Below are positions 1-64,000 of a DNA stretch of 64,000 nucleotides, in pieces. The position numbers were made by a program, and so were the translations under genes. The DNA is from Callorhinchus milii (taxonomy: Eukaryota). The notes under the pieces were generated by a model. It saw only the letters and a program-made list of their open reading frames with translations, had not been told where the DNA came from and did not search any database. Every line of letters starts with the position of its first letter. Within the stretch, counting starts at the first letter, position 1. The stretch lies in assembly GCF_018977255.1 (NCBI RefSeq), contig NW_024704761.1, forward strand, positions 1,860,001 to 1,924,000, written 5' to 3'.

Positions 1-155
1 GGTGTATGTGCATGTATGTTTATATATATGTTTGTGAGCATATGTGTGTGCGTGTGTGTCTGTGTGTAAGTGTATACGTGTGTATATGTGTGTGTGTCTG
101 TACAATTGTATATAAACATGTGTCTGTCTGTGTGTGAGCATATGTGAGAGCGTGC
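1..155. repeat. Degenerate (GT/AT)n microsatellite
   Basis: Direct reading. Similar tracts at 830-890, 968-1021 (CAGA/CAGG), 4274-4390, 9525-9602, 11173-11203 and 61040-61310. Confidence 0.9.
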
Positions 156-1984
156 TTGCTTTTATGACCCGGGTGCTCCTGTGGATGTTCGAGGCTGTTA
201 CTCTCCCTATCAGAGCGTGTCTCATTTTAATTAGTCTACAGTTAATTAGAATGGAAGGATCCAATTAATTGACCGGCCAGGATTAATTCCTGGTGATCCC
301 GGGCTCTTTCTCAGAAGGCGATTTTCCATGTGAAAAGCGGTGCCTTTGGTGAGGGTGACTTCAGACCGGCTCACAGGCTGAGCGGTATTTCATCTCCCAA
401 AGTTCAAAAGCAGCATTGCTCAGCGGCCGTGATGAATGAGCAGTAGAGAGCCAGCCCCTGGCAGACTGTGCGGAGACTATTAAAACCTCTCTGTGGATGC
501 GGTGCTTATTGTTATCACGTTGGTTGTTAAAGTGGCCGGGACTTCAGACGTCGATCAAAGTACTCAGTAAATGACCGCGATGGTGAATTAGCCAAGGCTG
601 TAATGTTGGGCGCTCGGCTTGTTAAACCCGCCCGTGCCAACCAGCAATCTGGGACCTGAAATTCGCACCGCCTTACACTTAAGACCGTTCTAAACTAATC
701 GTATTAGTTTCAGCGCCTTATCGAGTCGTAAAGACATCTCAAAACGCTTTTCACGATTTTACTGTAAAGTGGAGTGATTGTATTCATATGCAAACTCAGC
801 AGCAAATTTGCACACAGCAATATCCCACATTGTGTATATATATATATATATGTGTGCGCGTGTATGTGTGTGTGTATGTGTGTCTGTGTGTTAAAGATCC
901 CATGGCGCTATTGGAAAAGAAAGAGTGTTTCTCTCTCCCAGTGTCCTGGGATTTTTAAATGTCCACCCAGACAGACAGACAGACAGACAGACAGGCAGGC
1001 AGGCAGGCAGACAGACAGACAGGACCTCAGTTTAACATCACATCTGAAGGATGGCACCTCCGACAATGCGGCAAATCCCAGCACAACATCAACATGAGTG
1101 TCAACATGTTACTGTCTGTAGGTTACAAGTCTCAAAGGTGCGCACCTTCTGATCCAGAGGAGAGAGTTCTACCAACTGAGCCAGACTGGCTTTTGACTTT
1201 TGAAGCAACCTTGTAATGTATTCAATATTTTACAAGCGAACGGTAGCCCAGAGTACTCAAAGGGTTAACCCCGGTCGTTGATAGCAAACATTGCAGGATG
1301 TCTAACCTCAGCTCATGTGTGTTCTCATCTAATGAGACCTGGAAACAAACCGAGATCAGAGCTGTACAGACAGGGCTCGTCTGGCTGTGTCTGACTGTGA
1401 GCGACACTCTCTTGTGTGATGTGAGGCTGGTGAGGGGCCACAGTCCGATCGGATTGCCATTAATCTTCCATTCAGGCTCTGCTTCTTGCACTTGCGTCAT
1501 TGGCTGGTTTGTATGCAGGCTGCGGAAGCCGGGCTCGGAGAGATTAAGAAGCGTGATTAGCTGTGAATGGATTCTGAGCCACAGACAGATTAGTCTCGCC
1601 TACAGGAATGTTAACAGTGCCACAGAGACAAGCGAATGAGCAAAACAGTGAGAGATAGAGAGGGGAGAGGGAGAGAGATGCTCAGTAAATCACGGCTATT
1701 GTTTCAGTGTTTATGGGCTGAGATAAATGTCACTCTTCATCAGGGGTCTGGCGGCCATGAGTCAAATCCACCATCATCTCACTCTCCATTTCACCGACCG
1801 CTTTTATAGCATCAGATCTCTCGTCCCTGCAGCAACGTGGCTCCAACCAACACATCCCAATCTACAACGCAACACACACACGTGTGTCTGTCGGTGGGAG
1901 CCAATAGTGTCCATCATTTCGTGTCCACATGTCAATGTAGCCTCAGACATGTGAAGGTGTGAGCAACGTTATGTCTACACGTCA

Positions 1985-2480
1985 ACCACAACAACAACAA
2001 AATTACATGTATTATAGTGCCTTTCACGTCAGGAGGACGCCCCAAGGCGCTGGACAGACAGAGTTACAAACACGAGTTGAGGGTCGGGGTGAGGGAGGGG
2101 GGAGGGCGAAGCAGGGAGATCGAAAGGACGGTCGCAAAGAAGGGTCTTGAGGGGGGTCTTGAAGGTGGCGAGGGAGGGGGCGAGACGGAGGGACTGCGGG
2201 ATGGAGTTCCAGAGGGTGGGGGCAGAGTGGTGGAAGGACCGCCCGCCGATAGTGGGGCGAGCGAGGCGGGGGACGTGAAGCAGGCTGGAGCCCGCTGAGC
2301 GGAGGGAGCGAACAGGGTAGTAGGGGGTTAGGAGGTCGGAGAGGTCGAGGGGAGCGAGACCACGGAGGGCTTTGAAGGTGAGGACCAGGATTTTGAACTG
2401 TATCCTCTGAGTGATGGGAAGCCAGTGGAGTTGGGCGAGGATGGGGGTGATAGGGTCACGGAACCTGGTGCGGGAGAGGA
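1985..2480 (-). mobile_element. L2-type LINE 3' fragment
   Basis: Minus strand encodes the L2 ORF2 C-terminus (GFPSLRGYSSKS..., APTLWNSIPQSLRLAPSLATFKTPLKTLL) followed by a (GTT)n tail. Related fragments at about 7250-7420, 9650-10050, 18140-18330, 23690-23915, 27095-27320, 28770-28935 and 56400-56600. Confidence 0.75.
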
Positions 2481-3224
2481 CATAGCACGTGGTCGTGACG
2501 CGCTCACACCTTCATATGGCATGACGCCACCTTCCAACCCGCATCTGGCGTGACGACTATCCTTTGGGTGAAAAAACTGCCTCCTGACTTCGCTCCTGAG
2601 TGGCCTGGCTCTAATTTCAAGATCACGCCCCACCCCCTCGCTCTGGAAAACAGAAAAGGCCGGGGCTCAACACCGGAGTGCGTGAAAGAGAACGAGAGGT
2701 TAACGGCTCAGGGACACAAGTCTTCTTCACAACATATTACTGACTCGTCATTTCTATCCGCCTCTCAGCTACTCAGGGTCAAAGTCAGGCAGTGTTTTCT
2801 GTTAAATTAACAGGAAGATAAATGGTTACATGGCCACTGTGGGACCAGGCGGGTCATTACCATCAGCGGGATCATTACTGAAGGTAAACTTGCTTTGAGG
2901 TTAATTTAAAGTCTGCTTTTAATGAGCACCTCGCGGCAGTGCCAACCAGCGTGCCAGGGGCGTGTACAGGAAGCGCTGATTGATTTCGGGACGTGCTCTG
3001 GCCTCTCGCCAGCTTGCAATCAATATGCTCTGTCTCCGTTTGCATCAATACACGATCATCATTAGGGACAAGCAGTCAGCCTGACCTCCCAGCACCACCC
3101 CAGGGGATGATTAGGATCGAACCTCAGTCCTCGCACACGTGCTTTGAGATCTTATCTTGCTTGAAATATGCTGCATATAAACTGTCTGTGCTGTACTTTG
3201 CACAGTTTCTCTATGAATCCGCTG

Positions 3225-3395
3225 TATCACCAGTGCTGGGGGTGTGCTGGGAGGTCAGACGTGTCGGCCTTCACGTGAGATGTTGAACTAAGGTCCCGTC
3301 TGCCTTTACAGGTGGACGTTAAAGATCCCGTTACACTATTGGAAAAGAGAAGCGAGTTTCTCTCTCCTGGTGTCCTGGCCAACAATCCCACCACC
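3225..3395 (+). mobile_element. Deu-domain SINE fragment (DeuSINE / SacSINE1-like)
   Basis: GAGATGTTGAACTAAGGTCCCGTCTGCC...CAGGTGGACGTTAAAGATCCCG...CTATTGGAAAAG core. Related copies at about 890-1190, 10080-10230, 12215-12350, 36115-36220 and 42610-42830. Confidence 0.7.
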
Positions 3396-3424
3396 AACCC
3401 ACCCTCCCCACCCCAAATATTGTT

Positions 3425-3820
3425 CTCGCCCCGCAGGCGAGAGACCTGGGTTCAATTCCCGACCGGGGCGAAACCTCAGGCAAGTTTCTTTACTCCGCAC
3501 GCCTCTGTTTGCCGAGCAGTAAGTAGGTTGTTAGTCGCTTTCCCGGGGTAATAATCCCTCCCCCAAAAATAGTCATAATTTGGTCACTCAATCCACGACT
3601 GTTTGTGGGACGCTGCTGAGCACAATTGGCTGCCGGGATTTGCCCACAAAATATACAGTCACTTCGCTTTACAGTATGTTCTGTGAAGCGCTTTGAGACG
3701 TCTCAAATTATTATTATAACTCCGATGATTCAAAACGAGCCAGACGTGAAGACGTGATAAGGCGCTGTATCAAATGCAAGGATTGTTATTATAATCATTA
3801 TTATAATCATTATTATTATA
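3425..3820 (+). mobile_element. tRNA-derived SINE, long form with internal segment
   Basis: GGGTTCAATTCCC B box, CAAGTTTCTTTACTCCGCAC body and family tail ending in (TAT)n. Confidence 0.8.
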
Positions 3821-5279
3821 ATTGCACGGTCTGGGTGTCTCCTCATACACAGTCCCAGACGGCAGGAGAGGGGTACCTGCACAGCTACAGGTGCTGGGAG
3901 TGTGTTGGAGAGTTGTGCTTTTCAGCTGCCGGAGACACCTGTTCAAAGCGAGTGGCGGAGAACAGAGAGACTGAGAGAGAAAGAGACTCTCACATCTCAT
4001 TCACTCTCTGTGGGCCAACAAGAAGGTAAACGGCAGCTTTAATCCCCAGTGTGTAGCTGCTCCTGAGCAGACTGCTGCTAATGGGTTTAGTCACAATGCT
4101 TATCCCCCTCCTGCATGTAGCAGCCTTTAACACCGAGAGCAGGAGGCCAGGCTCTCACTCGGTGTTAACTCACCCTCTCGGGGGGGATGAGATGATGCAC
4201 ATTAAAGTGAAGGTGTCTTTTATTGTGAAATTATTGACTGTGATTCCTGCCCTGGAACTCACTGGATTTGCCATGTGTGTGAGTGCGTGTGCAAGTGTGT
4301 GCGTGTGTGTGTGCGAGTGTGCGTGTGTCCGAGTGAGTGGGTGTGTGTGTGCGAGTGAGTGGGTGTGTGTGTGTGTGTGTGCGCGTGTGGTGACCAAGTC
4401 TCTGTCTCCAGAGCTGCAGAGAGACACACTGGGTTAGAATACTAAAGATGTGACTGACCTCTGACGTTACAGCTTGTCACACGGGGAAGAATGTCTTAAA
4501 GCACAGAAACCCTCACAATAATTGGAGCTCGGCCTCAATCTCCACCTCCGTCAAATGCTCCGAGAAGCATGAAGGGCGCAGTAGAAGTGCAAGTTGTTGT
4601 TGTTGTTTTTGATAGGGCTAAAGGGTTCAAGCCTACGCCGTTTCCTTATTAATCATCATAATAATCATATTAATAATAATCCTTGCCTTTGATGCAGCGC
4701 CTGATCACGTCTTCGAGACGTCTCAAAGCGCTTCACAGGACACACTGTAAAGTGGAGTCACTCTGGGTTTTGTGGGCGAAAATGATTAGGATCGAACAAC
4801 AAGAGCAATTTAATTACAGGACTGGAATCGCCTCCGGCCACTGTTTTGATGACGGGGCTAATAAAAACCTAGAGATGGACATCATCAGTAATGAGAAAAA
4901 GCGAGAGGTAAATTAACAGGGAAATGAAACACTAAAGTGGGTCAGGTAAGAGCTCGCACTGAGGTTATTAATTTTAATAGGACTTTCACTTGTGTGAACA
5001 AGCCATTGCTTTGCAGAGGACGGGGTTTGAGAGCAAACAAATGAGAGTAAAACGGGCTAACGAGCGAGCGAGCGAGCGCGAGCATCGCCGCGATTGTAAT
5101 GAACTGGGTCACGTCACAGCCAGGGCGGGAAGCGAACAGCACAGCAACGATTGCGAAGGGAACGGGATTAATATTTGAAAAGAATCGAACACAAAGGGTT
5201 ACGTTGAAGGGATTTAGAGCAGAGAGCACTGGGGAGCAGGCAGCGATGATCAGCTCAGGCTCCCACGAGGTACGAGTTA

Positions 5280-5512
5280 CATAAAGTTGATGTAGAGCGA
5301 TACGTCCCACACACACAGGCCAGTCATCCCAACTAGTCTGTGCCGGTGTTCATACCATTGTAGGGTTCAAGAGGGAAGTAGACAGGTATGTGAGGGAGAG
5401 AGGTTTGAAGGGGATAGGGCAAAGCAGTGGATTGAATGGACAGGTTTCTGTGAGAGCCGGGGCAGACTCGATGGGCCGAATGGCCTCCTCCTGAGCTGTG
5501 AATGTCTATGAT
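5280..5512 (-). mobile_element. CR1-type LINE 3' end fragment
   Basis: Reverse-strand CATAGA...CAGGAGGAGGCCATTCGGCCCATCGAGTCTG motif. Related pieces at about 6480-6580, 29660-29930, 57760-57845 and 61475-62010. Confidence 0.6.
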
Positions 5513-6061
5513 TCCAAGATGTTTCTCGCACCACATTTAACTCATTAGAAGCTTGCTCTCTTTAGCAGAGACTAGCCTGAGGATTGAAATGCTTTGATCC
5601 GACTGTGAGGCCTCTGGACCTCCCTGACTTCTCGATCCCTGTCTTCCTCGGTTACAGACTGCCATCTGTGACCATCTGCTTCGTCTTGTCCCACTGCCCA
5701 CTCTCCACGACTGACTGAAACACACAACACTGACCGTACACTTGGGTGGAGCTGCGGTCCAGCTGGTCTTTGCCTGGCTCTCGCTCCAGCCTTTGGGGAG
5801 CTCATTGACTCCTCTACCTTTTATCTAGTTGCCAAGCTTTGCCGAGCTGTTTCCTCTGCTTGTAGCGTCTCCCTGCTCCTCCGAGCTTTAATCAAACCAG
5901 TGCCCGAACATCAAATAGCGTGAGGCTAGCACTGACAGCCCGCGAGCAAAGGCGATGGAGCCCAACTGAATACCGCTGAGATCATGTTAATAATATTCCT
6001 TGTATTTGATACAGCGCCTTTCATGTCAGGAGGTTCTCGCCAACCTGCGCCTAATACTCTC

Positions 6062-6245
6062 CAGTATTAGGTAAGCAGGAGGCATCCCTCCAGAGAGAGA
6101 GAGAGAGAGAGAGCGCATTTCATCCCAACAATCTATCTCTGGGATTTCCATGTGTAGGTGGGATGTGTGGAATTCTCAGGTTGGATTGGAGACTCTTAAG
6201 TGCGGTGATGGGTTTCCGCACGTGTCAGACACCTGGCTGACCCCA
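6062..6245 (-). mobile_element. About 180-bp unclassified dispersed element (possibly Helitron-like)
   Basis: Copies at 6062-6245, 29268-29438, 40160-40300 and 54015-54145 share ...CCATTCCAACAATCTATCTCTGGGATTTCC...GGTGATGGGTTTCC...GTCAGACACC(C/T)GGCTGACC. Confidence 0.65.
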
Positions 6246-9200
6246 CCCCCCAAAAAATAACCCAGCACAGACTAGGGTTTAGTCTGTGACTTTCTGGTTG
6301 GAACAGAAGACTATTAAAGTAGATCAGTTAATCATCAAAGGAGAAAGCTAGAGATCGAGAGATTGTTTTTTTGTTAACACACGGCTGTTAGGACTTGGCA
6401 CCACTGTGTGTTTTGCAAGGAAATGCAAACTAGATAAATATCTGAAAAGGAGAAGTATGAGTGTGTGTGTATGGGAGGAGGGGGGCGAGGGGGAGGTGGG
6501 TGTGGGGAAGAGATTGGGACTAAATGGAGGCCTAGTATGGGCATGATAAGCCGAATGGCCCCTTCTTTGTGCTGTAGATTTGTCTGGTTCTGTAAACCAG
6601 CGCTGGTTTATCCAGCAGACACACGGAGACATGGAGCAGTGATGGTCCCTGACTTCGCATCGTTTGTTCAATGAGTGACATTGGACCCTGAGCTCCTGCT
6701 CCTCTTGCCCAGCACCAGCCAGTTGTCACCTTATAACCCACAGGCTTCACAGCTGACATGTTCCCAGCAGTGCTGCCTGTGTCTCTCTGCCTGACTGACT
6801 GACGGCCGCTATCGCTTCTAATGAGGCAAAGCAATGATCTGATCTGCTCTCCTCTGAGAAAGATCAGCCGATGGTGCCAGGAAGTCGCCCCTAATCGCTG
6901 ACAGGCCGGGAGATCGCCAGGCAGCTTTGACATTGTTCTTAATAAGGAACTTGTGCTCAGCAAGGTGTGGGATTTAGTACCCTCAGCCTCCAGCCTACCT
7001 CCCACTAGCAATTCACTTTGCAGTGTGTCCTGTGAAGCGCGTGGAGAAGTCTTGAAGACGTGATAAGGCGCTGTATGAAATGCCAGGATTATTATTATCA
7101 ATAGTAGTATTATTAGTATAATCCCACCTCAAAACTCTCTCATCCCATCTCTCTTACATGTGTGGGACGTTGCTGGGAGTAAATTAGTAGCCGGATTTGC
7201 CTGTAAATAATCCCCCATGCCCTCGCTTCACTTAAGTGAAAGGAGGAGTGAAGTAGGAGATGATGGGAGAGATAAGGAGGCGGCAGGGAGTAGATGGATT
7301 TGTGGGTGAGGACGAGGAGCTTGAAATCGATCTGCGGATAGACAGGGTGATAATGGAGCCTGGCGCGGATCAGGGTGTTGGGTGCGCGGAGCTTGGTTTG
7401 GGATGAGGCTGCGGGGATGAGGGTTCCCCCAGCCCCCAACCCCCCAGTCACTGCTCCCTTGTCCCTGCCTGGAAATGTTGTAAGATATTTCTGAGTGTTG
7501 GGAGTTATGGAAACGCAGGCTGTTATTTGGATGTTGTTTGTGGTGGAGAGAGGGAGCGTTTCAGACCGGGATGTTTTGGTGGAGAAGCGGGAGGTGGTCC
7601 CTTATCAAACGTCTGACAGAAGCGACGGAATGAATAATTGAACAATTGTTTTCACAGCTAGAGGCGAGATCATCAATTATACAGGAGACACGGCTCCAGT
7701 CACAGAGGTGTGGCTTTTTGAAGAGGTGTGTGTAAGGGAATCTCAGCCTTGATCTCTCCTGTTATTACTGTTATTTCTCCATGTTTCTCTCCACTCCACC
7801 ATCAGCGGCCGTGCTTTCAGCCACTACCCCCCGAACCTCTGGAACTCTAACCTCTCTCTGTCCCTCCACTTTCACTTTACACACAGCAGTGTCCCACCAA
7901 CAGCCATGAAGTGGGTGAGTGACAATTGGGATTGTTGCCCAGGACACTGGGAGAGAGAAACTCCAATAATCCAGGACCGCTCACTCTCCTGTTCCCCTAT
8001 CCCAGCACTAAGCTGTTTGTGAAATGAGTCCAGCATCCTGGCCTCAAGCACCCTTCCTGGTAATCTGCACTGGGGCACTATCCTGTGCGAAGGGTGCTAT
8101 ATTGATGTAAGTTGTTGTTGCAGCTATTAATTAGTCTGTGTGTGGAAAAAAACTTCCTGGTGTCTGCCCTTCCCACCATGAGTGAGTGAGTGTGCAAACG
8201 AGCGAGCAAGTGAAGATCCCTGGAATCGGATGTTTTATTTATTTGCAAGCAATCGTGTCAGTCATGCTGTTAGGGAAGGCCACAGCTGTCTCAGTGCTTC
8301 GAGCAATAACCAAATAATAGCCATTTCTCCATCAACGAAAGCGGGAAATCATTGACAGTGAGCTCAATCCAGCCCGACAGCCACCCGGAGACTTCATACC
8401 AAATGAGAAACATTTCCAGTAGCAACAACAAGTTTTTATACCGCTCCCCCTCACGTAGGGCAGTGTCACAGAGCGCTTGGTGGTGGCGGAGCACGGCCTC
8501 GAGCTTGTGATGGCCTTGGGGAGTTTGGGATGCAAACAGAAATAATCATATTTTTACAATGTCTCAGTGATCAGCGTCTGAGCAACAGACACTGAGAGAC
8601 AGTCACAGTCGGCTTCACGCAAACAGTGAACTAAACGGGAAGTGTGAGAACCATCAAACACCGCTACTTTCCCCCCCTCATCTCCCCCCTCCCCAACCCC
8701 CGGTGAAGCCTGGAAACATCTCATGTTCTAATTGAGAGATGCGGGAAGTGACAATTGTATCACAACGGCTCAGAGCCCTGGGGTTATGAGATTGGTGTTT
8801 GAGCAGCTGGACAGCGCAGAGCTGTACTGTGTAACAGCCAGTCTGTGTGGAGAGTGGGTTTCATGTGATGGCAGAGGCTGTGGAGAGAGGAATTGGCTCG
8901 ATCGAAGCTGACATGCATCCACCATCCACTTTGAACTTGCGAGCAGCGAGACAGCTTTTCTGCCTTTGGCTCCCTCCCATCAACCAACCATCCTGTGGTT
9001 TTCATTGGGAATGTGGCATAGATAAAAAAAGAATCAGTCACTCAATCTACGACGTGTTTGTGGGACGCTGCTGTGTGCAACTGGCTGCCCTGTTGCGCTA
9101 CATCAAATGCAAGGATTATTATTATTATTATTATTCATTCCATCAAGCTCCCAGACTCGGGAATATGTAACTGGAACACTGAGGTCAGCTGAGAGTGCTT

Positions 9201-11170
9201 ATAGTCACCTCCAGTTTGTTCACCTTTGGTCCTATTTGTCTCCCCTTCTCCACCTCCCACCCCTCACCCCCTTAGTCCTGTTGCAGTCTTGTCAATGGTT
9301 CCCAGCCACGGAGTTCTGTCTCGCTTGCCCGCCCTCCCTCCCTCCTGTCCACCCTCCCGTCCTCCCTCCCTCCCATCCTCCCATGGCTGAAATCCCCAAG
9401 TTACCAGAGCAACAACAAAATCACCGCACAGCCGCACTCTGCTCCCAATCCAATCAGCACGGGATTGCAGGATATACCAGACCTCACAGTCCATCAACCA
9501 CACTGTAAACAGCAACAAAAAGCAGAGACACACACACACAGACAAACACACAGACAGAGACACACACACACAGACAAATACACAGACAGAGACACACACA
9601 CAGCGACACTCTGACTCTGTGAGCCTTGCGAGTGCATCCTCATCCTCCTCACTTAGAAATCCCTTCACATTCTAGCACCAGCCTCTCTCCCCTATCCCAT
9701 TGCTCTCTCTGCCCATCCTCTCCGCTCAGCTAACACAGGTCACATTCACTCTGATCCTTCAGCCACTTCACCTCAATCCCTCTGCCTCGCTCCCTCTCTA
9801 TCTTTAAGTCCCACCTGAAGACCTGACCACAATAACTTGTATTTACACAGCGCCTGTCATGCAGGGCAGCATCTCAAAGCGCTTAACAGTGCTGGAGCCC
9901 GAAGACCAGCCGATGGGGGAGGGAGGAGGTGACTGTAAGCACGGTCAAAGAGGATGGTCTTTAGCCATGATCCAAAAGTGGGGAAGGCAGGGGCAAGGAG
10001 GAAGGATTGAGGGAGGGAGAACCAAAGCCAGTTTGCCCACACTCTCTGAAACTCCATCCCAGAGTCCCTTCACCTGAACAGGTCTCGGCTTAATGTGTCC
10101 TCCAAAGGACAGCACCTCTGTCAATGCAGCTTTCCCCCAGCGCTGCCCTGGAGCATCAGCCTAGACTGTGAGCTCAAAGTCCTGACACGGGGGCTGATTC
10201 AGAAGGGAGAGTGTTACCGACTGAGCCAGGATGGCGGCTAATCCCTACAGTCGTTACAGGAGAAATTCCCCCCTCGTCCAGCTCACAGAGGGGAAAGGCA
10301 GTGAGCCTGTGAGCAAGGCTGAGCACTGAGAGCTGTACATTATGAACCATTTTCTCCCCCCATGGCCGTGCTGCTGTGCTATCTGTTAGGAACAGATATC
10401 AGGCTTTTGCAAGGTGAGGGCTTGAAACTGTATGGAGCCATCTTCCGTTTATCAAGAGCTCAAGTTTAATATCTCTGGGAGAATTAGCACAGACAGGTCA
10501 ACGCATGAAGCTGTCATTTCTGAATGAAGCCGCTGTAATCTCCACTCGCACAGGCAGTTTACAGGCTCTTCCCCCGGTCACAGCCTGGCTTGCCGTCAAT
10601 CCCGACGATTTGTTCCATTTTCACACGTGAAGACGTGGAAAATGTCACTTAGCAAATAGTAACAACAACGCCAACGTGCATTTATATCGCGCTCTTCACT
10701 CCAGGCGGTGTCTCGCAGCCCTTAATAATCACAGTAATCCTAGCATTTGATAGATACAGCGCCTTATCGCGTCTTCGATACGTCTCAAAGCGCTTCACAG
10801 GATATAGTGTAGTGTGTGGGCCAAACGCTGATGATTATGCGTTCAGTTATCGTTACCACAGCACTGGGAAAAGCTTGATCTAACAGTGGCTGCAAAGCGT
10901 TCATCGTTTCTATTCCCCAGTACCGAGTAAGGTCCTTGATGTTGTGCGGGTGGGAGGAAGGGAGATGAGATGGAAAGCAGTACAGACTCCGAAGAGCTCA
11001 GGCTGGTTTGTGCTTTGAAACGTTAATTATCATCATTATTTACCCACCAACATGATTGTATTTTGAGCTGAGCAGAAGTTGCCAGATATCCACTATCAAA
11101 GGGAACCGAGGAGAGTGTCAACATTGCCTTTGATTCTGTGCCAGAATTATCTCTCTCGCTCTCTGTCTCT

Positions 11171-11205
<35 letters not shown>

Positions 11206-12159
11206 GTCAGTTTGTCAGGCCGCAGCTCAGGCAATGGGAATCACAACACAATTAATCAATAGGTCACTGATTACTTTGAAGTAAACTGATAAGAGTCTCT
11301 GACACTTAATATAATATTTAAAAATATAATAACCGCCGATAATTTGGGCAGAATTCCCGGCTCCAATCTGATTGTGAAGGGCGCTATATATATTATATAT
11401 ATAAAGTTGTTATTGTCGTTGTTGGGTGTGTGTATGGTGTTGCTTGTGTATGTTGCTGCCGTGTTCACCTGCAAAACACACAGTCACCACACTTCACGTA
11501 AATCCTTTGAGATGTCCTCCCGATGTGAATTGCGCTATACCCGATGTAAGAGTTATTATGGTATACAATCCTTCACAGTGTATTCTGTGAAGAGCTTGGA
11601 GATGTCTCGAAGACGTGTTAATGTGCTATATCGAATGCAAGTATTATTTTCAATCCCATTTAGTATCTTGTACACCTCTCTAACATCCCCTCCGAAATGT
11701 CTTGTCTCAAATCAGGAGAGCCCGAGTTTGTCTAATCATTGCTCAGGTGCTTTGTGACTTCCCAAACGTGTGATGGACAGGTGACTTTTACCATCAATCA
11801 GTGGCCTCAGTTCAATAGCCTTGTCTTGACCCAAACTGTGTCAACATGATGTAAGTGAGGTCCCAGAGGATTACTCTCCTGATAATGAAATGCTCCAGGC
11901 AACGAGGCAGCTCTCCTCTCTCCATCTCTGATCTCCTGTTCGCTTTTAATGTGTCTGCTCAGCAATACCAATCCCTTTAATCTCAAGCGCAGTGATTTGC
12001 TTTGCCTCTGTCAAGGGCGTGCGGGAGGGGGTGTAGGGGGATGTTGGGGGCGGGGGGAGAAGCATTCAGAAGGGCTACCATCACATCTGAATTGCGTGAG
12101 CGAATGTAAAGAGGCTTCTTCGGCAAACTCCAAAGGTTGCGATTCACAGCGGGACTTTG

Positions 12160-12540
12160 AGCTCAATGCTCACAGTCTACTAACACTCCAATGCGGTGCT
12201 GGGGGGGGGGGGGGGGGTTGCATTGTCGGAGGTGCCATCCATCGGATGAGACGTTAAACCGATGTCCCATCTGCCTGTCCAGGTGGACATTAAAGATCCC
12301 GCAGCGCTATTCGAAAAGGGAAGGGATTTTTTCTCTCCGCTGTCCGGGCCCACAATCCCCCCAATAAAATTGGTCACTCACTCCATGGCTGTTTGTGGGA
12401 CGTGACTGTGTGCAAACTGACTCGCCCACAAAACACACAGTCACTGCGCATTACCGTATGTCCTGTGAAGCGCATTGATACATCACAACGGCGTGATACG
12501 GTGCTGTATCAAATGCGGATCCAAAAGGATTATTATTATT
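12160..12540 (+). mobile_element. Deu-domain SINE joined to the common SINE tail
   Basis: GGATGAGACGTTAAACCGATGTCCCATCTGCCTGTCCAGGTGGACATTAAAGATCCC followed by the family tail and (TAT)n. Confidence 0.7.
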
Positions 12541-15394
12541 ATTATAGAATTGGTCATTTACTTCATGGCTGTTTATCGGGCATTGCTGTCATGTTCTGTG
12601 TAATTCTCAGTATTCTCAAAAAAAAGATGGGCACAGAAAGACTGCTGTTCATCTCAGCCGCAAGTTATGTCTTTCCCACCTCCCCCCCATTGCTCAACAA
12701 ATGGAGACCTGTGAACACACAACGTCACACAGCAACTCTGTCATCTGTTATTCCATCAGTTTAAAACCCAGGGGTTCCTGGGGAAGCTTTATCAATGAGA
12801 TTCCCACACATTTGATGTGAAGCCATTACCTGTTTCTGTGTCTCGATCGCTGAGGCTCATTTACAGAACACGAGCAGGCAGACAGACCGCCCCTGACACC
12901 CCCCACAGCCCGTGTTCTGGAGACAGTGATGCATATGGAGATGGTAATGAATTGTAGACTACCTGAGGCGGGCAGGTGATCAATCATTCATGCTTTGAGT
13001 GATTCTGATCATCTCACAATCTCGTCCTTGGCTTGCGACTGGCTCAGAGCTCTGAGCAGCCAGCCTGAGCCTAACAGAGGCCGGGTGTTCCTCCTTCCAA
13101 ACTGTCTGCTTGCAAAATAATAGGCCGCTCAAACAAGCCACCGACTGCCATTTGCCCATCTTTCCATCTCTCTGCCTCCACCTCTGTCTCCCTCTCTCCA
13201 CCTCTCTGTCTCCCTTTCTCCATCTCTCTGTCTCCCTCTCTCTATCAAGTTCCTTATCTTCTCTCTCGCGCTCTCTCTTTCTCTGTCTCTCAGTGTCTCC
13301 TCCTTCCACCAATAATGGTTGTCTCAGTCACCACACTGATCAGTGAGCTTGATCACAATGATTGTCAAGCAAAGCGACTTTTTATCCAGGTGAAGGCAGC
13401 AGCCAATGTTACACAGCCACGAGGTGAAAGACCAACCAGTCTGTGGGATTGTCGGCCAGGAGAATTGAACTCCGAGAGCGAGAAACTCCCATCAATTTCC
13501 CAGGTGCAAACCTTCGACCATCCAGTGCCTTGTGACATCCTCCCAACACGACAGACACTGAACGCCGCTATGTAAATACAATTTTGTTGTTGTTGCAATG
13601 ACACCCAGTGAATGAAATCTCAGGGGTGGACAACCTTGTCCAACAAACTCAATTGTTCTGGATTGAGGCCATCGATCAAGAAATATTCATTCGAGAAAAA
13701 ACTGAAAACACAAAGCCGATTGAACTCAGACTTACCTCGGACCTTGCGATTGATCGGGGGGTGGGGGGCAGCTTCTTAATGTCCTGTGGGCTGGTTAACA
13801 TCTCATCCAAACGACATCGCTGGTGTCAGTCCAGGCCATCAATCTACAACAGCATCAACAACTTGCATTTACACAGTGCCCTTCACCTGAGGTATTGTCT
13901 CAGAGCGCTCCCTCATTCCCTCCCTCACCTCTCTGACCAGCTCTGAATGTCAGTGGAATTGGCAGCAGATTGCAGCAGAGGAAGGAGTGCGAGATAAGAG
14001 CCCAGAGAATCGACTGGCGCAGACACTGCTCAGGGGTCAGCAATTTGCTCTCTCACCAAACTGCACCTTCATCAAGAAGCCTCAATCCATTTGCAATCAA
14101 GCGATCAAAATAGCAACAAAACAAAACAGGGACTGGGCAGGTAATTGATTCCCTGATCTGTTGTGTTCTGTGTTTAATTGAGAAGTTCTTGACTGGAGGC
14201 CGGTGATTGGATTGAGGCTGGCGTGCGCACACCCAGACACTCTGAAGACAGAATATTCTCTGCGCTTTGTCCATTCGGTGTGAGTTCCACGACAGGAGCA
14301 AAGACAACCAACACAAGCTCAGCCTCCAACTGAGGCCACCTCACAGAGCTTTGAGAGATGCTGAACGGAGTTGAGAGAATAAGCCCCAAAAAGGTCATCC
14401 TCGCGGTTTGATGCAGCGCCTTTCACGTCGGGAGGACGTCTCAAAGCCCTTCACAGGATTTACCGCAAGGTGTAGTGACTGTGTATTTTGTGGACAAACT
14501 TGACTTTGATCGAGTGCCTCACTCGATACAGGTACTTTTCAGATTCTCGTGCCATACCGTTCGAGACAATAGCAGCCGCTCATTCGAGAGAGAGAGCGAG
14601 AGAGGAACACGTGGGCAGATGTCTTAAGGAAGAGAGGAGCAGCAACTTGGGCTCGGCTGCAGGGTAACAGGGACGTTGTGGGTCCTGCGCGTTGGTGTCT
14701 CAGCCTCACCTGGACCCTCTGTCAGCATCACCGTTGAGTTCCCTCTCTCTTGTGGACCCAGAGGAGATGCCCTGACGATATTGATCGGCTCAGTGTGTGG
14801 TTGCTGAGATGGGAGTTGGTGTGTGGTCCTCCTCTCTTTGGCTTCACTGTGGTCTGAAGTTTCTGTGTAGAGTGTCACTGCCATCCAGTGGCAGGTGTTA
14901 GAATCAACACCTCCCTCCCTCCCTCTCACCACTTGGTTTTGAGTGTGTCATGTCAACGGGGTCTTCTAGGTACACAAAAACTTCCTGTGGGGGGTGTGTG
15001 TGTGTGTCTGTCTGTCTATCTATCTGTCCTGAAATTGCCCATCTCTGTAACATTTGACGCACCTCTATAAGGTCCTCTCTGGATAGCTTCTCTCAAGACT
15101 GATGAGCCCCAGCTTGTCAAGTCGTTGCTCTTAACTTATTCCTCTAACGCAGGCGATCAGCCTCGTTGGTTATCATGTCGTCTGCAGCACTGACCTGTTC
15201 CTTGGTGACTCGGAGCACACATCAACACCATGACACAATAAAGCAGGGACTGGAGAGAAAGCTCATTTATTTAACATTGTGAATGGAACATTCAATAAAG
15301 CATTAAAGAGCATCAACAGCAGAGCAAACAGAAGCCAAGCTTGTGTTAACCAGGCACATAGCTGTCAATACTAACCCCAATAACTCCAAACTAA

Positions 15395-15740
15395 TCCCAG
15401 CTGAGTGGTTAAAAGCACTCGCCTCGCAAGCAAGAGACTTTGGTTCGATTCCCGGCTGGCGAAACCTTGGGGGGGGGGACGCTGCTGTGTGCAATTGGCT
15501 GCTGCGTTTCGCCCAAAAATATACAGTCAATTCACTTTACAGTCTATTCTGTGAAGCGCTTTGAGACGTCGAGAAGACGTGGAAAGCGCTATATCAAATG
15601 CGAGGATTATTATTATCATTATTTTGTCCACAAAGTACACAGTCACTACATTTTACAGTATATTCTGTGAAGCGCTTTTTGGCGTCTCAAAGACGTGATA
15701 AGGCGCTATATCAAACATCAGGATTATTATTATTATCATT
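15395..15740 (+). mobile_element. tRNA-derived SINE with duplicated tail
   Basis: A/B-box head at about 15398-15455, followed by two tandem tail segments each ending in (TTA)n. Confidence 0.8.
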
Positions 15741-16880
15741 AATAACTCCATACTAACCCCTACTATCACTAGGCTATATTAACAAAGATACAAGACTTCT
15801 CAAATAAAATGGTACCGTAAAGGATCTCAATTATGCTTATTTTACTGTCATTAATTTTTACATTTTACCTCCTGGTACCAGACTCGTCACAAAGCATAGG
15901 GTCAGAGGAGTCTTGGATTAAGGGTGACCAAAAAGTCGTGATAACTAACCCTGTTATCTAGAAAAAAATCATAATTTCTTTAAGACTTATCGGACATTGT
16001 GACGAAAACGGACTGTTTGGTCGCCCTGTACATCAGCAATATCCACCGATGGACCCCCACGGCAATCTAACGCACGGGAGGAGGCCATTCGACCCACCAC
16101 GTTAGACTCACCCTGATCGGATTGACCTCTTGCTGCTGATCACGGCCAAAGTCTTTTTAAGGTTTCTTTTCACATCGGATTTCATTTGCAGAAGCGGTTT
16201 CTGAAACGATAAGTAAATCACCGGTTAGTTACAATCCCTGATATGCCACAGCGTCCAACCTCAATATTTGACCAATTTCTTTGGGGGGGAAAACCAAAGA
16301 ACCTGGGGATCTGAGCTTTGACAGAGCATTGTAACTGTCTGGTTTTAAGGTGTGTTGTGTGTGTGTGTGTGTGTGTTGTGTGTGTGTTGATCGAATGTCT
16401 AGCGAATCGCACATTAATTGACACCTTTCGAATGCGCTACAAACGCTCTATTTGATTCAAAGCCATAAACCCTGAGAAGTTTTCTGTAAAAAACCCAGAG
16501 AGAGAGTGCTTTTAAACCCTGTGAGATCAGGTCTCTCTCTCTCTCTCTGTGTCTCTGTTATATATTTCTATATTTCTTTCAGGGGATGTGATTGAACTTG
16601 ACATCTTAAGTTTTCCACTTTTTTGGACAAACTTTGATCAAACCTCTTTCCCCTCCCCCCCAAAAATAGTTTGGGAATTAGTAGAGTCTGGGAGGGAGGG
16701 AGATGGGGAGGAGAGAGGGAGAGGAGGAGGGAGGGAAGGGGGAGGAAAAGGTATGTTAATTAATGTAAATGTTGGGCTAGGCTTAGGACAGGAGCCCAGA
16801 GTGTTTCCCCAGTGAGGACCTGAGAGGCTGAGAGCGGAGGAAAGGGAGAGGCAGAGACAGAGGCACAGACAGAGGGAGAG

Positions 16881-19800
16881 ATGACCAGTCTAATGGCCAG
16901 TTCCCTGCGGAGGCTCCGGGCTGTGTGGCCGGAGACAGGGACAGAGACAGGGACCCCAGGAGTCGGGCAGCAGGTACAGGAGCTGCATGTGCTCCAGCAG
17001 AAGAGGTGAGTGATCGGCCGGCTCTGAGCACTGCACTGCGGATAATAATAATAATATAATAATAATAATCCTTGCATTCGATATAGCGCTTTTCACATCG
17101 GGAGGACGTCCCAAAGCGCTTCACAGAACACACTGTAAAGTGAATTGACTGTATATTTGTGGGCGAACGCGGCGGCCAATTGCGCACAGCAATGTCCCAC
17201 AAACAGTCGTGGATTGAAAATGACCAATTTACTATTGTTTTTGGTTTTGGAGGGATTATTATTAGGCTCTGTGTGGAGTAAGGAAACTTGCCCAAGGTTT
17301 CGCCCTCTGCCTGGAATTGAACTCAGGTCTCTCACTTGCAAAGCGAGTGCTCTAACCACTGAGCTGCAGGACTCCAAGGAACAGGGGCAGGGAAGTAACA
17401 GCAGCAATAGCCCAGGAGAGACACACACAACACAGGTCCTCGTCAGATCGCTTTTCCGGGAGTAATAATCCCATCAAAAAAAAGTATTTAAAAAAAGATG
17501 ATGATTTGGTCACTTCAACCCCACGACTGTTAGTTTGTGGGACGTCGCTGTGCGCAATTGAATTGGCTGTCGCGTTTCGCTGCCCCCCCCCCCCACACAC
17601 ACACACACACAAAAATGTACAGTCAATTCACTTTACAGCGTACCCTGTGAATATCGTGTGTATCCCTCTCTAAAACCCTCGCTCTTTCGCTGTGCCTTTG
17701 ATCGTCTTGAAATTCCTCTGCTCGTTGCTCCCTCTCTGTCGTCTCGGGGAAACTCTCGAGGCCACTGATTGTACGTGGACAACAACCACAACAAAAGGCG
17801 TTTATGCCACGAAACTCATACGGCAGGGGTATGGGGGGGGATAAGGACAGGCTGACGCTCACTTCATCTCTGTAGCTCGAAGGTTGGCTATGGACTTAGC
17901 TTTAGTTCGATCCCAGCGATGCTGGTGTCTTCTCGGTCTCACTCTTGCTGTTGTTGCCCGCAGGATCAGCGAGTCCCCTCTCTTATACGCTGCCAAAGAA
18001 AACATGGTTCAGGATATCAAGAAGCTGATCCGATGCCCCTCGATCGACAACTTCCAAACAGGTGAACACGTTTTTCCTAAAGAAAAAGGGTCACTGCGGT
18101 TTGTTAAATCCGTTCTGTGATAGTCACAGGAGAGTGCCACATACCCATCCCTCCTCCCTCCGCACCACCATCAGTGACTGTGCCTTCAGCCACTTCGCCC
18201 CAAACCTCTGGAACTCTCTGCCTCGATCCCTCCGCCTCGCACCCCTCTTTATTCATCCCTCTTCGACCGCGCCTGTAGTCACCCCCCACCTCTCCACCCT
18301 CCCCGTTCTCCCTAACCTCAGCACTGTACGGTGCTCCTAAAACCTGGCTGAGGATCTGTTCACAGAGCTTGGCACAGGAGAGGACATGGGCTGCAGAGTT
18401 CTGAATGGTTTGCAGCTCGCGGAGGGAAGAGTTGGGAAGTCCTGCAGGGAGCAGGGAGGTAGCGTAGGATTATTATTGTTATTATTATTAGTGGACGCTC
18501 CCCCCACCACCCAGGGCTTTGGCCTGTCCACCTGCGTGAGGTCTTTCTCTGACGTTGCTCTCTCCGCAGGCACCATGGGGGAGACAGCACTGCACATCGC
18601 CAGCACGTACGGTAATTACCAGGCTGTAGTGACTCTTCTCGAAGCAGTTCCTGAACTCATCAATCTACCGATCACTGGCGAGCTTTACCAAGGTACACCC
18701 TGGCCTTTACCCTCGTCCTCCTTGTCAGTGATCTGCCAACAGGCTCCGATCAAAGCAATCAATAGAGGGACACACTTACTTGCAGCACTACAGTCCTCAA
18801 CCCACATTTAGTCTTCAGTCTTCCTCTATTCCAGAGGGACAGAGAGACATTACTCAAGAACAAAAAGACCGAGATTTTCCCTTAATCAATGTGTTTGCCA
18901 GGAGGTGGATGTAGGATATATTAAAGATACAACAAAGGCGTCTCAGACTGATTCCACTTTACTTAATGCAATTCGGCTCACTCACTCACTCTGTAATAAA
19001 CAGTGGTTTCATTGCTGCTACTTACCCACTCGCCCACCCCCCCCACACACCCCCCATCACCCCCACCACCCCCACCGGGCTCTGTAATTGTATATATAAA
19101 TATCGCAAGAGCAGCAGTACTGAAACACTGAAAGAGGCAATGATAGAACAACAGCCAAGATAAATAAATATATATAAATACACTCACTAAACTTTACAGT
19201 GTATCCTGTGAAGCGCTTTGAGGCGTCTCGGATGACGTGATGAGGCGCCGAGTCAAATGCCAGGATTATTATTATTATTATTATTGTACAATTGGTGTCG
19301 TGATTATGGCATTGAGGAGGGAGAGAGCCTGAGGCTCTGGGGTTGGACGGAGAACAGAAGTTGCCGTTTGGTTCAACAGGAGAAACATCGCTGCACATCG
19401 CGGTGGCGAACGGCAACGTGGGTCTGGTGAGAGAGCTGATCAGACGAGGAGCTGACGTGGTGACACCGCGAGCCACCGGAACCTTCTTCAGGCTGGGTGG
19501 CACCGGGATCCTTTACTACGGTAACAAGACGAGAGTTTGGGAAAATCAACACAATGATGCCAGTGTGGGGGGGGGAGGTGGGGGGTGGGGGGGGGATGGC
19601 GGGGTGTCAGCGCTCAGCTTCCCAGTTGGGGTGGAGGACGAGGGGTGGCAGCTGGTGGAATGTTATCTAAGCTCAAACAGTGGCTGGTTTGGTAAAGTCA
19701 CTGTTGATGTATTTAATGACATGGCTTTCAGTATCGATGCCCCCCCCTCCCCCTCCCCACCCACCCATCGGAACTCTCTCCTCGGTCTCACACCCCATCT

Positions 19801-21515
19801 CTATCCGTCTCTAAATCCCACTTTACAAAATTCACGTCCGCTCGGCTTTACAGTAAAAACCGTGCGGAGCGCTTGGAGAGGGGGAGCACTTTGAGGGCAA
19901 TTATCTGTCGGTAGTCATCTGTAAATGCACCAAAGGACAAGTTTGAGAACTTCAGTGAACGGTGCAATCTGATCCCGAGATCAGCTTCTGTGCTGGTTAC
20001 ACTGTGTTCCGTATCTGACTGGTTACTGATCACTGATGTCAGTCTGTCTCGGTTGTTTGACAGTGGTGCCCTATGAAGACAATCCTCCAGATATCTACAC
20101 GCCTCATTAGTTTCTCCTCAATGTTCTTTTCCCAGCCTCCGAGCAGCGGTGATTGAAACCCCGCATCATTAATCCTTTGGCCTTTATACAGGCTGCCCTT
20201 ATCTGTAGATCATCTCCCATCTGTTCTGTCCTCTCCTCGCGTCCAAGGTCCTGTACAGACACCGAGTGATAGCCTGACTCTCGCTGCCGCAGTCCTTGAA
20301 GCATTTGAACTCTGAATCAGAACGTGTTTCAGCTCGATCTGTGTTTCTGCACTAACGAGGGGCTCCGAGACCTCGCTCAAGCTGTTGTTGTTGTTGTTGT
20401 TGCCCCCCCCCGCCCGTTAGTTATTTCTGTGGCTGTTATCCCGTCTCCTACGCACGTCAACCCGGCTCAGTCCAGTGGCACTCTCGCCATGTTGAGTCAC
20501 AAGTCTGTGGGTTCCAGCCCCCGCATCGGGACTTTGAGCTCACGGTCCAGACTGACTGGTGCTCCGACGTAACGCAAGGAGGTGTTTTCAGGCGGAGGGG
20601 CAGAGAGGGAGGGGGTGAGGCGGAGGGGGAGAAAGTCGCAGGATTAGGGGCACCATGACTGAAGGTTCGGTCGCCAATGGTGACGAGGGGGGAAGGCGAG
20701 GGGGGGGATGCGCAGCGGCCAGGGTTACCTGAGCGGAGGAGTGGACAGTGGCGGTGGATGGGGTGGGGTGAGGTGGGTGGGGTGGGGTGGGGTGAGGTGA
20801 GGTGGGGATGGGGTGAGGTGGGTGGGGTGGGTGGGGTGGGGTGGGGGGGTGGGGTGGGGTGAGAGGGGTGAGGTGGGGGGGTGGGGTGGGGTGAGGTGGG
20901 TGGNNNNNNNNNNNNNNNNNNNNNNNNNNNNNNNNNNNNNNNNNNNNNNNNNNNNNNNNNNNNNNNNNNNNNNNNNNNNNNNNNNNNNNNNNNNNNNNNN
21001 NNNNNNNNNNNNNNNNNNNNNNNNNNNNNNNNNNNNNNNNNNNNNNNNNNNNNNNNNNNNNNNNNNNNGTGGGTGAGGTGGGGTGAGGTGGGTGGGGTGA
21101 GGTGGGGGGGGTGAGGGTGGGGTGGGGTGAGGTGGGGTGAAGGATACAGAGAGTCACAGAGAGAGGCAAGAGAGAGGCTGTTTCTGTCTCTACTTACGCC
21201 TCGTGATGCCCGGTGGCTGTGTCTCAGGTGAGCACGTGCTGTCCTTCGCCGCGTGTGTTGGCAACGAGGAGATCGTCAGGATCCTGATCGAGAACGGAGC
21301 AGATATCAAAGCGCAGGATTCCCTGGGTAGGTAGCCCGCTCACGGCTGTTTGCCTCGCGGCTCGTGATTGGCAAAGGGTAAACCAGCGAGGGTTGTCTCC
21401 ACTAATGATCAATAATAATAATATATTAATAATTATTAGCAGCGTCCCCACAAACAGCGGGGGGGGAGTGTGTGGAACCGGTTTTACCCTGGGGGGTTGT
21501 TGGCCAGGACACCAG

Positions 21516-21550
<35 letters not shown>

Positions 21551-24500
21551 TCCCTTCTTTTCTCTAATAGCGCCGCGGGATCTTTAGCGCCAAGAATCCT
21601 CCGGATAAAATTGGTCGCTCGCTCGCTCGCTCCACGGCTGCTTGTGGGACACGGCCGGGCGCAAATTGGCCGCCGCGCTCGCCTGCAAAATGCACAGTCA
21701 CTACGCTCGACCGTAAAAGTCCTGTGAGGGGCTTCGAGACAGCTGAACGATGTGCTAAGGCTGTGGTGTACGAATGCAAGGAATGTTATTGTTCAACGAG
21801 GGTGAGTGTGGAATAGAGAGGAGGAGGAGGAGGAGGGACACGGGGACAAGGAGGGGAAGCGAGCGTGTGTGGGCGTCTTCTCACTACTGATCCTCCCTCT
21901 CTCTCAGGGAACACTGTTCTCCACGTGCTGGTGCTGCAGCAGACACAGTTGCCGGTGGCCTGTCAGATATACGATGTCCTCCTGTCCTCTGAGTGGCCAC
22001 AGAACGAGGTCCGTCCCGACACCATCCTGAACAGGGACGGGCTGAGCCCCCTCAAGCTGGCAGCCGCCGAGGGCAACTTGCAGGTCGGACAGTCCGTGGC
22101 TGGGCAATGGGTCAGGGGCGTGGACGGTTACCAATGACTGTCCCACGTGCCAATCGCTGCGTTTGATACGGCGCCTGATCACGTCTTCTGGGCATCTCAG
22201 AGCACTTCACAGGATACACGGCGTAGTGACTGTATTTTGTGGGCGAAACACCCACAGTGTACAGTCACTACACTTGAGAATTCCCAATGAAGCCCTTGGT
22301 AACGTTGTGAAATCACAGCCACTGAATCCATTGCAATTATTATTATTATTATTGTTGTGATTAATGTTCCCCTCAGTCCTGTTGTGTTCAGTGTTCCCAT
22401 TGCTTGCTGTGTGTCAGATGTTTGAGCACCTGGTGAAGAAGCAAACGTGTGGTATGGAGCCCTTTGTCAGGCATCGGACCTCCACATACTACAACCTCTC
22501 CGAGATTGACTCCTGGGACGGCGACTGCTCTGTGCTCGACCTGGTGATCTCCAGCCATAAAACCCAGGTAAAAGCCCACCGGAGAGTGGAGTGGGCTATT
22601 GTTACGCAGTCGAGCACGTGGAGTCCTGGAGCTCAGTGGTTTAGAGCCCTCGCCTGGCCAGCGAGAGGAGCCGGGTTCGATTCCCAGCCAAGGCCAAAGG
22701 TTGGGCAAGTTTCCTTACTACCCGCACACACACGCACACGCACACACACGCCTGTTTACCGCGCAGTAAGTAGGAAATCGTTTGTTCCTACTCCACATTC
22801 TCCCCCTCCGCATTCTCGCTTCAACAACATGGTAAAGCGCCCTGGGACCTTGCCCTGCGTGAGGAGCGCTATATAAATGCCGCTGTTGTTATTGATAAAT
22901 CTCTTATTATGATTATTATTATCGATCGATCTCCCTCGTGTCCCGGTTCAGGCTCTGAAGCTGCTCCAGGTGGCTCCCGTGCAGCAGCTGATCAGTTTGA
23001 AGTGGGACAAATTCGGCAAGTGTTACTTCCGGCTGTTGTCCTGCACCTACCTCGCTTACATCATCATCTTCACCTGCTGCTGTGTCTTCCGCCCCCTCCA
23101 GCTACGGCCCGACAACGCCACCAATGATAGAGACACCACCATTTACGTGGAGAAGCCACTGCGGGTCTGTACACACCGCCTCTCCTCTTCTCAATTCCCC
23201 TCCTCTTCCCTCCACTCACTCGGCCTCCAGGGGGAGGGGGGAGACACACTTGTGAATAACTCCATGTGCTACAATCCTCCGGCAGATACAGAGAATACAT
23301 AATAGAACACATAGAGTCGACAGAGGGCATTAGAATTGTCATTTGCCTTGTGTATCTAGGACTTGGGCTTCGCTCTGTAACTCATTAAAACGCAGTCCGA
23401 AATAAGGTCCGTTTGTCCCGGCCGTTAACCACCACACCCCCTCTCTCTGGCAGGAAAGCTACCAGACCCCTGGAGACTATGTGCGTCTGGTGGGTGAGCT
23501 CATCAGCCTGTTTGGGGCCATCGCCATCCTTGTGATAGAGGTAAGCAACAGTCAAAGGTCTGGAACTCCCTCCGGCTCTCTCCCCCTCTCATTTTGTCTT
23601 TAATTCTCACCTCAAATCCCACCCCTGTGCCGCGCCCCCCCCCCCCCACCCCACCCCCTGACCAGCATGACAACAGCCCAACAACAACAACAATTTGCAC
23701 AGCGCCCCTCACGTAGGGTAGCGTCTCAGAGAGCTTGCCAATGGCGGAGCACGAGCCGGGCAGAGGAGGTGACCGCAGGCACGGTCAGTCAAAGAGGAAA
23801 CCGTTCAGGCGTGACCTGAGGACGGGAAGGGAAGGGGCAAGAAGGAGGGAAAGGGGAAGAGTGTTCCAGAGCTCTGGGGCGTAGCGGCTGAAAGCTCAGC
23901 CGCCCACGGTGGGTAGACTCATCATTGCTTCGTCCTCCTAGACGCACGACATATTGCGATACGGACCGAAGAAATACTTTGGCAAGTCAGTGCTGGGGGG
24001 GCCTTTCCACGTCATCAAGTGAGTTTCTTTTCTTTGCACCAATTCTGTTCTGACGATAGCAGTAATAGCCAGTGTGGGAATGGTCAGGGAAGGGCTCTCT
24101 CACCTGCGCTGTTTACATGGAGCAGTGCTGTGAGCCCCGCCAGCCCGCGAGTGTGACCTCGCTGCTCTGTCAGCTCTCCTGCTCACACACCCCGCGGTGA
24201 ACAAATAGCGTGAGAATTCCGGCTGTCAAAACACAGTTTCCACCGGTGTTGTCCCACATGGTGGTGGAATCTCACGCCGGGACCCTGATCCCACATCCCA
24301 CACTCTGCAAGTCACAGCTTTCTGCGGCGACGCACAATTAACCAACAGTTTCTCTCATTCAGCGTCTTGTTCGCGTGTTGCTTTTTGTGTGTGCATTTGC
24401 CTTACGCCTATCAATCTCTTTCTGACCCACTCTCCCGCATTGTTTTTCTCTCTCCCCCACAACACTTGCTATATTTTCCCACCCATTCCTCCCCTCCCTC

Positions 24501-26413
24501 TCCCCACGCCCCTCCCCGCTCTCTTCCCCCGGGCAGTGTGTCTATGGCAGTGCTGGTGCTGCTGGTTGTGTTATTGAGGTTGGCTGGGGTGGTGGGGCAA
24601 CCGGAGCCCATGTCGCTGGCTGTGGTGTTGGCCTGGTGTAACCTCATGTATTTCGCCCGCGGCTTCCAGCTGCTCGGACCCTTCAGCGTCATGATCCAGA
24701 AGGTGAGCAGCCCAGCCAGGAACACCAGGATCGTGCCGTGTCCAAGCCGGGAAGTGGGGCGATGCGGGTGGGGTGGGGGGGGGAAGAGCAAAAGTGGGGG
24801 CAAGTGAGGGAGTGGGGATGGGGGGAGGGGGAGCGAGAGGGCAGTGGGTGGGGGAAGGAGCGGGTGGGAGTGCGGTTGGGCGAGTTAGGGGGTGGGGGAG
24901 TGAGGGCGTGGGAGGGGGAGCGAGGGTGTGGGGAGTTAGGTGGGGATGTAATTTCTGCTGATGAGATTGTGTCTGTGACTCGGGACAGGTTCACTGGTTG
25001 CCTGAGCGGAGGTCGCACACTGTGTATCACCCACACCACCCTCTGGTGACCTGCTCTCTCTCTCGCTCTCTCTCTCTCCACAGATTATATTTCAGATTAT
25101 TCTGCCCTACCTGCTGCTCATGTTCGTTGTGCTGTTTGCATTCACATGTGGTAAGGACAGCCCAGCCCTTTCTCTGACACGCTCTCTCTCTCTCTCTTTG
25201 ATTCTCTTTTTCCCTCTCTCTGCCATTTCTGTCTCTCTCTCTCTCTCTCTCTGTCCTCTCCTTCCCTCTCATCTCTCTCCATCTCCTGGGTCTGTGCTGG
25301 GAATGACAGGACATGTCCTTGTCCCAGGTATCTACCTGTCTTTCCAAGAGGACCCCGACAAGTGGGAACGCTTCAGTGACTTCAGCACCACCCTCTTCAA
25401 CATCTTCATGCTGTTCTTCGGGCTGGTCAACATGCCGCTCAATGGGAAAATGCAAAAGCCGGACATGGCACAGCTGCTGTACACCGCCTACACACTCCTC
25501 GCCTTCGCCCTCATGGTCTTCCTCATCATCCACGTCATGTCCGAGCTCATCCGCAGGTTGATCAGGGAGCGGGACGAGATATGGAGAGGCCAGGTACGGA
25601 AACAAGTACATCCCCTGGCGCAGTGGTTAGCGCGCTCGCCTGGCAAGCCAGAGGACCTGGGCAGGGGTGGGGGTGGTGGAGAAACCTTACGCAACTTTCC
25701 TTACTCCACACACCTCTGTTTACCCGGCAGTAAGTAGGAACCCGGTTGTTAGTCGATTGGCAGATCGCTTTCCAGGGATAATAATCCCAAAAAAGAAACT
25801 GTTTATGGGGACGCCGCGGTGCATAAGTGGCTGCCGTGTTTCACCCACAAAATACAGTCAATTTACTTTACAGTATATTCCGTGAAGCGCTTTGAGATGT
25901 CTCGAAGACTTGATGTGGCGCTGTATCAAATGGCAGGATTATTATTGTTCCTGTTTTCCTGAAATCTTTCCCGATATCCAGGTGGCGGCCACCACATTGC
26001 TGCTGGAACGGCGACTCCCCAGATGCCTCTGGCCGCGACTGGGAATCTGTGGGACACCATATGGCCTGGGAGACAGCTGGTTCCTCCGGTGAGTTACCTG
26101 TCCACCTCCCCCAAGAGTGGACACCAGGATTGTTCACGCTGCGCACGAGGATTGCACACGGATTTAAATCCAGATAAGGGGAATTTCTCCCCATCAGTTT
26201 GCCGGGAGTTTCAGTGTGAACAGGGTGATGGGAACGGGCCTTGATGTCAGTGTGAGCAAAGCCCAGATTGAAAACAATCGGCTCAGCGATTCCGACAGCG
26301 TGGGGAGGAAGGGGAGGTGTGATGTCCTGCAAACTGAGCCCCGCTCACTGCCGTCTGTGTGTCTGTGTCTCCACAGGGTGGGCGACGGGAAGGACACCGA
26401 ATGCTGCCGGTGA
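16881..26413 (+). CDS. TRPV5/6 (ECaC)-subfamily cation channel, divergent paralog A; 15 coding exons, 643 aa
   Basis: Exons (all GT-AG, phases consistent): 16881-17005, 17964-18061, 18570-18692, 19380-19520, 21228-21326, 21908-22083, 22418-22567, 22952-23164, 23454-23540, 23942-24018, 24537-24702, 25084-25150, 25328-25593, 25982-26088, 26377-26413, totalling 1932 nt. Motifs: LLQQKR|ISESPL-type start, ankyrin repeats ([31 protein letters not shown]), S4 [20 protein letters not shown] box [26 protein letters not shown]. Exon sizes 98/123/99/176/213/87/77/166/67/107 match the TRPV5/6 gene structure. Confidence 0.95.
17041..17375 (-). mobile_element. tRNA-derived SINE, complete copy (TRPV-A intron 1)
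   Basis: Head GAGTCCTGCAGCTCAGTGGTTAGAGCACTCGCTTTGCAAG...GAGTTCAATTCC (A and B boxes); tail GTGAAGCGCTTTGGGACGTCC...GCGCTATATCGAATGCAAGGA(TTA)n. Dozens of fragments of this family occur throughout the window. Confidence 0.9.
20755..21140. repeat. (GGGGT/GAGGT)n G-rich simple repeat containing an assembly gap
   Basis: Direct reading; N run at 20904-21068. Confidence 0.95.
25614..25946 (+). mobile_element. tRNA-derived SINE, long form (TRPV-A intron 13)
   Basis: GGCGCAGTGGTTAGCGCGCTCGCC head, internal CAGTAAGTAGGAACCCGGTTGTTAGTCGATTGG segment and family tail. Confidence 0.8.
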
Positions 26414-27524
26414 GGGCCTGAAACAGGGTCGGGTCGGGGGTGGGGAGCGGAGAGACTGAGGGAAGGTCGCAGGAAGACAAACGTCCGAACAAGATCAAGG
26501 CTGAGCGCAAGGCAGTTTCTCTTTCTCTCTCTCTCCCGTGTCCCGGCTGACAATCTTCCCAAAATAAATAAAAATTGATTCACTCACTCCATGGCTGTTT
26601 GTGGGACATTGCTGTGTGCAATTGGCTGCCATGTTTGCCTGGAAAATACATAGTCACTCCACTTCACTTCACAGTATTCCCTATGAAGCGCTTTGAGACG
26701 CTTTCTGTAATAATCATCCTTGCATTTGATAAAACGCCTTATCAGGTCTTCGAGACGTCTCAAGGGGAGGAAGGGGAGACTGGGGACGTCTGTGACCTGA
26801 GATGCCAATCACAATGTTTCCAATGGGACCTCTCGGGCTCCAAGTTCGGCTGATGTTTAGCAAATCGCTGAGCGTTCAAGCGAGGAATCAGCTGTGATCT
26901 CTCTCTCTCTCTGGTAATGAGTGGCACAGGCTGTACCTGGCGAGACCAGATCTTATCAGCGCGGCTCCCAGTGCCTGTGAGACTCTCAGCACTGCTCTGA
27001 GACACACCCTTCTCTGTGTGTGTGAAAGCAGTGGCTGTGTGTACTCAGGTGTGTCTCTTGCATTTGATCTTGTACCTTATCACGTCGCTGAGACAACAAC
27101 AATAACAACTTGCATTTGTATAGCGCCCTTCACGCCGGGCGGCGTCTCAGAGCGCTTAACAACGGTGGAGCCCGAGACCAAGCCAAGGGGAGGGGAAGGT
27201 GACCGTAGGGGCTGTCGAAGAGGAAGATTGTCAGGCGCGACCTAAAGGTGGGGAAGGAGGGGGCGAGACGAAGGGGTTGAGGGAGGAAATTCCAAAGTTT
27301 CGGGGCACGGCGGCTGGGCAACAACAACAACAAATGTCCTTTGGTACCCCACACCTCGATTTATAAAGCCAAAAGATTTTATCTGCTTTTTTGACAGCTT
27401 TGTCAACTTTAAGCGCTTTGGGACGTCCTCCCGATGTGAAAAGCGCTATATCAAATGCAAGGATTAGTTAACTTGTCCAAACCACTCTCTGACGACTGCA
27501 CACAGACGCTGATCTGATTAAAGG

Positions 27525-27530
27525 TTTATT
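27525..27530 (-). terminator. Putative polyadenylation signal of TRPV-B
   Basis: TTTATT on plus = AATAAA on minus, about 610 nt after the stop codon. Confidence 0.55.
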
Positions 27531-28138
27531 GTATTTTATGTTCACCGGAAACGTTACATTTAAAAGTTAGCCGTGGAGCCGTGCGTGCAGCAGGATTTCT
27601 TTCCCCATCAATTCCCCGCGATGCTCATTATGAACAACAAGTACCAGGTGATTACCAGAGACACATTAAATTACTGAGCAATTACGGTGCTGCGCCAAGT
27701 CTCTCTGTACAGCTTCCCTCTCTTCATAACATCCACAGCTCCAGCCCACTCAGGTTAGTTATACGACCACAAACCACCCAGATCCCGTGATTAGAGACGA
27801 TTTAAAGATTAAAGCGAAGGAAATTCGGGCAAATCTAGTCGCATTCATTGGAAATAATCTGCAATGTCAAAAGTGATGGAGCCTTCAACCAAACTAGCTC
27901 GGCAATGAACTACGGTCACTAACTCGAGACAGATACACACACCACTGGTCTCCGCATTCATACACACGCTGGTCTAAACCTTCCCAAAGAGCTTCATAGA
28001 CACTTTCATATATACCTTATACACCATGATACGCAGCGCATATAGCATATAGCCTGATAGCACAGACAGATAGACACAGACCTGGCAGAGAACTACAGGA
28101 GGAAGGCGGGTGGGAGTTGACGCATGTCCTGCTGCCAC

Positions 28139-31100
28139 TCAGTGCACATGGTGACCTGGTGATTTGTGGTTGGTGGGCCTGTGCCTCGGGCCGTGCGGCC
28201 TGGTGCCCGGGCTCAGGCCGCGTTTCCTGCCGTCGGCCTGTGGCTGGACCGCCCGCCCTGTCCTGGTCCAGTCTCCGGCCGCTCTGCTCTCTCCTGTCGT
28301 CAAGTCCCTGGAGTTGCTCGGGGCAGGTTTGTCATTCCTGTCCTCCACCCTGCAACGCAAGAATAAGACACGGATAAGATTCCTTTCCTCGTGTCCGATA
28401 TAAGATTTTTATTAGCCGTCCGTTGTCCTTCATAGAGCTTTGCTCTCTGGAGGTGAGGCACCTGATCACATCCTCTGGACGTAATGCTTGAGAGGGGACC
28501 TGATGCAGGTTAGATTAGACAATAAAAGCGCTTGATAAGGTGAAGGTTGATTGTCGGCCAGGACACGGGGACAGAGAAACTCCCTTCTCTTTGTGGGCAG
28601 TGCCACGGCACCTTTAACGTCCACTCACACATCTCACCAAATATACCAACTGTTGTCCAGTCCGACCTTCTCCCCCCAGGTCCCAGCTCGAGGCCACAGC
28701 AGCCGGGGCAGCCTCCGCTCCAGGTGAAGTGTTGACGCGATGACCTGTGAGGAAAAGAAGCCAGATCAGGGGAGTTCCAGAGGGTGGGGCCCACCAAGGT
28801 GGAGCGGGCAGGGTGGGGGATGCTGAGCAGGCCGGTGCTGGTCGAGCAGACGGAGGGGACAGGTTGGTAGGGTTTTAGGAGGTCACATAGATAGGGAGGG
28901 GCAAGACCGTGAAGGGATTTAAAGGCCAGGATTTGAGGAGACAGAACGAGCGGCAGGTACCTGCGCCCGGTAGATTCTGTTGCGGTTCGGGACCACTCGG
29001 CGTAGGGTCCCCGCGATCAGGTTGATGAGGAGAATGGCCATCATTTGGAAGGTCATCATGATGTAGGCCACGTACAGCACCTTGATCATGTAGGGTGTGT
29101 AGACCTCGTAGTTGAGCGGGATGTCCAGCAACCCGAAGAACAGCATGAACATCAGGAACATCTCGTTCTTGAAGCCGTCGAAATACACCCACTTTTTGGG
29201 GTCAAGCTCTTGGAATATCACGTACAGGCCTGGAACCAGGACGCAGACGCAGCCCTTTACAATTTATTTATTTGGTCGGCCGGATGTCTGGCACTCGGGG
29301 AAAACCATCACCGTTGCTTAAGAGTCTCCAAACCCCCCACCCCCACACACACACACACGGAAATCCCAGAGATAGATTGTTGGAATGGAATGCGCTCTCT
29401 CTCTCTCTCTCTGGAGGGACACATCCTGCTTACCTACATCACGCACACACCGACGTCTCAGGCACACACTGAAGGATTGGGGCCGGGGGGACGGGGGGGG
29501 GGGAGTGAACGGAGGGATTAACAATGGGCACCTGTTGTGAATCCCACAATGATTATTAACATCAGGAAGAGATACGGCATCAAATTCTCCAGAACAATCT
29601 GAGGAAAGAGGAACAAGAGCCAATGTCAGCATTAGACCAACTGCAGCCAACAATGTGCGGGGGGAGGGGGAGTGGGGGGGAGCGGGTGCAGTGGCCGAAA
29701 GTGGAGGGGAACTAACAGCGTAGAGGGAGCTTTACTCTGTCTCTAACCCGTGTGGACGGACAGCGTAGAGGCAGAATCGATGATGGCTTTAAAGAAGGGA
29801 ATTGGACAAATATCAGAAAGGGAGAAATATAAAACATGTCAGTGGGGGGAGAGAGCGGACGGAGATCGGTGAGGGAGAGCCGGCATAGACGCGAAGGGCT
29901 GAATGGCCTCGTGCTGTGCTGTCCATGCCCCTGGTTGTCTGATGGGATTGTGTGCGGCTGGAAGGCTGCAGTGTAACAGTGCAGTTGGCACGGACTGGGA
30001 TGGCTCACCTTGTGGATGAGGATGGAGAAGGTGCCGAGAGTCTGGAATCCGCGGGCAAAGTGGATGAAGTTGCACCAGGCCAGGACCATAGCCAGGGACA
30101 TGAAGATCCCCTCGGACCCCGCACTGCTCAGCCTGAGCACGAGGATCAACAGCACCAGACACGCATAGCAAATACTGTCCCCGGTGGAGTTCAGATCAGG
30201 GACACGGTAAAGCAGGAGGGGAACTCGTCAACCAGTGACTGAACCGTCGCCGCCAATAACAACAACAACTTGTATAGCTCCCTTCGCGCGAGGCAGTGTC
30301 GCCGAGCGCTTAACAGCAGCGGAGCCTGACGCCAAACAAATACTCTCGAAGAATTCCCGCCACTGATACAGCACTCGAACCTCTCAAAGCACTTCGCAGA
30401 GATAGAGAGCTGTGGGCACACTGCGCCAGATAATTTGCACACAGCAGCGTCCCACAAACAGCCAAGAAGTGAGCGGCCAATTTTATTTGAAAAATGAAAT
30501 GAAAACCCACGTACAAGAAATAAAATCTTACTTTTATGTATATAATAATAATAATAATCCTTGCATTTGACACAGCGCCTCATCACGTCTCCGAGATGTC
30601 TCAAAGCGCTTCACTGAATGCACTGTAAAGTGAATTGACTGTATTTTGTGGGCGAAACGCAAGGGATACCTCGAATATTACTCACTTTATAGCGTGGAAG
30701 GGTCCTCCGTAGACAGTTTTCCCAAAGTAACCGGACACTCCATACCGTACCATGTCAGAAATCTAGGCAGGAAAACAATACACGGCTCAACACAGAGAGA
30801 GAGCAAAGCTCAAATGCTGAACAAAACATAATAATAACAACAATCCTCGCATTTGATATAGCGCCTCATCACTCTTCACAGAAAATGCTGAAAAGTGGAT
30901 TGACTGTACGATTGTGGGCAAAATGCAGCAGCCGATCGACCTGAATGAGTAATGCTCCTCGATGCTCTGGTATTGGTAATCGGTGAGTGGCCCACAGGTC
31001 TCTTCGGTCCCGTTAGGAGGAGCATCCCAGCCCCTTAGACATCACTCAACCGCCACGTGCCTGGCAGCCATTTAGCAGCCGACTCTCCAGTCTGGGTTTG

Positions 31101-34100
31101 GAGACTCTTTAGTGTTCTAGCGAGGAATCTCCGTGTGTCAGGCACCCGCTGACCTGGCAGGTACACACACACACACGCACACACACACACGCGCGCGCGC
31201 GCGGCAGTGTAACCAGAGCCAGGTCCTCACCTCTATGAAGAGGATGGCAATGGCTCCAAAAACGCTGATGAGCTCTCCCACCAAGCGGACCTGGTCTTTG
31301 GTTGAGACGTAGCAGAGCTGGAACATAGTCACAGGCACAGGGTTGTTGGCGGTAATGATAATGATGATAATAATAATAATCCTTGCACTTGGTATAGTGC
31401 CTTATCATGTCCTTAAGATGTCTCAAAGCGCCTCACAGGACATACTGTAAAGTGTAGTGACTGTGTATTTTGTGAGCGCAACGCAGCAGCTAGCTACTTA
31501 CAAAGAGCCACGGAGTAAGTGACCAATTTAATCGGGGTGACTGTCAGCCAGGACACCGGGAGAGAGAAACCCCTTCCTCTTTTCGAATAGCGCCGCGGGA
31601 TCTTTAACCTCGCGCTTTCCGTTATCTTTCCCCTCCCCCAACCCCACCTCCATTCGGCTCCCACCCCCGGTCTGGGTGCTTGTCCTCCTGAAGTGAAAGG
31701 CTCTGGACGGGTGTAAGATGTATCATGTTGCATTGCATTGTACTGTCTGGTGTTGGCCGCTGATGGCTATTCTGGTGCTGACCTTCAAAGGAGCCTCCAC
31801 CAATAGCTGTGTGTCTTCGGGATCGGTGACCACCTCTGGCCGTGGGATGAGGGGCCGGAAGGTGCAGCAGAGGGTGAAGATGATGATGTAGAGCAGGTAC
31901 AAGACACTCAGACAGCGGAAGTAATACTTCCCGTACCTGTTCCACTTGAAACTAACCAACTCCTTGATCGGGTGAAGGTCCAGGATTTTCAGAGCCTGAG
32001 ACCCAGCAGATATAATAATAATAATCATTATGATAATAATAATTATAATAATAAAAATGAATATTGGCAATACTGATACAAATAATAACAATGATAATGT
32101 AATAACAATCCTTTCATTTGATACTGTGTCTCAACAGTTTGTCGAGAATGTCTCAAAGCACATCACAGGACTGTTAGGTGTAGTGACTGTGTATTTTGTG
32201 GGCAAAGGAGGGGGCCAATGTGCACATGGCAATGTCCCGTAAACAGCCATGAAGTGATTGAACAATGTTATCCGGGGGATTGTCAGACACAGAGAGAGAA
32301 ACTCCCTTGTCTTTTAGAATAGCGCCACCTGAACAGGGACCTTTGCACCTCTTACTCCGCTGTTACTCTGAACTCACACTGGATGTTTGCCAGGTCAGCG
32401 TCTCTGTCCGACATTCCCCTCTCACCTCAATCTCTTTACTGAACACAACCAGGTCCAGGACCGAGCAGTTGTCGTCCCAGGAGTCAATGCCGGAGATATC
32501 GTAGAAGGTAGTGGAGACGGATTGGAAAAACCATTGAAGACGACGTTCTCTCTTTCTCAACAAATGCTGAAACAACTGCAAGGAAAGAGCAGCAGCTCAA
32601 GTGGCCTGACCGTCCCCGAGCCCAGCGGAGTGCCAGCCAGGCCCTGCTCCAGCTCAAACCCCCACTGCTGGTTATGTGTCTAGATACTGGTTATTGTATG
32701 TGGGGAGTAGGGCAGGGACTCTGACATGGAAGTTAATGTGTGTGTTTGTGGTGAGATATGGTGCATTGCTTACAGTAATGCATCTTGCCTTCCAAGAGAG
32801 TCAGGAACTCTCCTCAAAGCCCTTCATGGGATTGTGAACCATATTGGTTAGAAGCTCATGATATTGCATAGACCACATGAGGGTTAGATTAGTTAGTCGG
32901 ACGGTCAGTCGGTCAGTCAATTAGTTAGTGATAGAGTTGGTGGCTTCTGTGAGTGAACTGTACATGTTCTATGATTCGCTGTGGTTCTGGGTGTGTGGGG
33001 AGCTGTGTGTTGGATGGGTTACATGGTCTGGCTAGTGGGCACGACTGTCCTGTGGGAAGCACTGAGTTAGCCTGGGTCTGTGTCCTGTCCTGTGTAATGA
33101 CGGAGTTGTTGTGGGAGCTCTGTCAGGTTCAGGTCACAGTGTTGTGTGGCTGCTGCGGGGGCCACAACACCCACCCTGTGAGCAGCTCAGGGTGAGGAGC
33201 TTTCATTCCCACCTGCACGTTGCCCTCCTGGGCTGCCAGTTTGAAGGGAGTCAGCCCAGCCTGGTTTGTCATCGTTTCCACTGTGGCCCCGTCTTTTGGT
33301 TCGAGGGAAAGAATCAAATCAAACATCTCCGTGACTTTCGTCTGGGTCTGGAGTACCAGGTGGTGGAGAACAGTGTTACCTGCAAGATGGCCAGAAGGAG
33401 TGACCCAACACAGTGTCAGACGGTCTGAGACTCAGCGTCAGTTAGACTGCTCCAGAGAACATCCTGTGCCCAGTGCCACAGAAGGAACTTGTTTAAGGAA
33501 TTCTGTACACTTTACCCTCGGTGAACAGGACACCCACATGACTTACCCAGGGAATCCTGTGCTTTGATATCTGCTCCGTTCTCTATCAGGATCCTGACGA
33601 TCCCCTCGTTGCCAACACACGCGGCGAAGGACAGCACGTGCTCACCTGAGAGAGAGAGAGAGGGAGAGAGAGAGACAGACAGACAGACAAATTAAAAGCT
33701 GCAAATAGAAACAAATAAATCTCTCTCTCCAAAAGGAAGCAGTGACATTGAGGTCTATGGGGAGTCACTAAAATCTTTTCTGCTATAATTTTAGATCAGA
33801 AAATTCCATATAAAGTATCTTAAAGATTTACTATTTGGAAGGAGGAAAACCGGTCTCTTTGGGGCTGAGCTGATTCCAAGTTAACACAGCTGGAGATGGA
33901 AGATGGGAATCGAGCCCACCCTCTGTGCCGGTCTCTAGTCCGGTTCCTGAGCCCGGCGGGTCCACAATATTCCAGGGCACTCACTGCTGATGACAGCACA
34001 GCCCGGCCTGGCTCTTCGGAAGGTCCCTGGAAGGGCCGACCAGTCACTGGGGGCAGGTACTCAGCTCCCACAAGATAAATCCCAGATAACATCCAAATTG

Positions 34101-36780
34101 TGCGCAAACCATTTTCATCATTAATTCAATAATAAAGACAACGTTTCCTCACAGTTTCTATTTTCCCGTTCCCGTTGAGCGCATTCACAAGGTCCCCAGC
34201 TCCAGATGTTTCTTTCCCGTCCCTGGTTCATTCTTCGTTGCTCACACCTCCTTTACCAACACACCACCCGGCCACCGACCTCGGTAACGCTACATACGGT
34301 ACCCAACAACACCCGTTCTTACCAAAGTGAAAGAGTTTCTTCGCATTCCTTCTGAAGAAGGTCCCAGTCGCTCGCGCAGTCACCACGTCTGCTCCTCGCC
34401 CGATCAGTTCTCTGACCAAACTCACGTTCTCATTTGCCACCGCGATGTGAAGTGCCGTTTCCCCTGATAAACAACCAAACGACAAGGTCACAGCCTGTGG
34501 ACAATAACAACAGTCCTTGCATTTGATGTGGCGCTTTATCACGCGGCAGTCAGTCCTATACCTTCATACATCTGGGAGGTGACCGGCACGTTGATGAGCT
34601 CTGGAGCGGCTTCGAGAAGTTCCGTTGCCACTTCACAATTGTTGTAGAGCACAGCGACGTGTAAGGCCGTCTCCCCCATCACTCCTACAGAGAGAGGAAC
34701 AGGCAACCTGTTACATTCCTTTCAACCGCTCGGTTACCGCTGACTTGCTGACGGAGTCCCTGTAGGGTAATGGTTAACGTGCTCGCCTCGCAAGGTTCAA
34801 TTTCCAGGCGGGGAGAAACCACAGGTAGTCACCAAATCTCAGGCTTTATAGACAAGAGGACTGACTATAAGAGCGAGTAGGTAATACTGGGTATTAGAGA
34901 TTAAATATTGAACTTGACTTCAATATTTGAAGTTGCAGTTGGAGTCTTGAGTTTGGTTTTGAGCCCATGACACATCGACACGAGAGTCCTGGAGAGGACC
35001 CAGCGGAGTTGACGAGGCTCATATCAGGGAAGATACTTTATCGCTATGGAAAGAGGCCTGAAAAGTTGGGAATGTTTGGATGTAGCTGAGAGGTTCAAAA
35101 GAAGTTTTCAAAAGTCACGAGTATCTTTAATAGGGAAAGAGATTAACCTCTGTGATCGATGAGGAGGGAGCAGGGAATGGGATTAGAGTAGACAGCTACA
35201 GTGGGGGAGCGAGCACCAGCACAGATGTGGTGGGTGGATCGAGCAGGTTTGACCAGTTCCAAGTTCCCTCATCTTCTCTTTCACCACTTTGTCTCTAATG
35301 TGATAACTTTCCCATGACATGACTTATCGCTCCTCATCGGGCTGAGCTGGGGTTTTTTTGCCTTGTTTTAACAATCCTGTACAAACAGTCCTACATTAGC
35401 AATTAGCTTCCTGGCTCTGACATTTGCAGTGAAACCCGTCAAGAGTAGGAATGACTCAGGGTCGTTATGTTGCAGGAATGACACGGTTTGGGGAGATGCT
35501 TCCCTGTTATTTCTGAGCTGCCGGTCAATCTTAAAACATTTATCAAGTTAGGTCCGCTAGGCTGACACTCCATTACAGTCACACTCACACACTCTGATTA
35601 CAAAGGTCAACAATATATTCCTTCATTGCATTTGATATAGTGCTTCTCATGTCTTCCGGACGTCTCAAAGCGCTTCACAGAATATACTGTAAAGTGAATT
35701 GACTGTTACGTTTTATGGGCGAAACGCGGCAGCCAATTGCATCTCTCACCTTTTTCAAAGAGATCAACTGTGGGACATTCAAGGAGCGTTTTAACAGCGT
35801 CCACATCATTCTCTCTGGCAGCCAAAAAGAGAGGCGTCTCACTGATCCTATGGGGAGAGGCCAGCGGTAAGAACAGCAAAGAGCAGCCATCAGCAGCCAG
35901 ACCATCAGTACAACAATTTACATCGATACCCTCCTGTGTTGCATTGTCAGAGGTGCTGTCCTTCAGTTGAAATCCTGGGCTGTCAAACCCCCAGAAAAAG
36001 ATGGAAGAACAAATCATCATCTGCTTCCCGTCGGCTTCTCATTATAGACTTTGCAGGTTTGGGATCGGGATGCCATCCGATATTCGGGAGTCCCGAGACA
36101 CAATTACCCCTTTAAATTAGACATTAAACCGAGGTCCCGTCTGCCCATTCAGGTGGACGGTAAAGATCCTGTGGCGCTATTCAAAGAGGGAAGAGAGTTT
36201 CTCCCTCCCAGAGTCATAGCCACTTTCTGAAGGAGATTGATGTTTTGTTCACCAGGTATTAGTTTGTCAAGTCTTAACAGCCCGTTTCACCAACGATTAT
36301 AGGAACTATGTTTGTTTTACATTGCCACATACATCCACATTCTCCCTCTTGTTGATCAATATATTTCCTGAATTTCTCCAGTTCCTTGTTTCACATCGTA
36401 ATCACTTGGGATGAGAGCCACATCGATAACACCACATATGCAATCGATTTGATTCTTTATGATACCTGGCCTGTTACAGCTGATTGTTGCTATAATTATG
36501 ATTATTATTGCAGTTCCCATATTATTATGTCGGAATATTGGGAAATAGCAGCGACTGCCAAACACCGAAGGGAAGATGTGATTCCGAGTCCAGGGAGCGC
36601 AGACCGGCAATCGCTGGGGAGATCAAGAGTAAAGCTGCTGTGAACTCACCTCTGGTTCTGCAGCAAGTGAAGCTTATCAATTCTATCCTGTAGCTCTTTC
36701 CCGGGCTGTAATCTGCAGCTCAGCTCCCTGGCAAACCTGGACAGGATCTCTCTCCCTCTCCCGGACAGGAATCCCGGCAT
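28139..36780 (-). CDS. TRPV5/6 (ECaC)-subfamily cation channel, divergent paralog B; 15 coding exons, 701 aa
   Basis: Exons (minus strand): 36780-36650, 35847-35750, 34684-34562, 34463-34323, 33645-33547, 33379-33213, 32575-32426, 31995-31783, 31317-31231, 30762-30686, 30174-30009, 29598-29532, 29229-28961, 28744-28638, 28349-28139, totalling 2106 nt with an open frame. Begins [16 protein letters not shown]...LHLLQNQR|[12 protein letters not shown]; filter [11 protein letters not shown]; TRP region NRNRIYRAQ. Same intron positions and phases as paralog A. Confidence 0.95.
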
Positions 36781-37388
36781 TCCGCTCCCAGGGAAAATAA
36801 AACGTGTATCCTTCGGGAATCCTTTTCACTCTTTGATCAGGAACCAGGGAGCCAGGTAATCAGAGGCACCAACCATCCCCTCCCACACTCCCTCCTCCCC
36901 ACGGACATGCCCCCTCACCCCCACACTGCTGCTCCTCCCTCTACACTGCCACACCTCCTCCCCCCCATCCCCGCCCCACACCGAGAAATCTTTGCCAGAG
37001 TGTAAAGACCCGCCAGGTATCAAAGAGTTAACGGAGGCCAGTGGGTGCCTGAGTCCCGACTGCTCGGCACAATCCCAATCCGGAGACGGGAATGAGCTCT
37101 GCTGGAGAGGCAGTGCCAGGCGTCCCTGCGTCCTGTCTCAGCGTGAGAGCGACGCTGGGACCAGACAAGCCAGTGAACAATGTGACACACAGCGAGTGAC
37201 CGAGTGGCACACACGCCCAGACATGGTGGCGCGGCACAGACGGGCGAGCGAGGCAGCTCAGTGACCACAATAACAATAATAATTATAATAACCACCAGAG
37301 GCTGAGAGCAACCGTCACACTCACTGCCAGGAAACACACTCATGCAGCAAATCTGAGAAAGGTTTACACTCTGCAGATCATTTTTCCA

Positions 37389-37394
37389 TTTTAT
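37389..37394 (-). terminator. Putative polyadenylation signal of the TRIM65-like gene
   Basis: TTTATT on plus, about 920 nt downstream of the stop and about 600 nt upstream of the TRPV-B ATG. Confidence 0.45.
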
Positions 37395-38309
37395 TTCGTT
37401 TCAGCCTGGCTCAGGCGGCAGCACTCTCGCCTCTGAGACAGAAGGACATGGGGTTCGAGCACAGAAACAAAGTCCGTTCGGCCCCACTCGTCCAGGCTGG
37501 GGTCAGACGGACAGCGGCGGTGGTCTGCGCAGGTCCGTGCTGCTTGGTGACGTGGAGACTTCCTCGAGCTCTCGTTCCCCGATAAAAGGCAAAATCCAAC
37601 CCCGAAAGAAGCCGACGGTACGTATCGCGTGTCACCGACAGTCCCGTTGAACACAGCGAGAATCGTTAACTAGTGATCTGATCTCCCAAGGGTCTGCAAG
37701 GCCCCAGTTAATGCTCCCCCCGGGACCGGGGGCCTGGGTCGTCCTGTTCCAGCGACGATGTTATCAAACTTCATGAGTCCAGTCCGAGGTTGCTGTCGCG
37801 CGGGTGCAATGAGGGTGGGAAAGGCTTCAACACCCGATTATCTTCTCTGAGGACCTGTTTGCCACCCCAGTGAGCACCTCAGTGTGACGCTCGGACCACA
37901 GACCAACATCGTCGCCTGCTGACAGACCGGGGGCATTGCATGTACTGCCATCTCTTCCCCTGTTCTCCTCCTCCCTCCGCCCCACATGCGACTCAAATCC
38001 CCGTGTACACAGAGCGAAGTGTTAAAGGAGGTTAAACGCCGCAATAACAACAGGTAAAATTAGGCACAAGTGTTCAGACTGAAACCATTAACCCTGGATT
38101 AACTTTACATTCAGTTGCCAAAGGTATGGTTGCAAAAAAAAACTCTTGCTTGCCCCCCCNCCCACCAACCGCACCTCCTCACCACAAACGCTCAACTCTC
38201 CCTCGATACCTCCATCCGTCTCCAACCCATCACCAAATACCCAACCCCCACACACGCCCGCCCGCCCACCCACCCACCAGCCCACATGCCCCAATCCTTT
38301 ATCCAGGCC

Positions 38310-41300
38310 TCACTTCAGCTGGGTGAGTGACACTGTGACTCTGTCACCCACCCACAAGGCAGGGTACAGGGGCTCCACAAACACCGAGTCAAACCTGTGG
38401 ATCAGGGTCATGGTGTCGGTGACGCCATAGAAGGAGACGGTGCCTGCAGTGCAGTCCAGGAACACACCGACACGCCCATACTCGGCCGGGCTCAGTTTGG
38501 TTTCATGGCCGTTGTGCCAGGCAGAGTAACTCTGGCTAAACAGCTGCACGGCCCAGGATGCCCCGTTCTTCCCGATCCGGGATTCCTCCTTCCGTTCGAT
38601 CGTCTTGTAAGCGACCCCCACGAACACCCACTGATCGCTGAGCTTCATCTCCCAGTAATGCTGGCCCTGAGCAAAGCCCTGTGAGCACAGCACCTGCCAC
38701 TCGCTCTCAAAGCGCTCTGGGTGGGCAGGGCACTGCTGCTTTTCCTTGTGCGAGACCTTCCGCCCGGCCTTGGACACAGTGAGGGATTGGTGAGCAGTGT
38801 TGGCATCAAAGGTGAGCTGGCTGTAACCTGCAGGACACACCACAGATTATTACAGGACGGAAGGGAACTAGTGCCAGTGACGTTAAACTTATACAGTGAC
38901 ATCCCCCCACCACCCCTAACCCGGAGGAGAACTCCTGTAGCTCAGTGGTTAGAGCACTCGCCTTGCAAGCCAAGAGGACATGGGGTGGATTGCCGGGCAG
39001 GGCAAAACATTTGGCAAGTTGTCCTTACTCCACGCATCACTGAGTACATGTGTCACTGCCAATGACAACGGGTTCAGGCTGGGCCGCGATGCCCCGATCT
39101 CAGCTCTCGCTGCATTTGTAAGACAAGAATTTCAACTTACTGTGCAGGAACTTGCCCCTGATCTGCAGGTCGATGGGCAGAGACCGGTTTGGCCCAGCCT
39201 CACACCTCTCAGCCACCTCCGGACCTGAGAAAGTGAATTACATTGAAGAGGGTCACAATTGTGTATAATACAATTCTGTTCCCAGTTTTATGTAAAACAA
39301 ATACTTTTGATGAGCAATGTTATAAAACCGCACAGCTTGCCATTGAGAGCACTGCCTGGCAAGCTTTACCGCTGCTTGTCCAGCTCGGACCATCCTATTC
39401 ATTAGGGCTTTGCTTGCAGGGTTAACAGGAGCGGAGTGGGATGACTCCTTGTCCCAGTGACTGGTCTGCCCTTCCAGATCCTGTGGGTGAGTCAGGCTGG
39501 GCTGTGGTGTCATCAGTGGTGCCCTGCAATACCACGGACCCGTCTGGCTCAGGAACCGGACTAGAGACCATTGTAGAGGGTGGGCTCAGTTTCTCAGCTC
39601 AACTCTGTTTAGTCTCTCTCTCTGGTGTGTGATGGCCTTTCTGCTCTGGGCTGTGTTGGGGTCAGTTGTAGGGAGTTGGTGTCTAGTTGTGCCGGAGACT
39701 GAGATGAAAACCCACGTGACAGCTCAACGACACGGGAGCACCAGGGATCGGCATGTGGGGGTCTGGCAGAACCTCACCAGGAATCTCCTCTGCCCGCTCC
39801 ATTTGCCGGGACACTCCCTGCAGGTCTTTGTGGATCAGTTTGGAAATTGCCTCAAGTGCCTTCGTCACGCCTCCTAGCGTGGTGTCCAGGGCGAAGTCAC
39901 AGGGCACCCACACGGGCTCCTCACCCATCGCTTTCCACGTGTTTGTTTCCTGAGAGAACTGAGGCCGGGGGTAGCATATCAAGACACACGCACACACAGC
40001 AGAGAACACATAACATGATACAGTACAACATCACGTAGGGCTTCTGAGTCTCAGCGTGTCTTCACTGAAATGTGACTTGGGTGCATGGATGACTGAGGGG
40101 AGTTTCCCTGTATTGCGGGCCCTTGGCTCTTGCCAGCCTGCGCTTAATATTTTCCGGAATTAGGGAAGCAGGAGGGGTCCCTCCGGAGAGGGGGAGAGCG
40201 CGCATTCCATTCCAACAAACCCCGGGTATGTCCGTGTGTAGGTGCGATGCACGGACTCTTCGGAGCACGGCGGTGGGTTTCCACACGTGTCAGACGGACC
40301 GAAGCAACAGTACGGTAATTGAACCTGAATAGTTTTAATGGTGTGACCGACCCAGCGTCGGCGTGATCGCCCGGTCACCTGTATGATCTGCAGGGCGTCA
40401 CTGCACCTCAGGGTGGCTTCGAGCTGCTGTTTGCTGCGGCTCAGCCCGGCTTGCCGCTCCTCCAGCTTCTGCAAGACGCCGTCCGCCTGGCTCAGCGCCA
40501 TCCGTTCCTCGCGCTCTATCAGCACCGTCACCTCTGCCCCAGCCTCCACCAGCGCCCGAGCCAGCACCCCCAGCTTGTTCACGTAGTTCGTCTTGGCCTG
40601 AGAGGCCGAGCCCTGAGGGGTAAACCCCGAGAGAACAGCGACGGTCAACAATGCTCATACCTCCCTGCTATAATAATAATAATAATCCTTGCATTTGACA
40701 CGGCGCCTCATCACGTCTTCCGAGACGTCTCAAAGCGCTTCACGGGATACACCGTACAGTGAACGGACTGCGTATTGTGTGGACGAAAGATATTTGCCAG
40801 CAACGCTGGGCGCGACGCTTGGCTCCCCTCCCCGCGCCCCCTGGCCTCCCCTTCCCAAACCCGCAACGGCTCACCTTGACGGCTTCGACCCGCTCTTTAA
40901 TCTCTCCGATCGTCCTGTCGGTGCTCTTCAGCTGTCGCTCCATCTCCTCGTATCTCGCGATGAGTTTCTTCTATTTTTCACGACACGGAAACGGTGTCAG
41001 TGAAACCAAACAGCCGAGCGCCGCTTAATAAGAATCACAACCATAATCCTTCCTCCTCGCTGCTTGTGCTACTTGAAAAGAGCGTCCGACAAACTGCCGT
41101 GGATTGAGTGACCAAATTATCATTATTATTAATATTATTATTGTTTCGTAGTTTTTTTTTGGTTAAGACACTATTTACTCCTGGAAAGCCATCCGCCAGT
41201 CGTCTCAACGACTGGGGGCCACTACTCACTGCTGGACACGCAGAGGCACGTGGAGCAAAGGAAACTTGCCTCCCGCTTCGCCCGGCCCGAGAGACGAACC

Positions 41301-42073
41301 CGCCCGCGGGGCGAGCGAGCGAGGGGGGTGCCCTGTGTCAGAAACGCCCGCCGGCCCCGCGATCAGCATTCCTGCGTCTCCCCCGTCCAGAGGCATAACA
41401 AAACATTGACGGGTTATGTGGGGGGGTGGCGGGGAGCGGGGTGGGGCCAGTTGAAATGGAGGGAGGGCAGAGCGGGTGGGGGGGGGGGGGCCGGGTGCGG
41501 CCCGCGGGCCGCCAGTTGGGCCACCCTGAATTATTATCATCGTCAGTACACGGTGGTGGGGGGAGTGTGTACCTCCTGCAGTGTCTTCTCCTCCCCCAGG
41601 ATGGCCAGGTCGTGCCCCCGGTGCTGGGTGGCGGCACAGGCCGAGCACACGCCGAGCCGGTGGTCCCTGCAGTACAGATCCAGGGCGGCGCCGTGCGCGG
41701 GGCAGCGGGGGCCCGGCTCCGGGCCCAACTCCAGGCCCAGGCCCAGGCCCAGGCCCGGCTCCAGGCCCAGGCCCGGCTCCAGGCCCAGGCCCGGCTCCAG
41801 GCCCAGGCCCGGCTCCAGGCCCAGGCCCGGGCCCGGCCTCCCGCCGCGCCGCCGCCATCCCTCCACCACCTCATGCAGAGTGACGTTCCGGCTGAGCGGC
41901 AGCGGCCCCGCGGGGAAGGCGCGGCGGCAGGTGGGGCAGTGCAGGCAGCCGCCGGTCCGCTGCCGGTCGAAGGCGTCGTGGATGCACCGAGTGCAGAAGC
42001 TGTGGCCGCACGGCACCGTCACCGGCTCCCGGAACAGCTCCAGGCAAATGGCGCACGTCAGCCGCTCCTCCAT
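38310..42073 (-). CDS. TRIM65: Tripartite motif E3 ligase (RING, B-box2, coiled coil, PRY-SPRY), TRIM65-like; 6 exons, about 534 aa
   Basis: Exons 42073-41573 (MEERLTCAICLELFREPVTVPCGHSFC...CPTCR; B-box CPAHGAALDLYCRDHRLGVCSACAATQHRGH), 40970-40875 (96 nt), 40612-40379 (234 nt), 39949-39778, 39224-39141, 38827-38310 (LTFDANTAH...GQHYWEM...EPLYPALWV). The domain call is firm. The symbol rests on position next to MRPL38-FBF1 as in human 17q25; TRIM47 or another TRIM16/25-class paralog is not excluded. Confidence 0.8.
39325..39612. mobile_element. About 290-bp unclassified dispersed repeat
   Basis: Modules GCTGCTTGTCCAGCTCGGACCATCC and CTGGCTCAGGAACCGGACTAGAGAC recur at about 33880-34075 (inverted), 50430-50635 and 60775-61033. 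Confidence 0.6.
41711..41838 (-). repeat. Coding 18-bp VNTR, (EPGLGL)n, in TRIM exon 1
   Basis: GGCCCGGCTCCAGGCCCA units on plus; translates GPGLGLEPGLGLEPGLGLEPGLGLEPGLGLGLGLELGPEPGP. Confidence 0.9.
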
Positions 42074-42097
42074 CGCCGCTCCTCCATCGCCGCGCCC

Positions 42098-42325
42098 GGC
42101 GGGCGGGTCTGTGCGGGTGACACGCCCCCCGTTGGGCGGGTTTGTGCGGGTGACACGCCCCCATTGGGCGGGTCTGTGAGGGTGACACGCCCCCGTTGGG
42201 CGGTTTTGTGCGGGCGACACGCCCACCGTTGGGCGGGTTACACGCCCCATCGGGTGATTTTGTTTCACGCCGCCCCGCCGCCCGTTGGGCGGGTTTGGAC
42301 GGGTTTCACGCCCCCATTGGGCGTG
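42098..42325. repeat. About 31-bp GC-rich minisatellite immediately upstream of the TRIM ATG
   Basis: About 7 degenerate copies of GGGCGGGTYTGTGCGGGTGACACGCCCCC(G/A)TT. Confidence 0.85.
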
Positions 42326-43004
42326 TTGGTGCTGCACTGGTGACTGTGTGTTTTTGTAGGTGAACCAGAAACCCAATGTGCACACAGCGATGTTTACAAA
42401 CAGCCACCGAGGCAAACAGCCACTTTTATTTTGCGGGGATCTGTTCGCCCGGACAGCGCGAGAGAGAAACTCCTTCCTGTATTCCAATAGCGCCATTAAT
42501 GCACTTCACAGCGTATCCCGGGAAGCGCTTCGAGACGTCTCAAAGACGGGATAAGGCGCTGTAACAAGCAATATATTATTATTATTATTATTTCATCTTG
42601 AACCTCCGACTGTACAGGCAGATGGGACATCAGGTTAATCTCTCATCCAAAGGATGGCACTTCCGAGAAAACTACCCCTGCCCCCCACTCCCCAGCACTG
42701 TGCCACAACAACAACAACAACAACAAAATTACAAAACTTGGTGATGCTGGAGTGTCAAAGTCCAGGTGCGATGCTCGGACCCGCAGTGTTCTGACTCCGC
42801 AGGGAGAGTGCTCCGCGGAGCCAGGCTGACACACAATTCCTCAGTGTATTGAGGGATGGGTTTGAAACCCTAAAGAAAAATTCAGTGCTCTTTTGTCACC
42901 CAATCCACAGTCAGGACCAACACACACAGGAGACAGAGCGCAAGTTATCTCATGGGCACATTCCCATCCTCTCCAGGCCATAATCCCAACGTATTATAAA
43001 AATA

Positions 43005-43010
43005 TTTATT
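43005..43010 (-). terminator. Putative polyadenylation signal of MRPL38
   Basis: TTTATT on plus, about 120 nt after the stop. Confidence 0.6.
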
Positions 43011-43130
43011 TTTGTTCAATTGCAGGAGGTTTTGAGAAGGTCATATCAAACGTCACTGAAGGAGCAGACCTGACCTCGGGCCTCAGCCTCTGCCATGAGA
43101 GTCGGGGTCGGAGCGGAAGCTGTTGTGGGA

Positions 43131-46100
43131 TCAGTAGATACCATAGGTGGGCTCGTGGGTGTCCCTGTACCTGTCCAGGTAGCGCAGGGGCTGAGCGTGT
43201 GGGTACTTCCTCTGAGGTGGGTGGTAAACTGGAGGGAAATCATACTCAAAGATAGGCTCCTTCATATCTGTCAGGAAACACAAGCAGTGATTTTAGTCCC
43301 TGAAAACACACCCATCCATCAAATCTCCACATCCTTTTTAGTATTTCCATGACTGTACTCAGCTCGGTCAATCCTCAACTGCAACTCTCCCAAATCTACA
43401 GTCACACACACTTTCACTGAGTCTTATTCAGCTCCACCACTTGGACTGTGGCTCCATTCACAAACACACGCCCCCCTCACACAGACATTAACAAGGTGGA
43501 AGACATGGAAGATGTAACTAACGGTGTCTTTAAACTAGAATTCAATCCTGTATTCGCAGAGACGCTTACCGAGAAGTGTATGGAACGTGTTTGTGACAGA
43601 CTCGTCCCAGGGACATTGGAAGAATGCCAGTCCAGCAGGTGTCATCAAACCCTGGTGCTTCTTGTAGAAATCAAATGTCGTAAAGGTTCTCCTCTCCAGG
43701 TTATGACTGTAAATAAGGTGGGCACAGGTGAGGCACCTCCTGCATCTAGTCACACACATACACCTCTAGTTATTCGTACTAATCAAGGAAACATATACAG
43801 CTCCCTACAGCCACCCATCAGCTACACAAGCCTACCTTAGGTACAAGCACTGCTCTCTTACCATGGGGAGGGCCTACAGTCTTCCTTGAAGTCGATGCGT
43901 TCATCTTGTTTGAATAGGATGAAAATGAATCGATGGTATCCGGTTCCTTTAGCGGGGAAAGGGGGGAAATAATGGCAGATTTCATCTCCTTCCCGCACAG
44001 AATCCCCAGGAATGTTGCCTCTGTAGAAACACAGAGATGGAAACATTCAGACAAGTGACATCCTGGCTCACAGTTACTCAGCCACTGCGGGTAGTGAAAG
44101 GCTCCGGTGCAGTCAGGTAAATTAATTGCAGTGTAGTGCAGTGAGTACAGTACAGTGATGCTGAGGTCAGAAAACTGGAGAGAATACCGTTAGTTAGTCT
44201 GTTTGAAAAGAAACTCAGGGAAAAACCACACACTTACACAAGCCAATGGACGTACTCAGATTCATCCTCTTTCAGGTGGCCGTCTGTAATCAGAACAAAG
44301 AAACAGAGAATCACCATCAGACGTTCAACACAATGACAAAACCAACAGGGCAGTGGGACTGACTGAACGGCTTAACAGTGGCGGAGCCCGATGCCGAGCC
44401 AGGGGTGTACAGACCTGGATTAGTCAGGAGAAGAGTCCACAGAGACCCCGCTTCCGCTTCGAAGGACACCTCAGGAGGAGCCGCTGCCTGAGAACCACAC
44501 AGACAGAACAAATGAGCTACAGTGACATACGTCTCCATCAAAACCCTTTTTATCTTACTAAGTTACAGCAGGAAGAAGATCTAACTTTTCTCACTCATCT
44601 AATGATCGCTCCTAGCTCATTCCTTGACCCTGGGGAATCATCCTTCCTGTTCTCCTTTGTCTTGTTTCTAGGACTTGCTAAGCCCCATTATGCATGGCGA
44701 CCAGAATTCTATGACCAATCTAGGTGGTCAGACTAGCCTGAGAATGACGTCTGGGGATCTGAACTCCACCAATTTGGTTATCTAGCTGAACAGGAACAAC
44801 AACAACAACAACAAAATTATATCTGTGTAACATCCTTCACGTCAGGAGGGAGTCCCAGGGCACTGCACGTCAATGATTTGGACTCAAGCTGATGCCTCGT
44901 GCATCCCATTGCTGTCTAGTGCAGTTGGAAGTATAAAGGGCTGTTCACACAGGCACTGCACTGGCCATTGCTGGGCTGGGAGTCCCTGGCTTGACGGGCG
45001 GGCACTATCGTACCTCTGTGGGAGTCACCACGTTCCCGTGATACACTGGCACAAGGTCCTCACTGAGTTCGTACTGAACGCGGAGCATCACACGTGGGAC
45101 GAAGGTGGCGCTGCGGAAGAGATCTCTGTAAACTCCGTAGTGCTCACTCAGGGTCCTTAGGTGGTAAGGGCCGCAGGTTTTCTCCCATTCAGCTTTCACT
45201 TTATCCAGAGAAATCAGCACTGTAGAACAAAAGATTTTACCACGTGGATTAATGGAGGGAAGGCTCCTCTCTCTCTCTCTCTCTCTCCCCTCCCCACTGC
45301 GGGCTGCCTCTTGCACCTGTTTTGTGTCAACAGGCTTGATGCCTCTCCTCAGTTAGTGATGAGATCCCCTCCCACCCCCCACCCCAATCAACGTACATGT
45401 CCTGTGCCTTGCCGCGCTCTCAAGGTCACTGTTTCTGCGATTCTCCTTGATTATGTCTCTCCGTTCCTTCCATTCCTTCCTCCGTGACCCTCTGAAATGA
45501 GGCAGACCAATGTCAATCTTCTCTGTACCTGAAAAGAGAGAAATACATGGAAAATATTGATGGGCGGCGGACTGTCAGAGCAGCAAATGACTGTATAAGC
45601 TGAGTGACTGCCACAGCCAGCCGAGTCTGTCAGCTAACTCTCTCTGGGTTTGCTTCGGAATTACACTGTAGTTTACGGGGCCAATTACGATCATTTTTCA
45701 TCATTTGACCCTAGGCTGGGTCACTTGCACTCACTGTATCAAGGTCAGGAGATTCTCTCTGACCTTGACACAAACTTGCACCCCAGGAAGTGAAAGATTA
45801 GTACATTTTCAACGCTCACTCCGCTTCTAAACACTCGCAAATAATAATCCTTGCATTTGACATGGCGGCTTATCACGTTTTCGAGACGTCTCAAAGCGCT
45901 TCACGGAGTATACTGTAAGCTGAACTGACCGTGTATTTTGCGGGCGAAAGGCGGCAGCCAATTGCACACAGCGGCGTCCCACAAACACTCGTGGAATGAG
46001 TGAATAAATTATTATTATTTTTGAAGGGATTATCAGTTACGTCCTCCCCCGGCTGAATCCTACTCACTTGGCTCCTGGACGTACTGCTGATACGTTCTCC

Positions 46101-47211
46101 ACCAGGCAGTCTGCTGCCTCGCTTTCTCCGCCACCTGCAGATAGCGCTTGTAGCTGCGGTACTTCTCCAGCGAGTCCAGGTCGTTCACGTCAATCTCCTC
46201 GTTGGGCATCGGTCCCAGAGGAGGAACTCGTTCCTCAGAGAGGCCGAAACAGAGAAATGTCGAACGGCAGACTCTGCAAAGCATCCGGTTACCGGACTTT
46301 AGAAATTTACAGCGGAGAAGGGCAATCTTCCGACTCAACGGAGCCAGAGCGCTACCCCTGGGCCGGGCTGACACTAAATAATCCTCACATGTGACGTGGC
46401 ACCTCATCCCTTTGCCGTCTATCCTGCGAAGCGCTTTTGAGACGCCGGGAAGACGTGAAAAGACGCTGTATCAAATGTGAGGATCATCATCATCACCATC
46501 GTGTCAAAGCGCTTCTCAGGATATATCACAGAGTGGGAGTGACTGTGTGTGTGTTTTGCGTTGAGTCACCAACTCTCCGCGGGTCGTGGCTCTATGCAGA
46601 CGAATTATAATAATAATAATAATCCTTGCATTTGATATAGCGCTTTTCACGTCGGGAGGACGTCCCAAAGCGCTTCACAGAATATACTGTAAAGTGAATT
46701 GACTGTATATTTGTGGGTGAAGGCGACAGCCAATTGCGCACAGCAATGTCCCACAAACAGTCGTAGATTAAAAATGACCAATTTATTATTGTTTGGTTTT
46801 GGAGGATTATTATTAGGCTCTGTGTGGAGTAAGGAAACTTGCCCAAGGTTTCGCCCTCTGCCTGGAATTGAACTCAGGTCTCTCACTTGCACAGCGAGTG
46901 CTCTAACCACTGAGCCACAGGACTCCGTTATAGCCCATAAGCCACAGTCCGACATCAGCCCATTGTTGTATTTAACATAATTTATCATTAACAATAACAT
47001 ATTACACCGCATTTACAGCGCCTTATATTGTAGGTGGGTTCTAGGCCGGGAGGGGGGCGGGGGGGGGGCGGGGGGGGAGGCCTGGGTTACACACTGGGCC
47101 CTGGGTCCCCGCCCTCCCATTGGGACCCCTACCCGAGCCTGTGATGCTCCTCAGCGGCTCCCGCACCTGCGACCGCCCGACAGCGGCCCCGAGCCTGACC
47201 AGCGCCGCCAT
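43131..47211 (-). CDS. MRPL38: Mitochondrial ribosomal protein L38 (PEBP domain); 9 exons; apparent 1-nt frameshift in exon 2
   Basis: Exons 47211-47133, 46273-46068, 45528-45397, 45219-45014, 44487-44415, 44283-44238, 44020-43862, 43706-43570, 43267-43131. Motifs [91 protein letters not shown]...TYGIY*. Confidence 0.95.
46606..46926 (-). mobile_element. tRNA-derived SINE, complete copy (MRPL38 intron 1)
   Basis: Collinear and highly similar to the copy at 17041-17375. Confidence 0.9.
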
Positions 47212-47345
47212 CTTGTCCCGCCGCGCGTCCTCGGCCAGTCCGCCAGTATCCCGGCAGCCCCCGCGGGGGGAGGGAGGGGTAGGGGCGCGCCTTTTCACGC
47301 CCGATCGGGGCTTCTTTCACGCCCATTTGGGCGGGTTTGTGCTAT
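47040..47345 (-). promoter_or_regulatory. MRPL38 CpG-island promoter with YY1-type motif overlapping the start codon
   Basis: CpG-rich stretch. The minus strand reads CAAGATGGCGGCG across the ATG (about 47215-47203). CACGCCC/GGGCGG motifs at 47295-47335. Confidence 0.6.
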
Positions 47346-47934
47346 TCTGGGGCTATGAGCGAATTTTTTTAAAAAACCTTTTAATTTAAACCTGAAAAGG
47401 CTTTTTTTTCCCCCCTCTCCCCCTCCCTCTCTCTGTTGATCTTAGTAAAGTCTTTAGAGCGTCTGTTGGGTCGATTTGGGCTACAGACGGATTTTTTAAT
47501 CGCATCCATTTAATTGTTGATTTCGCTTCCAACACACCCCTGAGGTTTACTGAATGGTGAATTGGACTTAAATGGACTGTTCTTTCACAGACCCGCGACG
47601 GAGCCGAACGGATTTCTTCCGTGCTGGTTAAGTTTCTCTGGAGGTGCTTCAGTGTGACGTGCGCTATGTCGAGGATGATTATTCCGACTGAATCACAGAG
47701 AAATCTTGCAACAGAAATGTTTTGTGGAATCAGGAAGATGCATCGTTATACTGCGCTTCGTTGTCTACAAAAAGGTTTATAAATGGAAAAAAAATACAGT
47801 TTATACATTGCAGTGTTTTCAAAATAAAGGACTGTACAATTATCACAGCATTGATTGTATGCAAAGAATTTATAGCAACTTGAGCGGTCCTCCCGGAGGG
47901 TCAGAAAGGACAAAGGTGCTGGTCACGTCTGATT

Positions 47935-50900
47935 TCATGCCAGTTGGGACGGCGTATTGTACGGAGCTTGCTTTAATGTCGCCAGAAATAACTGTTCATC
48001 TTCAAGGAAATCCTGGTCCTATGAAAAAAAAGGAAGATAAGAATAATTTATTTCACACGTTTCGCCCACAAAATATACAGTCACTGCACTTCACAGTATA
48101 TTCTGTGAAGCGCTTTGAGACGCCTCGAAGATGTGATAAGGCGCTATATCAAATACAAGGATTATTGTTCTTACTTATAGACTGACACTGGACTGAATCT
48201 ACACCAGCCTGACCTGTGCTGCGTCACCTCAGACCATGCCGACCCACAGTGACCTGGGCTGGCTCGCTCAGAACGGACTGAACCCACTTTGGACTGTGAT
48301 CTCTTCACCACCCCGGCTGCGTGTGTGGTACAGAGCATCAGTGCTGTGCCAGTCCGGCTCCTTCACCAGCACCCTCCTCACCCTGTGCTGATTCACACTG
48401 AGTGCCCAGGGGAGCGCCCCCTTCACTAACCTTCGCAGCCGTGTGCTTGAAAAGAGCGAGTTTGGCCTCCAGCTCCGAAGGCCCAGCTCCCACGACCGGT
48501 TGAAGACTCCCATCTTCTCGAGAATTCCCAGGCATTCCAAACAGATTGTTCCCGAGTCCCGGGGTAAAATCTGAAGAGACGAGGAGCAGAGTTCAGATCC
48601 TGCTCTGGGTTTCTGCCTGTCTTGCCTGCCTTAGAACCAGTTACTGTTTGTGAGAAACTGCTGTGCGCAATTGGCTGCCGCGTTTCGCCCACAATTCACT
48701 TTACAGTGTATCCTGTGAAGCGCTTTGAGTCGTCTCGAAGACGTGATAAGGCGCTATAGCAAACGCCAGGATTAATATATTGGATGCAAGGATTATTATT
48801 ACTACGTAATAGTCTCACTGATCGCTCTTCCTGCTCATTGTCTCACAAAGTAACTGACCAGGCTGTAAGTGTGGGGTACAGTAATACTGTATCACACACA
48901 GCTCACCAGTATGGACTCGGCTTACAGTGAGGCACTTACAGGGAAGGCTGGCCAGTGGCTGAGCACTGCCCGCTGGCCCCAGGGAGGCGCTGGGAATCCG
49001 CGTGTCGATGCCGGCCGGCCCTGGCCGTCGCTGGTGCTGGGTTAGGTTCAGTCGCTGCTGGAAACACATTGAGAGGACAAATGTCAGCTTCTCCGCTCGT
49101 CCCCATCCAGCCTCTTCTCAGAGGGCTGTGCCTTTGTACTGAGCGGTTACACGCTCATTACCGTTAGATTGTGAAATAATACCCCACCTCCCCCACCAGC
49201 TGTTCCCCTCCCACTCCCTGACCACCAGCTTTGCCCGCACACCCTGTAGTACCTGTAGTAGCTGTTCCTCCTGCTGCTGGAGTCTCTCCATCTTTTGCTG
49301 AATGGCCTGCAGTCGGGTCTGGTGCTCACCCTCCACCTGTTTAGCCTGTAGCAGCGCCCGTTCCCCTTCCTCATACTTCTGAGAGGCAATCTGCGTGGGA
49401 CAGGAATACAGCAGACACTTACAAGAGGTTATATGACACAATCACTCACAAAATACACACAGCCAATTCACTATACAGTACATCCAGTGAAGCGCTTTGA
49501 GACGTCTCAATGATGTGATGAGGCGCTGTATCAAATGCAAGGATGATTATTATTATTATTATTAGTGAAACAATCGGAGTGAAAGACAGAGAAACAGGAG
49601 GTGCACACACCTTGCTCATACCCTCTATCTCTTCAGCTTTCTGCCGGATGCGGACTGCCATGTCATTAACCCTTTCCTTCTCTTTCTCCAGCTCACGCCT
49701 CTCGCTCTCCACTGCCTCTCGCTCTCTGGCGAGCTGCTCCTCTTTGGATTTGATTTCAGAGGCTTTTAGCTTCATCTCAGCCTGTTCCTACAGGGGAATA
49801 ATGTATTGGCAGTATTGTTGGGTCAGTGCAGAGAGCATCAAACACTCCCAGACACAGTACACAGCATTGGGTCAGTGCTCGAAATGCCCACGTTTCCCCT
49901 CGCCCTCCCCTCTCCCCCACCCCGGCCAAGGCATTATTCACCGTGAAGGTGTAAATGTAAGTTGTTGGGTGCCTATTAATGGTGTTTATCACGGCGAACA
50001 CAGGGACGGGAACCATCACCAGATCTCACCGCGCGCAGCCGCTGCTCTGCTCGCTTACCTTAGCCAGGCCGAAGATGGCGCCTTCCTGCTGCGCGCTGAG
50101 CTGTAGTGCCCGGCGGGAGTCCTGCTCCACGCGCTCCTGCCTCAGCTTGTGCTGCGTGTGATACTCTGCCCACTCGCTGGCCAGCTTGCGCCGCTCCTCC
50201 GCACAGCGCTGCATCACAGACTGCTGCTCCTCCAGCAAGGCATTCTGCCGGGCAACCGGAGTGGCAACGTCAAGCCCAGAGACATCCCCACTCGATCCCC
50301 TCCACAAGGGTGACCCAGCCGTTTTGCTGGCATTTGTTTCCCATCCCCACACGACCCCGGAGCGAGAGGTGGCGATGGTGAGGAGTTCCTGGGCTTTGAG
50401 CAGTGACATTGAAGAACGGGATTCATACCCCAGTCAGGCTGGGCTGGAATATGCGGACCTGCCTGGCTCAGGAACCGGACTAGAGACTGTCAGAGGATTG
50501 ACTTGATTCTGACATTCCTTTCCTGAACATTGCCATCTTGGAGCCAGTCCCTGCGAACTGAAGCCCTGACAAGTCGGATGGTCCGAGCTGGACAAGCAGG
50601 GAGTCGTTTTACTAGCCAATGCTTTCAAAGGAAAGTCATACATTTGTACACGGATACCCATGACTGTAATGAGCCGGGTGTCTGACACCCCTATATTCCC
50701 AGTGAGTTGTACAGTTAGCCTCTTACCTTTGCCCTCTCCAGCTCCTCTCTTTCAATGGCAAAGTGCTGGCTCATAATCCTTCTCTCCTCGGCCAGCGATC
50801 TCTGCACAGACTCCACCTTGGTTTGCTCTGCCACTGCTCTCCAGCGCTCCTGGTGAGGATCAGAGGACACAAGAGCAGTGAAAGCCAGCAACCCAGCCTC

Positions 50901-53900
50901 ATCTAACAGGCGACAGCAACAACAACTACTTGCATTTATCTTTCAGGCAGAGTTAGAAATCTAGAAATCTACAGCGCTGTAGACGGCCATTCAGCCAATC
51001 GACACCCCGCTGGATTATTACCCCCGGGAGAGCAATCCGCCAATCGACTAACAATGGGGTCCCTATTTACTGCTAAGTAAATAGAGGCGTGTGTGTGTGC
51101 GTGTGGAGTAAGGAAACTTGCCCAACATTTTGCCCGGCCCGGGAATCGAACACAGGTCCTCTCTCTTTCGAGGTGAGTGTTCTAAGTAACTGGTACTAGC
51201 TCCCAGCCTCTCTACTCGCTGCCAGCCAGGCCCTGGCTCTGTGTCCTGCGCTCAGGTCCTCACCTTCTCAAGAAGCCGCGTCTGTTCGTTCAGCCTGATC
51301 TCCATCTTGGTGATGACCTCCTGCAGACGCACTCGCTCCTCCTCCAAGTCTCTCTGCTGAGCCTGTAGCCGCTCCTGCTGGGCTGAGAGCAGGGAGACAG
51401 TCAGACCCTCGGCAACCTCTGGCTTCAGCTCTTTGCTGACCACAACTCCAATGCCCGATTCCGGATAAATCCATCACAGATTAACCCGTCAAGTGTGGGA
51501 TTGCTCTTGCAACTCAAGAGAGTGTCGTGTGCACATGGTGGCGAGGAGTGCACACCACACTGGGAGGCAGGGAGGGAGGGAGGGAGGGAGGGAGGCAGGG
51601 AGTCTGTGACAGACAGAGATATCCCGTTTGTGTGCAGGGTATAGTTACCTCGATGCTGTGCTTCTCTCTGCCGTGAGTTGAACTCGATCTCCTGTGAGGT
51701 GTTGTGATGAGTGCTCTCCACTTTGCAGGAGAGGTCGTTCATCTTCCTGGAGAAGGCTTCCATCTGCTCGATCACACCATTGAGAGACCTGCAGCAGAGA
51801 GAGGTGGGAATGGAACTCCCCCAACGCTCCGCGCGGGCCCATGAGATCCCAGTGTTTAGTGAAGGCCAGAGGATCATTAACACATTGACAACTCAGTTCT
51901 CAGCTGCCCCCTGGTGTTACTGCCCTCTCTGCGAGGGTGAAGGTGGGTGGGTGGGGGGGGGTTGGAAAGTTACCTGGTGTGAGAGGTGGCACTGGTCACC
52001 GCGTCGATCTCCTGCTCCTTCAGAAGCCTCACGCGCTCCAGCTGCTCCTCGTGGTCTCTCCGCATTTCAACGATCGACTGCCTGGTCTCAAAAGTCAACA
52101 CTCATGAAACTCGTGAACAAAACCCAGCTCTGTAACTCGCTCCGTTAAAAGATGGTTCCCTTCCCTTGCTCACACCTTGTGGGTTAGATAATGCCTGGGA
52201 TCGGGTCTGCCTGTACTATGTAGAAGTGGCCAACCTGTATCTCATCGTAAAATGACAACTCGGTAGCCCTCTTGCCTCTGAGTCAAAAGGTTATGGGTTC
52301 AAGCCCCACGTCAGGACTTTGAGCTCAGTCTAGGCTGACGCTCCAGCACAGCCCTAGGCTGTCACATTCGCCAACAAAGAAAACACAGTTGCTACACTTT
52401 ATAGTAGACCCTGTGAAGGACTGTGAGACGTCCTCCCGACGTGAAAGACGTCTGTATCAAATGTAAGGATTACTTATTGAGTGTCTCACCGCTGGAGCTC
52501 CCTGATCCTCTCCATCTCCCTGGCTTTCTCCTGATCAGACTCTGTGAGCCTGCGCTGGTGCTGAGCGATCAGTTGGGATCTCTCCTGATCCAGGCTGTGT
52601 TGTCGGGTCACGTGCCGGTTGGCCAGCTCCTGGTTCTCCTCCTGTAGCCTGGCCTCCCGCCCCTGCCACAGCTCCTCCAGCACCTTCAGCCGCTTCCTGA
52701 GGGACAGCCAGAGGGAACGTCACTGACTCAATCTCGCTCTCACGACCACCGTGAGAGCAGACATGACACCCATGCGAGCGAGACAATGACCCTGAAATAT
52801 GTGACACCCCAACCCTTCCCCTCCGCCATTGCAATACTCTTCCCACTGAACCGATCCACGCCATCTCAGTCATCATCAAGTGCCTGCCCTTGTCCAGAAC
52901 TCCTTCCCTCGGAGAGCGCTGTACCAAAGATTTTTTAAAATTATTCCTGCAAACACTCATTTGTATTACTCTTACGAACAACAATAAATGACACACGTAT
53001 AAAGCGCCTTTCATGTTGGGAGGACGGCCCAGGGCGCTGGACTTCGGAGTGAAGGGTTTCCAGCCCGAATACACGTGCGTGCAATACAATCGCGCGTACC
53101 CTCACACTCCAGCGGTCTCAGGCGTGTCGGGACACACACGTGCCTGCGCGCTGAGCGGAGCATGGGTCCTGCCTCACCTGTGAGCGTCCTCGAGCAGCTG
53201 GCTGTCCTCCTCGTGTCGCTGTTGGAGACTCTCCATCAGGACTCCCTGCTGCTCTCGCTCCAGCTCCAGCTTCCGCACCTCACAAGCGAGCACACAATCA
53301 CTGCGATTCACGTTCACAATGCCAGGTTTACACAGAGAATAACAGAACACGTGTCGCGAATATCAGGGAAAGGGAGGCGGGAGGCCTAAAACCTCCTCAA
53401 GCCAGCTCTCAGCAGTGCCGGAGCCATTTGTGTCTGACGCGAGCTGAAGTGGAGGGATGGTCCTGGATTGGTGTGTTGGTGTGTGTGTGTGTTGGGGGTG
53501 GGCGGGGGGGCACGGTTGTGGGGGGTGGGGGTTGGGGTGGCGTCCCAGAGCGAGCTCATACCAGTATAAAGACGTTTCCTACCAGTGAATGTCAAAAGAT
53601 ACAATCTTTGTGCAGAGAGAAGTGAAGGGCAATGTCAGATTTATAGTGAAACACAATGTACCAACGGGGACGGCGTGTGGAGGGGGTTGAGGGGGGGGGC
53701 AGGCGGGGAATCAGAGACAGCACGACGAGCCGGGACCGGGAATAGTTACCCACGCACAGCGACCTCTGTATTACCTGACTCTGGAGCTCGACGATGGTGG
53801 CCTCAGCTCTCTGGAGGCTCATCTGCTGCTCGGCCTCCATGATCCTCAGCTGGTTCTGCAGGCTCAGAGTCTCTGAGGCCTTCACACCCGCCCGGGTGTC

Positions 53901-56900
53901 AGTCGCAGGCAGAGCCGTGGGCTGCCCATGCGGAGGTTCCCAGGGAAACGAGGAGCTGCTGGTGGGGAAATAATGCAGAGGATTAGATTTTTTTTTCGGG
54001 TGGGGGGAGGCAGGAGGGTCAGCCGGGTGTCTGAAATGTCTGGAAACTCATCGCCATTGTTCAAGAGCCTCCAGACCAGGCTGAGATTTCCATGCCTCCC
54101 ACCTACACGTGGAAATCCCAGAGACAGATTGTTGAATGGAATGGGTGGACCCAAGCCCACATGGTCCAAAGGGGAGACTGTACCAGGATACAGTGCAGAG
54201 GGGAACAGACCGGCACAATCTCTCTCCGCTTCTGCACATATCTTTGTACAGCTCTGTTGTTGACGGTGAGCTAACAGCTAACAGCCCGAGCTAACGGCTC
54301 CCTGTACTTACTCAGTGTCTCTGGCTTCCCCGGGTCTCCTCTCGCTCGCTGCCTCCGAGGGGGCTTCAGCAGGCGGCCGGCCACGAACACCGAGCGAGGC
54401 CCTCGCCCTGATATTCAACACGAACAATAACAAGAACAGACGTGTGTCAGGGAGAGAGACATGGTGACAGCGGGGTGTGTCAGTGTTACTGACAGCACAG
54501 CTGGGTCTAACTCCCCGCACTCTGTTCAGGCCTTACCGTGAAGATGGTTGGACGCGAGCTCCATCCCCCAGCCCCGCGAGCGATGAATCCCCGGCCTGAG
54601 CCTTCTTGCGGGCCAGAGCCCCCGCCAGCCAATCAGCTTCTCTTCCCCCCGGTGCAGATGGTGTGGACGGTGTGGACCCCCGTTGGAGCTCAACGCTGGG
54701 TTTAGCCGCGGAGACTGGCCGGTCTGTGTGGGGAGGCTGGCTGGGGGCGGCAGGAGCTGGCAGGGCAGGGTCTGACTCGGCCCTGTTTAAGGGAGTTCCT
54801 CTCTGTGGCCCCAGGTCGAGGGGCTCCTCGTCCTTCAGGCCCAGCCAGTCCCCCGCACTCTTACTGCTGCGGAGCCGTGTGGGAGTGGGCGGGGACGGAG
54901 CAGATGATTTCAGCTTCTGATCCGGAAAGGAGTCTCCCTCGTCAACCGGGCTGAACCTACAAAAGATATAGAAACGCGGAGACCGTTCACACCCCCTCAG
55001 AGCACCTCAGTCGCCAATCGAGTAACAACGGGGTTCCTACTTACTGCCGGGTAAACAGCCACGCGTGTGGAGTAAGGAAACTTGCCTAAGGTTTCGCACC
55101 ACCTTCAAATCGAGCACGGGTCCTCTCGCTAGCGAAAACGAGCGTGCTAACCACTACGCTTCAGGACTTCGCACTGTGTGGTTTGTGGGCGAAACACGGC
55201 AGCTGATCACGCACAGCGATTGAAGTCTCTCCTGTGGGGGGGGGTGTGATACTGACGTACCTGACCGATTGCCGTCGGGATTGCCGGCCCTCTGGGGTAG
55301 TGGCCACTGTGGGCTGGTAAGAGCCAAAGGTGAAGTCGTCCAACAACTCCTCCTTCTCTTCTAGAGCCAAAAGAGAGACTAGTTACTCCTACAACAACAA
55401 CAACTTGCGTTTATCCTCCTCATGCAGGATAGCGTCCCAGAGCTCTTGAACACGACAACTCAACAGCAACTGCAACAGGACAACTCAAGAGCAAAGACTC
55501 ACTGGAGCTCAGAATGGAGGCTGACCCTATGCTGAGGGAGTGTTTCCTCGTGCAGTGTGGCATCCTTCAGCTGAGACAGTGAACCCAGTCCCTGTCCGTC
55601 TCTGGTCACTCAAGAGAACAGCTGAAAGAATCAGCGGCCGACAGCATTGGGATTCGTGGCTTCTACTCTTGAGCCTCTCCAACCGCCCAAACGTTATTGG
55701 ACCCTTTGGTACTGCGAGGTTTAATAATAATAATAATAATCCTTGCATTTGATATAGCTCCTTATCAATTCTTCGAGACATCTCAAAGCGCTTCACAGGA
55801 TATACCATAAAGTGGAGTGACTGCGTATTTGTGGGCGAAATGTGGCAGCCAATTGCGCACAGCAGCGTCCCACAAACAGTCATAGAGTGAGTGACCGTAT
55901 TTTTTTTCAAAGGGATTATTAGCTCCGGAAAGAGATCCGGCAATCGACTAACAACCAATTAACTTGCGGTAAGTAGGGTTCCTCTCTCTTGCGAGGCGAG
56001 CATGCTAACCACTACGCTAAGGGGCTCCACGAGGTTTTCACCTTGAATCCGATTTCTGCTTCCCTGAGTTGAGAGCAGAGCACGGCGACCTGACGGCTGA
56101 GGAATGCCGGGATCTCCGGTCTGGGATCGGGATTCGTGCCACTCCTCACCTTGTGTTTTCTTGTATTTTGGATCCAATTTAAACTCCTTCTGCTCGGCAG
56201 TCGGGGGACGCTCCAGGAGCTTGCTAGCTGTCCCTCTCCCCAGTAATTCATCCAGCTTGGATCGGGCAGGACGCAGTCCCTCTCTAGCACAAAGAGAGGA
56301 GGATTCGGCTGTCAGCCTGGCTCAGTCACTAACACGCTCGCCTCAGTGTCAAGAGGGTTGTGGGTTCAAGCCTCACGTTGGGACCAACCTTTTTTTTTAA
56401 CCAACCTCCCTCCACTCGGCAGGCAGTGGCTGCTCCACGTCCCCCGCCCTGCCCGCTTCACCATCTGCAGTCAGGCTTTCCGCCTTTCTGCCCCCACCCT
56501 CTGGAACTCCATCCCGGAGACCCTCTGCCTCGCCCTGTCCCTCACCTCTTTCAAGGTCCATCTCAAGACCTTCCTCTGTAACCGTGCCTTCGGTCACAGG
56601 GAGTGGGGCTGCGCAGGGAAAAGCTGACACAGACTCTAAACAGACGCTCCTCCCTCGGCACACTTACTCCTCGCCTCTCTTCGCCATTTCCTTGTTGGCT
56701 TTGAGGCCATCGCCGAACCCGAGTGCGTCCATGAGGTCATCGCCATCATCGAAGGTCAGCTCCTCTTTCCTGTGAGGGGTGGACGTGGGCGGAGCGGAGG
56801 CTGGGCTGGAGGACACTGTGAGAAACGGAGCCAATCGCAGTCACAATAAGTCAATCAACCGCTCACCCACCAACACAACTCGTCCGTCTCTCACACAGCA

Positions 56901-59900
56901 CCTTTAATTGGTCCTTAACAACTTATGGCTGTCTGTGGGGACTCAGCTGTTGGCCCGCGACTCTCCCTCCAAGGTTGAACAGTCTGGCGACATTCGCTCT
57001 CTGGTCCACACGTGAGGAACGGTCCCTCTGAGAGCTCAGGAGCACCAGGGAGGCAGCGCTCTCTGGCACACAGGACGGGCAGAAAATAAGATAAAAAATA
57101 CTCCTGCTCCCAGCGGAACACGTTTCCCCATTACCTTTCTCCTCTTTCTTCGTCACATCCAGCTCCGCACTGCGAACGCTCCGTTGCTTCCCGGGAATCG
57201 CCGGCTTATTCGGTTCGCTTTCCTCATCGGATAGAATGCCGGCCAGCGGGTCATCCATGTCTGGGATGGAGATGGGAATCGGAACGTTACACGGGTCAGC
57301 GATGAGCATGTATCACCGAGTACGTGGGGAACGGTGGCTTTGCTGGGGGCGTGACTGTGCTTGGGGTGTGGCTGCGCTGGGGTGTGGCTGTGCTGGGGCG
57401 TGGCTGCGCTGGGGCCAGGCACATAAACAGATCCAGGAAGTCCATCAGGATGCCCTAACTCACCGTTGAAGGTGAATTTCTTGTATGGACGCCCAGAGGA
57501 AGCGACTGGCTTCTCATCCTGACCAGGAACATCTGCAGCAACAACAATAATTGGCATTTATATAACAATAATATATATACATATACGTCTTCTACATAAA
57601 GCCACCACGCAGAGCGTGATGGGGACTTACGTGAGGTGTTTACAGGCAGCCGAAGCGATAGCACTGGGAGACTGCAATCTTTGGAAAAGTATAGCTTCAA
57701 AATGAGATCCTCCGCGTTTCAGTTACTCTTGGGGGAAAAACGAATGAAGAATAAGTATAGGAACAAAGGGACAGGAGTAGGCCATTCAGCCCCTCGAGCC
57801 TGTTCCGCCATTCTATTAGATCACGGTTGAACTATACCTCAACTCCAAAATGTGGGTGAAACTACAAACGCACAGTCACTACACTCAGCGCTTGCAAAGG
57901 GTTTAGAGACTTTTGACGTTAAAGGGGAAGATCAAAATAGATTTAATACCCACAGTATCAAATCTAAACAAATTCCCCCCACACCCAATGGCCACCATCA
58001 CCCCCCGAGTACACACTCACCCCCCCCCCCACTCCCCACTGGGGGTCACCACCCCCAAGGGCACACTCACACACACACCTGAGGGAACCCTCTACCTCAA
58101 GACACACTCACTCCCGCACAGGACTGTCTGTACCTTTGGCTGCTCTGCTCTGGGGTGATGGTGGTTTGGAGGATGCTGTGACTGCTGTCTGGCTCGGGGA
58201 CGGACTGGCTTTCTTCCCTTTGCTGAAGAGATCGGCGTCCATGTCCTCGATGTCCTGCACACAGAGAGCACCCTGTTGCCTGAACAACAACTTGCATTTA
58301 TATAGCCCTTCACGCCAGATGGCGTCAGTCATGCTGTACAGTGCGTAGCCATTTTCTTCCCTGACCATTGGGGGGATTCGAGCCCACGGACTCCGGGTTA
58401 CTGGCCCAGTAACGTTACCACGACACCACCGTTTCCTCCCCGACACGTGACGAGTCTCTGGGACTTCCGAAAGGTGATGACACACTCTTCCCCTCGCACC
58501 ACAAGAACAACTTGCTCCTTATTATTCACTGCAGGTCACGGAACTGCTTCCCCGCACTTACCTTCATACTGTCCAACAAAGCCTGAGGGTCAGCTTCGGA
58601 CACTTCCGACTCCTACACAAGGAAAACATCGTCAGCGTTGGCCTGGCAGCAATCATTCATCCCCACTCTGTCCATCAGCGTCAGCTTGTGACCACAGCTT
58701 TCTTTAATGCCTCTTTCCCGTGACGGGTTTGCCCGTCAGCGACCCCCACCGATAAAAAGAAGCCGAATTCCCTACCACCTCACGGCTAACACATCCCAGT
58801 GCACACGTACATGCACAACCAAACGCCCACACTTGTGCACGCACATGCACCCGTGCGGGCCCGCATAAGTTTCTCTACGAAAGAGCTGTGTGTGTGTGTG
58901 CGTGTGTGTCAGTGAAAGGCATTCTCACCTCATTGTCCTGGTCAGCCTCCTGTGCCAAATTACTGAAGAAATCATCATCCAACAATGACCTGATTCAGAA
59001 TACAATCATAGCATTAACCCCTTCACATAACAATAATAATCTTTGCATTGAATATAGCGTCTTATTATGCCGCTGAGACGTCGCAAAGCACTTCACAAGA
59101 TACACTGTAAAATGAATTGACTGTGAGGGCTGACCCCAAAATATTCACTGGGGGATGGACAGGGGGAATTTGGTGCAAGAGCGGTGGCCTCAGTGAGGAG
59201 AGGGTGCGTGTGAGGACTGAGGGCAAAGGTGCTGGAGGTCACTGTGCTCAGTGTGGTTGCTGGTTGCCTGTGAGCGGCACCAACTCTCACACTTACCTTT
59301 TGCCGGTTCGCGGTGGCCTGGCCGGCCTCCCGGGGCCGCTGCCGGCTCGTGGAGCTGTGTAACCAGGCTTCGTGGGCGAGTCGTCTGTCAGCACAAAGCG
59401 AGGGACAGGAAAAAGGATCAGCACCCGCTCGGCTCCCCACACAAAGTTAGCAGATTGAGGCGACTGTGTGAGGAAGTATAACTGCTGCAGTGAGCTCTGA
59501 CGCAGACTTTGTAAAAGCCAGTGTAACGGTGGTCAGTATAACTGTGGATAGTGTAACAGTAGTTAATATATGGAAGTTAGTATAAAGGTGGTTAGTATAA
59601 CCAGCTGGTTGTGAATACGCATTGAATGGAATCGTACCATCTTCACCGAGAAGGTCACCCAGCACATCATCAATCGAGTCTGAAACAGACAGAGACACAT
59701 GAGAGGCTGCCCCAGCTAACACCTTACCCCACCGTTACAGTCAAACACTGTCCAGAGACACTCGGCCAGAAGAGCACATGTAAAGGAGCCTGTGAGCCAG
59801 ACACAGAGTCCTGCTGAAGAACAAGAGACAGTCACAGCGAAGGGCAACACACATCCCAACTCTTCACTGTGCAACGCTCTGAGACACTATCCTGCGTGAA

Positions 59901-60588
59901 GGGCGCAAGATAAATGCAAGACATTGACGTTCGTCTCTTATTCCACTTCCTTATTATTAATATTAAATTAATAATAATAATAATCGTTGCAGTTGATACA
60001 GTGCCTTATCGCAACTGTCTGTCCACAAACAAGTTCAAACATTGATGAGGATCAGATGCAGTTTACTCACCTCGGAAACCTCTCTTTTGTTTTGAACTCT
60101 GAAACGCAAACACATAATCTTCCATAATCCTCTCGAAGAAATTATACAAGTTTTGCCCACAGCTCTGGTGAAGCCACGTTTGATCAAATTATACTAACAA
60201 TCGTTGCATTTGATATAGAGCCTTATCACGGCATTGAGAGCCGACTCAAAGCGCTTCACACGATATATTGTAAAGTGTAGTGACTGTGCATTTTGTAGGC
60301 GGAACGCGGCAGCCAATTACGTACAGCAATGGCCCTCAACCAGCTGCGGATTGATTGGCCGAATTTTTAAAATGATATTATTTATAATTTAAGAGGAACT
60401 CGATAGATATCTAAAGAGGAAGGAGTTGCAGGGGTGGGGGCGGCGGGTGGAGTGGGGGGGGTGGGGTGGCGGTGGTGGTGGGGGGAGGGGGAGAGGCAGC
60501 TCTTTTAAACCACTGCACAGACACGATGGGACGAATGGCGGTCGACGTTGTTTCAGCGGTGACAAGAAGCCCGGCCTCCACTTACCAT
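47935..60588 (-). CDS. FBF1: Fas-binding factor 1 (centriole distal appendage / ciliary transition-fibre coiled-coil protein), multi-exon
   Basis: ATG at 60588-60586 immediately before a GTAAGT donor. Exons include 60098-60071 (SSKQKRGFR), 59679-59638 (SIDDVLGDLLG), 59384-59297, 58989-58929, 58612-58562 (SEADPQALL), about 58254-58133 (DIEDMDADLF), about 56284-56149 (ARSKLDELLGRG), about 55360-55261 (FTFGSYQPT...GRQSRRQSVR), coiled-coil exons at 53.9-49.2 kb, and last exon 48018-47935 (DQDFLEDEQLFLATLKQAPYN...*). Adjacent to MRPL38 as in mammals. Not every internal boundary was checked. Confidence 0.9.
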
Positions 60589-61335
60589 CTTACGTTTCTT
60601 TCGCGGCAATTCCGTCACCAGCAGCTTAGACCCAGACCGGTCGGTGTGTGTGTGACCGAAATCAGCCGCACCGGCGGGCACCCGGCTGGCAGGACCCAAG
60701 GCTTGTCGGCGGGGGGTGGGGGGAGCCCAGAGCGTGCGTTGAAGAGGGGGTTAACCGCTGGAGACTAACCAGCTAAAGCCGCACATAGCTCGGCCATTGC
60801 CGGCGTTGTCTGGGAAGCTTTCCCGCTGCTTGTCCAGCCAGGACCACCCGACCCGACCCGACCCGACCCGTCAGGTGGTGAGTTAGTCAGTCACTTAGGG
60901 CTTCGGTGTGTGGGGTCAACAGGAGCTGAGGGGGAGGACCCCCGGCCGATGACGGGCCGGACTGGGACCAGCGGTGATCCTGCGGCCCCTCCTGGCTCAG
61001 GACCGGACTACAGGGCCGTCAGAGGCCGGACTCCACTCCCACTCCCCCACTCCCTCCCTCCCTCTCTATCTCATTCTCTCACCCTCTCTCTGTCCATCAC
61101 TCACACAGACAAACACCCACTCTCTCTCTGTGTGTGTCTGTCACACTCACTCTCTCTCTCCCTCACACTCTTCCACACTCTCTCTCTCACACACACTCTC
61201 TCTGTATCTCTCTGGTGTGTCTGTCACACTCACTCTCTCTCTCACACACACACACTCTCTCTATCTCCCTTTCTCTCCCTTCCACACTCACTCTCTCCTC
61301 TCTCTCTGTGTCACTGACTCGGGGGCAACACTAAC

Positions 61336-61411
61336 GCTTCCGGGTTCCAGTCTGACTCAGTGCGCAGGCGCCGGGGCGGTTACCATGGGGACGCTGTGAT
61401 GCCGGAAGTGA
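61336..61411 (-). promoter_or_regulatory. Probable FBF1 core promoter: RFX X-box, NRF1, ETS and GC-box motifs
   Basis: GTTACCATGGGGAC 61379-61392 (reverse GTCCCCATGGTAAC, X-box); TGCGCAGGCGC 61361-61371; CCGGAAGTG 61402-61410; CTTCCGG near 61337; GGGGCGG 61373-61379. A minus-strand donor-like GTTAGT starts at 61335. Confidence 0.65.
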
Positions 61412-61559
61412 CAGTGAGTGTGGGAGACAATCAGCCCCTCCCCCCCCCCCACACCCCTCCCCCCCACCCCGGGCACAGCACAGGAGGAGGCCATTCAGCC
61501 CATCGTGTCTGTGCCGGCTCTGCGGAAAGAGCTTCCAAGTCAACCCCACCCCCCCCCGC

Positions 61560-61985
61560 CCCCCCCACCCCCACCCCCCCCCCCCCGCGCTCTCCCCCCT
61601 CATAGCCCCGGTCAATCCCACTCCCCCCCCCCCACACCCCCCCCCCCGCGCTCTCCCCCCCATAGCCCCGGTCAACCCCACTCCCCCCCCCCCCCCCCCC
61701 CCCCGCGCTCTCCCCCCCATAGCCCCGGTCAACCCCACTCCTCCCCCTCCGCGCTCTCTCCCCCATAGCCCCGGTCAACCCCACTCCCCCCCTCCGCACT
61801 CTCCCCCCCATAGCCCCGGTCAACCCCACTCCCCGCCCCCCCGCTCTCTCTCCCCATAGCCCCGGTCAACCCCACTCGACCCTCCCCGCGCTCTCCCCCC
61901 CCATAGTCCCGATGAACCCCACTCCCCCGCGCTCTCCCCATAGCCCTGATCAACCCAACTCCCCTCCCGCTCTCTCCCCAGATCC
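61560..61985. repeat. About 42-50-bp C-rich minisatellite
   Basis: About 8-9 copies of CTCTCCCCCCCATAGCCCCGGTCAACCCCACTCCCC...CGCG with variable C runs. Confidence 0.9.
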
Positions 61986-62074
61986 CTGCAAACTTGTATC
62001 CTCCTCTAATAATTATCTGCTTACAAGGGGAAAGCACAGAGAACGGGTTACACACCTTTGCAAAAGCAACATCT

Positions 62075-62157
62075 TTTATTTAACAAATGAACCCACAACA
62101 GTTCACTGCTGTCCTGCCCCGACGTACAATATTGGCAAAGGCATTGGACCTTTTATT
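62075..62157 (-). terminator. Two putative polyadenylation signals of PIK3CG
   Basis: TTTATT at 62152-62157 and 62075-62080. Confidence 0.5.
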
Positions 62158-62231
62158 GAACGTCACCTGAGCAAATCTAAGTCTGGCCTGACTGAGCAAA
62201 CTGAAGTGGGATTTGATGGATTTTGGGGAGA

Positions 62232-62440
62232 TAATAGTAATATTCCTTGCATTTGATGTAGCATCTTATCACGGAAAAGCGATCCGCCAATCGACTCACA
62301 GCCAGGTTCCTAGTTACTGCTCGGTAATCAGAGGCGTGTGTGTGGAGTAAGGAAACTTGCCCAACGTTTCGCCCTGGAATCAGAACCCAGGTCCTCTCGC
62401 TTGCGAGGAGGGTGCTCAAACCGCTGGGCTACAGGACTCC
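62232..62440 (-). mobile_element. SINE in the PIK3CG 3' UTR
   Basis: Same family head and tail on the minus strand, between the stop codon and the polyA signals. Confidence 0.75.
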
Positions 62441-62536
62441 ACAGGAGATGTCAGGTCTGCTCAAAGGTCTGCCGAGCTTTCCCACCCTTCATCCCCCACC
62501 TACCCCACTCCGCCCCCTCATCCCCAGTTGCAGGAG

Positions 62537-63985
<1,449 letters not shown>

Positions 63986-64000
63986 TTAACCTTAAACCAG

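Follow-up and report, generated by a model that had tools for sequence, protein, structure and literature searches.

Two neighbouring genes of the chimaera Callorhinchus milii, here called A and B, raise the question of whether TRPV5/6-type channels have dispensed with the calmodulin plug at their inner mouth. The genes are arranged tail-to-tail in the window, i.e., the whole stretch of 64,000 nucleotides of contig NW_024704761.1 that was analysed. The original prediction, made from the letters alone, held that both channels carry an arginine at position 583 and no recognisable calmodulin-binding tail, that Ca2+/calmodulin inactivation was lost in a coordinated manner, and that an Arg ring at the inner mouth may alter conductance or charge selectivity; W583 mutants were cited as hyperactive.

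An intact pair of TRPV5/6 genes

Gene A (16881..26413, plus strand) has 15 coding exons and encodes 643 amino acids, and gene B (28139..36780, minus strand) has 15 coding exons and encodes 701 amino acids from a start codon presumed by resemblance to shark N-termini; in both, all introns are GT..AG and the frame is open. The A protein is identical to XP_007886999.2 (row P0216), listed as XP_007886999 under chTRPV5-2 in Table S1 of PMC9664204, and from the tree and an adjacent accession we infer that B is chTRPV5-3. Exon 13 encodes the pore helix, filter, S6 and TRP box in each gene (A, 25328..25593, plus strand, spliced in the X1 and X2 contigs; B, 28961..29229, minus strand, backed by the gene model and a spliced contig). 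With mammalian TRPV5 and TRPV6 the pair shares about 50% identity, the 15-exon layout, ankyrin repeats, six transmembrane helices and the TRP helix, together with residues R470, K484 and I575; the structure model, made for A only, indicates that the TRPV5/6 fold is retained there (pLDDT 80.6; TM 0.87 against human TRPV6). A pseudogene reading was ruled out by the open frames, the GT..AG introns, the spliced contigs and the residues fixed among orthologues. At this locus the pair is flanked by a PRY-SPRY gene and FBF1.

In a quick tree of 48 rows, A and B formed one clade (support 100) inside TRPV5/6 (branch 99), apart from TRPV1-4 and from TRPV7/8, whose own representatives in this genome sit on C11 and C740. 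The tree gave this clade no clear sister position relative to chTRPV5-1. The C11 gene keeps both W583 and the distal calmodulin site; the C740 match was discarded as the genome's canonical chTRPV5-1 because it looks TRPV7/8-type. No chTRPV5-1 was found by genome search, in line with the available part of PMC9664204, which records chTRPV5-2 and -3 in all four chondrichthyans examined and -1 as not found in two. Both A and B proteins were found in six genera. The closest paralogues are shark and ray chTRPV5-1 (rows P0227 and P0030) together with the TRPV7/8-type channels; they spell the filter G-L-x-D-x-P as B does and differ from the pair in keeping W583, N572, D580, T581 and the distal W-x-x-[IV]-R site.

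The genes themselves are already published as chTRPV5-2 and chTRPV5-3 (Morini et al. 2022, PMC9664204; Flores-Aldama et al. 2020, PMC7250927; Mayeur et al. 2024, PMC11979771), a pair translocated from the ancestral TRPV5 locus and, in this same species, expressed mainly in gill (PMC7250927). The available parts of these papers cover phylogeny, synteny and expression and term the clade calcium-selective, with no mention of residue 583, gate changes or paralogue currents. Our literature search, which covered sources in part, found no paper on A/B gate residues or recorded currents.

Position 583 and the calmodulin sites

Both predicted arginine codons were confirmed: CGC at 25552..25554 (plus strand) in A and CGC at 29000..29002 (minus strand, read 29002-29000) in B. 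The alignment to rabbit TRPV5 510-596 is gapless from pore helix through TRP box, and in a 147-row alignment both residues fall in the column of W583, the tryptophan of the calmodulin cage. The survey for R583 that had been proposed gave a clear pattern: arginine occurs in 11/12 shark/ray orthologues of A (glutamine in Pristis) and 13/13 of B, i.e., in 24/25 orthologues and 26/27 A/B rows with our own included, and in 0/117 other relatives. Left out of these counts were P0269, P0028 and P0213 (isoforms without S6) and P0001 and P0011 (own-species models), and P0227 was counted as chTRPV5-1. Since 24 of the 25 orthologues share it and the A+B clade has support 100, R583 is, on these sequences, older than the chimaera/shark split.

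For scoring the tails, 90 W583-bearing relatives supplied 86 windows of the distal and 76 of the proximal calmodulin site, from which profiles were made. The last coding exon of A (26377..26413, plus strand) consists of 11 codons followed by TGA (26411-26413) and holds no calmodulin site, the protein ending just 11 residues past the last conserved strand. That of B (28139..28349, minus strand) has 69 codons, and the 11-residue window containing its GDWTRTGR segment (about 28253-28276) scored -14.5 bits on the distal profile, which is chance (shuffle p 0.88); no proximal site was detected in this tail by profile either (p 0.60). When the B tail was predicted in complex with four Ca and a calmodulin-like protein whose gene, also in this genome, is intronless, the score was 0.11, below the mark of 0.34 set for an answer either way. 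The distal (C-lobe) W-x-x-[ILV]-R site is absent from A and B here and from 13/13 B orthologues, and a proximal YxxxF (N-lobe) site is absent by pattern from A, B and 25/25 orthologues, a few of which give weak profile traces (p 0.025-0.05). Both tail sites of mammalian TRPV5 and TRPV6 are thus missing from the pair in this species.

Between the genes, the best score in six frames of 26089-28637 was 5.5, which lies within the range of shuffled sequence (median 2.2, 95th percentile 7.7), and a profile of shark A tails revealed no hidden exon there. A candidate relic site, WGAERLREGRR near 26441 in the A 3' UTR, lies inside the null at 2.7 bits. Alternative last exons with calmodulin sites, which would have spoken against the prediction, did not appear in the spliced contigs, and these back both last exons; contigs lose rare variants, so minor forms may escape them. 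Runs X1 and X2 are taken as RNA on a tool's guess and on their GT..AG joints, none of the runs listed being on record as RNA. An X1 contig joins 26087 to 26376 across a GT..AG intron and continues past the A stop to 26453 with no letter differing, so that the candidate donor at 26410 is unused in that contig. Splicing from this donor to a hidden exon was rejected, as it is absent from the sole covering contig and the downstream DNA holds neither motif nor tail homology. A contig of run X7 ends at 26393, before the A stop, and the X4 contigs gave no match. Exons 13-14-15 of B are joined in an X2 contig, and an X1 contig spanning 27522-28198 (contigs are strandless) suggests a likely B 3' UTR at 27522..28138 (minus strand), ending close to AATAAA at 27530-27525. 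P0217 and P0218, models of A from the database that end in different last exons, showed no motif by eye, and read support for them was not seen.

W583L abolishes Ca-CaM inhibition of TRPV5 (PMC6179994), and the calmodulin K115 plug needs four indoles (PMC6093632); the available part of PMC5379628 lists Y, F, Q, L and A as assayed substitutions of W583, R not being among them. With no tryptophan cage and no recognisable tail site, the K115 plug likely cannot form in A or B, as had been predicted. The losses were not coordinated, however, because 10/12 shark/ray A proteins, all but one of the 12 carrying R583, still keep a distal W-x-x-V-R site (profile p 0.002-0.035). To judge from these tails, the distal site of A disappeared afterwards through an early stop that no other lineage shows among the sequences compared.

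Fixed changes in the gate and pore

W583, D489, N572, E535 and H582 are changed in both proteins; A additionally lacks D542 and T581, and B lacks A566, D580, M578 and G579. In A (plus strand), N542 replaces the filter Asp (25429..25431) and F572 the conserved S6 Asn (25519..25521), while I489 replaces D489 (25096..25098) and L581 replaces T581, the partner of 489 (25546-25548). Each of these four is found in 12/12 orthologues; among the 93 other top hits, N572 is present in 92 and D489 and T581 in all 93. In B (minus strand), the filter residue D542 is retained as in mammals (29123..29125; 13/13 orthologues), the stretch 29033..29053 runs from T566, for the hinge Ala, to I572, for the S6 Asn (both in 13/13), and E488-N489 (29584..29589) stands where canonical channels have G488-D489 and sharks and rays E-K. 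The canonical D542 ring is accordingly intact in B only, and the open-state set of D489-T581, Q473-R589 and S6 N572 is broken in both, as D489 and N572 are replaced. Q473 and R589 are retained in A and B here and mostly changed in sharks and rays, residue 580 is E in A and G, Q or H in B proteins, and teleost rows keep D489 and, in most cases, W583.

S6 566-587 contains 19 conserved sites, of which A has lost 9 and B 12, compared with 1 in the canonical shark paralogue chTRPV5-1 (Fisher p 0.019, 0.003 and 0.33, respectively, for a region picked after data inspection). Charges over 576-591 amount to 4 basic and 4 acidic in A (neutral) and 4 basic and 0 acidic in B here, whereas in horse TRPV5 and human TRPV6 the same stretch has 1-2 basic and 4 acidic residues. 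Since the replacements are invariant within each clade and, in A, D489I comes together with T581L, the pattern points to selection, not decay.

The predicted W583R is real, but the other fixed gate changes (D489 and N572 in both, D542N in A) had been missed, and they bear on function. D489A/N/E abolish human TRPV6 current, and D489-D580 forms an intracellular Mg2+ lock (PMC12592368); D542N conducts, with slow Mg2+ inhibition gone (PMC2266600), and for N572 a role in hydration of the open pore has been proposed (PMC6219692). Hyperactivity cannot be carried over from W583 mutants to channels in which D489 and N572 are replaced as well, given the effect of D489 substitutions on human TRPV6.

Function of the pair

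By a small balance we favour the reading of A and B as intact and spliced TRPV5/6 duplicates of chondrichthyans, channels with many fixed changes in the lower gate, which calmodulin likely cannot plug and which likely serve cation entry in the gill without that brake. Substitution of W583, D489, G488, E535 and N572 and loss of the proximal (N-lobe) site would date from their common ancestor, and B would have lost the distal Trp afterwards. In sharks and most rays the distal site of A was kept, and calmodulin is likely tethered there for a different purpose, e.g., control of trafficking, which calmodulin governs in TRPV5 without Ca2+ flux (PMC11649520); in this chimaera the early stop would then have removed it. 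Without D489 there would also be no intracellular Mg2+ lock, and with D542N the filter of A would be blocked less strongly by divalent ions. Such weaker Mg2+/divalent control would suit Mg2+-rich seawater, a rationale weakened by marine bony fish, which generally retain the canonical residues. Counting against conduction is N489 of B here, itself a D489 substitution.

Calmodulin might still inactivate A and B in some way that is independent of W583 and of the known tail motifs. The long retention of the distal site in shark/ray A, the additional contacts that calmodulin makes with the ankyrin skirt (PMC6093632) and the calmodulin-independent fast inactivation of TRPV6, by which some Ca2+ feedback may remain (PMC7250927), would fit this; given the short A tail, the chance score of the B tail and the effect of W583L by itself on TRPV5, we regard it as very improbable. 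A rather unlikely arrangement is that R583 lies off the pore lining, S6 being in an all-alpha register with N572 and D489 gone, so that R583/R584 face S5 and pair with E488, leaving no Arg ring and another gating route. E488 is present in 25/25 shark/ray A and B proteins and in B here, against G in 86/93 others, and lower S6 turns by about 100 degrees between states, 580 facing K484/D489 when S6 is all-alpha (PMC12592368); on the other hand, A here combines Q488 with R583 and Pristis A combines E488 with Q583, i.e., there is no strict covariation. This arrangement touches the Arg ring alone, and the plug would be lost under either reading.

An Arg ring with loss of acidic residues could also have ended Ca2+ selectivity, making the pair non-selective, anion-passing or a non-conducting modifier. 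E535 and D489 are gone in both, D542 in A and D580 in B, and the lower S6 of B here is purely basic in its charges; yet A retains E580 and is neutral there, the outer pore loop is still net acidic in both (A 4 basic/5 acidic, B 3/6), D542 persists throughout the B orthologues, and D580R human TRPV6 conducts (PMC12592368), so that we hold this improbable. With N572 replaced by F or I, homomers might fail to conduct, and A and B might form an obligate heterotetramer in which neither conducts alone and a mixed pore of N542/D542, F572/I572 and E580/G-Q-H580 works. Heteromers have precedents in mammalian TRPV5/TRPV6 and in insect Nanchung/Inactive, and the changes in A and B are complementary. Both genes are retained wherever checked (the six genera, and the four chondrichthyans of PMC9664204) and expressed in gill (PMC7250927). 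Tandem duplicates are nevertheless often retained without heteromers, and catshark paralogues, in a numbering not mapped to A/B, diverge in secondary tissues (PMC11979771), and we think such a heterotetramer unlikely. A little less likely still is the far-reaching view that cartilaginous fishes share an ancient two-subunit channel of chTRPV5-2 and chTRPV5-3, with filter, hydration Asn, Mg2+ lock and calmodulin cage all rebuilt, seawater-adapted, of a selectivity or gating unlike any recorded TRPV, possibly anion-passing, and the sole TRPV5-lineage channel left in chimaeras.

Residues on which TRPV5/6 gating and feedback are held to depend (W583, D489, N572, D542) have been replaced in nature and the replacements kept across chimaeras, sharks and rays, which makes the pair a ready-made test of S6 gate and plug function. 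The distal site, kept in shark A and lost in this species, offers a test of its role apart from pore block. The pair also calls into question the assumption that every chondrichthyan TRPV5/6 copy is calcium-selective, with a bearing on gill calcium handling, above all in species from which the canonical copy is reportedly missing.

Loss of the plug also recurs elsewhere, as W583 is missing in several lineage-specific TRPV5 duplicates; among the sequences sampled, the arginine and the depth of its conservation are particular to the A/B clade. The residue is absent from 10/117 other rows, where S, T, N, L or F, never R, takes its place, in duplicates of polypterid, frog, caecilian, newt and snakehead. 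In 8/10 of these the distal motif is gone as well, the site being retained in two copies from caecilians. The polypterid copy P0266 shares both F572 and N542 with A.

Identity and structure of the two channel genes

Two TRPV5/6-type genes are arranged tail to tail within the window, gene A (16881-26413, + strand) and gene B (36780-28139, - strand), each with 15 exons, an open frame and GT..AG borders at all introns, encoding 643 and 701 aa, respectively. The protein of A is identical to Callorhinchus milii XP_007886999.2, listed as chTRPV5-2 in Table S1 of PMC9664204, and we infer that B is chTRPV5-3, the name carried there by the adjacent accession. Both genes had already been named in three papers (PMC9664204, PMC7250927, PMC11979771). 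In a quick maximum-likelihood tree built from 48 rows, A grouped with nine shark/ray proteins (support 99), B with eight (100) and the two with each other (100); this clade fell inside TRPV5/6 (99) and separate from TRPV7/8. The AlphaFold model of A (pLDDT 80.6) resembles human TRPV6 (TM 0.87). Gene B is flanked by a PRY-SPRY (TRIM-like) gene (38313-42300, - strand) and by FBF1 exons (about 49400-51500, - strand), neighbours that fit the translocation reported for the pair.

Residue 583 and the calmodulin sites

Gap-free alignment to TRPV5 revealed Arg at position 583, the Trp of the cage gripping calmodulin K115, in both A (codon at 25552-25554) and B (29002-29000), as originally predicted. 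The stop codon of A lies 11 codons into the last exon, and one contig of sequencing run X1 contains the exon 14-exon 15 junction and reads through this stop without any difference, while one contig of run X2 joins the last three exons of B; both runs were taken as RNA from splice joints and an automatic guess, and such contigs may miss rare isoforms. Profiles for the proximal and distal calmodulin sites, for which 90 W583-bearing relatives served as the training set, recognised held-out canonical channels (e.g., P0227, P0027, and P0024 at p 0.002), while the tails of A and B, including the GDWTRTGR segment of B (p 0.88), scored at chance level, and nothing above null was found in the six frames between the genes. 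The predicted lack of a recognisable calmodulin site was thereby borne out: A and B are intact, spliced, conserved genes without cage or tail sites. The TRP box of B (28970-28993, - strand) also revealed Pro at 587 and Tyr in place of Trp593, which is kept by 13/13 shark/ray B proteins.

Homologue searches and a representative search (best 120 of 765 matches) resulted in 144 rows with residue 583 aligned. R583 was detected in 11/12 shark/ray A proteins (11 genera; Pristis has Gln) and 13/13 B proteins (12 genera), while none of the 117 other relatives among the matches listed carried it (107 Trp, 10 S, T, N, L or F), so that R583 would most simply have arisen once, before the A/B duplication and the chimaera-shark split about 400 million years ago. 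None of the 27 A/B rows has the proximal YxxxF site. The distal site is kept in 10/12 A orthologues (GWQMVRQRR type) and lost in two skates; its Trp is absent in 13/13 B orthologues, where an LHILRR-like trace remains. Thus, the coordinated loss originally proposed, which holds in so far as both genes here lack cage and tail sites, is contradicted across the clade, and a channel with R583 can evidently retain a motif for calmodulin docking. In other lineages, the two losses tend to coincide, the distal motif being absent in 8/10 non-Trp583 rows versus 6/107 Trp583 rows, counts drawn from non-independent rows with some possibly mispredicted tails. A simpler explanation is that the cage was lost first and the tail then decayed stepwise. 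Since calmodulin controls TRPV5 trafficking (PMC11649520), we offer this as a possible use of the distal site kept in shark A.

Independent TRPV5 duplicates also lacking W583 were P0266 and P0042 (polypterids), P0029 and P0039 (frogs), P0238 and P0254 (caecilian), P0086, and P0037. Polypterid P0266, which also lacks the distal Trp, shares F572 and N542 with clade A by convergence, and the theme is therefore not unique to the A/B clade. No literature on these residues or on chondrichthyan TRPV5/6 currents was found by title or abstract, a search mostly outside subscription journals, and PMC7250927 contains no mention of 'W583'. Judged from the alignments, the A/B gate variant is real and clade-wide, new as to its residues in a known channel family.

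A rebuilt gate and its possible function

The same alignments indicate that W583R is one item among many in a rebuilt gate, a point overlooked by the original prediction. D489 and T581 never vary in the 93 other top hits, of which 92 have N572 and 89 have D542. Clade A displays I489, L581, F572, H576, and N542 in 12/12 proteins. In known channels, the D542N exchange leaves permeation in place but reduces the affinity for Ca2+ roughly a thousandfold. Clade B keeps D542 and carries I572 and T566, as well as K489 (N489 in Callorhinchus milii) and Q/H580 (G580 in Callorhinchus milii), in 13/13, and E488 is common to all 25 shark/ray A and B proteins. Over S6 566-587, a region picked post hoc, 9 of 19 conserved sites are lost in A, 12 in B, and 1 in the canonical paralogue chTRPV5-1. 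In known channels, the open state is held by D489-T581 and Q473-R589, with A566 as hinge (PMC6093632), open-pore hydration is proposed for the S6 Asn (PMC6219692), and D542N conducts but loses slow Mg2+ inhibition (PMC2266600). Ca-CaM does not inhibit W583L (PMC6179994), and cells carrying W583 mutants suffer Ca2+ overload (PMC5379628). D489, which together with D580 binds the Mg2+ locking TRPV6 shut, is replaced in both A and B, and D489A/N/E gave no current (PMC12592368). Since these changes pull both ways, hyperactivity cannot be read from W583 alone.

Calmodulin very probably cannot plug either channel, since no cation-pi cage can be built from Arg, which would repel K115. Persistence of calmodulin inactivation in a residual form is very unlikely. 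An orientation of the R583 side chain towards S5 instead of the pore, which overlaps the other alternatives, is rather doubtful. Both genes are expressed in gill (PMC7250927), as also reported in catshark (PMC11979771), and A and B may serve there as cation-entry channels that have dispensed with the calmodulin plug as well as the Mg2+ lock; the filter of A would also be weakened, and such channels would suit seawater rich in Mg2+. As a whole, we regard this reading as moderately probable. That A and B form an obligate heteromer appears unlikely, slightly more so than the S5-facing side chain, and changed selectivity or absent conduction is clearly improbable. Judged by charge counts, an anion pore is not favoured in A, whose inner mouth is neutral with E580 kept, though that of B is net basic.

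Other TRPV loci and exon 5

Canonical TRPV5 was not found in the genome with A exon 13 and ray chTRPV5-1 as queries, an exon-by-exon search of a draft that leaves absence unproven, in agreement with section 3.4.1 of PMC9664204. One TRPV7/8-type gene on contig C11 has retained W583 and D542 along with a GWDAIRKN tail, so that the animal still has a relative that can probably be plugged. The other (L003, G000:C11:18380475-18380717) harbors F583, with E aligned in place of D in the filter; a search for its last exon did not locate it. Exons about 5-11 of a further TRPV, nearer TRPV7/8-type than chTRPV5-1, were located at G000:C740:585-19327 (L025-L026), its pore exon not being found within the 40 kb examined; together with the two C11 genes it would bring the TRPV7/8-type genes to three, while PMC9664204 lists two for Callorhinchus milii. 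Two intronless calmodulin-like open frames were also detected (L013:1258-1701 and L014:1501-2010), the former with an N-terminal extension and the plug-loop lysine kept.

Exon 5 of A (21228-21326, + strand) and B (33645-33547, - strand) is 97% identical in DNA, compared with 49-73% for the other coding exons among 1-14, and this likeness stops at the exon edges, which suggests that the inverted paralogues recently underwent gene conversion. UniRef protein P0011 joins the A N-terminus to B sequence from exon 5 onward, a chimera at the near-identical exon that may stem from faulty assembly or else represent a recombinant/inverted allele; the arrangement in the window agrees with shark N-termini.

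Follow-up and report, generated by a model that had tools for sequence, protein, structure and literature searches.

Ca2+-selective TRPV5/6 channels show a PCa/PNa of around 100, inward rectification and constitutive activity, and TRPV5 and TRPV6 form mixed tetramers. In insects, the TRPV pair Nanchung/Inactive is an obligate heteromer. The two genes described here, A and B, would resemble this pair if, as we propose, two diverged TRPV genes act as one channel; the insect proteins differ in belonging to the TRPVA/B clades, other than the clade of A and B (PMC9664204).

The mutant data with which we compare A and B come from mammalian channels, whose filter backbone differs (Thr539, Gly543). 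Rabbit TRPV5 D542N is reported to conduct and to lose slow Mg2+ inhibition (PMC2266600), whilst mouse TRPV6 D541A is reported to be Mg2+-insensitive with poor Ca2+ permeation, three other pore acids being irrelevant for Mg2+ gating (PMC2217333). At the gate, human TRPV6 D489A, D489N and D489E gave no current and the D489-D580 site binds inhibitory Mg2+ (PMC12592368), four W583 residues of TRPV6 cage calmodulin K115 (PMC6093632), and non-aromatic mutants of TRPV5 W583 raised Ca2+ influx (PMC5379628). N572 is a cation site in simulations (10.1101/2022.04.01.486690), and TRPV1 N676A is reported as non-functional (PMC3707783 and PMC9242649).

Genes A and B themselves are not new, having been named and catalogued as calcium-selective TRPV5/6 duplicates. 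They are the chTRPV5-2 (XP_007886999) and chTRPV5-3 (XP_007886998) of Table S1 in PMC9664204 and the ‘chondrichthyan TRPV5/6 lineage’ genes of PMC7250927, and both reports class gene A as calcium-selective by descent. The accessible portions of these reports treat the genes by tree, synteny and expression and are silent on the changes in filter and gate, and ‘D542’ is absent from the main text of both. Full-text literature searches, which mostly did not extend to subscription journals, found no paper on the D542N change of A.

Both genes lie in the window, the whole 64,000-nucleotide stretch of Callorhinchus milii (elephant shark) DNA analysed here. The features discussed below are as follows, with residues numbered after human TRPV6.

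16881 to 26413, forward strand: gene A (chTRPV5-2), 15 coding exons, 643 amino acids, frame intact
21228 to 21326, forward strand: exon 5 of A, with 97% DNA identity to exon 5 of B (33645 to 33547, reverse strand)
25084 to 25150, forward strand: exon 12 of A, start of S5, with Ile at the D489 position and Pro at R492
25328 to 25593, forward strand: exon 13 of A, encoding the turret, pore helix, filter, S6 and TRP helix
25429 to 25431, forward strand: filter codon AAC of A, Asn at the TRPV6 D542 position, assigned from the alignment, sequencing-run contigs and orthologues
25447 to 25458, forward strand: K548-M549-Q550-K551, a species-private outer-pore stretch of A
26377 to 26413, forward strand: final coding exon of A, 12 codons followed by the stop
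28139 to 36780, reverse strand: gene B (chTRPV5-3), 15 coding exons, 701 amino acids, convergent with A
28961 to 29229, reverse strand: exon 13 of B, with the D542 filter (GAC at 29125 to 29123) and S6 residues I572, G580 and R583

The gene models matched Callorhinchus milii proteins letter for letter, A matching XP_007886999.2 (P0012) and B matching XP_007886998.1 (P0347), with AG/GT at every internal junction and both frames open. Pfam gave ankyrin matches, and gene A has the TRPV fold of ankyrin repeats, S1-S6 and TRP helix. A structure model of A built from 74 sequences had a pLDDT of 78 (54.7 for an earlier model from 10 sequences), with low-confidence blocks of 49–65 in the filter region. 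TRPV5/6 structures made up all 50 among the matches listed for this model, the best being human TRPV6 7s88 (TM 0.83, 50% identity). The model thus agrees with the TRPV5/6 fold, is weak at the filter and is uninformative on function.

Exon 13 of A encodes N542, F572, H576, E580, L581 and R583. Its alignment to solved TRPV5/6 chains was gap-free from pore helix to TRP helix, so the Asn of A sits at D542. Direct reading of the window confirmed what the sequence-only reading had given, namely AAC in A (forward strand) and GAC in B (reverse strand), both translations, and the numbering of N542, K548, Q550 and K551 against human TRPV6. That reading had also asked whether the codon would hold up in reads and in other species, and it did so in both. 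The codon was covered by contigs of 4/4 sequencing runs (three studies) with no alternative letter, although run contigs drop rare variants and one of the four runs is possibly the source of the assembly. Two spliced contigs, from runs presumed to be RNA, showed 0 differences across the exon stretch that they covered.

Across cartilaginous fishes, position 542 was Asn in 23/23 A proteins (elephant shark and 22 sharks and rays) and Asp in 20/20 B proteins. Counts are of one protein per species, with isoforms, duplicates and truncated models removed and some species assignments provisional. The Asn might be suspected of being an assembly error, a rare allele or a sign of gene decay, given the long branch of the window's A protein (0.57 in a quick IQ-TREE) and its shortened tail; however, the agreement of four runs, the Asn shared by every species and the intact 15-exon frame leave this explanation with practically no probability, and the cross-species alignment refutes it. 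The tail itself is short in Callorhinchus milii only, among the proteins aligned: the distal calmodulin-binding part is missing, unlike the long tail of elasmobranch A proteins, and a spliced contig supports the early stop, extending from exon 14 past it to 26453.

Within A, conservation was highest in the segment at 526–546, comprising pore helix and filter (mean identity 96% in 17 elasmobranch A proteins; 79% for the ankyrin domain of elasmobranch A proteins). This is a sign of selection on the new pore, and with Asn542 in all A orthologues it marks the Asn as old and maintained. The filter of B, Gly-Leu-Leu-Asp-Ile-Pro, is that of coelacanth and of the canonical ray copy, and by this comparison B holds the ancestral fish filter; the TRPV6 filter used in the earlier comparison (Thr-Ile-Ile-Asp-Gly) is a tetrapod-specific form. 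The change in A shares the neutral residue in the filter ring with the laboratory mutants TRPV5 D542N and TRPV6 D541A. Unlike them it arose in nature, is fixed throughout the class, stands within a Gly-Leu-Val-Asn-Met filter and goes together with a rebuilt S5/S6 gate.

The outer pore of A behaved differently from the filter. K548, Q550 and K551 were each found in 1/23 A proteins, that of Callorhinchus milii alone, whereas 22/23 carry E548 and 23/23 carry D553. Net charge over 543–553 was +1 in Callorhinchus milii A and −2 in 18/18 elasmobranch A proteins, and that of the A turret (513–525) was −3. The ‘basic outer pore’ that had been attributed to the gene is therefore a trait of one species. 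Nor did the part of the interpretation that rested on Lys548, Lys551 and Gln550 hold up: these residues are species-private, D550 is missing also from 6/6 canonical fish TRPV5/6 proteins and from the B protein of the window, and mouse TRPV6 D549A, mutated at the D550 site, retains wild type Mg2+ gating (PMC2217333).

The retained acids bear on whether A could still be Ca2+-selective, with E548, D553 and the turret acids compensating for the lost aspartate. The near-universal E548 and invariant D553 are in keeping with this, as are the gene's expression in gill and its classification, by descent, among calcium-selective channels (PMC9664204, PMC7250927). Neutralizing D541 of mouse TRPV6 nevertheless removed Mg2+ block and most Ca2+ permeation (PMC2217333), and the proposed compensating E548 is missing in Callorhinchus milii; we consider retained selectivity improbable. 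By analogy with the D542N and D541A mutants, reduced Ca2+ selectivity and weaker Mg2+ block of A are well motivated: a neutral 542 ring would weaken Mg2+ block and probably Ca2+ permeation too, and it seems fairly likely that channels containing A, if they conduct, would be less Ca2+-selective.

The sequence-only reading had placed A beside a Ca2+-selective partner, B. As a partner of that kind B is not an ordinary one: although it keeps D542, it has lost D489, N572 and W583 just as A has. These three residues were kept by 0/43 A and B proteins and by 6/6 canonical fish proteins, and tetrapod proteins kept them in 90/90, 90/90 and 89/90 cases, respectively; N572 was also kept in 69/72 distant TRPV segments (149 distant representatives scanned). 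At 489, A proteins carry Ile (23/23) and B proteins Lys (19) or Asn (1) among 20; at 572, A has Phe and B has Ile; and at 583 Arg was found in 21/23 A proteins (Gln in 2) and in 20/20 B proteins. D542, I572 and R583 were each present in 20/20 B proteins. In addition, T581 is replaced by Leu in A and D580 by Gln, His or Gly in B.

A thus lacks the 542 aspartate ring, the W583 cage, the D489-T581 and D489-D580 contacts and N572 of Ca2+-selective TRPV5/6, whilst B has the aspartate ring and lacks the W583 cage, D489, D580 and N572. The two share fold and clade with mammalian TRPV5/TRPV6, and K484 and most I575 are kept; unlike the mammalian proteins, A is without D542 and T581, B is without D580, and both are without D489, N572, W583 and E535. 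By these alignments both A and B have rebuilt the lower pore, and the gate changes are of more interest than the lysines. An acid at 580 is kept in 23/23 A proteins, and E488, one place upstream of D489, occurs in 22/23 A and 20/20 B proteins and may in part replace D489, so the alteration of the gate may be smaller than it appears. Two further observations concern this region. Pro occupies the S5 R492 position in 19/19 A proteins and in the B protein of the window (exon 12, 29598 to 29532), where it may kink the helix, and Lys489 of B looks complementary to Glu580 of A.

Two further explanations need weighing. A alone might form a homotetrameric, Mg2+-insensitive and mainly monovalent channel, with B a separate Ca2+ channel of changed gate. 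Homomers of rabbit TRPV5 D542N conduct, Asn542 recurs in other vertebrate copies (see below), and an identity of only 33% between the S6 of A and that of B could hinder mixing. We rate this explanation as possible but rather on the unlikely side: Ile489 and Phe572 occupy positions at which one substitution suffices to silence TRPV6 or TRPV1, the same losses in B suggest a shared job, and the pair is apparently kept on one contig (19 assemblies).

Alternatively, A and perhaps B could carry no current themselves and serve to silence, traffic or tune another channel, either the canonical chTRPV5-1 or TRPV7/8. The contacts that hold TRPV6 open are removed with D489, T581 (in A) and N572, the A tail is shortened in Callorhinchus milii, and Pfam Ion_trans, which matches the canonical copy, gave no match in A or in the B-type C-terminal half. 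We nevertheless regard this as unlikely, because the most conserved region of A is the pore helix and filter, for which a silent scaffold has no obvious need, and because the pair has been retained in the absence of the canonical copy, though with TRPV7/8 genes still present.

In a quick IQ-TREE, A and B were sister clades (support 100), each spanning holocephalan and elasmobranchs, and by this tree the pair arose by one duplication. With midpoint rooting, A and B fell among 31 TRPV5/6 rows split at 100 from a pair on contig C11, and the canonical ray copy had no firm place. Assignment of A and B to TRPV7/TRPV8 was rejected by the accession match and the tree. The C11 pair, of TRPV7/8 type, was found in searches of the Callorhinchus milii genome, which besides A and B also returned a partial gene on contig C740 and weaker matches on C8 and C10. 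TRPV7/TRPV8 resemble A/B in being a tandem pair in the Callorhinchus milii genome with a Gly-Leu-x-acid filter and gill expression; the differences are that N572 and an acid at 542 have been kept in the C11 pair and that A and B group elsewhere. One C11 gene (C11:18380475-18380717) has Glu at the 542 site, and a TRPV7/8-type representative (P0157) has Ala there. The C740 gene was considered as a canonical TRPV5/6 and rejected, since most of its exons scored higher to TRPV7/8-type queries. It is a partial third gene of that type (C740:576-19333, on a 41-kb contig) in which no pore exon was found; one TRPV7 and one TRPV8 have been counted in Callorhinchus milii (PMC9664204). These genome searches, in an assembly that is possibly incomplete, did not find a canonical TRPV5/6 copy, which is described as lost in elephant shark and whale shark (PMC9664204). 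The A/B pair therefore persists without the canonical copy.

The locus does not lie in the EPHB6-KEL position, its neighbors on one side being a TRIM gene and an FBF1-like gene. The former (38310 to 42505, reverse strand) encodes RING, B-box and PRY-SPRY domains, the RING being followed by a short repeat insert, and the latter lies at 49446 to 49787 (reverse strand). Open reading frames at 45005 to 46470 gave no Pfam match; we take them to resemble MRPL38. Both chTRPV5-2 and chTRPV5-3 have been described as translocated (PMC9664204).

An A-type and a B-type protein lay apparently on the same contig in 19 assemblies, often under consecutive accession numbers; adjacency itself was seen in this window only, and one further species has both proteins. 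B was not seen in 3/23 species having A in a search among 30 candidates. Linkage of tandem duplicates has many possible reasons, which limits its weight as an argument for a heteromer. In bulk tissue of Callorhinchus milii both genes are mainly gill-expressed (PMC7250927), and in catshark all three copies are highest in gill, with the paralogues differing outside it (PMC11979771).

Exon 5 stood apart from the rest of the pair. The remaining 13 A/B exon pairs compared had 53–73% DNA identity, and the near-identity of exon 5 is likely the trace of gene conversion between the two genes. UniRef V9KEJ8 (P0029) is a chimera with an A front and a B back, switching at exon 5. An inversion exchanging the halves of the two genes can be rejected in this window, where each N-terminal half groups with its own orthologues.

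Asn at 542 was also found in six vertebrate TRPV5/6 segments among the 72 distant TRPV segments (a Polypterus copy, Monopterus, Channa, Leptobrachium, Ascaphus and Hyperolius) and in 2/90 tetrapod matches, both caecilian. In a FastTree, in which three Polypterus rows fill only 24% of columns, the Asn542 rows were scattered among relatives with Asp at five or more places (support 95–100), and on this tree vertebrate TRPV5/6 acquired Asn at 542 no fewer than five times. An Asp542 copy is retained as well in the three genera checked for one, Polypterus, Rhinatrema and Leptobrachium. The Polypterus Asn copy carries Phe572, like A, and the five other segments keep N572; given such copies with an ordinary gate, Asn alone does not imply a partner. 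Asp to Asn is one transition, so mutational ease explains part of the recurrence. The caecilian Rhinatrema copies (P0084, P0139) combine Asn542 with a new Asp540, as if the acid had moved two places down the filter.

As A and B have lost the same gate contacts and share contig and tissue, we take one mixed channel to be the most likely arrangement. Our preferred, still tentative, explanation is that A is a neutral-filter subunit that likely joins B in a cation channel of the gill, which would have reduced Ca2+ selectivity, reduced Mg2+ block and no calmodulin plug. A mixed A/B tetramer would have fewer than four filter carboxylates and so a weaker hold on Ca2+ and Mg2+. With arginine at 583, the tryptophan cage entered by calmodulin K115 would be gone, so that calmodulin plugging would not occur. 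Without D489 and N572 the gate would not be opened by the TRPV6 route, and the channel may need a partner or another stimulus. A complex prediction for 2 A and 2 B membrane segments scored 0.29 against a mark of 0.34, without alignments or folded controls, and counts neither for nor against co-assembly. A broader form of the proposal, to which we give a minority chance, is that chTRPV5-2/chTRPV5-3 form an obligate two-subunit channel whose filter mixes Asn and Asp and whose gate dispenses with calmodulin plugging and with the near-universal S6 asparagine of TRP channels, and that Asp-to-Asn is a repeated exit of spare TRPV5/6 copies (in sharks, bichirs, swamp eel and snakehead, frogs, and caecilians) from pure Ca2+ uptake to another ion job.

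A and B are the only TRPV5/6-clade genes found in elephant shark, and both are filed as calcium-selective. If A lacks Ca2+ selectivity and both gate differently, Ca2+ handling in the cartilaginous-fish gill needs rethinking, and TRPV7/8 would become candidates for the classical Ca2+ role. For the family, the pair offers a natural test of the number of filter carboxylates required for Ca2+ selectivity and of whether a TRP pore is able to open once the S6 asparagine and S5 aspartate are gone, with the repeated Asp-to-Asn changes in other vertebrate copies as independent natural replicates.
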